From positions 310,001 to 374,000 of the forward strand of contig JBLDXI010000018.1 of the NCBI GenBank assembly GCA_047495785.1: a DNA stretch of 64,000 bases, read 5' to 3'. This DNA is from Lepidodermella squamata (taxonomy: Eukaryota; Animalia; Gastrotricha). Below are positions 1-64,000 of the stretch, piece by piece (the first letter of the stretch is position 1; each line of letters opens with the position of its first letter). Position numbers and translations under genes: made by a program. The notes beneath the pieces are model-generated. The model made no database searches. It saw only the letters and a program-made list of their open reading frames with translations, and was not told where the DNA came from.

Positions 1-699
1 TAATATTATCATTATTATGTGAAAAATGGATTATTTTAATATAGCTTGTTATGCAGTATATATTTTATTACCATAAATTATAACAAAAAATAGCCATATT
101 ATAATTATTGCTGTTTTGTTTACGATAACTAATAATTGGCATGTTTGACCAGCAAAATAAAAAATCGGAATGAATATTTTCGGTCATTTTTTAAGGTCAC
201 ACTGATCGGTGAAAAAAAGCTTCCAGACTTTTCGCTCGATACAGAATTGAGTAAATAACACGTGCATTCGGCTATAAGTATATGTAATTATATGACGATG
301 GCATATGACATCAATAAAAAATATACTGAACGAAAAATTACAGCCAGTCGCTAAATGAGGTGTGATTGTGTCGCAGCAGTCGTCCAGTCGCCAGTCAGCG
401 CAATGTCAATTTATTCAAACTTTGGTCGGCAATAAAAAGCCTCATTATCAGCCGCGGTTTTTTCGGCGGGAAAGAGCAGATTTTTTTTCGACAGAATTTC
501 GCCATCAATCTTCGCCTACATTTATACAATTTCTACTCAGTATGAGTATCATGTACATACCTAATTTCAGATGGGAGCATATGGTGGTTTTCCTCATTTC
601 AGTATACTTATATTGGTATAGCATAGTCCTAGATCACTCAAGCGGAACGAGAACTATGCGTTTTTTGTACGTCTTTTCCACTTCTGGCTCTGAAAAATT

Positions 700-1695
700 C
701 TAATATATGTTAGAACACCGAGTTTTGATTCTAATCGAGAAAACGCGTAATTTTTCAGATAATCTCGAGTAAACGAAGACGAGTGAAAAACGAGCAAGCG
801 GAACGAGGCGCAGCCGAGTGGAGCGCGAGTTTTTCACGAGACGAAGTTTACGAGAGGGAGCGTTTTCGAGATTAGGATCAAAACGAGTGATCTAACATTA
901 TTAGAGCACGGCTTCTAATTTTCAGGGACTGAGTTACGCGAGTTTTTTCACCTCATTTTATTCACATTTCTGCTTTAAGTGAGCATCAACTAGGACCTCG
1001 CCGAACATGCCCAGCTTATCGAAATTATGACCACCTTTGAGAGCGAAGCCAATTTACTGAAATCGCTGTACCTAGCAATGCGAAATTCGTGCCAGTTTTG
1101 CAACGCTCGCATTATTGCATTATTGCTAACACTGGTGTGTGCGTGTTTTATTGAGGGTAATAATTTTGCACTCGCCGCACGAAGAATGAGTCACTCGCTT
1201 GGCGATACTACGTTAAATAAACAGCAGGCAGAAAAGTGGCTTAAAGTGGAAAAGTGGAAAACGTTGAAACTCGTCTCCGCACTCGTTACACTCGGCTGCG
1301 CCTCGTTCCACTCTTGCTTCGACTCGTTTCAACGTCTCATCCAGGCTCGCTTCACTCGCCTTTCACTACTTGACTCGGCTTCGCCTCGTTTTATTTTAAA
1401 GGCATCGCTGCGCTCGCCTTTAGTAACCTCGGCTATCGCCTCGGTTATTAACAGCGTTTTGTGTGTGCAATAAAAATGAGAAATTATTGCTGTGCGTAAA
1501 AATGCGTTGCTGTTTTATGAATGAGTAATTACGCGCAATAAAAAAACGTGCGTGTTCTAATTCGCTAATTAGAACAACGCACGTGTTCTAAGTGAATTAG
1601 AAATGCGAATTAGAAAATCGCACGCGTTCTAAGTGAAAAACTCAAAATTAGAAATCGTGCGATTTGCATTGTAAAATTAGAAGCAGTGCTCTAAT
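700..1695. mobile_element. Non-autonomous foldback/hairpin element (class uncertain)
   Basis: ~200-bp imperfect hairpin 701-905 centred on CGAGGC-GCA-GCCGAG. Inverted repeat ATTAGAGCACGGCTTCTAATTTT (900-922) matches AAAATTAGAAGCAGTGCTCTAAT (1673-1695) with 1 mismatch. Further hairpins at 1261-1335, 1372-1390, 1424-1447 and 1547-1583. Confidence 0.6.
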
Positions 1696-2516
1696 TTGCT
1701 AGTTCTCTCTAAATAACTGCTGTTTTGTCTCAATTATTGTATTGGGTCTGTGTTGTAGATGTTTATTACACTTAATTGCTAATGAGGTGTTTCGAGTAGA
1801 TGCGCGCATGAAACAAGTGTCGATGCTATCATCATCATCATCATTCATCATTCAGCCAATGTTACAACAATAGAAACGCTTGTAATTTATTCATAGCTTT
1901 TGTTACAGCTATATAAACGCACAGATTATTATTCATACATTGTTATAAATTGTAGGTAGGTGTATTTGCGTTTGTAAACGCGGGCGACCTGTGAGAGAAC
2001 AATATCATGCTAGGCTTATTATATAAGTATTAGCGGTGGTGGTATTAGAGACACTCGTGTGATGAATTAATAGAACACTTATTGTACCTTTTACGTGCCG
2101 AAAGCAAGCGTTTTATGTCATTTGTAGCCTGTGCTAAAATTGATCTTATTTTTGTCCTTGATAGTACTATATCCCTATTCCTGAAATTTTCCTGAAATTA
2201 ATTTATGATTAATTGAAAATGTTCATTGGTCGTGTTTACTCAACTTGATCGTCATCATTCATGCGTGGCATTTTTTCTTCACATTCATTCATGCGTACAA
2301 CAAACCGTTTCAAGCTTTTAGCACCTGGCAGCAAAACGTCAGACCGGGCATTTTTTGCTAATTAGTCATTATTTGTAGCGTATCAAATTATCGTGATTAG
2401 ATAAAAAAATACTTGAAGCCTGGTCGTAGTTATATTTCTCTGCTGTCATTATCACAGATTTTATTACCTTGAGTATCATTCAGCATTTAGTTTCTCATTC
2501 AATTTTCTAACATAAA

Positions 2517-3466
2517 ATGTCTGTAAACCGAGCGACGAAAAGCGGTATCAATCGCGAAGTTCAGCAGAAGGTGAGAGGTTTCGTTTAACTTTACTGCAGT
2601 TTTGATTTTTTGAGAAATTTAGATCAACGCCAAGTATGAAGTTGAATTGGCTCGCCAGTGCTTGCAATGGATGCAAGAAATAGACCAAAATAAGGACCAC
2701 GTTCGGGACGTCGATGGAAGCATGGACAACGTCTATGAACAACTCAAGGACGGATTCGCCCTAGTACAGTAAGCAAAACCCCGATAGGTTGTTTCTCATT
2801 TACCCTAAATTGATCTGAATCTTGAAATGTTACACAATTTTATTAAATTTTCTCAAGCTTTTGTCCAGCTAAGAATTGTTTTCAAAATCTCTCTCTTTTA
2901 GAAAATCATTATTAGGTAAATCGATTTTAATGAATAAATCAAATATAATAGGATTTATTTACTTATTTTTCCAATTTTTGTAGCTTGATGGAAAAATTGC
3001 AGCCCGGTTCATTCAAGGCGCAAATGCTTGAGAAACGGGCGACAATGGCGTTCAAGCAAATGGAGTGCCTCGAGCTGTTCATCAAAAAGTCGAAAGAGTA
3101 CGGCGTGGCTGACATCGAAGTTTTCCAAGTGCCGGATTTGTACGAGCGCCAGAATCTGCACCAGGTCGTTCTCATGCTGCAGGCGCTGGCTCGGAAAGCC
3201 GCCCTCAAGGGACACCCTGGCTTCGGGCCAAAAGAGTCGCAAGAACGCCGGCGGTCTTTCACTGAAGAACAATTAAGACAGGTAATTTGAAAACAAATCT
3301 TTGTTTGCAAAGTTTAGACAATTTTAAAATTAATTTGTTTTAATTTTACTCGATTTTTGTTTGATAGGGCGAGGCAATAATTGGTCTGCAAATGGGAACG
3401 AACAAAGGCGCCAGTCAATCCGGCATGACTTTCGGAGCCCAGCGCCACATCACCGATTCCCACTAA
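2517..3466 (+). CDS. Transgelin/myophilin/MP20-like calponin-homology protein (4 exons: 2517-2570, 2623-2768, 2984-3281, 3368-3466)
   Basis: GT-AG splicing gives a continuous ORF: MSVNRATKSGINREVQQK-INAKYE...LKDGFAL...FKQMECLELF...FQVPDLYERQNLHQVV...GPKES...[34 protein letters not shown]. This is a CH domain plus one calponin repeat. Confidence 0.93.
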
Positions 3467-3819
3467 TAAGCAGCAAATGAAATTGATTTTTTTTAAGTAT
3501 AATCGTCTTCGTTGTAGAGGAGATGTGCCCCTTTTTCGGGCTATTTTATTATAAAGTCCAAAGTTATTTGTCAAATGAACTGCCGAGACTGGCGTATTCA
3601 ACGGCTGAAAATAATGTCTTGTTTTTATTCAGTTTTAGACAGCTTAAATTGTGTATGCTTGGAACGGAGAAAAATCAAAATAAAAGATAACTTAGAAATT
3701 ATATTTGGGCCCGATTCCGGTCAAATATGGTCACCCTAAGAGACTAGAGCTAATGCGATCAAAGTTCTTACATTCATCGAATGCAAGCGAATATCGGTTT
3801 GAATACAAAGCAAATGGTT

Positions 3820-4195
3820 TTATTCCAGCAGTTCCACGGCGTCAGCTTTGGCATAAAATGCAGCCCAATGCACAGCTGTCCATCCTTGTCTGCTGCTCTG
3901 ACGTCGGCTTGAAGCTTACCCGCCAGTAGTTCCACGGCGTCAGTTACGCCAAAACGGGCGGCATAATGCAATGGCGTCCTTCCATCCTCGTCTGCCACGC
4001 CGATGTTGGCCTTGAACTTGCCCGTTCATCGACTTCAACGTGCCCTTGGGATACTGCAGCATGAAGTGCAGTTTCTTCGTTGTCCCAGTATTTGCCGTTA
4101 ACATCCAGCTCCAGTCGGTCCTCACATAGCAGCAGTTGCGACATTCTCGCTACATCATTTTCAATTTCGCATCTTACGAATTCCTGTTTCAATCA
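3820..4195 (-). pseudogene. Ankyrin-repeat pseudogene (about 3 repeats, two frameshifts)
   Basis: ETALHAAVSQGHVEV, GKFKANIGVADEDGRTPLHYAARFGVTDAVELL and TAVHWAAFYAKADAVELLE* lie in successively shifted frames with no splice signals between them. Confidence 0.75.
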
Positions 4196-5030
4196 CATCG
4201 GAAAAGTGAGATAAACGAGGGTTTCCATTACAAAAACAACCTTGGTAGCGTCTTCACTATTGTTCGGGACAGCCTAGCTTAACTTTCGAATATTAAAAAA
4301 ACGAACTTCGAAAGCCGATGTATTTAAAAAGCCCACGGCGTTTCCAGGTTGCTACACGTCAGACGCTGGTCGCTGGTCTAAGCATTCCTGAATCTCTCGC
4401 GGAGCTGTCTTGTAGCCTGAGTCAGACGGGAAGAATAAAGAGAATACAAAATGTTATTATTTTATTATAAACTTCATATCAACAAACCCGGACTGAGTCC
4501 ATGTGACGCAGATATAAAATAATGCAGACTTCGTCTACACCGGACTATTTAGCATGGGACGACGAGATTCCGATTTAGAATAACCCGTACTTCGTTTTGA
4601 TAGGTATTTATAGTTCCGAGTGTACAGCGGTTATCAATTCCTGAATTATGATTCAACTAGCGGACTGGAGGATTCAACAGTTATAATAATTCTTTTTATT
4701 CTCGGATTATGGGAATCGGCAAAGAGTCCTACATGCCACCGTATCACTCGATTATGCTCGCAATGCATAACAGTAAAATGTGACACTCAGTTACAGTGTG
4801 ATAGTGATTTGCATGTAAAACGCTAGTCCGCGGCACGAGCCAAGCAAAATGGTCCGGCTAAGCGCAAGTCCGGCTTATGATCGTCCGGCTTAACGCAAAA
4901 CTGCTGTACATTTACGAAAAAGTTTCAGGCGGTGCCATTTTCCTGCACAGTGGAGCGCCAGCTAAGATGGCTACGGCTATTTTCTATAGGCTGTGATTTT
5001 GCGTCCATCGATCGCAGCTGAGAGAACACA

Positions 5031-7904
5031 TTATTCCAAACTGTCATAACACACTGCCAAAAAACTCACCACAAGGGGCAACACTATAGGAATCAAATTA
5101 GTTGTAACAAACGCCAAAGCCGTGACGGCAATGGATACGTGCAGAGCTGCTGCATTGCTGGCTTGTAGAATGACGACGACAATGCCAGCAACTACGACAG
5201 TGACTGCGCAATAGAACGCATTGACGGCGAATCGCAGCTCGCTAGAAACTGCTTTTGAATTACGCGGGCGATTCACATTAGGTGCAGCAGTATGTTCAAG
5301 CGTCGAAGCCATTGGATGAATTTTCGCCGGGTTCTTGCGCTTGAAAATTCAAAATTGACACGCATCAATAGTAACGAATTTGAGACAAGTACCATTGTCG
5401 CGAGTGTGAAAATAATAACAAGACATTCCTGAACCTTTTCGGACTACGGCGACACTTGTTAACAAGAAGTTTATTTGCCGACGTTTCGGTTGTTTAAACA
5501 CTACCTTCTTCAGGGCATCAATCAAACGGTTGAGTGCTTACAGCACGGCGGTAAATAAACTTCTTGTTAATAAGTGTCGCGGTAGTCCGAAAAGTTTGAG
5601 GAATGTCTTCTTATCAAATCAATAGTGGTGTTAAAATGCTAAAAATAACGGTTTCACTTTTCCTCTTCTCGACTTGAAAGCTTCCGGCTTTGAAGAAATT
5701 GGAGACAGATCATCACGTAGTACTAATACATTCGCTCTGAGACAGTTTAATAATGACTTTTGAAGAAACAAGTTAAAACAACCAAATGCGCAGAATTTGA
5801 TTTTAAACTATTTTAAAAGACTTACGGGTTTAAGCTGACGTGCTAATAGAAACGTAGCCATTCCCGTGAGAACGTGTAGCGCAGCCATGGAGAGCAGCAT
5901 TGCGACAGCGATTGTATTGCCGGCATCAAATTGACAAGAATAGCGATACGGAGCGAACACTATGCTGTTATCCGCCGTGTACAGCTTAGGTTCTTCGACT
6001 AGCTGAGATCCAAGCCCATTGAAAATGACTAGAATTGTCATGAGCAGCAGATGGACCAGCAAATACGGAGAAAGGTACTTGATAGCAAGAACAACATAAC
6101 GGGGCATCGCCTGGCCCATTCTGGCGCTGATGCTCCGTTTTCCCGCATCAAATTTGACGTAGTTACCCATTACGACGATGCTGTAACCTGAAACCAAGAG
6201 ATAACCGGCTGCAGAGCAATGGTTCAGAACCATTTTTGGCGAGTTTTGACTCGGTGGCAGGAGAACGACAACGAACAAAGCGACAACAAAATTTCCGCAG
6301 AGAATCAACCGATTTCCGACAATCAAGCTTCCATCTTGGGACTTCAATTTGACCATTACTCCGCAGTTAGAAACTGCAAATAAAAGGGCGATTGCGAAAA
6401 TCGCCCAGTAAGCCTCGGGACTAAGCGTTGTAGCTGGTACGGGTATCACTTGGATTTTATCTCGCGGCGGTAACTTGTCAAGAGTTGCCCATCTAACGCC
6501 GCCGTTTATGTACCGAATCGAGCGATCACTCGCTTGATAGAAGGCTACAATAGGCCGTTGAAACGAGTTGTTAACGATCTGGGCCTGGCGGAACACAACC
6601 GGATTGTAGCCCTTTGTATTCATAGCGTTCTTCTCTTCGAAATAGTAAAACGACCTTGAGCCATTTATTGCAGTATTGTAGACTGCTCTTTTTAGAACTT
6701 GAACGAAAAATAATGATGGCATGCTCTCAGGTCCCTTTGAGAGGGTAGAATTGTAATCAGACACTAGCAGCTGTTCAGCCTGGTGAAGAGCATAGCCGGC
6801 GAATAGAGTTAGGTCGTAGCAAACTGGCGGGAAATTTGACCAGCCAGGTGCTTTTTGAGCTTCGAAAACTTTCGCTTCCATGCCCTGTATGAATTCCGCA
6901 CCATTCAGTCCAGAGCTGTCCTCGTAGCTCGCTCCGAATATGTCACTCATAGCCCCAAAGCTGAATAGCAACCAATTACGGGCAATATCTGATAACATTA
7001 CCCTCGTGCACCAGCTGTAAGGTAAAGCAACTGTCGCTGGGTCGTAAGATGCCCATGTGGAGGCTAGGAAGAAGTAACTTGGCCCAAACATTCCCTGACG
7101 GTGTAGCCAGCATGACAATGAAACTCCGTTGTTTGAGTTCATCATAAAAATTCTGGGTTCAACCTCCCGCATTGCTTTGAACATAGGAATCATCTCCTCC
7201 GGCCTCATAGCCGAGCTGATTTTACTGTACCAAACGATTTTGAAATCGCGGGATGTGAAGTAACTCATGACTTCATTCTCGACGCCGTTGAAGAAAGGAA
7301 TATCTTCTGTTATAACAGCAACATTCGACCAGCCCATTTTAAATGCAAATTCAGCAATGCCCTCTTGAGGTACTAATGACGACTTTGTGAGTGGGAAAAC
7401 AGCGTTGTATCTTGCTCGATTTATTCCTGGATCTGGCGATGAAAAGTAATGCGTGAAGCCTATGTGGTTCAGTGGCTTCATTGTTGCTGAGATCAAAGCT
7501 TGGCCAATAGGCACGCACCAGCCAAGCAAAACGACAGGAATTCGATTTTGGCTAGGCCAAACTAATTCTCGCAGAGTTTGCTGAATTGCCAGGCCATCGT
7601 TGCATTGATCGTCTATCATGTCGATTTGGAGTTCGTAGCCTGAAAGCCAATTTGGATCAGCGTGTAGTTGGTCCAAGGCTAATTCCATGGCCTTCGTGCA
7701 AATTGGACCCGTTGGACTCGGCCCTCGATAGTTGATATGGCCCAGAATTTTCAAAATTGTTGACCTATTGCTTTTGTTCGCGAACGCTGACTTGATGGAT
7801 GAATCCATGGATGCATTGCTATACACGCGACTTGACGGCTGGACGCTTTGGCACAGGCAAAACGCACTTCTTAGCACGAATATTAGGAAATACCCAAGCA
7901 ACAT
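5031..7904 (-). CDS. Divergent class C GPCR, GABA-B-receptor-like (copy 1); exons 7904-5826 and 5339-5031
   Basis: Signal peptide MLLGYFLIFVLRSAFC, then a Venus-flytrap/ANF-receptor-like domain (AMELALDQLHADPNWLSGYEL..D.QC, MGWSNVAVI, CYD) and a W..LPPRD linker before TM1-5. A phase-0 intron (CCC|GTAAGT at 5825, TTTTCAAG| at 5340) joins in frame to an exon encoding TM6-7. Confidence 0.8.
5420..5609. mobile_element. Penelope-like-element-derived inverted repeat in the GPCR intron
   Basis: 61-bp arms 5420-5480 and 5549-5609 are inverted copies with a few mismatches and enclose a minimal hammerhead motif of the type found in PLE pseudo-LTRs. Confidence 0.6.
5476..5517 (-). ncRNA. Minimal type I hammerhead ribozyme
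   Basis: Minus strand reads UGCC-CUGAAGA-AGGUAGUGUUUAAACAACC-GAAAC-GUC-GGCA. It has the CUGANGA and GAAAC cores, stem I UGCC/GGCA, stem II GGU..UGUUU/AAACA.ACC, palindromic ACGU stem III and a GUC cleavage triplet. Confidence 0.75.
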
Positions 7905-8138
7905 TTTTTTGATCAATGAAGATCGAGCCTTTTTGAGCGCGACTGAAATCTGTATTTGTCGCGTCTGATGGCAATAACTCATGAACGGATGCATATCCTG
8001 AAATATCAGATTCACGACCGGAGTGCTCAGGCAACTTGAATATGTTGCTGAGATGTCTGGAGGGATTATGACCATAAGTCAGTGTCATACCTGGACAATA
8101 TTGAACGGACGGAAATTGGCAGCTCGGTCTCTCGTTTT

Positions 8139-9068
8139 AAAAGTGCGCTGTTAATGCATCTTGGCCACAACAAGCCTCATATTTCTTACTCTATAGGTGG
8201 ACACAAACTTTCGATTTGCAACTCTTCTAAGGACTTGGGCATTATTGTTGACAATGAACTTACCTTCCGATCTCACTATAATTCCATCATAACTAAAGCC
8301 TACAATAGTGTTAATACTATTCTTCGTGCTTTTAACGGCCAATCACCCTCAATGCTTACGTGGGCGTACCGAGTTTATACTAGGCCCTTGTTGTTACCTT
8401 CTCTTTGGTCGCCCTATAAAAAATGTGATGTGGAGCTTATCGAAAAAGTTCAAAAATATTTTACTCACCGTGCTCTAGGATTTAATTCTTATGACCCAAC
8501 TCGCCATTCGTACAAAGAACGGCTTCGAATTTTAAAACTTGATTCTCTCGAAACTCGCCGCATTCACCTTGATCTTTATCTTCTTTATCTTCTTTATAAA
8601 ATCTATAATAATCAGATTGATACTTCAATCTCAAGAAATGTACAATTACTTAATTCAAATACTCGCGGCCATCCTCATCGCCTCATGTTTTGTCTTCCTA
8701 ACGGATCCTATCGTAATGCTATAACCTATAACAAACCTATTTTTAAAAAAAAATTCTAAATCGTGTCTTGCCTATATGGAACAATCTTCCTGATTCCGTT
8801 TTCATTTCTTCGGATAATTTTGCTACCAAATTCAACTTTTTCAAATCCAAAATGACTAAACTCGACTTTTCCAAGTACTGTCCGTCCTGTAACTGATCTC
8901 TTTTTACTTTTTATACATTGTGATTTGTGAATAGTAAAACTGCATACTCATATTGTCGCACAACTCGATTAACTTACACTACATATGTACTAGTTGGTTC
9001 AAAGTTAGCGGCCTGCGTGCCCTTTTGAAACCACGAAGTTTTTTGTACCAAATTTTTATACGAATAAA
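8139..9068 (+). mobile_element. 5'-truncated, degraded non-LTR retrotransposon (CR1/L2-group) 3' end
   Basis: RT C-terminal motifs MHLG..N..Y, KDLGIIVDNELTFRSH, IEKVQKYFT, YKERLRILKLDSLETRR..LDL..YKI, NTRGH and, after a frameshift, NRVLPIWNNLP. A 3' UTR ends in AATAAA at about 9063. Confidence 0.85.
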
Positions 9069-9094
9069 TTATATTTTTCGGGTGTTATAAGTTC

Positions 9095-10052
9095 CATCAC
9101 CAAAACGACTAGTTAGATCACCAAAACAACAGGTTAGATCACCTAATCTAAACTATCAAAAATGATCACCAAAACAACAGGTTAGATCACCTAATCTAAA
9201 CTATCAAAAATGATCACCAAAACGACGTGTTAGATCACCAAAACTAAGTTTAAATCACCAAAAGGCAGTTTGCAACACCAAACGTAAAAATGGCTCATTT
9301 TGCAACACCAAATCGCAAATGCTGTTATTTCGATCGAGTAATTGTGCATTTGAGCATTTAACGAATAATAGAAATCGAAATGAGCAACTGTGAAGTGCCA
9401 GACGAACAAAATCAACTCCGCTGCGGGGAGGCATTTTTCTTCCGCCCATGTATGTTTTGGCCGGTCAGTTGAATGCTCCAGTGTAGTGCACGTGACTCCA
9501 ACAGGAAATATCAAAAATTGCGATTTGGTGTTGCAAACTTAGCCATTTCAAGCGGGTCCGGGCAGGATTGGATGATATTTGAAGACGGATAACAACCATA
9601 TTGTTCGGGTGTTTTCGGTTGTAGTAGATGGACATTGGTCCACTGTTCCAGCCTTCGCCTCGTTTTTCATAGGTATATCCAACTATGATATACCTATGAT
9701 ATATACACCGTTCCACTGTATAGGTTGTTATCTGGCGGCATATATCGTTAAATCTAGATATTGTTTAATACACAATATCCCTCAATTTGCCCCTCAGATC
9801 CCTCGCAGATCCCCCGCAGATCCCCCAGCTATCCCGCACGCTATTCCACAGACCTCGCAAGGATGCGGGAAGAATTTAGACGTTTGGTGTTGCAAAATGA
9901 GCCATTTTTACGTTTGGTGTTGCAAACTGCCTTTTGGTGATTTAAACTTAGTTTTGGTGATCTAACACGTCGTTTTGGTGATCATTTTTGATAGTTTAGA
10001 TTAGGTGATCTAACCTGTTGTTTTGGTGATCTAACTAGTCGTTTTGGTGATG
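9095..10052. mobile_element. Foldback-type non-autonomous DNA transposon with long modular TIRs
   Basis: Left arm 9095-9312 and right arm 9883-10052 are near-perfect inverted copies made of ~21-bp ATCACCAAAA subrepeats. The left arm has an extra tandem duplication. No transposase ORF and no clear TSD. Confidence 0.8.
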
Positions 10053-10648
10053 CAAACCAATTCTCCCAATAGGTAAACATAATAATAATAATAATAATAT
10101 CGACTGGCTTGCGATTTCTAAGAGGTACTAACACACCGAAGGATAGAGCACCAGGTAGTTCTGGCACACACAGGTAAACGATGACGGCAAACCTGGTGCC
10201 GCACGCAAAAACCCCGCGCAGCGCCTTGAAAACGCGAATCACGTGGCGAAATTCCGAATGCGATACATTTTTATTTTAATGTAAAAAATATTTTGCATTA
10301 ATAAAATAAATTGGAATTTGCTCACCCAGCCGAAAAACGCGGGTAACGCGCGCGTAGCTGCGACGCTCTTATAAAGACGTAAAGAAGTAAAGAATTATAG
10401 AACTAAAGATATAAAGAAACAGATGAAAATCGCAGTAGCTGTTTCACGTGTCATTGCTGCCGGTTAGATGAACGCTACACAGTCAATTATGCATTAGATG
10501 TTTATTGCGAGAAACCCAAAGATCTTAAGGGATACATCCACCACATGTGATTCCGTACCGCGATCAGGCATTTAGGAAGCATATATTTATGAGTTAAGCT
10601 TGTCAAAAGTCAGAAATTATTTCATCATTTTTCTGCTACAGCTTGGCT

Positions 10649-11428
10649 TCAGTTCTTCTTGGAACCACCAGACTGCTGAGAGCCACCGGACTGCTGGTTG
10701 CCACCAGACTGCTGGTTGCCACCGGACTGCTGGGAACCACCGGACTGCTGGGAACCACCGGACTGCTGGGAACCACCAGACTGCTGAGAGCCACCGGACT
10801 GCTGGGAACCACCGGACTGCTGGGAACCACCGGACTGCTGGGAACCACCAGACTGCTGAGAGCCACCAGACTGCTGGCAGCCACCGGACTGCTGATTGCC
10901 ACCAGACTGCTGGGAACCACCAGACTGCTGAGAGCCACCAGACTGCTGAGAGCCACCGGACTGCTGGGAACCACCGGACTGCTGGTTGCCACCGGACTGA
11001 GCACGGGCCAGGGCTTCTTCTTCATCTTCATCCTCTTCTCCTTCCTGAGAATGGGAGTGCTCCTGAGAATGGGAGTGCTCCTGAGAATGGGAGTGTTCAT
11101 GGGAGTGGGAGCCGTGGGGAGGAGGAGGAGGGCGAGGCTGATTTTGACGAGAGGTGCCGGCGCCAGATGCCTTGGGAGGGTTGCCACCGGTCTCCTCACG
11201 GGCGAGGGCTTCTTCTTCATCTTCATCCTCAGAGTCTTCTCCTTCCTGAGAATGGGAGTGCTCCTGAGAATGGGAGTGTTCATGGGAGTGGGAGCCGTGG
11301 GGAGGAGGAGGAGGAGGGGGAGGCTGATTGTGGCGAGCGGTGCCGGTGCCAGATGCCGGGGGAGGAGGCGGAGGATTGGCCAGGACGGCAGCAACCAAAG
11401 CAGCGACCAAAGCAATGCGAACGAACAT
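10649..11428 (-). CDS. Secreted low-complexity orphan protein (signal peptide; 2x [polyPro - (HSHSQE)n - acidic tract]; ~19x QQSGG(S/N))
   Basis: Intronless 259-aa ORF from ATG 11428 with signal peptide MFVRIALVAALVAAVLA, and TATATAA about 75 bp upstream on the same strand. Repeat variation is mostly synonymous in this frame. Confidence 0.8.
   Translation of the reverse strand: MFVRIALVAALVAAVLANPPPPPPASGTGTARHNQPPPPPPPPHGSHSHEHSHSQEHSHSQEGEDSEDEDEEEALAREETGGNPPKASGAGTSRQNQPRPPPPPHGSHSHEHSHSQEHSHSQEHSHSQEGEEDEDEEEALARAQSGGNQQSGGSQQSGGSQQSGGSQQSGGSQQSGGNQQSGGCQQSGGSQQSGGSQQSGGSQQSGGSQQSGGSQQSGGSQQSGGSQQSGGSQQSGGNQQSGGNQQSGGSQQSGGSKKN
10661..10999. repeat. Coding 18-bp tandem repeat (~19 units)
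   Basis: CCACC(A/G)GACTGCTG(GGAA/AGAG/GTTG) units encoding QQSGG(S/N/C) on the minus strand. Confidence 0.95.
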
Positions 11429-12275
11429 TTTCTGATTGAGTGTAGACTTGCTTTTTAAGAGAAAACTTGAAAGCTGATGATAACCCCCCAATTTCGCCGC
11501 CGTTATATACCCTCAAATAAGCGTAGGAAAAGCATTGCCCTCAAGAACAAGTTTTGACAGCTGTCTGTTGGCGTGATGCCATCAACATCTTGAAAGTCAT
11601 AAACCATCAGAAGACCGTGAAACCGGCGTGATCCGGCGAAACTTCGGACCTCAATGTGTAACCAGATGGTAGAATTCGGTGCTTCACCACATAAAAAAAA
11701 GGGTGGAATCACGCTCGATCTGAATTTTTTCTATTTATCCACCTGCTGGACTTTAAACTACTGTCACAGGGGTCTCTTAGTTCCTAACTTGCCCAAGCAT
11801 TTGCGGTGTGAGTGCAAACTCTGCATCACAACTGAATTTTTATCGCTGAAAGCTAAAGAGAAATGCTTGCGAAAATCTGAGTATATGAGCTGTTTGCTGA
11901 AAATGACTATGCAGGTGTTCGGCTTTTCAGAATCCGTCCGCGGCGATCAGAACTGAAAGCATTTCTGTCCTGAGGCATGAGGGCCTATCATCTACATATT
12001 TCATTTCCCCTTTTTACCTGAAAAAAACTGAAGCAAAGTGACTGGTTAATTAGCAAAATTACGCAGCAGGCAAAACTACGGAGTACTTGCGAGGCGTGCG
12101 TGATGCCGATGTCGCAACGCATTATTGGGAAATTCACCACACGTATCACATTTCTCAGCCCACATCAGCCCCCATCTCTTCTGCAAGAAGTTGTGCATCC
12201 AACCCTGTTGTTATGACATTCTTACCTTTACTCAACTGGAAAATATTCCATACTGAATTCGGCATTTTACTCAAG

Positions 12276-14576
12276 ATGAAAGCAGCAACTCTCTTCCAGC
12301 TGGCATTGTTATTGAACCTGGTGATAATTGTCTCAGCTGGAAAACCTCAGATTTTAGAAATGTTGTTTCTCACATCAGGCAATATCACAACATGCACGGC
12401 TGCCATGAAACTGGTTGTCGATACTGTCAACAACCGAAGCGACATTCTACCGAATTACGCCATCAAGCTGACGATTGCCACTGAAGGACCTGCTGCTTTC
12501 TTTTCCCCTCGAGAAATTATCAAGTTCCTAGACAATTCCGCTCGCGATAGGTCGTTGCTAGCCCCGATAATCATCGGACCTTCAGTGAGGTGCCAATCCG
12601 TTGCAGATATCCTCAAGGCTCATGACTTGGTTCAGCTAAGCGCAGGCTGCGCCGCAAAACCTCTCGTCGACCGGAAACGTTTCCCAAATTTATACAGGCA
12701 GTTCATACCAGCTGAGTCGGTGAATTACGCTCGAATAATTTTCGCCCAAAAAATTGGTGGTTGGAGACAAATTGCCCTGTTAACAACGGCTGATAACTCA
12801 AATACAAATGCTGTCTTACGAGCGCAGTATGAACTCAGTTTAGCCAATGGAATCGAGGTTGTATGGTTCGGGAGTGTTCCCGATATTGACGACGAGGCCA
12901 TTGATTCACTGAAGAAAAGTGACGCGCGCGTTATCATCATCGAAATGACGGACATTTCGCTCATTCTTAAATTTCTCTGCTTGTCGTATTTCAGTGGCAT
13001 AACAGGCTCGCGATATGTTTTCATTTTGCTATCGCAAATCTTTGTGAGTCCGTATTCTGCTGCCTTCAACGGGGTTCTACCGTCAAAATGTTCGAGGGCC
13101 GTGATTATCGAGCAGTATAAAGTAACATTTTGGACCGGGCCTGCTCTCAGCGCCCTTGAAGACAACGGCATCGCGTCGCTAGGCTTTGGTATTTCAGAAA
13201 TCGATCGCTACATCGACTCAGCTTTCAATAATACGAAACTGCCTGATTACGAGACTCGACACGTATGTTACGATACAGCTTTAGAGGCGGTTTTAACCCT
13301 AGACAAAGCCGATAGAATTCTTTCAGAGCGCGACAATCTAAGCCTCAACTCGAGGCAAGACCATTCAAAAACAGTTTTAGGAGTTATGACGGCTGCTTTG
13401 AAGGATATAAATTTCATTGGACTTCGCACAGGGCGAATGGCATATTCAGAAAGGCTTGAATTTGATTACGAGCCTATGTACTTGACACAGTGGAATGACA
13501 CCGCAAGATCAATCATTCCCATTGCGAAGGTTCAATTCACTAGTCGAAACTTGAGTCGATTGAGTGACCTGTCTCTTTACAACCTGACGATTCTAAATAT
13601 TCCTTCATGGACAACGAAATCAAATTTGCCCCCTAAAGACTTGTCTCGAATCTTGACCATAATCAACAGATTTCCCAGTGAGACTTTGGTACCGATTTTC
13701 TCTTCACTGGCGATTATAGCTACTATAATACCCCTGATTTTAGCGGCTCAGGATTGGAGCAAAATCTCAGAGACAATAAAAAAGGAGGCATTGTTTATTG
13801 CCGGCCTGGCATGTCTCAATATTTCTGCTCCATTATCCATTACAGAGCCGGAACTTGTTAGTTGCTATGCACTTCAAATTCTGGCGGTAACAGGGTTGTC
13901 CCTAACACATAGCGTACTATTTACTGATCAAATTGAATTGCTGAAATTAGCCAAGAAAGTTAAACTGCCTCGCAAGTCCTCTGCCATCACGCATTTCACG
14001 CAAGCAAGACTGGTACCGATGAAATCTTCTGCTTCTGCTTTCTCCGCGGTCATGATGTCAGTTGGTTCGCCTTTTGTTCCAAAATTGACCAAGAAAGAAA
14101 TCGCTATGATAGCGACATTCCTCGTCCTTAATTTGTTGGCACTAATTCTCAGATTCGCAGTTTTCGATAGTCTATCCATAACTGAGCAAAAAGAGCCAGT
14201 CCGTTACGATGAGCTTCTCGACAGCTATTTCGTGATTGTCACGTTTAGTTGCGGATCTTCGCAACAGTCGAATTGGCTGGGTGCTATTTCTCTAGCCCAC
14301 GCCATCGTCTTGGCGATTTGTGTCAGCTTGGCGTTCCAAAGCAGACACGTTCAAGTTTCAGATGAATCCCGCAATCGATTCATTTTCTTGAGGCTGGCAA
14401 TGCAAAACGCTGCAGTTCTATTTATCGCCTCCCTAGCTATCTTGTTTCTGCTGCAACAGACCGGCGCATACGTTCAATCGCTAACATACGCCATCGTTAG
14501 CATAGTTTATTCACTGAGCACAGGCGTGTTATACTTCGCTGGGAAATTCAAGACGAGGAGTGTTGAAGTTTATTAA
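12276..14576 (+). CDS. Divergent class C GPCR, GABA-B-receptor-like (copy 2), intronless
   Basis: Signal peptide MKAATLFQLALLLNLVIIVSAG. VFT-like domain (VDTVNNRSDILPNYAI, APIIIG, RKRFPNLYR, GWRQIA, LKKSDARVII, CYD), WTTKSNLPPKD linker, seven hydrophobic segments and a very short C-tail. Confidence 0.85.
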   Translation: MKAATLFQLALLLNLVIIVSAGKPQILEMLFLTSGNITTCTAAMKLVVDTVNNRSDILPNYAIKLTIATEGPAAFFSPREIIKFLDNSARDRSLLAPIIIGPSVRCQSVADILKAHDLVQLSAGCAAKPLVDRKRFPNLYRQFIPAESVNYARIIFAQKIGGWRQIALLTTADNSNTNAVLRAQYELSLANGIEVVWFGSVPDIDDEAIDSLKKSDARVIIIEMTDISLILKFLCLSYFSGITGSRYVFILLSQIFVSPYSAAFNGVLPSKCSRAVIIEQYKVTFWTGPALSALEDNGIASLGFGISEIDRYIDSAFNNTKLPDYETRHVCYDTALEAVLTLDKADRILSERDNLSLNSRQDHSKTVLGVMTAALKDINFIGLRTGRMAYSERLEFDYEPMYLTQWNDTARSIIPIAKVQFTSRNLSRLSDLSLYNLTILNIPSWTTKSNLPPKDLSRILTIINRFPSETLVPIFSSLAIIATIIPLILAAQDWSKISETIKKEALFIAGLACLNISAPLSITEPELVSCYALQILAVTGLSLTHSVLFTDQIELLKLAKKVKLPRKSSAITHFTQARLVPMKSSASAFSAVMMSVGSPFVPKLTKKEIAMIATFLVLNLLALILRFAVFDSLSITEQKEPVRYDELLDSYFVIVTFSCGSSQQSNWLGAISLAHAIVLAICVSLAFQSRHVQVSDESRNRFIFLRLAMQNAAVLFIASLAILFLLQQTGAYVQSLTYAIVSIVYSLSTGVLYFAGKFKTRSVEVY

Positions 14577-15096
14577 CATATTTGAACCACTTTTCTTTCA
14601 GGCTATAAAATACGTTATGAAAAATTGAACTGTAAAAAAGTGTTCTCCATCGCCGCGAATAAAAATAAGAGCACGAGAGCGCGGTTCTGTACTCATCTAA
14701 TGGGAAAAGCTGCAGAGTAAACAGTGCATTCTTCATTTACCCAGCTGATGACTTATTAACAGGGCAGCCCACACTAAAGCATCGCCGCAAGTTTGCTAAC
14801 AACAAGGCCAATAATTTCAGGTTTTTTGGCGATGCGAAAGTTGTAACATTGCGAAATTACAATTAGCCATAATGGGTATTTTTCGCGACTCTGGGTCATG
14901 TTTTTAGTTGATTACTCTCTCAGAAAACATCAAATTTATTTAAGTGAGTTGATGGTACTGCTCAGACTTCAGCCTCTGAAATCAATCAAGGCAATATTAA
15001 CTGGCAGGGGGGATGGTAAGATATCCTCACAATTTTCAGTCCCTGGGTTGAGACATCAAATTTCTTTTTAATAATCAACGGAATACTTCAGAGAAG

Positions 15097-17463
15097 ATGG
15101 ACAAGATTCTCCTCGTAGTCCTGAACTTGCTACTCTTCGATAGCTTTTTTTGCGCTAAGAGAAGTCTTGAAATCTTGGGTGTCTTGAACGGCAGAGCGTG
15201 CAACACAGCTGTCCAAGTCGCCATTGACGCTGTGAACCAAAGTCCTTATCTTTTACCCGATTTCAATATTTCTATCAACAAAATTCTGCCGGAATACAGT
15301 GTCAGAGCAACATATCGCGAGGAAGGTGCTCAGGCAATATTCGCCCCAAGACGCGTCGTTGAATTCATCGAAAACTATGCGGAAAGTAGGCCGCAAAATA
15401 GCAGTTTAATCGCACCTGTAATCATCGGAACTTGGTTCGCCTGCATCACATCGGCCAGGGCGATTCGAGCTTATAACATGGTCCAATTTTCACCAGGCTG
15501 CAATAGCGTGCCATTCACAGCTAACCGAAAAGACCTGCCCAACATGTGGCGATATCGAAACTCCGTCGATTTAATGGGCCTAGGAATAACCTATGCAGTC
15601 CACGCAATAGGAAAATGGAACCAAATGGCCATTGTTTACAACCAAGCTAATGCCGCAAATTTTCAGTTCGCCCTAGGGCTCCAGAAACTGGTCAACTCAG
15701 TTGGCATCGATGTCGTTTGGTTCAATAATGTCGCCGATGTTGATGATCAGGTGATTGAGTCGTTAAAAGCAAGTAGAGCTCGAATCATCGCGCACGGCTT
15801 CAGTGACCCACTCTTTTTCAGACTGCTATGCGTGGCCTATATGAATGGAGTTAGAGCCCCTCATTATGCTTTTGTCTTCATTGCCCCTGCAGTGTTCGAT
15901 CCTAATCTTATAGATGAATCAACTCTTGTAAAAGGATGTACGAGAAAAATGCTTGCAGAACAAGCCGTCATCTCCCTTTATGCTGGAACTTTCACGTTCA
16001 GCCTTCAAAACTATGGGCCGACAAGTTTGGGCTTTGACCTAACGAAATTTGAGGAGAAGTATGAAAAGCTGTCTTATGGGGTCAAATTTGCGGATCACAA
16101 TACACGTCATCCTTGCTTTGATGCAGCTCAAGCTGCGTTGCTTACTTTACACAGGGCCAACGAAATGTTGAAGGCGACTAAGAACTTGACCATCGAGGAT
16201 CATGCCAACCAGCCAGAGATTGTTATGCAGGCCATAAATTCTTCAGTGCCTTCGATGAATTTCACTGGTCTAATGGGGCATTATCGCTACTCCCCGAGGT
16301 TGGAATTCGACTATTTACCAATCCATGTCGCTCAAGTCGATCCTCGAGACATGTCGTTGAGAATTTTGTCTGAACTAACTTTTGCCGGTCAGAACATCGA
16401 CGATTTGTATAATCTGTCGCATTACAAGGTGGTAACGAAAGCCGAACCGCTTTGGTGGACGCGAAATGGCAAACCTGTCAATGATTTGTCAACTGTTGAT
16501 CATATCACTCTGACTTACCCTAATCAATTTACGATCCCTTTTGTTGCCATTTCACTGATTCTTGGCATTGTGCAGCTTTTTTGGTTCATATTGCGATATG
16601 CGAAACTTGGATCGATGGTCAGGCCAATTTCTCACCCTCTATCACCCGCGATTTTTGTTTCCGGATGCATGTTGCTAGATTCAAGTGTGGTTTTCTATGT
16701 GATAAACCCGGATAACTTGTCTGATGTGTGTTACCTGCGTCCATCTCTCAATATCATCGGAGTAGTTGCGTGTATTTCGTCGCTCATTTCTGAGAATTGG
16801 TCTATAAAGCAGAAAATCAAAATTCCCACAGAAATTCGTACCTCCCATGCTCGACTGACTCAACTTTCCGCAAGCAAATCTTTCCCGATTAGCGTTGGCA
16901 GTAACTACAAGATTCAGAGGACTAAGACAGTCGATCGCTTCCTTACCGGCCAAACTGTTGGTTGGAAACCAGCGTTATGTTCCGCTTTTGCCTCAATTGC
17001 AGCAATTTTCATGATGATAATCTGGATGACGACGTCACCTCCCGGAGTCGCAGTGCATTCAACAGGCGTTCAGTTTAGCGAGGCTGAAGATACTTACGTT
17101 GAAATCAGCTGGAAAGCTTGCGAACCCGACAAAGCCGATCCTTACTGGATCTCAGCAATTGCTGGCAGTTTGGCGGCGTGTTTTGTGCTGAATTTAGTCT
17201 TTGTTTATCAATCTTGGAGCCGCCAACTCAGGCCCAAGGTTATTCATCTGGAGGCTCGCGTTATTCAACTCACTTCAATTAATTGCGCTATGCTATTTGC
17301 ATTGGGCGCGGCTTGTTCAGCCTTGATTCAAGTTAGCAGTAGGGATAAGTTCGATGAGCTTCATAGCGGAGTAATGGCTGGATTCTTGTTGCTGCAATCT
17401 GCATCAGCTACACTAATCAGATTTTATCCGCATTCAACAGCAACTGTAGAAATAGAAATATGA
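15097..17463 (+). CDS. Divergent class C GPCR, GABA-B-receptor-like (copy 3), intronless
   Basis: Signal peptide, then AIDAVNQSPYLLPDFNI, APVIIG, RKDLPNMWR, GKWNQMAI, LKASRARII, CFD and a WWTRNGKPVND linker before 7 TM segments. Motifs are collinear with copy 2. Confidence 0.85.
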   Translation: MDKILLVVLNLLLFDSFFCAKRSLEILGVLNGRACNTAVQVAIDAVNQSPYLLPDFNISINKILPEYSVRATYREEGAQAIFAPRRVVEFIENYAESRPQNSSLIAPVIIGTWFACITSARAIRAYNMVQFSPGCNSVPFTANRKDLPNMWRYRNSVDLMGLGITYAVHAIGKWNQMAIVYNQANAANFQFALGLQKLVNSVGIDVVWFNNVADVDDQVIESLKASRARIIAHGFSDPLFFRLLCVAYMNGVRAPHYAFVFIAPAVFDPNLIDESTLVKGCTRKMLAEQAVISLYAGTFTFSLQNYGPTSLGFDLTKFEEKYEKLSYGVKFADHNTRHPCFDAAQAALLTLHRANEMLKATKNLTIEDHANQPEIVMQAINSSVPSMNFTGLMGHYRYSPRLEFDYLPIHVAQVDPRDMSLRILSELTFAGQNIDDLYNLSHYKVVTKAEPLWWTRNGKPVNDLSTVDHITLTYPNQFTIPFVAISLILGIVQLFWFILRYAKLGSMVRPISHPLSPAIFVSGCMLLDSSVVFYVINPDNLSDVCYLRPSLNIIGVVACISSLISENWSIKQKIKIPTEIRTSHARLTQLSASKSFPISVGSNYKIQRTKTVDRFLTGQTVGWKPALCSAFASIAAIFMMIIWMTTSPPGVAVHSTGVQFSEAEDTYVEISWKACEPDKADPYWISAIAGSLAACFVLNLVFVYQSWSRQLRPKVIHLEARVIQLTSINCAMLFALGAACSALIQVSSRDKFDELHSGVMAGFLLLQSASATLIRFYPHSTATVEIEI

Positions 17464-17777
17464 GATGGCATGTGCTTCCACACTGTTCCTAACGATGAAA
17501 TCATAGCATAGCAGGCTACGCAGAGTTTGTTCCAACTGGGCGGCTGCTGCAAAAATGCATTTTATAAACATTGTTCCGGTGTTTCGGCACAACTTTCATT
17601 TGACGGTAACTTGTCACCTCATTGTTCTCGTGTGCGTTTAATATTGTTAAAAATTTGCTCTTTGCGTTAAACATTTGGTGAAATAATTACCGCCAGGGTA
17701 GACACCGCCCCAGATTGCTTTGGAATTCAGGTCTATAAGTGAGAGAGAAAAAGCAGTTGCGGAAAAAAGGTATGCCG

Positions 17778-18357
17778 AGGCCCAGACGGGGATCGAACCC
17801 GTGACATTATAGGGCGACTTTGCAGTCACATGACTAAGGTCAAAGTCCGTCTATTTTTTTCTGGTCTTGGTCGCGCGGTCGCGCAGTCGTTGTGGTCGGG
17901 CGGTCGTGTAAAAAAATGCTCGCTTAAAAATGAGAGTAAAAAAACGATGCACCACCAGGAGTCGAACTAAGGATGTTGGAATAAAAAGCCATGTTTTTGA
18001 TCCACTACGCCACCAGCTGAAGAAATCGGCCGGGAAAATATTTACACCCATATTGTGGCCAATCGGATCCGCTGATAGAAAGTCTTAATTGCCACGAATT
18101 GGTGGCGTAGTGGATCAAAAACATGGCTTTTTATTCCAACATCCTTAGTTCGACTCCTGGTGGTGCATCGTTTTTTTACTCTCATTTTTAAGCGAGCATT
18201 TTTTTACACGACCGCCCGACCACAACGACTGCGCGACCGCGCGACCAAGACCAGAAAAAAATAGACGGACTTTGACCTTAGTCATGTGACTGCAAAGTCG
18301 CCCTATAATGGACCTTCTGTTTACAAGACAGATGCTCTACCACTAAGCTACTAAGCC
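17778..18357 (-). pseudogene. tRNA-Thr(TGT) gene interrupted by a MITE
   Basis: Segments 18357-18311 and 17804-17778 reconstitute the intact tRNA-Thr at 21005-21076 (1 substitution) once the 506-bp insert and the 2-bp duplication are removed. Confidence 0.9.
17805..18310. mobile_element. MITE, 506 bp, 211-bp TIRs, CA...TG ends, 2-bp TSD (GA)
   Basis: Arms 17805-18015 and 18100-18310 look like perfect inverted copies (CATTATAGGGCG...CGCCCTATAATG) around an 84-bp spacer. The empty site is seen in the paralogous tRNA at ~21048. Confidence 0.92.
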
Positions 18358-18433
18358 GGCTGATGAAAAGCGGCTACATTGAAACTCCTCAGGTCTATGG
18401 TCTATGGTTAGAACCCTGAAATCGAAAAAGTAT

Positions 18434-18505
18434 CGACCCAGATGGGACTCGAACCCACAATCTCCGGCTCCGGAGGCCGACGCCTTACCATTAGGCCACT
18501 GGGCC
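18434..18505 (-). tRNA. tRNA-Arg(CCG)
   Basis: Full cloverleaf identical to the copy at 20858-20929; anticodon loop CTCCGGA. Confidence 0.9.
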
Positions 18506-18582
18506 GCCTTCTGTCAACTTGGAATAATCGATTATCCATATAGGGAGGAGACAGATTCAGAGTCCTGAGCCGCTGAAAAAAT

Positions 18583-18654
18583 TGGAGATGCCGGGGTTTG
18601 AACCCGGGACATCTTACATGCAAAGCAAGCGCTCTACCATTGAGCTACATACCA
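18583..18654 (-). tRNA. tRNA-Ala(TGC), acceptor stem damaged (probable pseudogene)
   Basis: Anticodon loop TTTGCAT. The 5' end reads TGGTATG instead of GGGGATG, breaking two acceptor pairs. Confidence 0.7.
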
Positions 18655-18683
18655 GACAACAAAAGGCATCATAGCTTGAATAG

Positions 18684-18748
18684 AGGTTCCGGCGGGGTTC
18701 GAACCCGTGACCTTCTCCGTGTGAAGGAGACCACTACACTACGGAACC
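18684..18748 (-). pseudogene. tRNA-Val(CAC) pseudogene with 8-nt D-arm deletion
   Basis: Matches 20562-20634 but lacks TCATCACG from the D-arm. Confidence 0.85.
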
Positions 18749-19154
18749 TGTTAGCCTTAAAATTGAGCAGATTGGCAGATTGACTACATTGAACAAGAAA
18801 GAGAGCACAACTGTGGAATAATAGATCGGCGACATTGTCCGAGCTGAGTGTCTGTTATGCTATTGTCTGGGTTCTTAATTATTCTGCCTCAGCGAACCTG
18901 ACCAAGGTTCGGCTTCCAAACCAGTTTGCTTTTTTCGGTTCTTGGTTACCAGCTGTAGATTTCACGATGATTTGCTTCACCTGTATGCGGCTACCTGTGA
19001 CTCACAGTTTTAACCCCTGTGGTATTTCAGTCTTAAAATTGTAACGGCAAAAACCACCTACAGCTTCTCAAGTTCTCACTATGAATGGCATGAAACCTAC
19101 GTCACGTTAACACGTTGACTCACTTGTCAGGTACGACGGCCGTAACGCGAGGCG

Positions 19155-19190
19155 TATAAAAAGTGAACAAGCGCGCCGTTTCATTCATTC
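19155..19190 (+). promoter_or_regulatory. Core promoter (TATA + Inr) of the orphan membrane-protein gene
   Basis: TATAAAAAG at 19155 and TCATTC Inr-like motifs at 19181-19190, ~30 bp downstream. Upstream TGACTCA (18998, 19116) and TACGTCA (19098). Confidence 0.55.
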
Positions 19191-19255
19191 AGCCGCCAGC
19201 CAACAAGTCTTTTGTATACTATCAAGTAAATCTAATCTACATTCGCAATCTAATC

Positions 19256-19666
19256 ATGTCAGTCATCGGCAGCAACAACTACAGGGCGAAAAGCGCGTCC
19301 CAGAGCGACATCGTGTCGGCCATCTCGATGCCACAAGCAGCACCTGTTGTCGTGTACCAGCAACAGCAACAGCAAAAGGACAAAGGCTGCACGCGGAAAA
19401 AGTGTTTCATCGGCACGGCGCTGGGCGTGTTCTTCGGCCTGCTCGTGCTCGGCACCATCATCTACGTGGTGATGGTGGTGGAGTCGCAGTGCTACCGCGG
19501 CTGCCAGCGCCTGTGCACCGACGACAACCACTGCACGGACACGTGCTGGAAGACGTGCTGGAAGGCGCAGTGGACCAAGTGCCCCGAGGACGGCGCCCGC
19601 GCCTGCTCCTACATCCTGTGGGACAAGGCCGTCATCAACATCGGCGGCCTCTTCGGCAAGAAGTAA
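19256..19666 (+). CDS. Orphan small type II membrane protein with Cys-rich (CX3CX3C x2) C-terminal domain, 136 aa
   Basis: Single TM FIGTALGVFFGLLVLGTIIYVVMVV preceded by basic residues and followed by 8 Cys. Strong GC3 codon bias, TATA upstream and AATAAA at ~19832. Confidence 0.75.
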   Translation: MSVIGSNNYRAKSASQSDIVSAISMPQAAPVVVYQQQQQQKDKGCTRKKCFIGTALGVFFGLLVLGTIIYVVMVVESQCYRGCQRLCTDDNHCTDTCWKTCWKAQWTKCPEDGARACSYILWDKAVINIGGLFGKK

Positions 19667-20273
19667 AGCCTCAGACGCGTCTCTTTATGGCTCCCAATTC
19701 AATGGTGTAATCTCTTCAAGAGCTGCTCACTAGCAAACCAAATTTCGAACAATTGTCTTTGAATATGTTTTTACACGACGCATCGTTACCACATCGATGC
19801 TTACTTTTAGTCAATTCAAATATTTTTTATAAATAAATACGAAATATTGCAAAAGGAAATGTTCTTTCAGTATCTTTGTTTGGGGAATTTTATATGAAGA
19901 TAGAGAAAAAAAGGATTTTGAGATCAAAATTATTCCCGATACAACTAGCGGAATCGGTTTCTTTCGAAAAAGATGAATGGCGCATGGTTGTCAACTCCAT
20001 TGAAAATTATGAATTCTACACGAAAAGCAGAATCCTCGACTGTGGGGGTGAGGATGGGTGAGGATCATTCTTCGCTTGCCTTCGCCCCCTCAAAACCGGA
20101 AACGGTACACGGCGCTCAGTCTCGAAGAGGCAAAATAATAATAACTATTATTATTATAAAGAAAATACTGAACGGCAGAGATAGGTGATGTTTTCGGTCA
20201 CAGTCGCATCAATCTTGCAGCACCAATCTTGCGAGTTGAATGCCCATACACTCACAGTGCAGACTTTCAGGCA

Positions 20274-20347
20274 GCCTCCTTGGCTCAGTTGGCTAGAGCG
20301 CCAGTCTCATAATCTGGAGGTCGTGAGTTCGATCCTCACAGGGGGCA
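20274..20347 (+). tRNA. tRNA-Met(CAT), elongator type
   Basis: GCCTCCT/AGGGGGC acceptor stem, anticodon loop CTCATAA with T31-T39, TTCGATC T-loop. Confidence 0.9.
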
Positions 20348-20429
20348 GCTTCAATCTTTTTCGATTGAACTCAGTATGTGAACAATAGACCGCCTCACGA
20401 AAGATTCGATAAACGTTGTACATAATATA

Positions 20430-20485
20430 GGCCATGTGCATGGATTAGGATCCTGCGCTTTCACCGCGGCGGCCCGGGATTGAGT
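20430..20485 (+). pseudogene. Degenerate tRNA-Glu(TTC) remnant
   Basis: GGATTAGGATCCTGCGCTTTCACCGCGGCGGCCCGGGATTGAG resembles the D-to-T arm region of eukaryotic tRNA-Glu; the acceptor stem and B box are lost. Confidence 0.5.
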
Positions 20486-20561
20486 TTTAGGGAAGTTTTG
20501 AAGTCTACAGTCAAAAGAATCAAAGTCTCCTAGCAAGAATGAAAACCCCTGAAAACAGCAG

Positions 20562-20634
20562 GGTTCCGTAGTGTAGTGGTCATCACGTCTCCTTCACACG
20601 GAGAAGGTCGCGGGTTCGAACCCCGCCGGAACCT
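20562..20634 (+). tRNA. tRNA-Val(CAC)
   Basis: GGTTCCG/CGGAACC acceptor stem, anticodon arm TCTCC-TTCACAC-GGAGA, GGTTCGAACCC B box. Confidence 0.88.
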
Positions 20635-20711
20635 CGACTCAAGCTATGTTTTTGGTCTGCTGATCTATCTAGATAAGCTATTCTAGAGATAGTTTGCTTT
20701 ATCTTGTACAT

Positions 20712-20783
20712 GGGGATGTAGCTCAATGGTAGAGCGCTTGCTTTGCATGTAAGATGTCCCGGGTTCAAACCCCGGAATCTCCA
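20712..20783 (+). tRNA. tRNA-Ala(TGC)
   Basis: GGGGATG 5' end with G3.U70, anticodon loop TTTGCAT and a downstream T-run. One acceptor mismatch (G7/A66). Confidence 0.82.
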
Positions 20784-20857
20784 ATTTTTTCAGTGGCTCA
20801 GGTCTCAGAATCTGTCACCTCCCATGGATAATCGATTATTCCAAGTTGACAGAAGGC

Positions 20858-20929
20858 GGCCCAGTGGCCTAATGGTAAGGCGTCGGCCTCCGGAGCCGGA
20901 GATTGTGGGTTCGAGTCCCATCTGGGTCG
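20858..20929 (+). tRNA. tRNA-Arg(CCG)
   Basis: GGCCCAG/CTGGGTC acceptor stem, anticodon loop CTCCGGA, T-run terminator downstream. Confidence 0.9.
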
Positions 20930-21004
20930 ATACATTTTTATATTCCACGGATATAGCCAAAGAACAGAGGAGTTTCAATGTAGCATTTCTTCATCAGTTC
21001 AACC

Positions 21005-21076
21005 GGCTCAGTAGCTTAGTGGTAGAGCATCTGTCTTGTAAACAGAAGGTCACGGGTTCGATCCCCGTCTGGGCCT
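21005..21076 (+). tRNA. tRNA-Thr(TGT)
   Basis: GGCTCAG/CTGGGCC acceptor stem, anticodon arm TCTGT-CTTGTAA-ACAGA, T-run terminator downstream. Confidence 0.9.
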
Positions 21077-21153
21077 CGGCATACTTTTTTCCAGACTTGG
21101 GCTTTTGAGCTTGACCTATCAAATCTCAAGGAATCACTTATCGGATAACCAAG

Positions 21154-21197
21154 GTCTCTTAATCTGGAGGTCATGAGTTCGATCCTCACAGGGGGCA
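21154..21197 (+). pseudogene. 3'-half duplicate of tRNA-Met
   Basis: GTCTCTTAATCTGGAGGTCATGAGTTCGATCCTCACAGGGGGCA matches 20304-20347 with 2 changes, and the following GCTT flank is shared. The 5' half is absent. Confidence 0.8.
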
Positions 21198-21233
21198 GCT
21201 TAGACAAATTAAATGATAAGTTAGTCATCAGCG

Positions 21234-21290
21234 TCATCAGCGAGGCTCGAACTCGGGACCTTGGCATCATACAGCGCGCGCGTTACCGCG
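21234..21290 (-). pseudogene. tRNA-like remnant or tRNA-derived SINE head
   Basis: Minus strand GCGGTAACGCGCG...AAGGTCCCGAGTTCGAGCCTCG carries a B box and T-stem but no complete cloverleaf. Confidence 0.35.
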
Positions 21291-22374
21291 TCTTTTCAAG
21301 ATTTCTGCAAGATCCGCTCAAAATCTTGTGATTATCTATATGAAATATAGCCAAGCTAACTCCAAAATAATCGTGCTCGAACTATGCCAAAGGTCAAGCT
21401 TTTCTAATCGCGAACCTCTGGATGTTTCCTTTTAAGATTTTTTCTACGCCTGAGAAAAAAGTCGATGAAGGTTTTTGCGCAAGATTCGCTTGTTTTTATT
21501 CCATTTTTTCTCATGTATTTTACCCATTTTGTCGTTGCAGCGGCATTTTCATTGTTCATGAAATTCGAAAAGAGCAGCTAAATAATATTATAATATAATA
21601 TAATATGTATATCTGAATCAATAAGAAGAAGAAGAAGAAGAATAGATTAAACGCGATTTTCATATATAACAGACGATATATAACAGAGAGAGAAAAAACG
21701 AGACACAAAGATGATGACTTGTCGCTGCGTGTTTACAGGTATAATATTATATCAATATTATATTACATAGAGTGACCACAAAAAAAGATTTTTTATTACG
21801 GTATGAAAAAAAGAAAATTTGACACCTATATAGTATTATAATTATCATCGACAAATATCAAGACAGTGTTTCAATCATCGATTTTATCGACTCCCAGGCT
21901 GTAACTACTATCAGTTAGTAATCGGTCAAAGTTCGATCAAATCATAAATCGAGAAAAAAAAGAACAAGTGATTGAAAAAAATCTCGCCTCAGCCAATAAA
22001 TTCCGTTGTTGCCGTTTTTAAAATCCTCAGAGTAGAAAGAACACGCTTCGCAACAGGAGAGAGAGAAGAGAAAAAATCAACAACAACAACAACAACAATG
22101 AAAAACGATTCACTAGATATCGATAGTTTTAGCAGTCACTCTATAGTTTATTGCTGATGTGATTTGTTGTTTCTTGAACTACGAACGCGGGATGACGGAG
22201 ATGACAAGTCGGTTCAGTGGATCATCATCGGTATTATTATCAGTTAAATTGGAAAATACCAAATTTACCGAAAAATAACCGAAATTTCGGTATTCTAACG
22301 GGAAAACTCCGATTTTTCCAGGTAAAACCCGATTTAGGTAACTTTTTCGGTATTTTCGGTATTTTGCCAATTTC

Positions 22375-24000
22375 TCACGCCGAGTCGTCGTGATGTGTCG
22401 CGATGTCGATGTCGCGCAGCCAGGCGTGGCGCAGACAGTCGGCGGCGGTCGCGCGCTGCCGCGGGTTCCGAACCAGCAACCGCAGAATGAGGTCACGCGC
22501 ACTCGGGGTCGCCCACGAACTGCTGCTGCCGTCGCTGCCACTGCTGCCATCGGCGGTTTTGCCGTCGCACGACGCCTGCTCCTCGTCGCTCGCCTCCGAG
22601 TCCTGCCCCGTCGAGCCGCTCTCGGTCTCGGGCGCGCAGTCATCCGGGAACAGCGTCACGTCGTCGTCGAGGTTCGCCCGCGTTATGTTCATCAGGGTTT
22701 CTTCCTTGGTGGCGCCGGCGAACGGCGAGTAACCGGACAGTAGCACGTAGGTCAGCACGCCGACACTCCACATGTCGGACCACGCGCCGATAGGGTCGAA
22801 GAGAAGCACTTCGGGAGCGACATACCTTCACACAGATACAAATTATAATTAACTTAAACAATAGAAAAATTCGAGAAATTAGCGACAAAAATTATAATAA
22901 AATGTCTCATCCCATGAATTTTGTTGGGACGAAATAGAAATTTTATTAGGAAATAAAGCGCTTCAAATTACAATTAAAAACTCATTCAAGTTCAAATTCA
23001 AGTACAAATAAATCAATTCTGAATAGTGGGTCATTAAGTTTATTAATTTAAATTTGTCAAGAATTTGAAGTTTTCCAATTTTTCTGGAAGGTTCACAATT
23101 TCTCCTAAAATTAAAGAAAATTCAAAGCTTTTAAAAATTTTGAAAATCAGGCCAATATTAAAATGAGGAAAATTTGTTCACCATTTTTTTATATATTTCC
23201 TAATATTAAAAATAATCTGAGAATATCCAGATTTTTTCCAAAATTTTTTCCAAAATCGGAGATTGTACTTACTCGAGAGTGCCGCGGATGTCGCGCAGCT
23301 CCTGGCCGGCCTGCAGCGATCGCGCGAGGCCGAAATCGCAGAGCCTGATGTCAGGCTGGTAGTCTGGGTGGTCGTAGTAGGGCCGCGTCAGCAGCACGTT
23401 GTGCGGGTTCACGTCGCAGTGGATGATGCCGGCGCCGTGCAGCGAGCCGAGCGTGTCCACGAGCTGCGCAACGACACGCCGCACAACCGGCTCGGGCAGG
23501 CCGGCGCCGCCGCGCCGCGCCAACGCGTGCCACAGCTCGCCGCCGGCCGCGTACTCGATGACGAGCACGAGGTCACGCGGCGCCTCGAACACGTGCAGCA
23601 GCCGGGCGATGCGCGGGTGCAGCCGCGCGGCTCGGTGGTGCACGGCGATTTCTTGCAGGATGGCGTCACGGGACAGGTGCAGCCGCGCCTTTCGCAGCAC
23701 CTTGGCCGCGAACTGGCCGCCGCTCGAGCGGCACCGGCATTTCCGGACGACGGCGAACCGGCCCTTGCCAAGGTCATGTTCGACGTCGTAGGCGTCTGAG
23801 AAGGCGCCCTTCGCTAGGTATTTCGTCAGCACGGTGTCGGGCGTGTCGTGGCTGGAGCTACTGGTGCCGTTGATTTCGCGCTCCTGCAACGGCAGTTTCG
23901 ACATTGAGGCGGGGGAGGCGGGTGTGGCGACGGTGTCGAGTTTGTCGCTCGATGTCGTCGCGCTGTTTGGCGTGTTTATGTGTAACGATGGCGGTCTCAT
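22375..24000 (-). CDS. DAPK-family / STK17 (DRAK)-like Ser/Thr kinase; exons 24000-23273 and 22825-22375
   Basis: LGKGRFAVVRKC, FAAKVLRK, HCDVNPHN, IRLCDFGLAR, spliced GTLE|YVAPEVL (GA|GTAAGT...GAAG|G), DMWSVGVLTYVLLSGYSPFAG and R.TAADCLRHAWL. Kinase domain only, with a short tail like STK17/DRAK. Confidence 0.88.
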
Positions 24001-27000
24001 TTAGTTTTTGATCAAATTTATTCACAATATCAGCGATTGGGCGTTCACATTTAAAATAATCTATTTCAAAACAGAAAGAGATAACAATTGGAAATAATTC
24101 AATTTAAAAATGCGGTCGCTTGGCCTTTATCAAGACAATTATAACCTCGATAGTTTTCCTAAAAAAATAATATCAAACTAACAGGTAAAAAAAGCACGCT
24201 GGCTTTAGTTTCAAGGCGCATAATTAATTAGGGTAAACCTCTACCCTGGGTAGGTACAAAATACGGGTTCAAAATTTTGGATGCGATTCTAAAGTCGAAA
24301 AACGTTGAAATTCAGCCAAAATAGAGTCAAATGTCTCGAAAATTAACCCTAAAAATAGGAAAATATCGTTGAAGTCTTTCTAGCCCTTGAAACTATTTCA
24401 GAGTTATAAAAGGGGAAAAGGGAATAGAATCACTTTTTGATATTTTCGCACTGAGACGCGAAAGTTTGAGCTGAAATGCTCTCAGTCCATAAATATTTAA
24501 TGGCTAAGAATCTCTCTTGAGGGCCAAATTTCGGCACTTTTCAGAAATCGCACTGCTCGATTTTTCAAGGAGCTGGGCGCTTTTTTCAATTAAAAAACGG
24601 CGCGATATTTTTTTAGCCTGATGGCTATTGCAATTTTTTGGCGGAAATATATCCGATGGCGAAGTGGGTAATAATATTTATTTAAAATAATATATCCACT
24701 TGCGGCGTAAAAAACTGCTGGCCAGTCTGCGAAGAAATGCACCGAGGCGAGAAATAACAAGCGTGTCGATGGCGACGATCATGATCGATATCGCCAGGCA
24801 TTAGCGCGATTAATTATAGGTATGAGATGCTGCTGCAAAGTTATTACCAGTTATCGGCCTGGTGAGGCGGAACCGGCTCGCCGGCCGGCTCATCCACGTG
24901 TATTTATTTACGTATTTTTTCGGATCTACCTATACACCGATCGACCGGTACAAAGTACAGTAGACCTATAGTTGATCTTAAGCCAGTGCCTCGGCGATGT
25001 AGATAATATTATATAACAAAACGACGAGGCGTTGAGTTATTCCGTATCGGTATCATCTACCGGTGGAATACTTCGGCCTATTTACCGGCGCGATATAAAT
25101 AAAAATGATCGATACCCGAATTTTGTTTACGCCGCATTCCGCATCATTCGAGGCGCGCCGGTAATATTTTTTAGCCACAAGCACTAAAAAAACTACACGT
25201 AATTGCGTTATTCGGTAATACATAGTAGCGAAAAAATTCGAGAAGTAAACGATGAGACGGCGGCGGGACACTGATAGCAAAAGGAGAACACGAAAGGAGA
25301 AACACAACAAAAATCCGGTGTGGCGGCTATTTATCCAGTTTCCATAAATGGTAAAACCACAGTGGAAAAAACACGGTAATGGAATAAATTGCTCGGAGAA
25401 TAATTAGGCCAGCAAATGAATCAAAGTCCAACAACAGTCCTCGTTCAGAACATGATGAAAAATATTAATAAAAACAAATGAATTCCGCTAATTTTAATCA
25501 ATTTACCCTGGAAATAAAGCAATTAAAATATTCGAAAAAAAACGTAAAAAAAATTAAAGAAAGGGTTTCAAATCTAGATTAAACATTCATATCCTTAATT
25601 TATATCCTTAACTCCATACTATTTTCTCTTTCTACAAACCATTATCCTTACCTTGAATCCTGTTTTTTCTTCAAAAATATTGGTTGAAGACTTATGGCAT
25701 TCCTAATAGAAGTATTCCGATGTATAAATAAGATAAATCCTAGTTTGAAGTTCCAAGGGAAAATAAGGTAAGGACACACGTTTTTCCTGCTATTTCCTTT
25801 GCTATTTAGTATCCTGTCCCTTATTCTGAAATCGATAAAATAAGTTCCAAATCGGAAGGAAGTTGAATGGTATAGGATTGTATAGGAGAAAAAAAATGGT
25901 CGAGTTGAAGGTAAAGATTTTACTGGATCCTGTATCTGGTAGAATAGGAACCATTAAAAAATTGGTACACGCAGCAGAAAATTATTGAACGCAGAAATGT
26001 GAAGTGGCAGAGTCGTCGGGCAGCAAACTGGACGCTGGCCCTTGAAACAGCCGGTAGCTGGACGCGCTTTCCTGCTAATGAAGGTGTTGTACGCGAGCCG
26101 AGAGAGTATGTAGTAGCCGAGAGAGGGAGAGAGGACAAGACCACACATCATCATCATGCTCGTCGAGAATAGGACTAACTACGCCGTCGAGAGTTGCTGT
26201 ACAAATGATAGGATAATGCGCCGTCTTAATTAGGCCCTGATTAATCATCATGCATCCATATATACAGGTAGGGTGCGCACAATAAAAGGCGTGTACACGC
26301 GGCGCAAGAAAAACAAGACGCGCGCTCGCGCTATAACAGGTATATTAAGACATAGGTCGTATGTTTTTGCCGCCTGGTGCGATGATCGCAGCACCTGCCT
26401 GCGTCTGCGCCACGCCCGCCCGCCGTAAACAACAACAAATAGGGACATTGGCTGGCTCGAAACCGGCTCAAGTGTTTTGCTCTCATCGTTGTATCCTATA
26501 TTCAGTTATAAGTATAATAATATCCTTATACAATTCATCAGGTTGTTGCCAACAACCGCGATTATTATCATAATAACACGTGTTATACTTGACGTATTAA
26601 AGCCCGTCCCATCGCGGTTTTTTATTTACCTAAATAAAGCGCGGTGAAAAGAACGAGCGTTGAAAAATAACAATACCGCCTCCTTGCCAAAATACAATTT
26701 TCCATTGAGCCGGCGAAAAATAACAACAAATCTCTCCTGCTCCATATATAGATAGATACTTACATTAATATTGTGCTTTGCGAGTAAAGAAACAACTTGA
26801 AATATTATTGTGATAGCTAAGAGAGCCGTGTTGCATTACAATAACAAAACCGCGTCTACATTTCAAGGTGTTATTTTGATATTTTTGATGTAAAAATAAT
26901 AAATAATACAACATTTTCCCTTAATGCGATTGGACGCAAAATATACCTAAAATTCAAACTCGAAAACTCTCACCACGAATTGAAAAAATCGCATAAAATG

Positions 27001-30000
27001 AATCCTAATATATAAGGATCCTTACCATTAGGCATGATTAGGAAAATCGTTTAGATTCCTCTGAATCAAACGTAAGAAAAATCGAGCTGAAGGTGTATAA
27101 CATATTGGGTTAAAAAATCTAGACAAAATAAATGCATATAAATAAGTGTTTGAAAATAGAAAAACAATATGCGGTCAAGGCGGGTTGGTTTTGGGGCGAA
27201 TAGTCACGTTTTACATATAACAACATCCAAAATCGACTGCATATATAACTAAAAAACGTAATATATTGGTTTGAACCGGCCTATATACTTTCACACTGAA
27301 AAAGCAGGAAATAGCCATTCGCAGGGCCGATAATAACGCCTGTAAGAAAACAAGCACCTAAAACGCATCTGCGGCGCGTCGGCCAGCTTGTTATCAGTCA
27401 AACGAGGCGTGACCTATACACGCAGATGTTGGGCGTTACCTCGTAAATAATGCCAATAAACCAAGGTGCGAAATTGCGGGTTTAAAAGGTTATTAACAAG
27501 ATTGACATTTGTTGCGCACAATCAGCCGCTAAAAATGCATATAAAAACGCACAGAAATCATCGATATTTATATGTGGTGATGAGTCATGGCTCTCTGCAG
27601 GAAAAAAAAAACCCGGCGATAAATCACACCGCAAAGCGAGAGAGTGATGAGTCACGCGAAAAAAAAACGTTCCACATGAGTGATTTTGCTCAAACGCTTG
27701 AGGTGGTTTCTCATCAGGGCTATCGAGGTGCTTTGAACACTACTTGGTATTAGGTATAGCTAATAATTATGATAATAAATAACAACAAAAATAAGTTTGT
27801 CAAAGAGAACCGCGCGCTTGTTGACATTATTATTATTATTACTAGGTATTACAAAGCGACGACATGTGCGACACGCAAAATGCATTATTCACCTGTTCAA
27901 AGCCCACAAATTATATCAAAAATTAAGATAAGCTTAAAAAGTGAAAATTTTACCGCAACATGTAATTAAGGTAAATACAGGGAATAACTGCGTTAAGGTT
28001 AGTTCTCAAATTCAGGGCAAAGCACCAATTTTACTTGAAATTTGGTTATAAAAAATTCAGAATTATTCGAAAAAGGAACGTATAAATAGTTATAATCAAA
28101 ACAATTCACACATAACCACGAAGGGACATATGTTTATCGGGTGTAAATAAACAGGAAGCCGCGTGCGCTATCGAAATAAAGGAGGGCGCATGTAATTAAG
28201 CGATTTCAAACACCCTAATAATACGATAAAAATCGCGTAATTAACGAATCGAAAATAGTAGTATACGGCGAAGAGAGGCTGATGCCGATTCGGCGGCGTA
28301 ATGTGTTGCAATGTTTGTTTGGTCTGCTGTTTGCCAGTCGGCTTATATTACTACTCGGTGGTATATTATTATTATTTAAAGTAATGTAATATAAATAAAA
28401 GGCGGCGTGTCGCGCGAGGCAAATCGCTCTTGCCGCGACATATGTGAGCAGTCGGTCGCCTGATGATGGCTTTTGTAAATAGTAAATAGCAGGCAACTGG
28501 CGCCGCCACTCGAAGCCAAGAAATCACCATCTATAGCCATCGATGGGTGGGTGAACGTTAGGAACATCAGGCGTGGTTATGGATTAGCCGCCACGGCCCG
28601 TCAATCACCAGCGTCCGTCATTTTAGGCCTAATCGCGACGAGACGGACACCAAAATCTGCGCGCGTTTCAATGAGCGGAAGTACGTGCCATCCTTCGATT
28701 ACTCTTATTTACCAGACCGTAAGACTCAGCCACTTGAAGAATTTTCGAGTATTAATTAAAAAATCGCGAAAAACCCGAAAAATTGAGAAAAGCCAAGGTA
28801 TTCAAAGAAACACTTGATATTAATAAAAAATACAAGATAATTAGGAAATTTCCAAAAAATCAACAAACACTTGAAACTAAATGCTAGACCCTTCTAAAAG
28901 TGGAAATATCAAATTTAGGTTTCCACGACAAAATTTCCCCAAATTAATGACTTGGAATATCGATGTTTACCATGATGCTTAATAGATGGACCTCATACTA
29001 ATGCATATTTTGAAGATTGCCTGCAGAGCCGATATCGATTTCAAGTATCGATTTTACAAATCAGTGATTTTTCCGAAATCAGTAGGCTTGAAAACCAGCA
29101 TTGGCAATGTTTCTACCAAGCTAATGGTACCATATGGCTTTAATAAAAAGTCCCAAGGTATAATGTTATCGATTCCGGAACGAAAATGAAGTCGCAAAGA
29201 AATTGGAAAATGTAGCGCCAGTGCCCTTAAATTTAGAACCTGAACCTCGCCAATTTAAGTGGCGCTAGCATTTAGACCCACTTCAAAACCGAGGAATCGA
29301 AAATTCTCAAAATCCAGAATTTTCCAAGAGAGATTTTCAAAGGAATTTGATTATACGGATGGGAACAAGAATTTATGAGCTTCGCTGCGCAATTTAATTC
29401 CATTATTTTAAGGATCAGAAGACGCATGGCGTAATGAGAGAAATTATGTAATATTTTTTTTAAATAATGTCCCTTCAGATCCAAAAGTTTTTCTGGAAGA
29501 AATTTGTTTAGCTCTCTGACGGACAATTTTATCACGCTAAAAAAACGGTATCAACTTGACCGAAAATGTTGTGGGAGGCAAGCACAACGGCTAGCCCGAA
29601 TTTTCTTGGAAAAAAGCTTGTCTAGATAATAAAACGTGGGAATCGTTTGGTTATTATCGCAATAAAAAGACACATTTTTCCACATTAAAAAATAATCTGC
29701 ACTTGGTAATAGGAGGCGGAAATGTAATATGGTAGAAAGATAGCAGCAGCAGCATAAATTATTTGTGCAACACAACTTATTGATAGTAATAATATTTGGA
29801 CAAACTCATAATTGGTGCTAATTAATTGCTAATTAAGTAGCTTGGCAATTCTAAATAAGAGGGGCAAATAATATAATACGAGTTATCGATGAAAAGTGGC
29901 AATTTTTAGGTTTAGCAAAACAAAACTGACTACTTATTAGGATAACCAACGGCCATACCGAAAACTGCGGCGCTGCGACTGCTGCTGTTCGGTTTATAAC

Positions 30001-33000
30001 AATAAAAGCAGGCCGCGTTCGCAGAAGCCCAGGTAAAGGATTAGTCATAGCGTGTGTTTGACTTGTGTTATCCTGTGTTATAATAAAAATATTATCATAC
30101 CACGGAGCAAGATGATGATGGTAATGATGATTTTTTTTGGCATCATCCGCAGACAAAGGACACGCAAGGCTTGACAAAGCGTTTACGGCCACCGTTATAA
30201 AAAGCGTCGCTCGTTGTAATACAATATCGGCCCATATAAGGCGAGGCGAAAAATTATTAGGTAGGTATCGGGCGAAAATATGCGCGTATAAAAAATCCAA
30301 GCGTTACATGTTTAAGCGCACGTAGGCGGTCAATTACAGTAATTATTGCGCCTGATGTGCCGACCACGTCTGTGGACACTCGCCGAGTTTTGTACGGTGA
30401 TCCCATCGACTTGAGCACGCCGAGCAAATACCAATGCGAAACAGGTAAATAACAAAATAAAATAACAGGCCTATATAAGGAAAAAAGACAAAAAAATGAT
30501 CTCATGATTAAGTGGAGATTAATTTTTTTAGGGCCGGGCTAATATTCCGGTAGCACTTCACAGGATGAGTGTTTTCGTGAGGTACAAAAAATGTCCCAAG
30601 TGTAAGGACCAAGGACACGAATACTGAGCTATAAATAGATATGGACAATCTAAAAAAAAACAAATGATACCTAACTAATCCTAAATTTGTTGAATTAAGG
30701 AAACGTCAAAATTTCAGAACCAAATTTTGAATAAAACTTTTCAAGCTAAAACGCCTCTTGGAAATGTTTGGAAAATTCCTAAAAATCCTAATAAATCCCA
30801 TACAATTCCGGATGGTGGAAATTTGATTCGACTAAAAAATATTCAGTTAGTTTAGGATTTTCCCTTTGAAAGATCACGGTAACGATTTTCCAAGTAATAC
30901 CAAGCCGAGAAAAAAGTCGGTTTTGAAGGCTGTGTGGGAAAATAATGTGTCCATTATTGTATTATGGTGATGGAGAGTTGCTAATGAGATGGGGCCGCGA
31001 AAAATGGGACTTGCGCGCTTCCTTATCAGCGCGGCCGTGGCATGAGAAGTGGCGAGTCGAGCCGTCTCGTGACCGAGGCGAGACAGCCGGCGTGTTTGTG
31101 TTGTAGCCACCCTGCGTGATGTATCCGCCGGCAGGCTCTCTTAATAGAGTCACGGCCTTTTATATAGCAGGTGGGAGTGAGCCCGCAGTTGGGAGTATGA
31201 GTCGCCTTTTACTACAATAATAATATGTTGTATATATAGGATGGATACATTTTCAACAACAATACAACGTCATTGTTGCATGAGGGGCCATAAATACAAC
31301 AATACGACCCATACATATAAGGTAATATGCATTAATATTGATAGCGCAGCCAAGTGGAAAAGCGAGTGGGGTGAACACACTGGCGAGGAAGAGGCGAGGT
31401 GAGGTGAGGCAAAATGCGCGTGCAACAGGTGGTTGAGCGCAACAAACAGCCGGGGTAAATATTTAGTCGCAAAATATTATTGTTGTAACTAAGTAAGTAA
31501 GTAAGTAAGTAAGGAGTCAAGGCGCGTTGACGCCGATGATGGTGGTGGATGATGGAACGAAACACCGTGAGTCACAAAGTAGTGGGTCAACAGTAAATAA
31601 TATACGCGCGCGCGCGCGCTAATTCCGGCGAGCGTAAAATGCTCGCTATTTTGTTAGACATTTTTGGCGGCAGCGGCGGCGGCGCGTCTCGCATCTAGCA
31701 TATCTCGCGTCGACACCTCATTTACCTAAGCTTGTTACTTCTATTATCACCGCAGATACCTTCGAGTAAAAAGGAATGAATATTTTGAGATAGCGCGACG
31801 GGCCGACGCGGCACGCGCACGCGCTTCGAACGTGCCGCAATTAGGCTATAAAACGCAGCCTCGTTTTGTCGCATCTTTTGCAAGCGTGCCGGCCGTATAC
31901 ACTTATAACTTATAGTAACTGTGATCAAAAAAGGTGTGCTGTTGTTGTTGTTGTTGTTTGCTTGCGGCTGTGTTTTCTGAAAATAACCACTCTGTGTATT
32001 ATTTGTATCATTTGTGTGTATCTATGTCATGGCGACTAAGTGACACCTTAGTTTGACCTAGATAATAACCGCTAGATAATAATGAAGCGTGAAGCGCGCG
32101 CAACTCGTAAAAAAATTGAAAAATTCTCAAAAATCTGCTTTTCATTGGAATTTTGAAAAATACTCCTACAATTTTTGATGAGTGCATTCCTAAAATTTGG
32201 AAAAATTGGCGATCATTGTATTAAATTCACTAAAAGCTTGAAAAAATAGAGCAAAATAATTAGGTTTTTAGGCTTAGGGTTAGGTTATAAGGTTGGGGTG
32301 GGGTCCACATGCACCAATATTAGCTATATTATTTCCTTATACTGCAAAATAAGCAAAAATTTCATAAATATATATATATGTAAAACTAGCTTCACCAATT
32401 AATTAATTAAGAGGAAATAACGTTAATAATTGAGATTATTTCCCAATCATTTGAGGGAAATATTTCAATTACATTTGAAGTTGTTTGACGAGTCAAGGAA
32501 GATTCAAGCAAAAACATAGGTGCCACCGAGTAAGAAAATTCATGAAATGACGAAAAATTCAAGAAAGTCTCGGATAAGCTGCGAAAAAGCCTCAATTACA
32601 GCTACCATTTTTTGCGAAAAAATTACAGGTTTCACGAGTGAGATAAAATGTCTAGTTAAAAAAATGCGTATCAGTCGGATTAGCCAAAACGTTTTACGAG
32701 ATCTCTAAAAAAACATGGAGCAAAAGAGCCGTCACAAGTGCCAGCGAACAAGTTAAACGTGATAGCACAATTTTTTCACCGAGTTAACAATACATCGACA
32801 GGTAAAAAAAACAACGACTTGTAGGTATTGTTATAACGCGCCCTTTTGAACTTTCGCAGGTTGTTAATAAAATTGCAGAAAAAATGCACAACACTTGTTT
32901 AAATCTCGAGAGTGATTATATGTAAGAAAAAACTTCGGTCAATTTTTTTCGCAGCCAAGCCCAGTGCAATTTTCAACTGTGGAAAATTATCAAGATTAAT

Positions 33001-36000
33001 AAATCTGATAAGTAAAAATTTGGTGATGAATATACTCGAAATAATGATGATGAGATTTCGCGTACTTGGCTAACGAGCCGGGTAATAGCTGATGTTTACG
33101 CTCGTGATAATAACTTTATTCAAATAAGGTGTCTATTATCACGTCGAAATGTGCGATTTTTTAAAGGTGTTTTAACGCACTCACTTGATATAGGCATCTT
33201 TTAGTGTCAACATAGCGGAAACTCGCCATCACACAACATCCGTCGAATAAATAATGAAAAACGAAAGTCTGCTGGGTTAGTATAACAAATTTTTCCCAGA
33301 TCCCAGAAAATTAGGTGCATCTAAATTTTTCAAGATTCTGTCTATCATCGTTTGTTCAACGCTCGCAGAAAATGCACCCTATTAGCAGGGTAAACAATGT
33401 TCAAGTGTCCCTAAAATGTATCATCATATGCCGCAAAAAAACGCGCGCACTTACGAAAAAAAACACAGCGGAAAGCGCGCTTTGCCGCACAGTGACACGC
33501 AAAAAAATATTGCCACCGGATGAGGGCAGGTTAAGTGCTAATGATTTTTTTTCTTATACATCGCGCTTGATCCCGATAAGTGACGGGATATGAGACACAA
33601 ACCAGTGCAAGTCGTTTTTGACACGCTGCAAGACATTTTCGGAACTTTCACTGAGAGCGTGTCCCATAGTGCAACCAAAGAAAATATGAGGGAAATGTCC
33701 TTAATAGAATAAAAACAAGAACAATCCGAATATCAAGAGATTTGAAATATAAAAATGAAACGGAAATAAGTATTACGATTTCGGAGAAATTTGGTCTGGC
33801 ATTGGGATCTCTCGGGTGAATAATAAACATCTTCAGTGGGCGCGATGGAGATGCGCGTGCGGTACGCTTCAAGTTTATTCATTTAATTTATTAAATATCG
33901 AAAAGGTTGCGGAACTGATGGGATACATCAACGGAAAATATTTTGAAGAAATTATTACGCAAAATTAGGACAACAAATAGAAACAAGAAATTTGCTTCTT
34001 TGGTTGCTCTAGTGAACCGCTTTTCTCATATATTTTGCCTCCATGAAACGTGATAATTGTAAATATACCAAAAACCGAACAATTTTGATAAAAAATCGAA
34101 AAAATTAGTTAATTAATTAACATTTAAAAAATAAGTAAAGCGGTTAGCAATAGCCTATTTATATCATAATATTGTCTCGAAATGGCCTAGAAAACGGCCC
34201 ATTAAGTCCCAGAAAATCAATCATAAAAATAATATTATCAGCGACAATTATTTATTGTGTTTGTAAATTGATCGCAGATTTTTTTCTCCAGTCGATTTTC
34301 AATAAAGCGTAATCGATCAATCAGCGGCGAAACGGTCGTAAAAACGTGATGCTTATTTTGGCTATAGGTATACTATCATACGCGTATATATGAAGTAAGT
34401 AAACGTCGTAAACAATAACAGTGAAAGGCGAAAAATTTTGCAATAAAAAGATAGATGATGCGCAGCTGTGCGTGAATATTATTATCAAGCGATCCACCTG
34501 TTGAATAAACGCGCGATAGATAACAACGCCGCGCGCTTGTTTAGCCGAGACGCGCGCATAAAACAACACGCACACACGCGCGCAGTCAGCGAGCGAGAGA
34601 AAATCTAGCGACCACAGGTAGGCAGGCAGGCAGGTAGATAGATAGAGAGGTTCGGGTATCTTTTACAGCTTATTTTAATAGCAGCATTTTGGCGCGTAAT
34701 TAATTAGCGTTACGATGAAAGCTGATAACTCTGAATCTGCGTTTAACGCGCATTAAAAGCCCGTCGCGATTCATCGCCCCTGTTGCGCGCGTGCCTAGCC
34801 GGTCTGATTATTAGCGGCTATTACTAGCCAGACAGCAACAACAACGTAGTAGCTTTTCGACAGCTAGAATACAAGCCAGAAATTACTTATTCATATAATG
34901 GAAATCAAATCGTAAAAAAATCAGGTTATTTCTTATTGATCCAGGTTGTGCAATGTGAAAAAACGAAAGGATACCCATTAATCACTCGACATATAGGTCA
35001 AGTGCCGAATGAGTATCATTCACGGAAAAGCGATAATGAGCAAAAAATGTTAAGTGTTCGCCCTAAAAGGTTCGGACAAAAAATGATACTCGCGAAATGT
35101 AACATCAGGTATCAATTTTCTCAAGGGTATGTCTAGATTATTCCCCACGTGACTTGCGACCTTAAGAATGCTACACAAGTATCTCTTATTTTTGTAACCG
35201 GAAACCGCAGCTTCAAGGAAAGATCAGGGTTATAGGTTAAACTTGGAATCTACAATATAGTCGAGAGTTATCATGAACGCTTATAGCAATAAAAAAATTA
35301 CGATGTTTTCTATTTATTATTCAATCAAGCTATTATTATTAGTTAGATTTTTTTCGGTAAGTGGGGAAACCGTAATCATAATACTGTTTGGACTGTTGGG
35401 ACAACATCTTTAGAAAAGGTTCTGAAATCGTAATGATCAGCTCAAGGAATCCTAACATTAGGACATTTCTAACTTGAACTTCAAAACCGCATTCCTATCT
35501 ATTACCTAACAAGGTTCGGAATAATTTATAGCGAAAAATATGGCACAATTGCTTTTCTACCTTGGTTTCAAGGATTCTCTGCGTTCTAAACAGAATTTAT
35601 AGAAAATTGTAGAAAATTAATTTTAATTAGTTTCAAAATTTCTGAATAATAATGCTGAAGCTTAACCATTACCGGTAACCAAAACTCGGTCAGAAATTGA
35701 GGCGTTAAATGAGTATAAGGAAGATTTCCCATTTTCAACGTCCCTAATGAATTATGGTTTGGAATACTAAATATATAAGGATTGATCGCAGAAGATTGAT
35801 ATAACAGCAGTGATATCAAATTTTTTTACAAGTATTTATCGCGATTTGATTGGTGAGACAATGAAGGGCGCAAATGGTCGGAATTTTTTCTTGTAAAATA
35901 AATAGGCTTGAACACGTGTCCATTATAAAACATGCGGTGTAGCCGCTGCTGGGCGCCGGCGAACATCGCGATGAGAAAAAATGTATAAATAAACACCTAT

Positions 36001-38665
36001 TGAGCGGGCAAAAAAGGCCAAGAAATAATAATAGTATTACCGGGCAGTTGGTCGGCAAAAAAATTCGGGTAAATAAACACACCGATTTTTGCGGTCTATA
36101 ATAAATAATATTGATTATTTTTGATTGCCGCTTACGATCCACCTGAAGGTGAAAAAAATCGGGGCTCTAGCAGCCGGCATTTAGTATTTACCCAGGAAAT
36201 ATTGTATTACCCACATCAGTCTGGCGGCGCGAGAATGACGAGCTGTGTAATAAAAAATTACTTGTCTGTTTTAAGGCGCGGTTTTTTTATATATATTACC
36301 ACATCAATCGGCGAGCCAAAAAACGCGCCCATCCGGTTTTTATAGCGATAATGAGCTATATATAGAGATGAATGTATATTTTATGGCGTTAGATCGCGAT
36401 AAAAGACAAGTTGTTTGCCTTGGTTGCCGGCCAAATTGTATGCGCCGCCATGTGATGGAATGCTGGCAAGGAGTTACAATGATACTCATCGCCGTCGGCA
36501 GCCCATCCGGGTGGGGCGATACATTTGCAGCCACGCCAGGCGTAACCTTTCTCGTCACGGTTGCGGTGACGCGCAGGTGCACTTTACGCAAAAAATAATA
36601 AACGCCCTGGTATGCGCGCAGGTTGCGGTTTGTGTACACTGTACGGAACAATTTTACCAGGTCATGTCATGGCATAGACAAAAAAAGAAATCGCACGCAA
36701 GGTGCACTAACTCTTGGAGCGGAAAAATAAACAAATCAATTTGTAAAAATATAATTGAATAAATACGAGAATTGACCTGAAAATCGCTGATATCAAGACA
36801 CTGAGAAATAAATAATTTGTTGAGATCGCAAATTTTTTTAATTTCTCACTTCACTGAATTTTTCAAAGATTTTAGGAAAAATATTTCAGAATTTAGGCCT
36901 ACCTTTGCGTAAACTCGGAAGTATCGGCTGAAAACATATAATATGGCTATTCGAATTTAAACCTGATTTGAGACATAAAATACTTGACATATTTTTTCGT
37001 AATATGCATTGTCATTTCCCTCAAAACAATTTTACAATCGCTCTCGAAGACCAGCAGCACGCGCCACTCTTTCCATTCTTTTTATTTTCTCCATTTTTTC
37101 TTCAGTGAAAACAATACGAAAAAAATGAAAAAAACGGAAAAAATGAGCTCGTGCCACTGGGCTCCGATGCAATTTGTTATGAAAAATATGAAAATGCTCA
37201 TGAAAATAAATAAATAAATAATATAAAATAAAAATAAAATAAAAAATCTTCCATTCGAAGTTGCATTTCGAATAGAACTTCAGACGCCTCTTGTCAGTAA
37301 ATTCGACACATTTTAGTGCATTTAGTAGTAGAAATTGTGTTCTAAAGTTTGAACAGCGTTAACGACGAGGGGCAATTTACCTTTTAGACTTGACCTACCT
37401 ATCAGTAAAAGAGGCGCATTTAAGTAATTGGGGCTACAAATGAGCACACACATGCACGCAATAAAATTGCCAGGTAAGTCCATATAGAGAAGACATTATT
37501 TAGTTCGCGAGCACAAATTGCGCGAGTGCGTTCATGTGTACTTGTGCGCGGAGAATCTTCTGGTCTTAGGATCGCGCTGCTGATCATCAGCCGCGATACT
37601 CAAGTGGACAACACATCGTACAGCTGCAGCAACAGCAAAATCTTACTAATATTTCTACTATTGCTACTACGACAGGTGCTTGCGATAGCGTTTGTTTGCC
37701 TCGGGTAATTTTCGTAACACAACTCTTGTTAATTTTTGCGAGTGGAGTTACGCAATGAACGTGCCCGCGTTTATGCCGCGCGGTGACGGACGGACTTATA
37801 GCTTGTAGGTAAGACAGAGAGGGGCGAAAAACGAACGAACGAGCGAGCTATGCAGATGCTGATGAAGCACGTGAGCACGAACTAGGTAAACACGGCGGCG
37901 AGATTTTTCAAGAGCGCGAGCGAGCGCGGTCCAGTTTTATTATAACCTGCTTGCATAACTTTGAAGATTGTGTAACTGCGCAGCCTTTTCGTGACCGCGA
38001 ATAAATACAACAAAATTAGTTTCAAATAAATGAACTAGCCTCGACAAAACGTAACGCGAAATCTCTAGTTTTCAAATATATTTCGGATTTCGGGTTCTAG
38101 AGAATTGGAAAAATATCTGGGGCAAAAAAAAATGAAAAACGAGGCTGTTATATGAAATTGCGCATCCGATAACGGCCGTAAATTATTCCAGGCCGCTGCG
38201 TGGAAAATGCGATTTTTCCATTCTTGGAGATATGAGTAGGTAGGCGGCATTTTTCATTGCCCCGCTATAATATTTTTATTGCCCCGCAACGGTTTTTTCA
38301 GAAGTTTTATTACACCTGCTGTAACAACGGTTTCAGCGGCTAATTACCGCGATAAAAATCAATAAAAAACAAACACATGAGTCAACCCATTGTTTTATTA
38401 CTTCGATATATTATTATGTTATTATTACCTTGAAAAACAGTGCGGGGATGAGCCACACCACAAAAAATGAGGAAGTATTATCATCAGTTATTACTGGCAC
38501 TTTCAAATAATCACGGCATCGATATAAAAAACGGTGAAGGTTAGGTAACAACTACAGCGAGTGAGGTTAAGTATATTATTTAAGCTTTATTGAAAGCGTA
38601 AAAAAATGAGCTGATGAGATCTTGCTATGAAGCGCGGAATGATTTTTTAGTACAAATTATTACTA

Positions 38666-41600
38666 TTACTTGGGTCGTTGTTGCTTGCCGATGAGGCGCT
38701 CTTCGAGCTCTTTCTTCTCCCTAACAACAATAGAATAGCTGTATTTGAGGTTTTCTAGCTCCTGAAAAAATTCCGGACCGAAATTAGCGAGCTCGGCGCG
38801 GAGTCGCGCGATTTCGGCCTTGGCCTGTTGCAACTCGCCGGCGATGCGCTGTTCACGCTCGGCTGAATCGCCCAGCAGCTGCGTCAGCTCGACGACTCGG
38901 CTGCGCAGTCGCTCCACGTCACCACTCGTCTGTGACTGCTGTACAACAGCCGCACGCTTTTCGCCCTGCAACATGAGATTTACAATTGGATTTAGAAATT
39001 TAAAAAAAATGTAGGAAAACTGAAATAATTTGAAATACGAAATTGAGGCAACTCTATTGTTCAGGGTATTCCCAGTCAAATGTGACGGTACCTATTGCCC
39101 GTATAAATTGATTAAAAAATTCAATTTATTCCAGGTGGCATTTGACAGTTCTCAAAACCTCGTTCACAGCCCTCAGCCAATCCCGAATCGGCAGATATTT
39201 CAAGGTTTCTGGAGCAATTCTCTGCGATTTTTCAAAATTTTCATCAACTAAGTTACACAGTGAAAAATGTAGCAATCCAGGCAAAAATTCAATTGTATCC
39301 GAAATTTGAAAAATTTAACCTAGCCATAATTTTCGGACAAAAATACTAAAAACTTTTACAATTTTTCAAAAACTTAAAAAATTTGAAAAATTGAAATTCA
39401 TTAAAAAATGACTAAGGGTCGGCTTATACGCTTGATTCAATAGCGAATTTAGTTCTTTACCAATATTTTTTCAAGTCCGCCGATATTTAATTTAGTTTTC
39501 GAGGATAATTCATGATTCATGCGCTACAGGTTCGAGCTGTTATTTGAAAAATGGCAAAAATAGGATAAGAAACAATCAAGGCTAGTATGGAAAATTAGGT
39601 ACGAACTTGTTGCTGCTGGTTAGTAAGGGCAAGTTGTTGCTTCAACTCGGCCATTTCCCGCGCCTGTTGTTCCTTGGTCACGTCGCTGCGGTGCCGCGCC
39701 TCCTGTTCGCGCTTCAGCTCGGCTCGCAGTTTGTCGTACTCGTTCGACAACTTGGCCGCGCCGCGTTCGACAGCCGAGTACCGCTCGGCCACCGCCTGAC
39801 CCACCGTCTGTTCAAGTTCGGCGACTTTCTCGCGCAAATCGCGATTTTCAACTCGCAAACGGCCGACTTCGGCATTCGACACGCCCTCAGTTGAATTTTT
39901 CAACAGTTCATTTTCGTTCTGCAATCGATCGATTACCTTGAAAAAAACGAAACAGATTGAAATTTGCTAATTCGAAACTCAAAACTTCAGATTATCGAAA
40001 ACTCAAAATTAAAAATAAATTCAAATTTCAAAATTTCAGAAATTTCAGAGCCATTTTATGATTTTAAAATGTTTTCGCACCTTTTTAAGCAGTGCAATTG
40101 TCTTTTCAAGATCAGCCGGTGAGCGGCCACTCTCGCCAATTCGCCTCACATTTCCACTGATAGCCGACAACCCGCCATTGCTGCCTCGCCCACTCAATTG
40201 GCTGTTCTCCGTCTTCAGCAGATCAACATATTTCTCGAGATCTTCGTTCTTCTCGCGCAGTCGGGCCACTTCCTTACGCAGGCCGTCCAGTTCGAGTTTC
40301 ATCGACAGAGCGGCTTCCGGGCCTGAGGTGCCGATGAGCCGTGACGGTTGGTTCAGCAGTTCGTCACGCTCTTTGCCCAGCCGCTCGAGGGCTGATTTCA
40401 GAATGTCATTAGCCCGCGTTAGTTGGATGACCTCGGCCTCTTTCGACCGCAACTGATCGCGAAGTTTATTCGCATCGGGCGATTTCGGGGCTCGGCTTGA
40501 TTGGGGTCTGGAAAAAACATGCATTCAGGATAAAATCGCGAGTTAGTTCATGCGGGATGAATCGTTTTGAGGATTAAGGAATGAATTTTATGGATATCAG
40601 AAAAATCAATTAAAAAATCGATAAAGATGGAGGATAATCACAGGGATTAGAATTGAGTTCAGATTTGAAGTTCAAAATGCAACGTCCTAATTTTTCAATC
40701 AAATTATTGGTTTTCCGTAAGTGATTTTGTACTCACCTTTCCATAATTGGCGATCCAGACGCGACTCTTTCCGCGTGGCCGATCGGGCGTTCAAGTTGGC
40801 GCCGCAAATCGTCGACATCCGCCTCAAGCCGCTGCTTGTCAGCCTTAAATTTCGCCAGCTGATTCGCCTTCTTCACCAACTCCTCCTTGAGCCGATGCAA
40901 CTCCTCCCGCAGCCCAGCATCCGCCTCCTTTTTATCCCGCGCGGCTTGCTTCATCGAACTCAACTCACCCTCAGCCTTTTCAACCCGGTTCTGCAGCTCC
41001 TTGGTCCGTTTTTCCACCAATTTCTCAATATTCGCGCCCTGAACTGCGTCGTCGGTTTTTTGCTTCGCCAATAACTCGGCCTGGCTGAGCAATTCGCCTC
41101 TAACATCGGCTAAGGCTTTCGCCAGTTGCTGCGTCTTCTTCTCCTTTTCGTTAATCTGCCCTCGCAATTTCTCAACCAGCTGTTTCATTGCATTCGTCGG
41201 GCCCTTTTGCCGTTCCAACGCCAATTCAGCCTCAAGTCGTTCATTCGTCGCCCTTTCGGCTAGAACCTGCCGCCTAACGTTGTCCAATTCGCGTAAAATC
41301 TTCGCCCTTTCGTCCTCTTTCGCACTTCGGTGCTGCTCTAGCTCGGACTGAATTCGGCCGAAAGTCGCCTGAGCTTCAGCCTTTTGCCTCGATATCTTGC
41401 TCTCGGCATCGTGCAGTTTCTCGTGAAGTTCGGTGATGACGCGCCGCTGTTCGCGTTCAATGTCTTCGAGTTCATGGAGACGCGTGATCATCTCGGCTGT
41501 AGGCGGTGAAATGTTGCTTTGGCCGGTTTTCGCGGCGGCTAGCAAGGCTGCGTTCATTTCAGAAGCTAACATGTCGCGATCAGCTGTCAAACGAGCTTGA

Positions 41601-44600
41601 ACATTCTGCAAAAAAAATGAATCGTGAAAACCAAACTTTTCCATTTGTTTCGAATTAAGACCGGGGAAATGTGAAATTCGTTAATAACTGATTAGGAAAT
41701 CACTTAAATAATTAAACTTAAATCACTTCAATGAATAAATTCTGAACAAAAATTCTTGAAATTCCTAACTAGAGATAAGCAACAGATTCCATACGAGATT
41801 TTTCCTGCAATATATTTTTACCTGTAATTCATTTTCGTAAGCTCGCTGTTGCGATTCGAAATCGGCCCGTAACTGTGCGACAAGCTGTTCGAACCGGCGT
41901 ATCGTCTCGTCCTTCTGATCGATGCGCCGCTTCAGCGATTCGATCGAAGTTCGAGCGACGCGCAGTTGCCGCCTCAACTGGCCCGTCGGCCCGCTTTCGT
42001 CGACATCCGGCCGCTCGGCGTCGTACTCGGCCGAGGCGAGACTGCCGGCCGCTGTCATGGCCGCGGCTTGTTCCGTGGCTGGCAGGCGAATTCGAAGCTC
42101 CGATATGAGCCGGTTCTGGTGTAGCAGCCCCGTTTCGGCATCGCGAAGTCGCTGATCGTTGTCTTCAAGTTTCTTACGCAAAACCTGAAACAAACAGAAA
42201 GCAAAGTTGAAAATAAACAAGACAAGATAAATCTCGCGAGAAACAGTTAAAAAAAATGAATTTTACCAGAGGTGGGGTTCGAACCCACGCGGGATTACTC
42301 CCATCAGATCTTAAGTCTGACCTCTTAAACCACTCGAGCACTCTGGTTGTGTGAATAAATCGATCTGGAATGCTTTAAAGCTAGAGTGACCAAATAAGTT
42401 TGCTCCAAATCGAAAATTAAATCGTACAAGAATTGAATAGATCTTAAATTTTGTGAGTATCAACACTCAGCTCTAAATTTAAATTCAGCTTGGTTTTCAA
42501 GCTTGACCCATTTTCACCCATTTAGGTTTTTAGATGAATTTCGAAAAATTCAACAAAATTCCAAATTATTACCCAACATTAAAATACAGAATTGTCTGGT
42601 ACCTTATTCTCGGCGCCTCGTTCCAGCAGTGCTTTCACGCATGATTTGATCGTAGTTTTAGCCGCGTCCAGTTGCGCCAGCGGCGGCAGAGTTGGATCCG
42701 GCATGGCCTGCATTTCGTTCTCAAACTGCAGCGCCCCGCCGGCGATGTCGCCGAGCTGCTTCTCCAGCGATATGACAACCTGTTCGAGGTAGACCTCGCG
42801 CTGTTCCCACTCCATCTGCTGCATTTCCAACTCGCGTTTCGCCGCCACCAACTCAGCTTCCAACGTCACGATCGACTGCTCGCGACGAGCGATTGCCGAC
42901 TCGTCGACCTTCACTTGGTCCTCGAGGCGCATTATCAATCTAATAAAATTAACAATAATTAACAATAATCGATAAATTCGATTTTGTTCAAATTTAAAGT
43001 CGATTTAAAGAAGTTGATTTGAAGACTTTGAACTCCGCGATCTCCAATCAAAAGTAAAATTAAATTGAATTAAAGATTCAGAATTTATTTTATTTCCCAA
43101 TTTTTCAAAATTTGAATTTGTCCACATTATAATTATTGTTAAAGCTTGATTTTAAAAGTGGAATTCAAAATGTTCAAAAATCTGAACTTTAATTTTGAAG
43201 TTCCTCTTTCAACCATTTTCCCCTCCGATAGAAATTTTCAAATATTTTTTCAAAAATCAAGATCATACCTTCGATTTCTGAGGTCATCGATTCGCAACTG
43301 CTCCAGCTTCTGATGCCATTCCGTCAACCGCTGAGCCGCCGCAGCCGGGCCCTCCTTCACCCCAGCCAACAGTTCCTCCAAGCCGCGCTGCTTCAGCCGC
43401 GTCGCCTCGAGCTCAAACTCCGCTGATTCCCGCCGCACCGACGCCTCCCTCAGATCCTCCGCAATTTTCCTCTTATTATCCTCCAATTCAATCAAAGCCT
43501 TGGTAAGTTTTTCCTGCTGAGAAAGCGGCACGGATCCGATGAATTGTTGCCGCAACGAGTGAACAGTCCGTCGCAGTTGCCGAATTCGATTCGACGATTC
43601 CGTTCGCTGGAAATGCAGCGTATGCTCTCGATCCTCCAACCGCCGTTCAATTTTCGCCAATTCAAGCTCCAACATCGCAATTCGCTGCTGGGCCCCGTCC
43701 AACTGAGCGACGGCAAACGCCTCGCTAGCCTGCAGCTGCAATAATTGGCCATGTAACCGAACTATCATCGCCTTTTCATCGGACTGGAGTTGAAAATCGC
43801 GAATTTGATTTCGCAGTGATTCAACCTCGTTTTCAATTCGATTTCGCCTCAAATCGACAGCTTTTCGTTGTAGTACAGCGACATCTCGCATTTCTTTCAG
43901 CTGTGAAACCTCATTTTTCAAGACGACCTCAGTTTTTTCCAATTCTGAACTTCGATTTCGGTCAGATTCGTAAATCGACCTAGGTACGCTGTTCGCGAGT
44001 TCATCGCGTAGTTCCCGCTCGATTTTCTGCGATTCGAGGTTCAGTTTCGTAATCTCAGCGAATCTGTGCTCGAGTTCGCGGTTTCGCGATTCCAGCTGAT
44101 CGGCGACTGATTTCAGCTGGTCCTGCATGCGGACAGCGTGCTCGGCGCGTTCTCGCTCGTTGAGCTCTTTCATTTCAAGCGCCGCCACTTTGCGGCTGAT
44201 GCTTTGAATGTGCCCGGCGGTTATTGCCGACTGCGAGTCTGGCACCATGCCTTTTGCGGCGAATTCTTCGACCACGGCTTGGAAACCGGTTTTCAGCTCT
44301 TTTTCTGACATCAATTCGCGCTTCAAATTGTCGTTTTCACGCCGCAAGCTTTCATTTGTCACCTGGGAAAATAATTCATCAATATTACCTCGAATTTTCA
44401 TATTATTCTAATTTCAACTAATTTCAAACAAAAATTTTAAATTGGTCCAAATATCAGGGAAAATCTTACGCCGGTACCAAATTTCATTTAATTAAATACC
44501 TAACCATTTTATTTGTTATAATTGGGGATTTGAAACTGATTGGAATGATTTGGTACGGAATTCAGTGACGCTTGGCACTGAATTCAATAATTTGGTAATG

Positions 44601-47600
44601 ACTTCACTACATCCCGAATTTCAGACGATCGATCGGTTTAAAAGCTCAATTTATATTTAGAAAATTATATTTGTGAAAATTCTAAAAAATTTACAGTGCA
44701 CACCCTACATTTTGGGTTTCCCATTTAAATTTGAGAATCTTCAAAAATCTTCAAAAATTTCATCTTTAAATAGCATTTTTGGCTTCAATTTATGAACTCA
44801 TCCCTCCGAAAATCGAAAAAACGCCGTATACCTTGAGATCATCTGCGATTCGGCTTGCATCGACCATGATCTGCTGGCGCTCGAGTAATTCTCGATACTG
44901 CATAGTCGCCTCGTCGAGCCGCTTACTCAGCACCTCATAATCCGCCAGTGGAATCGACTGATCCAACTGCCGCTGCAGAAAAGACACGCGAAACAGCGCA
45001 GCCTCTTTAAACCTCTGCAACGACCCGATTCGCTGCATAACAGCCGCTTGCAGTTTGATCGAATCCGCCCTCAGCCGATCATTCTCCCGTTTCACGCCGT
45101 TCAGGTCAAACTCAGCCGCCTCCAGTTGCAACGCGGTTCGCTTTTCAGTCACCCTAGCAACAGTCGCCCGTCTCGTGCATTCAACCGCATGCTTGCGATA
45201 CTGCCCCTCCGCATCGCCGGCATTGTTGGCCGATGAAAATAAATTCAGCATTTTCTCAAATTCATCCAGCTTAATTTGATCTTCACTTCGCAGATCTTCC
45301 AGCTTTTTAGCCCGATTTTCGGCTGATTTCAACTGGTCTTCAAACGATTTCTTCGCCTTGGCGTAGTCTTCGTAGATTAAACTCTGCTGGTGGCGAATTA
45401 CACTGATTTGCCGCTTGTAATCTTGAAGCGCGGAGTTGGTTTCACTCAACAACTTCGCCTTGACTGAACTTTCGTGTAAAACTTGAACTAGATGGTCAGT
45501 CAACGCTGCGATCGTCTCAGCCGACGTCGGCGCCATATTGTCCGGCAATTTGAACCGGTGGAACCTCAAACCACCCCCGCTTTCTTGCAACTCCGTCTTT
45601 AACGCAGTCAATTCTTGGTTCAATTTCGAATTTTGAGTCGATAAATTCATCGACTCTTGGCGTAAAGCCCGGTTTTCCTCACGTAGCTCAGCGCATCGGC
45701 CGTGGAATCGGTCTAGTTCAGCCCGTAACCAGGCAGCCATGTCGTCCCCACCCAAATTTCGCACTTCCAACGCCGCGACGAATCTGTCCAGAGATGGGCA
45801 TTCAATAACATTTCCACTCGCATTTTGAACCGCCCCCTTTCGAATCATTTTATCGAGTTCGGTCAGCGCGTTGGATAAATTGCCGAGATCTTGCTTGAGA
45901 TTGCCATTCTCCTTGCGCAGAACATCCAATTCCGCGGAGGTTACGTGCAATTTATCCGCTTGTTCGGCTAAATCGCGGCGCAAATTCGAAACTTCGATGC
46001 CACCCTCCAAAATTTCCGCCCGGTTTCTCGCGCTAGGCGGCGGGGCTGAGTTGAGCAAACCAGCGTTATCTCGACGGATGATTTCTTCGACGGTTTTCGA
46101 AACAGGCTTCCGCAGCTCGGCCATCAATTCGTCGGAAATCACCGAGCCGCGTGAATCTTTCGGAATTTTATTCGCCAGAATTCGCAATTTCGACTTCAAC
46201 TCCGAACGCTCTGACTCAAGCAGTTCAATTTCCTTCTGCAGAACTTGGTTCAACAACCGGTCGGACATGCGTTGCTGAACGGCGAAGGCCTTGTAGTCGG
46301 TCATATCGATGGGAGCGGCCGGGTCCATGCCTAATTTTCGCCTCAATTCTTCATTTTCATCGTACAAATTGTTCAGCTTAGTTTCGCACTCATTCGCAAT
46401 GCGAGACATTTCAACGAGTTTCTTCTCGTGTTTCGCCACTTCGTCCTTCCAATGCTTGATTTCATCGACGGCGTCACGTAGACCGTAACCGTTTTCGTAT
46501 TTCGCCATACGCTCGAGGCCTTCGTAGATTTTCTTGTCCTTGGCTAGGAGTTCCAACTCGGCTTGTTCGCATTTTTGCTCGATTTCCTTCATCATAGCTT
46601 CTTGGGCTTTCATTTTCTTCTGAGCCTCGAATAGCTGGACTTGAGGATCGTCCCGGCCTCCCTTTTCTGACGTGACTCTCTTGATAGCTTCGAGTTCATT
46701 CGCGTGTTTTTCAATATCTTTTGATGCTTCAACCAATTTTTTCCGCATATTTTCGATTTGTTCGTCGCGTTCTGCCAGTGCCTTGGTCAACATGCCAACA
46801 GAAGCTCGATCAGCATCGGCCGTCGCCAGGTTTAATTGGTGCTGCAAGTCAGTGATTCCGCGTTCCAACTCCGAAATTCTAGCGTCCTTCGCGCCAAGAA
46901 GCAGCTTCCATTCTTCGATTCGTTTGTTAACAACACTCATAATTTGATCGTCGTCATCGCTTTTCGACATTACGCGTTGTTTAAGGTCGGAAATTTGAAA
47001 CTCGAGCCGTTGATTCAAGCCGCGCAGCTCATTGATAACACCGTCGTTGATCTGTACTTGCGCTTTGAGCTTGCGAATTTCATCCGCAGCGCCTTCGATG
47101 GTTTCATTCGCTTCTTTCAGCTTGTTCTTCAGCTCTTCATTGTCGTGTTCTAAATGGTCTTTCACGTGCTCGAGTTCTCGTCGTTGTTCTTCATGCTCGG
47201 TTTTGCGTTTTTCCGACGTGAAACGCGTATGCTCGGCATCGCTCGCCTTTTGTTGCAACAGCTCTCGCTATAACAAAACATGATATAGGAGACAGAACTC
47301 GGTCAGTTACAATAGGACGCACCTCTTTCTTTGAACTCGCGAGTTCATCTTCCAGATCGTTCAATCTTTTCGTTAATTCAGCAGTTTTCTTGACAATCTC
47401 CTCATCTTTCTGCATATCGAATTAAAAAACTGATCACAAGCTGAGCTGATCTAAATTGAAACTAACCTCTTTCAAATTTCTATTCAAATCATCAATCGTA
47501 TTGGTCATGTCTTCTCTATAGCGATCGTGCTCGGCTTGCTTGCGAGCAAAGTCAGTCGTTTTCCTTTCCATTTCACTTTCCACTGTAAAATTAACAAAAA

Positions 47601-47820
47601 ATCAGCTCGGTGCTTGTGAGCAATGGAATAGCGAGAAATTACTTTTGTTGACAACGAGTTCTGCGGACATTTGCAGCATTTGGGCCAGTTTGTGAATTCG
47701 TGGTAGGTCGACATCATCTACTACTTCCCACTGCAGAAGTGTTTCGAAAACAGCATCGGCTTGCCTTTCGACTTGCTCCTCGTCAAATCCTTCAATTGTT
47801 GATAGGTTCAACGGGGGCAT
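38666..47820 (-). CDS. CEP290: Centrosomal protein CEP290 (ciliary transition zone), about 11 exons, roughly 2,100-2,200 aa
   Basis: Long coiled-coil exons with CEP290-like segments: N-terminal MPPLN, YENGYGLRDAVDEIK, ENEELRRKLG, VIRHQQSLIY.DY, LEMKELNERERAEHA, LVEKLRGQINEKEKKTQQLAKAL, DLEKTIALLKKV and C-terminal FGPEFFQELENLKYSY. GT-AG introns link the ORF-track pieces. Confidence 0.92.
42264..42347 (-). tRNA. tRNA-Leu(TAA) inside a CEP290 intron, same strand
   Basis: ACCAGAG/CTCTGGT acceptor stem, anticodon arm TCAGA-CTTAAGA-TCTGA, long variable arm GGGAGTAATCCC, downstream T-run. Confidence 0.92.
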
Positions 47821-50370
47821 ACTTTCCGATTTGACGTCAGATTAGTAATATCAAAGCAGGTATCATCTAAATGACTGCGAAATTAGAAAAACGATGGAAA
47901 ATTAGGTAATGCTTAGCCGTTGTGTAAGCAGAGATTCGGGGATGATTGGAGCACATTATTCCGATGAACGCACTACATTTCACAACGATATCAAAGTAAG
48001 AGGTAAGACAGCTAAATCAACATTACTGCATGCCTGAAGAATATAAAACCAATAAAACTCAAGCATACATTAATCTGAAAGAGTTTGAGAAAGTCATTTA
48101 AGCAGCTGAACATGGAGTCTCATAGATTCAAATGACTTAACGTGGCAAGGAATCGGTAAAATGGTTCTTGCTTCCTCTATTTTACATGGATCTCAACAAA
48201 ATTCGATGACGTGCTGCCTATTATTTTGCATCTCCATCGAGCAGTTCAGTTAAATTCAAGCCCAAACATATAAGACAAAAGCTTTTTCCAAACCGAAACT
48301 CCTTGAGGCCGATTTTCTATAATACCGGCTCTGATTCGCGGGGTCTAGCATCAATCTTTTATCTCATTCTATGATAAATGAAGAGAGGATTAAGCTGCAT
48401 GAAAATAGATATAAATAGTTTCAATTCGAGCTATCCCTTACATAACGCCTGTCAGAGTTGCTGGCCATTGACTTCAACAGGCAAATAAGCGTCTCGGCGT
48501 CAGCGAAAGAAAAGAGCCAAAGCTAAGGACGCTAAAGTCAATACCAAAATACAAATTTATTTTTAATCAACAAAAAAATTTATTTTTATTATATTTATAA
48601 CATGTAACATTTGTGTGTCAAAACTTTTACCCGCGGAAAATTTGAATTTTCAAAAGAAGAACAAGAAAACTAGGAGCTAGCCTTTTGCTCCACGGGTGGG
48701 CCGTATTCCATGATTGACAACACGACCAGACACCTGGTGACATTAGTGGGGCAGTTGGCAAATTGCGGTGTGATGTGATCTGTTCGCCAGCAATGGAATT
48801 TACGTGAACACTTTTAATTAGGGGTTAAGACAGGATGTGTATTTCTAATTCAACTTCGTTATTGACAGTCCCATTCCTCATCGCTTCAACGTTGCCCCTT
48901 CCTATTTTCTTTTCTAGAATTCCAATATACGCTTATTGGACAATAATAGTTTAGATTTCGGGTTTTCGGATTGAATTCGTTGAATTCGTTGAAGTCCACT
49001 GCTCGTCTCGCGCAAGATTACAACATGGCCATGGGACTTTCCTAGGTCCACATTTTCCTTGTCGATCAACGGGTTTAGTTATCGTCAGCACATAATACCG
49101 ATTTGGAAGTGATTAACCGAATTGCGGAATTTGTTATCCAAAGCGCGCGCTTTATTTGCGCGTTCAATTCTACTAAAAGTCAACCATAAAGTTTCAAGAG
49201 CCACTGAACTCAACACCCTGAAATCTTGAGTTTAGAGTTCTTGATTTTTTCTGCATTCAATAAACCATTAAGCATTTACCCGTTTTTTAGTCCTTTTAGG
49301 CAATTCATATCGAATATCATTGCCCGCATCTTTGTTTAACGCGCCGGTACAGCTTGAGGCTATTTAATCACAAACTCATTTTTTTGGCATTTACAATCGC
49401 TTCAGCGCAGAATTACCTGCGACAGAAACCGCGTTATCGATATTTTCAGGTTTCAATGCCCTAAATATCATCGGAAATGTCCAGGGTGCTTAATAATTTT
49501 CGCTACTGCATTTGCAAATTTCTACATATTGTTGTACATATTGTTTTGGTATATTTTTACCAAATTATAGCGAAAACAGGACTCTTATGACGGCTTTTGC
49601 TTCTCTTTCAACTTTCAAGTTGCGGTTAATAAGTATTATCTGAGATTGTGTTTTTTATTAATTTGCCTATTTGCCTATTAATTGAAAAAAATGAGCAATC
49701 TTTCTTCAAGTTTTGAGTACTAATCGAGCAATAAACAATCATCAAGATGTTTACTTATTTAATTGATTGGCGTTGTTTGATCTTTGATGTGATGCGCGCG
49801 CGCGTTGTGCCTGGACGATTAAACACATCCAGGGTGCGAGGGGTTGTGCGTGCCTGGATGCGCGCATCGTTGCAGTTCATTATTTTCACGGTAGCAACTC
49901 TTGAAACTACTATAACCGTTTCGTGTTTTGTCTACGTACGTACTGTAGTACTGTAGTAGTTTACCCCGCGCGCCGCGCTTCCGCAATCGCGCTCACAACA
50001 AAAGGCGTGGCCTGTTGAAGTGTTAAACGCCCCTCTTACTCGGCACTCCACTAACGACGTGTGAGTAATCCCTGGCTGCGCGCGGCCCTCGCCTCCTTGG
50101 AGGAATAGAGAATTACTATTCCTCCAAGCTCGCCTCACTTATTTAAAATAATCCGTGTCGGCGCTTTTTATCTCGCGCACTATTGTTTATCTGTTGACAT
50201 AAAACGTTGTACGCGCCAAGAAGCAGGGGAGGCGCAGAAAACAAATAACAACCTAGGGCCAATTCGCGGCTACTCTTTGATGTTTTGCCGCACCCTGATT
50301 AATTATTATTCCTCTAAAGTTGCCTTCTCGCTCTTAAAAAAAGTATTTAACATTTTTAGACTGTTCAACA

Positions 50371-52478
50371 ATGAGATTTGCAATCCTCTTGGTTATTTTC
50401 GTCTCGATCGCCGCGGCTAACAACGACCACCTGCTGTCGTCTGAACTCGAACAGGACGATATTGAGGACCACGTCGTGCCTCGAACCGGGCGAGCCGCGC
50501 GCCTGGTCGACCCACCGCCGACGAAAAATCGGCGAATTGCATCGCCAACGAACCGCTACTCGAACATGCCTCCGCCCAACGCACTTCAAAAGGTGCTGCT
50601 GACTAATTACAGCGATGCGAGGTGCAACGACGGGTCGCCCGCTGGCTATTACATCCGTCGATCGCCGTACGGCTCCAAGGTGTGGTTCGTCTACTTCGAG
50701 GGCGGGTGGTTTTGCTTCGATGACGAATCGTGCGCGTGGCGCTTGCAGAACTACAACCAGTACATGTCGTCGAAAGGCTGGGAAGAGTACCGAAACGGGG
50801 TCGGAATTTTATCTGGCGATTCTGAAGAAAATCCACTATTTTACGCGCACAACATGGTGTAAGTGAATTTTAATGCCATTTTGCCTTTTTTGATTTTTCT
50901 TTAAACATTTTATAATTTATTGATTGATTTTTTTACTATTTTTTATTATAGGATTGCTCAGTACTGCTCGAGTGACATATGGGCTGGAACTTACAAGGCG
51001 AATAATGGATTTTCATTTTTGGGCTCGAAAATCATGGACGCTATATTCGCTCATTTACTGCAACACGAAAATCTGGGCTCATCCGATGTTGTTTACATGG
51101 CCGGCAGCAGGTTAGCAATCCGACCTCTTACCCTGTTGTCCCATTTGATTTATTGAAATTTATCATTTTGAATTCCATGGAGTGTCCCTTTCGAAGTTTT
51201 GAAAATTGATTTGATGTTTGATGATTTTTCTTAATTGATTGAATTATAAATTTCATTATTTTTTTTATTTTTCCATCCAGTGCTGGCGGCCTTGGCGTAT
51301 TGTTGAATATCGATCGAATTTCAGTTATGCTCGACTCGTTCGGCGTCTCAGTGCGAGGCATCGTCGACTCGGCCTGGTTTTTAGACTCGTCGCCTAAAAA
51401 CCAAGTCGCCGACCAGTTCATTAAAAACTGCGCGAAATGCAACTCGAATCTACGCGACTACATGAAAATCGGGCTGAAAATGTGGCGACCTCGGTTGCCC
51501 GCCTCGTGCGAGTCGAATTTCGCCTCGGACGACGCGTGGAAATGCCTATTCGCCAACAACACCATCCAATACGTCTCCGCCCCTGTTATGGTCGTTCAAT
51601 TTCTGTACGACGAGGTTCAAACGCTGCTCAGCCAAATGACCCGGCCGTCGACCTTGGAAGACTGGCGACACGTCGTGTGGATGGGCAATGAAGTGAGGCG
51701 GTCGCTTCGCGCGTTGCGGTACGTGTTCGCACCGGCCTGCTACTCGCATTCGGCCCTCATTCAGCCGGAATGGGCTGGCCTGGCCTCGTCTTCAGCATAC
51801 CGGTCTATGGGCGAGGTTATGGAGTGCTGGATGTACAAACTCGACCGAATCGTTTCTAGGAAAAAAGGTAAAAAAGGTTTTTAACATTTTAACAGTTAAA
51901 GACAATCGTTTTTAAGCATTTTTGGTCAATTATGGCCAACCTTGAACATGCCTCGATTTTGAGGTTTTTGTTATTAAAAACTATCAACGAAAGCACAAAA
52001 ACGATCATTTCAAATCATTTTCGTTTTTCGTGAATTCCTCATCAATTCTCATAATTTTGGGAACCGTGCCGTCACGTAGACACACGTTTCACTGCACAGT
52101 TGATAAATTATTATCGATTATCTTTACATTTATTATTGTTTTTTAGGTCGTTCGATTAGCACTCGTTCGCCGCTGCCGCCAAACACGCGGCACCAGTCGC
52201 ACGTGAGGTTAACCAACCGATGCCACGCCCGAGCCCTGGACGGCTGTGACGACCCGCTTTGCAACCGGTCTTGTCCGAAGGTCACCGACCCTGGCACCGG
52301 GGCGGAACTCAACGTCTTCGAATCGATCATGCGATCTGACATGTCTGCAGTCATGCAGGTTGCGAACGTGCTTGAACTGGACCCGGCGAGGCTGTCACAG
52401 CAAGACCGCGGCCTGGTGCTGCGCATGCTCGTGAGACGCAGCGGGTCAGATGCGTACGATGATGTGAACGATTCTTGA
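50371..52478 (+). CDS. NOTUM: Notum, Wnt palmitoleoyl carboxylesterase; exons 50371-50858, 50952-51110, 51281-51867, 52147-52478
   Basis: Signal peptide, CNDGSPAGYYIRRS, FEGGWFC oxyanion motif, YCSSDIW, spliced GSSAGG nucleophile motif, QFLYDE, APACYSH (Ser-Asp-His triad) and DGC..PLCNRSCP. Confidence 0.93.
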
Positions 52479-53570
52479 TGATAGAAATCGTGTTGTTGTG
52501 TTAATTCTCGCCTTCAATATTTTATGATATTTTATACGGTTTATATTTAGCTCAGTGTAATATACAAACGTTTTCGAATGCTCGCGACAAGTTTTACTCG
52601 ATAATAGGCAATTTCGACGAAACGGCTTGCGAAGAAATTTTTCAGCGTCAACATTATTGATATTATATTATTAGAGGTGGGATTTATCGAATTTTTCATG
52701 CAATTTTCTCACTTGTATTCAAAAATTCGAAACAACTGAAATTCGCTTTTTCAGCGCCTATAGATTAGATATTTGGAAGCTATTCAATCACCAATTCATA
52801 ATTCAATTTGGGTTGTGATTTATAAACTACATCTGGTTTCTGCCATTCTACTTTATTCAACCTGGAATTTTGCATAGCTTATATTAAGCATTCATATTCA
52901 AATTATTTCATCAACATTTATCAGTCTGTGTTTGAATGTTAAAGTTCGAAGTTTTTGACTGTTCAAGAAATGAGATTGTTGGTAATTGTTGACGCTGAAA
53001 AATTCAAATGATCGCAACCCGTTGATTTTCTGGAATGACGATGGCTTGAGATTTTCAATAACACGCGCATGCTCTTGTTTTGTTGTGGTTGTGCAGGCGC
53101 GATTCGGCTGTGACAGCGTGCTGCTTGCTTCTTTTCGCTATTCTATCAGCCGTTCTTTCTGTCTCTTATTACAAAATTGACATCGATTTAACAAACGAAA
53201 AATATCAGTTTTAGCATCTTATTTTTTGCAGCTCTTCGTTTCATCTTCTTGTTGATGCTTTTATGCCGATCAAACGCATGGAAAAAGACTAACAATAACT
53301 GATGAGAAAATTTGAAATAAAACGCCAGAAACATGTCAATTTTCTGCTTTTTTATTCCTTTTTATGAAATCAGTCGTAGTATCAAAGTTCGCAAAATAAG
53401 TAATCGCGATTTCTTTACTTTACATAATATTACAGAATTTCCTGATGACAAACAGCACAAAAAGCAAAACACATAGAAATATGTCCAGAGGCGGCAAAAT
53501 TACGGGAACAGTTTAGAAGCAGCAAGCCATGCGAAAATTTGTAAAACGGGAAGTGAAAGGCCCATTTTAT

Positions 53571-54299
53571 TCAAGTTGGTCGGCGCAAATTTTCGAGTCG
53601 TTTCAACAAATCGTCGTCAGCGTCCGACGACGCGGCAGGTCCGCCACCCGAAGCCGAAGCTCCGCCGCCTCCCGAGGCAGCAGCAGCCGCAGCAACGCGA
53701 CCAGGCCCGGCAGAACTAGCAGTGGCCGGAACCGCCTTGGCAGTGCCAGGAATTTTCGCCAAATCGTCGGTGATTTGGAGGCCCATTTCGTCGAGAACTT
53801 GCTTAACAATTTCCTCAGTCTCTTCTTCGTCACCCTCTTCGCCAATCGCGTCGTCAATTGCATCAGTCATCATCTCCTCCTTCATGTCCATAATCTCACT
53901 CTCCCGCTCGAATTCAGTCATAATTTTCTGAATTTGCGGTAAATTCAACTGACGGTTCATTTGATGAAGAGCTTTCGTTACGCCCTTCATCGCCTGAGCC
54001 ATTGCATCGGTTGATTTCAAGGTTTGGACCTTGAGTGACACGCCCTGGATGTTCGCTTTCATCATGATAAATTTTTTGATGTACCGCCTGGTTCGGACGA
54101 GATCTTTCGCCATGACTTTCACCGCGTCCATCTGCCCCATTTTCGCCATTTTACGAATATCATTCTTCGTTTTGATTTCCTGTTGCTCGAGGTGTTGACG
54201 CTCACGGTCGAGTTCGCGCATAGCTTTATTCAACGCACGTTGATTCTGACGCAGCAACTCCTGAGGAGTTTTTTTCCGACCAAACAGCCATTCCATCAT
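53571..54299 (-). CDS. CHMP2A: ESCRT-III subunit CHMP2A/Vps2 (intronless CDS)
   Basis: MEWLFGRKKTPQELLRQNQRALNKAMRELDRER...MAKDLVRTRRY...AMAQAMKGVTKA...EFERESEIMDMKEEMM and a C-terminal MIM1 DDDLLKRLENLRR. Confidence 0.96.
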   Translation of the reverse strand: MMEWLFGRKKTPQELLRQNQRALNKAMRELDRERQHLEQQEIKTKNDIRKMAKMGQMDAVKVMAKDLVRTRRYIKKFIMMKANIQGVSLKVQTLKSTDAMAQAMKGVTKALHQMNRQLNLPQIQKIMTEFERESEIMDMKEEMMTDAIDDAIGEEGDEEETEEIVKQVLDEMGLQITDDLAKIPGTAKAVPATASSAGPGRVAAAAAASGGGGASASGGGPAASSDADDDLLKRLENLRRPT

Positions 54300-54352
54300 T
54301 TTTAAAGACTGATTACTTAAAACTCTACAAATGAAATAAGTAAATCGTATAT

Positions 54353-55034
54353 TTATTTAGATTGAGCACCAGCGAAATCAGGGCTGATCGTAATTGAATT
54401 GATGCGAAGGCAACAAATCGGGCTTTGATGAACTGCGTGGGTGGAGCATAATTAATTCATGGAAATATTAAAAATACCGAAACTTACAAGAAATTCGACG
54501 GTAATTCTCTTTCGATATTTGGTACCAAACGGGTTTAGTATGGTCGACTGTCTTCTCTACAACTGTAGCTTCCACACGAACTGCACCATGAGGTAACAAA
54601 GGGCGACCAACAACCGTGAATGAGTTACTGCCAACCAACAAAACCTTTTCTAATACGATTCGCTCACCGACTTCGGCCGGAAAATGACCCTCCAAGACTA
54701 AAATATCTTCCTGAGTAATCAGGCGCTGTTTTCCAAGCATTTGAACGATAGCAAATGTCCGACCAACAGCTTTGTCTGCCACCTGAGAGGCAAAAGCCCG
54801 CTGAACTTCGGATGAAACCTGTTCAACCCGTTCAGCTGATATTTCAGGTAAAGGAATGGGGTCTCGATTGTTGTATTTCGATATTGTGGAGAGCAACGAT
54901 GGGGGAAATGGAGACTTTCTTTTCGGATTACGCGTATGCATGACGAGCCCATCAATGCTCCTCGATCCCCGGAATCGACGCGGGACCACGTACAGAGGAA
55001 GAGAGCTGGTAATGAGCCTCGCAAATTGAGACAT
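54353..55034 (-). CDS. MRPL21: Mitochondrial ribosomal protein bL21m; exons 55034-54488 and 54432-54353
   Basis: Basic N-terminal targeting peptide, GRTFAIVQMLGKQRLITQEDIL, GERIVLEKVLLVGSNSFTVVGRPLL and VRVEATVVEKT. A GTAAGT..GCAG intron adds FHQSPICCLRINSITI...SK*. Confidence 0.92.
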
Positions 55035-57866
55035 TGACAACTTTCAGCAGCAAACAAATTGGAGGAAGTTATAGGCTAACACTGACAGATGAAACTACCG
55101 ATGTGCAATTTAAAAGCGCTGACGTACCGTTCAATCCTTCAATCACTCTCCGGGCGTAACCTCTTTGAAATACTCACCCGATCAAACAAAAAAACTTTCT
55201 GATGAATCAGATCAACCTGGGGATTACGTTTTGACACACAATATATAAGAATTCAAAATAATACTTTTATAATTTGTTTTAGGTTGGTTCCAACAATTTT
55301 ATTATTTTTTGGCGGTATTTTTTCAAGTTTTATGTTTTAAGCTGGTCTCTCTGTTGTTTTTTTTGGCAGCGGACGTTGTGGTACGACCTTTCTTTGTCCC
55401 GAGTTATGCGCTATATGCCTGTTGACAGCTGCCGTGTTCCTGTTGTCACCTTTTCTTTACACTTCAGCTCCAATTTTTCGTGCGAACTCGTAGTTAATGC
55501 CAGTATTCTGTACGTTTCATGCAGTCAGCTGTTTTTTGGTTACAGCAAACCGGCAACATATGTTGCGCATTTAATAGCACAATTTTAACGAATTCGGCGG
55601 AATATTTGCGGAGAAAGGGAGTGAGAAAGCTTCGATTCAACATATGGTGAAAATATGGGTATAGTGGACTACTGTAAAACGTAATCCATCTCTGTCTGGT
55701 TTTCTAAGTGTGCCTGATGCTTGATAATGAGGGTTGGATCAATATAGTCTCTTGTTATATTTAAACTTCTGGTTACACGTTACATTGAGGTGGAATTTAT
55801 CCATAATTTTACTGCCACGAGTACATTGGCGTCGAACGTCAAAACAGTAAGAATGCCCGTGTCCGCATTGCCTTTCTCGGCTACCACTCATAAATGTTTG
55901 AGAAAATTGAAAGCTAGCAATTTCTGATTTTTTTTTCATTTGTTTGAGTTGCTTATCACCTTCAAAAGGAATATTCAGAGCTTTCGAACATTAATTAAAT
56001 ATGGCTCTGACGTAAAACTTGAGCAGCCCTTGGCCATTAGTTTTGCGACTTGTCTTCTCTTTACAGCAAAGTTACCTAGATACATTCTTTTTATTTGCGC
56101 ATATTTTGAGGCCAAGTGATCAGTTTAAAAGCCAAAATAACTTGACCCACTTGTTTTTTCTGTCATATGACTCAATTTGCTTGATTAAAGTTTTTTTATG
56201 CTGATGTGATCAGCTTGAAATAGGATGACCCGTGCTGTTTACAGCTGACTTTTTGCCGTTATTGACTACATTGCTGAATTTTCCTGGTTCAACGAGAGAG
56301 TCATTGTGATTATTAACAGGTAAGATCTATTCGGTGCATAGTTATGTTTTCCACGTACACCCGACCGGATATTATGCGAGACTTTTTAACGCTTCCTCTT
56401 GAAGCCTTATACAGTGCATGCTTCGTAAGCTTGAAAAAAGATTAACTTGTTATTAAAAACCTGTAAAGTCGAATAAATTAACTGCGATGTTGTTCTGCGG
56501 CGTGCCAAATTGAATTTCTTCATTCGCCGACTGGCTGACTGGCTGGCTGGCGGTTTATTAATCGACAGCTGAGTGCGCGCACGCGCCAGAAAAGCTGAAA
56601 AAATTCATATTGATCAGAGCTCGGAAAAAAGTTATTAGACGCGAAAAAAACGCGCGAGACCTTACCGATATAATGCACTTTTTATGTGATCGAAGTTGCG
56701 GTATTCGCCGGTTGAGTAGTCGAAAGTCAGTCACATGGATAAGAGCGCGAAAAAATCGATACTAGCGCGAATTTGCATTTCGCAGCGACGCCACATCTAT
56801 AAGCGCATATTTATCGATTTTTTGCCTCACCATAGTCTGTCGATAGTAGGTAGTAGTAGTTTTACTGCTGCTATGGAACGACATTGTGCGGTTATATTGT
56901 TTGCCTACTACATGTTTTAGTGCGGAAAAATACACACTTGGCAAAAATCTCGGTGTCTTTTATTAATACCTCGCTTTAACTTTATTATTAACTCACGGGG
57001 TGAGGTTTTTCGAGCGGAAAAATAATCTAGCGTGATTATTATTTCGATTTCATTAAATTTATGTGTTTGCATTTGACTCTGTTCGTATGTACCTATGAGC
57101 GGCGAGATGAGAGGGAGAAGAGGCGTATAGAGGCGCGATATGTCATTGAGAAGGGCAGAGACTGCTGCTGTTGAATAATTGATTTTCCCGCGTCTCTTTC
57201 CCTATATAATATAATACGTGTTTCGCTTTTTTCGACGACGACGACGACGACGACGACGAACAAATAAACCCTCCTCATCGTTACCTCGTCGTTAATTTGC
57301 TTGCTTGCTTTTTTGGATAATAATAATAATACTGCTAATGATATTCTATCCACATCATTCGCGTTTCATTCGAGTAAAAATCTAAGCTAAAATCATGATT
57401 TTTCGATGAACTATTTTGATTGAGCAAATTTTCGCTGAAAAATGGTACGTTTATACGGGCTGTACAACAATTGTGATTGTTCAACAATGTGTCTGCATGT
57501 TGTCTGAAAGTTGGTTGGAAAAATTCGCTAGGGATTGCTGCGATAACAAAATGTGTTTCGCCTTATCTCGCCGCGCTCTGATAACATCAAGCAACGCACA
57601 CGGGCTCTTTATTTTTATGCTATGCGACGTTTTTTCCCGTCTTCGTCGACGTCGTTCTTTATGCGATAATAATTTATTCTATTTGTGTGTACCTATATAA
57701 TGGCCATTCATTTAGTAGCCGCTTTTTTAGGGTCACTGATCATCATCGTCGAAATTTGCATAATTTGTTGTTTTTTTTCATCGTGTATTTTCGGTGCGTC
57801 AAACTTATGTTTGTTTTTCTGTTTTTTCTCGGCCAATTCTTTTAGCCAATTATAAGACGAGCGACG

Positions 57867-60800
57867 ATGAACAAGCTGAAGGGCTTCATGGGCAGCCTCG
57901 GCATGTCCACGGTGTCGAATTCGGCCGCGGCCCAGGCGCCGGCCGCTGCTAAGCTCGACGAACTCGGCTGCGACGACGTGCTCGATGCCGCTCAATTTTC
58001 CTACTGCAAGGTATCCACGCCTGGAATTCATTTAATTTCTAATTTATTTAGGCGATGCAAAGCCTCGATTTTGGTTTAAATCACCCATATCGGGGCTAAA
58101 ACAGACTTGTTTACGGCATTTTATTTTGAATGAATTTTTATTGATTTTTTTGAATATGAAATTTGTCGTAAACGAGGTCATTGAATATTTTTAATTTCAC
58201 AATCGCTTGCTTGCATGCTTGCTTGTTATCACCAATAATTGTTAAATTTTTGTTTATTTCATTGTCACATTAACACCATTCAACATTCATGATGCAAATT
58301 CGATCGATGTAAAGATCGAGGTTTGAAAAATAGCGATTAAATTCTTCTCCTTATCCTTTCGATTGATTTCGAATGCACCAACAACCTCCTTTAAATTCGA
58401 TTATGACAGCTAAAAAAATCATCTTGCATTGCAACATCATCCTCGCTTAGTTTGTAGTGACAACGGCATTTTTTGGCATTCATCAATTTTTAGACTCATT
58501 TTTTTCCTATGTTTGGTAGTGACTTTAGCCTGTTTACGCATCGATTTTCTGTCGTGACATGTAATTCTGTGTGTGTGCTTTCAGGCTTCCATCTTCGGCT
58601 TCCCGGCCGAACCGTCATGTTTCGCCTACGACCCAGTACAGCGGCTAATAGCCATCGGGACGAAAACTGGGCGGGTCCGCGTGTTCGGGCAGCCCGGCGC
58701 CGATTGCTGCCTCGTGCACCCGAGTTATCACTCGGAGAGCGGCTCGGTTGTGCAGCCGGGCGCCGATGGGGCCCCGACGGGCGCCCAGCCGGCTGCTCCT
58801 AGCTCCTCGCCGGCCGCGATCGTGCAAGTGCTGTTCGTGGTGAACGAAGGCGGCCTTATTACGATGTGCTCCGATTCAAAACTTCACTACTGGAATATTC
58901 GCGACAAAACGCCTGCAATTCGCAATTCCATTCAATTCCAACGAGAAATGTTCGTTCTTCTAAAAATAAATAGTCGCAATTTTCGAATCAATCGCCAGAA
59001 AATTCTCATTAAAAATTGATGATTTCAAAATTGATAAAAATAGACGAAATTTTGTATTTTTCATAATTTTGAGCAATTTGGAAAATTTATAACATTTGCA
59101 TTTTTGTATTCTCTAGACCTTCATATTGCTTTCACCCTGTCCAATCGAAGTGGCTGTTTGTTGGCTCTTCGCAAGGCAACGTTCATTTTGTTAACATCGA
59201 GTCTTTCACGCTGTCCGGTTACATTATCTATTGGAATAAAGCTGTTGGCCCGTAAGTTTCTTACGCTCTCTACTTTGGCCCGTCTGCCATCGATCAATTG
59301 TTATTGTTTACCATTCCTGTGGGAAATCAGCAGCGCAACATTAAAGACCGCGGCTAGTTTAAACGCCGTATAGCATGTATTTGGCTCGTAGTTAGAGGGG
59401 CTGGATGAAAAATAATGAGGAAAATTATTAATTGTTATTTCTTTTTTCGAATGCGTAAACAATTTAATGGCGTTAAAAATGATTGAGATAAAATTCGAAA
59501 AAATTGAAAAAAATGAATTTATTTCTAGAACAATGTGTTCGAAGCACCCTGGTGCCGTTGTGCAACTCGTCGACAGCCCGATCGACCCGAATAAATTGCT
59601 GATCGGCTTCGAAACCGGCCTCATCGTGCTGTGGGACCTGAAGGCGAAGGCGACCGACGTGAAATTCGCCGTTCAGGAGGGCCTTCACTCGCTGTCGTGG
59701 CACAGCGACGGGCGGTATTTCATGAGCTCGCACACGGACGGCTCGCTCATCACGTGGGACATCAAAAACCCGGCGAAACCCGCCGCCGTGGAACAGCCGC
59801 ATGGTAAATGAAACTGAGAAACCCTCCTTGAAATTTTAAGACAAAAAATGTAATTTTTGCATGGTAAATCTAACCTTTACTAAGGTTGCTTCTTAGACCC
59901 CACTGGCAAGTTTTTGTCGATAATCGGATGTACCTAAATTTGCCTCATTGAAAATCTTGCCATGTTTCTCCTTTAGACGGCCAATTTTTGAATATGCTTC
60001 CTTTAAACAGTCTTGAAGTCTAAGTATTTCCTAAATTTATGCCTTATTTTTTTACAGCTATTGGCAAAACCGGTCCGTCAAAAGAGTATTTCCTGCCTAT
60101 TCCGAAAGTTGAATGGAAAACAGCACCAGAGAGGTAAGAAAACTAGGCCGGCATGTTAGATGAAAATTTTGTAGTCACTCTACCTAATAGCATGTATTTT
60201 TTTCGCATGTAACAATTGATATTAAATAACTCGCTATCAATTTTTCACTTCATATTTTAATTTTCGCTGCTTTTAATATTGATTGACTTGATTGAAGCAA
60301 CGGCCCTATTCTTGACTCTGTCTGGAACTCAAGGTAAAAATACTTGAAAAAACGTCAGGACGATGAAACCAGGCAAAAAAACACCCGCACTAATTTGAAT
60401 AAAAATATGTGCAATTGATTGACGCCTTTTTGCTGTGTGTTCGCAATAATTATTTAAATAATTTGAAAATAATATTATCGCAATACTATTTCAAGTCAGT
60501 GTGTGAATCTGTGTTTGGTTAATTTATTTACGCGATATGCCATTTTTTCTGCGGCTGCCAATTTTTAGTAGCATCGCACCTTTCATTTAGTTCGTTTCTT
60601 AAGCATCCAATTTCTCGCGACTATTAGTTGAGATATTTTGCTGCTAGCCGTCTTTTAGAATGCAAACATCTACTGGTTTTAGATTGTTTTATATTATACT
60701 TTTTGATCCTGAAAACGCATGATTGCGATCTCCTATGAATTTGTCAAGAGAATACTTAATGCTTGAGCTTTTTTCTCCTCACCATATCGTATTTTTTATT

Positions 60801-63123
60801 CACAAAAAAATGGCTTTTTGTTGCAGTTTAATCGGGCTATATTTTTGCTGCAATTATTTTCAAACTTGATTTCTAAGAGTTGTTTTGTGTTTTTTCCGTT
60901 CTTTCAGTGAGCAGTTTGTTATATTTTCCGGCGGCACGGTGATGCGAGGCAAAAGTTTCGGCACGCTGTCGATAATGCGCGGCAAGAACTTGAATTTGCT
61001 CGATTTGCAATCGGAAATCATCGATTTTTGTACGCTGTGCCCGTCGCCATTCGCAAACGGTCAGTTTTTTTCATATCTCTTTCATTTGTTTTTATTCGAA
61101 CTCTTGGTTTATATTAAAAAAAAATGGACTGAAAATTCTTCCCAACCATGAAGTACTAATACAAAATAGACCAGAACTGAATTATGAACCAGTGTTATTT
61201 ATATAATCGTTGGCTCCTTTCCAACGTTGGGCTTTGAAGTGGAAAATGCGGGTTTTTTTTCTCGTTAAAGACGATCATTATAGGGAAGAAAAATCGATTT
61301 TGCGAAATGTGCGGTTTTTTATGGCGGAATAAGTTCGTTAGATAAGGATGAGTCGTAAAAAAACCGGAGGATTTTCGGCTATTTCCTCTATTTTTACGAG
61401 GCTCTCTTTAAAAGCTATTCAAAATCTCTGTTAAATATTTGATGCTGAAAATGGCTACCCTAGATATTTTTAACCTAGTATTTGCGATGCGTAGCCAAAG
61501 CTGCCTAAAAGCCAGTTTAACTAAATTTTCGAATAAATGAAGAACATTTGAAATTGATTGGCAATTTTATTATGACGAAGGGATCTAAACATTTGAAAGT
61601 TAAAGAATTTCGCAAAACTGGGTGCTGATTTCGGAAAAATCACTGATTTGTAGAAATCGATAATTGGAGTCGTGAAATGACCGCTTGCGTAAAATACGTG
61701 AGATCTATTGGTTAGGCGTGATAATGAAAAATTGGGGGAAACCAGAGCTGGAAACTCAAATCAATTGCTGAAACTTTAATTTTATATAGCCAACATCCAA
61801 AAATGAGTCAATTTTTAATGGTTTAGAAAAAATGTGAAATTTTTGGTTGAATTGAATGAATTTGAAGGATGAAATATTAATTTAAAAAATAATGAAATAT
61901 TTTATTATTTTTTATTCAGAAGTGCAAAATCCGTTGGCGGTGGCTGTGTTGCTCGAAAATGACCTGATAATATTTGACCTGCAATCGCCCGGCTATCCGC
62001 CCTTCGAAAACCCGTACTCGATGGACATTCACGACTCTGAGGTCACATTCAACGGCTTTTTCGTCGATGTATCGCCCGACATCATCCCGGCGTTGTACAA
62101 GGCCGGCATGCGGCAGCGGCAGAACGCCTTCTCGCCGAAAGATTGGCCAGTCAAGGGCGGAACAGCCGGCCAGTCGATGGGCAGCTACAGCCAGTTGATA
62201 GTGACGGGCCACCGCAATGGCATCGTCAAATTCTGGGACGCATCCGGGGTGCAGCTTCAGATTTTGTACCTGTTGAACGTGTCCAAGTTGTTTCAAACGG
62301 TCGCTGAGTCGAAGCGGCGCCTCGGTCGGGTGAACAGCAAACAGAGTACGGTTCAGTCGAGCGAATCTGCGGCGACTGACCAGGCGGCCGAGTCACCACT
62401 AAATACAGAAGCTTCTTCGCCTTCTACAGCACAATCACCTGGTTCGTTAATCATATAATTTTATTTGCACATTTTCGATAACAATTTCAGGTTAAAAGTT
62501 CAAATTGCCAATTTCGAATAATTTTCAGTTTTTGAAATCATTTGAGTTTTAACTTGAAAATATGCGAAAACTGAACAGAAATAGATTCTAACTAGCTGAC
62601 TAAAAGATCAGTTTTCAAATTTTTGACAAATTAATTTTGAATTTTTTTAAATGAAATTTGATTGGAATGAATCTTTTCATTATCGAGAATTTTAATTTTG
62701 AAATTTTGTTCAGGGCTCGAAGAATCAGCTCCTAGTACAGAGAAACACCCGCCTCTTGCGCAAACAGCGACGATCCAAACACAGAGCTCGATGGATCAAG
62801 GCACCGGCGTGGTGGGCCTTAGTCAGCTCATCGCAGCCGGTACCTTCGCCGTCACCCAGGTGAAGCTGTCCGAGGACGGGCAAATGCTGCTCGTTGGCGG
62901 GGCTGGTTTCGCCGTGCTGTACCGGCTCAACGAATCAGCGGCTGAGACTAATTTGGCTGTAGTCGAAGCGCGGTTTTCTTACAACAGCAATAGCCAACAA
63001 GCTGCGTCGCAAAATTCAGCTCCTAGTCAGCAGCAAGCGCAGGAAGGAGCCGCTCAAGTAGGCCAGGAATCGCAACGGCTGTCGTCGAATTCAGCCAACC
63101 CCTCGCCAGCAGCTGGGCCTCAG
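57867..63123 (+). CDS. STXBP5: Tomosyn / syntaxin-binding protein 5 (Lgl family WD40), 5' part; at least 8 exons, continues past the window
   Basis: GFPAEPSCFAYDPVQRLIAIGTKTG, HPGAVVQLVDSPIDPNKLLIGFETGLIVLWDLK, SWHSDGRYFMSSHTDGSL, AVAVLLENDL..DL, FENPYSMDIHDS and TGHRNGIVKFWDAS. The DPVQ and FENPY motifs favour tomosyn over Lgl. Confidence 0.9.
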
Positions 63124-64000
63124 GTGAGAATCAATCAGCTGATCAGCGTGGGAGTTTGACATTTTTCGAAAACGCCCGAAATTTCAATGACATAATTTTT
63201 TTGAAATTTTCAAAATTTATGAAATTTCGGTTTTTTCGGAAATTGAAATGCGTTAATTTTTGGGTGATTTATTTTGAAATTGATTATTAGCTTGTGACCC
63301 GTTTTTTAGCTGCACATTTTAAAAATTAGCTGACGTGTTTTTTTCGATAGCCGAATGATGAAGTAGTCAACTAATACTTCGCTGACATGTAGACTACGCA
63401 CCCTTTGCTGCTCTCATACTATAACTGAACTCCATGAACCGCTCTTCTGTTGACGTGCCCCGCCTTTTTTGTCTTGACAGTACACTTTAAAGCATTTCCT
63501 GGATTAGCCAATCAAATCGGGCACAGATTTCGACAGCTCAGTTGACTTACATTAAATCGAATTTAAATTTAAATTTCAATAATTATCGATTTAAATTACC
63601 TTGAAATTTGGAATTGATTAACATCAAGTTTCCAGCACTCAGCTTACTTTTTGAGCGTTTTACTGCAGTATTTTGTCAATTTTTTGCGATTTTGGCTATT
63701 TTAATCCTAGGCTACTACTATTTTAGCTACTTGGTACCCTCTGGTGTGTAGAAAAAACATTTAATAGGTATTCGTTTTAGAGACTTCTGGAATTGAAAAC
63801 TCAGTCTCCAGATAGCCTCATTTAAGTATTTAATTTACGAAGTCATGAGTTGTTGAAAGCGAAAGCCGTTGATTTGATGTAACAAAACGCTTATAAATGC
63901 CGCTGTGTAATTGGCAACTGCAATAGTGACCCCGTTATGTATGTTTGACTTCGATGATGAGTTTTGTTTTGACTGCCAAATGAAGTTTTTGAAACTCCTG

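Follow-up and report, generated by a model that had tools for sequence, protein, structure and literature searches.

A closely spaced bL21m-CHMP2A gene pair of the gastrotrich Lepidodermella squamata is a candidate spliced-leader operon

Introduction

The operons of Oikopleura dioica are served by one spliced leader (SL), and their intercistronic regions measure about 23-30 nt (PMC1488885, PMC7986045). In the SL1-type operons of Caenorhabditis elegans, the poly(A) site adjoins the trans-splice site, and the upstream gene carries a canonical AATAAA (PMC1488885). The operons of Ciona intestinalis contain no intercistronic DNA (PMC1488885, PMC2760879) and are perhaps mechanistically different from AATAAA-bearing operons (PMC1488885). 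SL trans-splicing is also known from flatworms (PMC12582326, PMC8629364). The mechanism itself is already known, and no paper reporting SL operons in gastrotrichs was found in the literature searched.

Here, we analyze the neighboring genes for bL21m (MRPL21) and CHMP2A (Vps2) in a stretch of 64,000 nt from the genome of L. squamata (GenBank assembly GCA_047495785.1, contig JBLDXI010000018.1, positions 310,001 to 374,000), referred to as the window. Like the operons of O. dioica, the locus combines a very short spacer and unrelated housekeeping genes with a compact genome, short introns, and a leader that is apparently also added to single genes. It differs in belonging to another phylum and in its unrelated leader sequence, which occurs in two variants. 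As in the SL1-type operons of C. elegans, the AATAAA of the upstream gene is followed almost immediately by an acceptor, and 3'-end formation and trans-splicing would share a site and might exclude each other. Here, however, the acceptor AG follows the hexamer at a distance of 25 nt, and a few bases of the spacer may remain. This distance also sets the locus apart from the SL2-type operons of C. elegans, with their ~100-nt intercistronic region, U-rich element, and specialized SL2. The nearly juxtaposed cistrons, presumably resolved by one leader type, are reminiscent of C. intestinalis, whereas the canonical AATAAA at the junction is not. Features in common with flatworms are the leader length of about 32-36 nt, small genes for an SL RNA that has an Sm site, and a mixture of single and clustered target genes, but the SL genes described below are located within the rDNA unit beside 5S.

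Results

The positions of all features of the locus are given in Table 1. The two exons of bL21m (547 and 80 nt) add up to 209 codons on the minus strand, while the unspliced frame would run into a stop at 54468. The protein matches the Pfam family Ribosomal_L21p (PF00829) over profile positions 2-83 of 99 (E value 5.5e-16; 59.1 bits, curated cut-off 27). This match is due to exon 1 alone, and exon 2 was assigned from its translation. CHMP2A was identified by its match to Snf7 (PF03357; E value 1.8e-45, 155.1 bits versus a curated cut-off of 27.3), and its top database matches are animal CHMP2A proteins with up to 67% identity. Our genome search revealed a single copy of CHMP2A and no processed copy bearing a leader.

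Table 1. Features of the bL21m-CHMP2A locus (positions within the window)
Feature	Position	Strand	Basis or remark
AATAAA over CHMP2A stop codon	53566..53571	-	sequence; no same-strand gene downstream
CHMP2A (Vps2) CDS, intronless, 242 aa + stop	53571..54299	-	single open frame, ATG at 54299
Predicted CHMP2A 5' UTR, 25 nt past putative trans-splice site	54300..54324	-	boundary inferred
Pyrimidine/U-rich tract and acceptor AG (54326-25)	54325..54343	-	passes acceptor test in both species
AATAAA poly(A) signal over bL21m stop codon	54352..54357	-	sequence
bL21m exon 2	54353..54432	-	TAA stop at 54355-54353; translation is an L21-type C-terminus, conserved in relative
bL21m intron, 55 nt, phase 1	54433..54487	-	GTAAGT donor at 54487, CAG acceptor with AG 54434-33
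bL21m (MRPL21) exon 1	54488..55034	-	ATG 55034-55032; translation is 182 codons + 1 nt
5' flank of bL21m ATG with weak acceptor-like AG 55042-41	55035..55060	-	fails strict acceptor test in window
~2.8 kb non-coding DNA, bL21m to divergent tomosyn	55061..57845	.	holds GTGAGT 55177-55172

The layout of the junction given in the preliminary description agrees with the sequence at every position. The bL21m stop codon ends at 54353 and the CHMP2A ATG starts at 54299, which leaves a spacer of 53 nt on the same strand. The AATAAA (54357-54352) overlaps the stop, and the acceptor AG (54326-54325) is located 25 nt before the ATG. The 25 nt between AATAAA and AG (54351-54327) are T-rich, and a second AG at 54324-54323 makes TAGAG at the acceptor. 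Hence, a 3' splice site that lacks a partner donor between the cistrons follows the poly(A) signal of the upstream gene. The CHMP2A stop codon likewise overlaps an AATAAA although no same-strand gene follows, which favors the view that the hexamer at the bL21m stop is a poly(A) signal.

We defined an acceptor-like site as at least 10 pyrimidines out of 13 positions followed by AG, at most 30 nt upstream of the tested position. In 264 kb of the genome, such a site is found upstream of 7.7% of positions (background). The CHMP2A start passes this test in both species compared here, an outcome with a combined probability of about 0.077 squared. Donors had been described as absent from the gap, but a weak donor-like GTAATC is present 7 nt past the acceptor AG (bases 8-13), which could define an exon of only a few bases.

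The same order of genes, bL21m upstream of CHMP2A on one strand, was found in three environmental contigs (L005-L007) of one relative. The spacer of the relative comprises 69 nt, so that both species show the closeness on one strand expected of an SL-resolved operon, and a pyrimidine tract with AG (L005, 8760-61) is located 19 nt before the CHMP2A ATG. The sequence context immediately 5' of this ATG is also conserved. A canonical AATAAA is missing from the relative's spacer; instead, AATAAT is found at the stop codon, and TTTAAA precedes the AG by 28 nt. Exon 1 of bL21m is 57-79% identical between the two species, and the position of the bL21m intron is the same in the relative. Both bL21m and CHMP2A have undergone intron gain or loss. 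When the non-coding DNA of the window is compared with that of the relative, the similarity does not exceed that of shuffled sequences: z is 1.0 in the spacer and 1.6 in the intron, 0.07 in the 3' flank, and -0.7 in the upstream region. Since this DNA can no longer be aligned, gene order, gap, and acceptor have not been retained by mere recent common descent. But the order of five neighboring genes is also retained in the relative, and adjacency alone is therefore no specific evidence of an operon. A further 42%-identical bL21m (P0122, from a Logan contig) was uninformative as a test of the pair, because the next gene lies on the opposite strand.

The short gap and the common strand would also be compatible with a stable, unprocessed bicistronic mRNA, from which CHMP2A is translated via re-initiation or leaky scanning, while the acceptor-like site and the AATAAA are due to chance. 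Against this explanation stand a canonical AATAAA at the bL21m stop and an acceptor that is kept in both species although neutral DNA is saturated. In animals, moreover, re-initiation is inefficient after a frame of 208 codons. We consider such an mRNA most improbable.

The genome encodes candidates for the leader that a spliced-leader operon would need. Two paralogous SL-RNA-like modules, SL-A and SL-B, are located upstream of 5S in the rDNA unit and have a common 5' block and a GT donor. Approximately 500 copies (~496) of these genes are present beside 5S in the rDNA repeats. In the predicted fold of SL-B, the exon is paired to the donor, followed by an AAUUUGA Sm-like site and a perfect terminal hairpin. 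The modules thus contain the leader exon, GU donor, Sm site, and hairpins that characterize an SL RNA gene. An Rfam search with both modules gave no family matches, which is the outcome expected if the SL is lineage-specific.

In addition, copies of the leader exon only (32 of SL-B and 28 of SL-A) are dispersed over many contigs, joined exactly at the exon end to DNA other than the intron. In the twenty copies that were read, the exon end is followed by about 14 different sequences, which form roughly 9-10 groups; most of these copies are truncated at their 5' end, at varying points within the leader. The junctions are mostly 5' ends of retroelements (gag-like ORF1 with a zinc knuckle), and no host mRNA was seen among them. 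Two downstream sequences were found with either SL-A or SL-B, and the occurrence of the same retroelement with both leaders gives no sign of a specialization of the two. For two of the leader-capped retroelement families, we also looked for an unspliced source copy in the genome and found none. The dispersed copies may be DNA fossils of leader addition, but part of the junctions could stem from insertion at an SL gene instead of splicing.

A second junction in this genome, thymosin upstream of EMRE, was verified and has the same order of signals: AATAAA, 45 nt, TAG|AG, 26 nt, ATG. Acceptors without a partner precede the start codons of RPLP1, thymosin, EMRE, and a CEP290-like gene. In a survey of 264 kb by signals only, AATAAA showed a weak peak between -60 and -40 relative to ORF starts, and acceptors showed one between -20 and -10. 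This survey was set aside as support, because most short same-strand ORF gaps are introns of 50 nt. The strongest look-alike in the window (2934-2984) was likewise rejected: it is situated within a cis intron (2770-2984) of a calponin-like gene, where AATAAA and a strong acceptor occur together by chance.

The bL21m-CHMP2A junction could also separate two independent transcription units of a very compact genome, if the spacer or the end of bL21m contained a minimal core promoter. CHMP2A transcription would then start ~30-35 nt before the ATG, and the transcript would be left as it is or still receive a leader. Indeed, an A/T-rich block that can be read as a TATA-like element (AAATAAATATA in the window, ATATTTAAAA in the relative) precedes the ATG by 48-61 nt in both species; what stays constant is its distance to the ATG and not that to the stop codon. 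About 25 nt past this block, a conserved CATTT resembles an initiator, and the CCATTTT of the relative fits the consensus YYANWYY. But short A/T-rich matches of this kind are common by chance, and the CATTT belongs to the pyrimidine tract that an acceptor requires in any case. If transcription started ~8 nt before the AG, the outron would be too short for splicing, and the conserved pyrimidine-tract AG would be pointless. The identical AATAAA at the CHMP2A stop, where no same-strand gene lies downstream, and the same signal order at thymosin-EMRE also argue against this possibility, which we regard as less likely than an operon but as a serious rival.

Upstream of bL21m, the first matched exon of the divergent tomosyn gene begins at 57846, with WD40 and LLGL domains on the plus strand. 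The comparison with the relative did not reveal any conserved coding segment between this exon and bL21m. The relative has a strong acceptor 2 nt upstream of its bL21m ATG. The preliminary description had offered as an alternative that a shared non-coding first exon is cis-spliced from a donor at 55177, either to the AG at 55042-41 in front of bL21m or, skipping this gene, to the AG at 54326-25. The GTGAGT (55177-72) and both AGs are in fact present in the sequence. However, the upstream 120 nt cannot be aligned with the relative (z = -0.7), which shows only weak GT sites there, and the skipping of an entire two-exon gene would be unusual. Furthermore, the leader system already explains partnerless acceptors before start codons, as in RPLP1 and the three other genes mentioned above. 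We consider a shared first exon very unlikely.

Finally, we searched for transcript-derived sequences. Exact-protein look-ups with CHMP2A (from both ATGs), RPLP1, thymosin, and EMRE gave no match, and word searches with full-length CHMP2A, its first 75 residues, and bL21m exon 1 did not return any near-identical protein. A JGI scan with the CHMP2A start was also negative. Two JGI matches to the 3' 20-mer of SL-B were read as chance, since their upstream flanks do not contain the rest of the leader. No CHMP2A relatives were detected in a collection of bacterial and archaeal genomes. Overall, the databases searched in this way yielded no transcript-derived protein or contig of bL21m or CHMP2A.

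Discussion

Taken together, bL21m and CHMP2A probably form a spliced-leader operon of the type known from O. dioica and the SL1-type operons of C. elegans. The initial proposal of a co-transcribed pair that is resolved by SL trans-splicing at a crowded 3' end is the best-supported reading, given the SL genes, the candidate fossils of leader addition, the conservation of the pair, its spacer, and its acceptor, and the thymosin-EMRE junction. Within it, co-transcription as a polycistronic precursor, the poly(A) site, and the leader junction at 54324 are what we infer; the anatomy of the junction, its conservation, the SL genes, and the dispersed leader-exon copies are features of the DNA itself.

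In such an operon, transcription would begin in the ~2.8-kb region shared with the divergent tomosyn gene (55061-57845), which is likely to be the promoter region of the bL21m-CHMP2A unit, and would continue through both genes. The AATAAA over the stop codon would end the bL21m message, with cleavage expected 10-25 nt further on, within the U-rich tract and 0-15 nt before the AG. A capped leader of 32-33 nt, SL-A or SL-B from the small RNA genes of the rDNA repeat, would be trans-spliced to the AG at 54326-25 and give rise to a CHMP2A message with a 25-nt 5' UTR. Because 25 nt alone lie between the poly(A) signal and the acceptor, the U-rich tract would act both as downstream element for cleavage and as polypyrimidine tract. 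Cleavage and trans-splicing would thus have to take place at practically the same site, where they may compete for the same precursor molecule.

More tentatively, gastrotrichs may possess a full system of spliced leaders and operons. At its tightest junctions, with a poly(A) signal within the stop codon and a 25-nt U-rich tract in both roles, each precursor could give rise to only one of the two mRNAs, upstream or downstream, as a built-in switch of the expression ratio, and the two rDNA-encoded leaders would maybe be used differently. This is a speculative extension that we consider possible but doubtful.

Two species whose neutral sites have diverged deeply both retain this arrangement of bL21m and CHMP2A. 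In annotating this genome, gene models must take trans-splicing into account, since rules that rely on promoters or gaps would fuse genes of this kind or misplace their starts. If confirmed, the junction would provide a clean, minimal test case for the sharing of a short U-rich tract by 3'-end cleavage and leader trans-splicing. Confirmation would also supply a record of operons and leader splicing from Gastrotricha, which bears on the question of inheritance shared with flatworms, the sister phylum in recent phylogenies, versus independent origin.

bL21m and CHMP2A form a closely spaced candidate operon

According to the preliminary description, bL21m (MRPL21) and CHMP2A might be cotranscribed and resolved by trans-splicing, and all of its coordinates for this region proved correct on a minus-strand reading. 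The 55-nt intron of bL21m is needed because the unspliced frame runs into a stop codon at 54468; the spliced gene model was searched exon by exon rather than as a joined protein. CHMP2A shares at most 67% identity with its best database relative, as expected where a phylum is poorly sampled.

Features of the bL21m-CHMP2A region of the window and of the SL-RNA-like modules
Feature	Position	Strand	Evidence or remark
bL21m exon 1	55034-54488	-	start 55034; 182 residues translated; Pfam Ribosomal_L21p, E 5.5e-16, profile positions 2-83 of 99
bL21m intron, 55 nt	GTAAGT at 54487, AG at 54434-33	-	read from sequence
bL21m exon 2	54432-54353	-	in-phase translation gives L21-type C-terminus; TAA at 54355-53
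AATAAA over bL21m stop	54357-52	-	sequence
T-rich tract, then acceptor AG	AG at 54326-25	-	3' of AATAAA; further AG two bases on
CHMP2A, intronless, 242 aa	54299-53571	-	Snf7, E 1.8e-45
AATAAA over CHMP2A stop	53571-66	-	downstream same-strand gene absent
SL-A	L008 (G000:C27:139300-142300), ~918-815	-	5S-upstream module
SL-B	L008 (G000:C27:139300-142300), ~448-352	-	5S-upstream module

Only 53 nt separate the bL21m stop from the CHMP2A ATG. The acceptor AG follows the bL21m hexamer at a distance of 25 nt, and the CHMP2A start (54299) lies 25 nt past this AG. The gap had been described as free of donors, which holds for its use but not to the letter: a weak GTAATC is found 7 nt past the acceptor AG (bases 8-13), for which we see no plausible use. 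In both genes the stop overlaps an AATAAA (53566-53573 and 54352-54357, minus strand), predicting 3' UTRs of only ~10-25 nt.

The two genes are probably expressed as one transcript, which would begin upstream of bL21m. The stop-embedded AATAAA would end the bL21m message, and one of two candidate leaders, SL-A or SL-B (see below), would be joined to CHMP2A at 54326-25. Since hexamer and AG are 25 nt apart, the same U-rich tract would have to serve both cleavage and splicing.

The junction in a distant relative

The search with bL21m exon 1 returned only two protein matches among 5.8 billion. The better one (57% identity) is located on three environmental contigs (L005-L007) of a single relative, in which the gene order is tomosyn (opposite strand), bL21m > CHMP2A, PAE (opposite strand), and BBS2 > CEP290-like. 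The window has the same order, with BBS2 absent. Because this wider order is shared, the adjacency of bL21m and CHMP2A alone is not specific evidence for an operon. The interval between tomosyn and bL21m (~2.8-3.1 kb) contains no conserved coding segment in the window or in the relative, which makes bL21m the first gene of the unit.

In the non-coding regions tested, alignment with the relative does not exceed the level of shuffled sequence (z = 1.0 for the spacer, 1.6 for the shared intron, 0.07 for the CHMP2A 3' flank, and -0.7 upstream of bL21m), and intron number differs in both genes; the two animals are far apart. As an alternative to trans-splicing, a non-coding first exon with the donor GTGAGT at 55177 had been suggested to be cis-spliced to either bL21m or CHMP2A. 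Comparative support for such a shared exon is absent, and we consider it very unlikely.

The gap between the two genes is 69 nt in the relative, where a T run ends in AG (L005 8760-61) 19 nt 5' of the CHMP2A ATG, and the context immediately around this ATG is kept. Acceptor-like sites, called by a fixed rule within 30 nt upstream, occur at 7.7% of positions in a background of 264 kb of the window's genome, and one is present before CHMP2A in both species. An unprocessed bicistronic mRNA would leave this conserved acceptor without explanation and appears extremely improbable. A canonical AATAAA was not found in the relative's spacer; its stop is overlapped by AATAAT, and a TTTAAA stands 28 nt 5' of the AG. 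CHMP2A could also be driven by a minimal promoter of its own, as an A/T-rich block that aligns between the species, together with a CATTT conserved ~25 nt further on, is readable as a TATA-like box plus initiator, and both hold a constant distance to the ATG. However, the CHMP2A stop likewise overlaps an AATAAA with no same-strand gene behind it, which favours a poly(A) signal over a TATA box as the role of the bL21m hexamer; we regard a separate promoter as unlikely.

SL-RNA-like genes in the rDNA

Each 8.46-kb rDNA unit of the assembly holding the window carries two SL-RNA-like genes upstream of 5S. In the unit read (L008), these are paralogous modules with a 12-nt 5' block in common and 32-33 nt up to a GT donor, followed by a small structured RNA; no Rfam family matched them. 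In the predicted fold of SL-B, the exon pairs with the donor region, followed by a single-stranded AAUUUGA, a perfect GAGGGC/GCCCUC hairpin and a T run. The SL-B exon plus intron start is present in ~496 copies in the assembly, and nearly all of 100 copies listed sit in rDNA-unit arrays. Among these 100 rDNA-type copies, the intron start is intact in 96, while 4 run into other sequence straight after the exon-end G. Elsewhere, a 110-nt stretch contains three copies of the SL-B exon (G000:C54:3855407-3855517). At a palindromic junction (L003, G000:C2:2925312-2928430), a 28S 3' end and one 5S gene are followed by the same 28S end inverted, which might reflect either a chimera from multiple-displacement amplification or a genuine inverted boundary of the rDNA.

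A genome search for leader exons followed by anything except the donor G yielded 32 SL-B and 28 SL-A copies, spread across many contigs. In the 20 copies read (L038-L057), the leader ends exactly at the exon end and is followed by ~14 different continuations in roughly 9-10 groups; in most, its 5' end is lost at varying points within the shared block. Two downstream sequences were found joined to either leader, SL-A or SL-B, depending on the copy. The simplest reading, that these are reverse-transcribed trans-spliced RNAs, is suggestive but not proven. Two scanned downstream sequences code for a gag-like ORF1 bearing a zinc knuckle. Most of the others resemble 5' ends of related retroelements, and no host gene was recognisable in any of them. 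An unspliced source copy was looked for in two families of leader-joined elements and not found, and part of the set could have originated by insertion and read-through. Because of these three points, we rate leader joining to other RNAs as suggestive only.

Searches for transcript evidence found none for either gene. Exact protein look-ups were blank for CHMP2A, RPLP1, thymosin and EMRE, protein database searches returned nothing near-identical to CHMP2A or bL21m exon 1, and a prokaryote genome collection contained no CHMP2A relative. A JGI scan with the CHMP2A start gave no match, and one with the SL-B leader end only two, with flanks lacking the rest of the leader. From the genomic sequence we infer a leader at 54324, a bL21m poly(A) site and a polycistronic precursor.

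Similar junctions and other genes

At the thymosin > EMRE junction, AATAAA is followed by 45 nt, TAG/AG, 26 nt and the ATG; the two were verified as different genes by Pfam matches for thymosin and the DDDD family (E 1.5e-21) for EMRE. In the relative's BBS2 > CEP290-like junction, the stop is followed by an A/T-rich signal and a Y-tract AG, and the ATG comes 24 nt after this AG. These two ciliary genes are ~100 nt apart (L005:15206-15311); in the window, BBS2 is missing from this position, and the minus-strand CEP290-like gene, with its ATG near 47820, still has an acceptor 58 nt upstream. Strong acceptors 32-58 nt upstream of the ATGs of RPLP1, thymosin and the CEP290-like gene are consistent with leaders being added to first or single genes as well. 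The best look-alike in the window (2934-2984) was rejected as an operon junction: it lies inside a cis intron (2770-2984, plus strand) of a calponin/transgelin-like gene, where AATAAA and a strong acceptor occur by chance. Signals alone thus yield false positives, and a 264-kb signal survey was therefore given no weight.

Two fibrinogen-C-domain open frames 45 nt apart on the plus strand (L018:5700-7682) could represent either tandem paralogues or a further tight junction. The window also contains ten clustered tRNA genes on both strands (18267-21076; Rfam gathering scores) and three long open frames encoding domains of the class-C GPCR type (5808-8075, minus; 12087-14576 and 15097-17463, plus). 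All three have an ANF receptor domain, both plus-strand frames 7tm_3, and two an ATG start.

Relation to known operons

The favoured mechanism, processing of one transcript by leader splicing, would resemble Oikopleura operons with their very short spacers of 23-30 nt, and C. elegans SL1-type operons, in which AATAAA and a poly(A) site adjoin the trans-splice site (PMC1488885). The SL2 type, with its spacers of ~100 nt, does not match this layout. Our literature search found no paper connecting gastrotrichs with spliced leaders or trans-splicing; the Lepidodermella squamata genome paper mentions neither (PMC11660948), and a 2021 overview names other phyla (PMC7986045). The mechanism itself is already known; the bL21m-CHMP2A pair stands out for its tightness and conservation.
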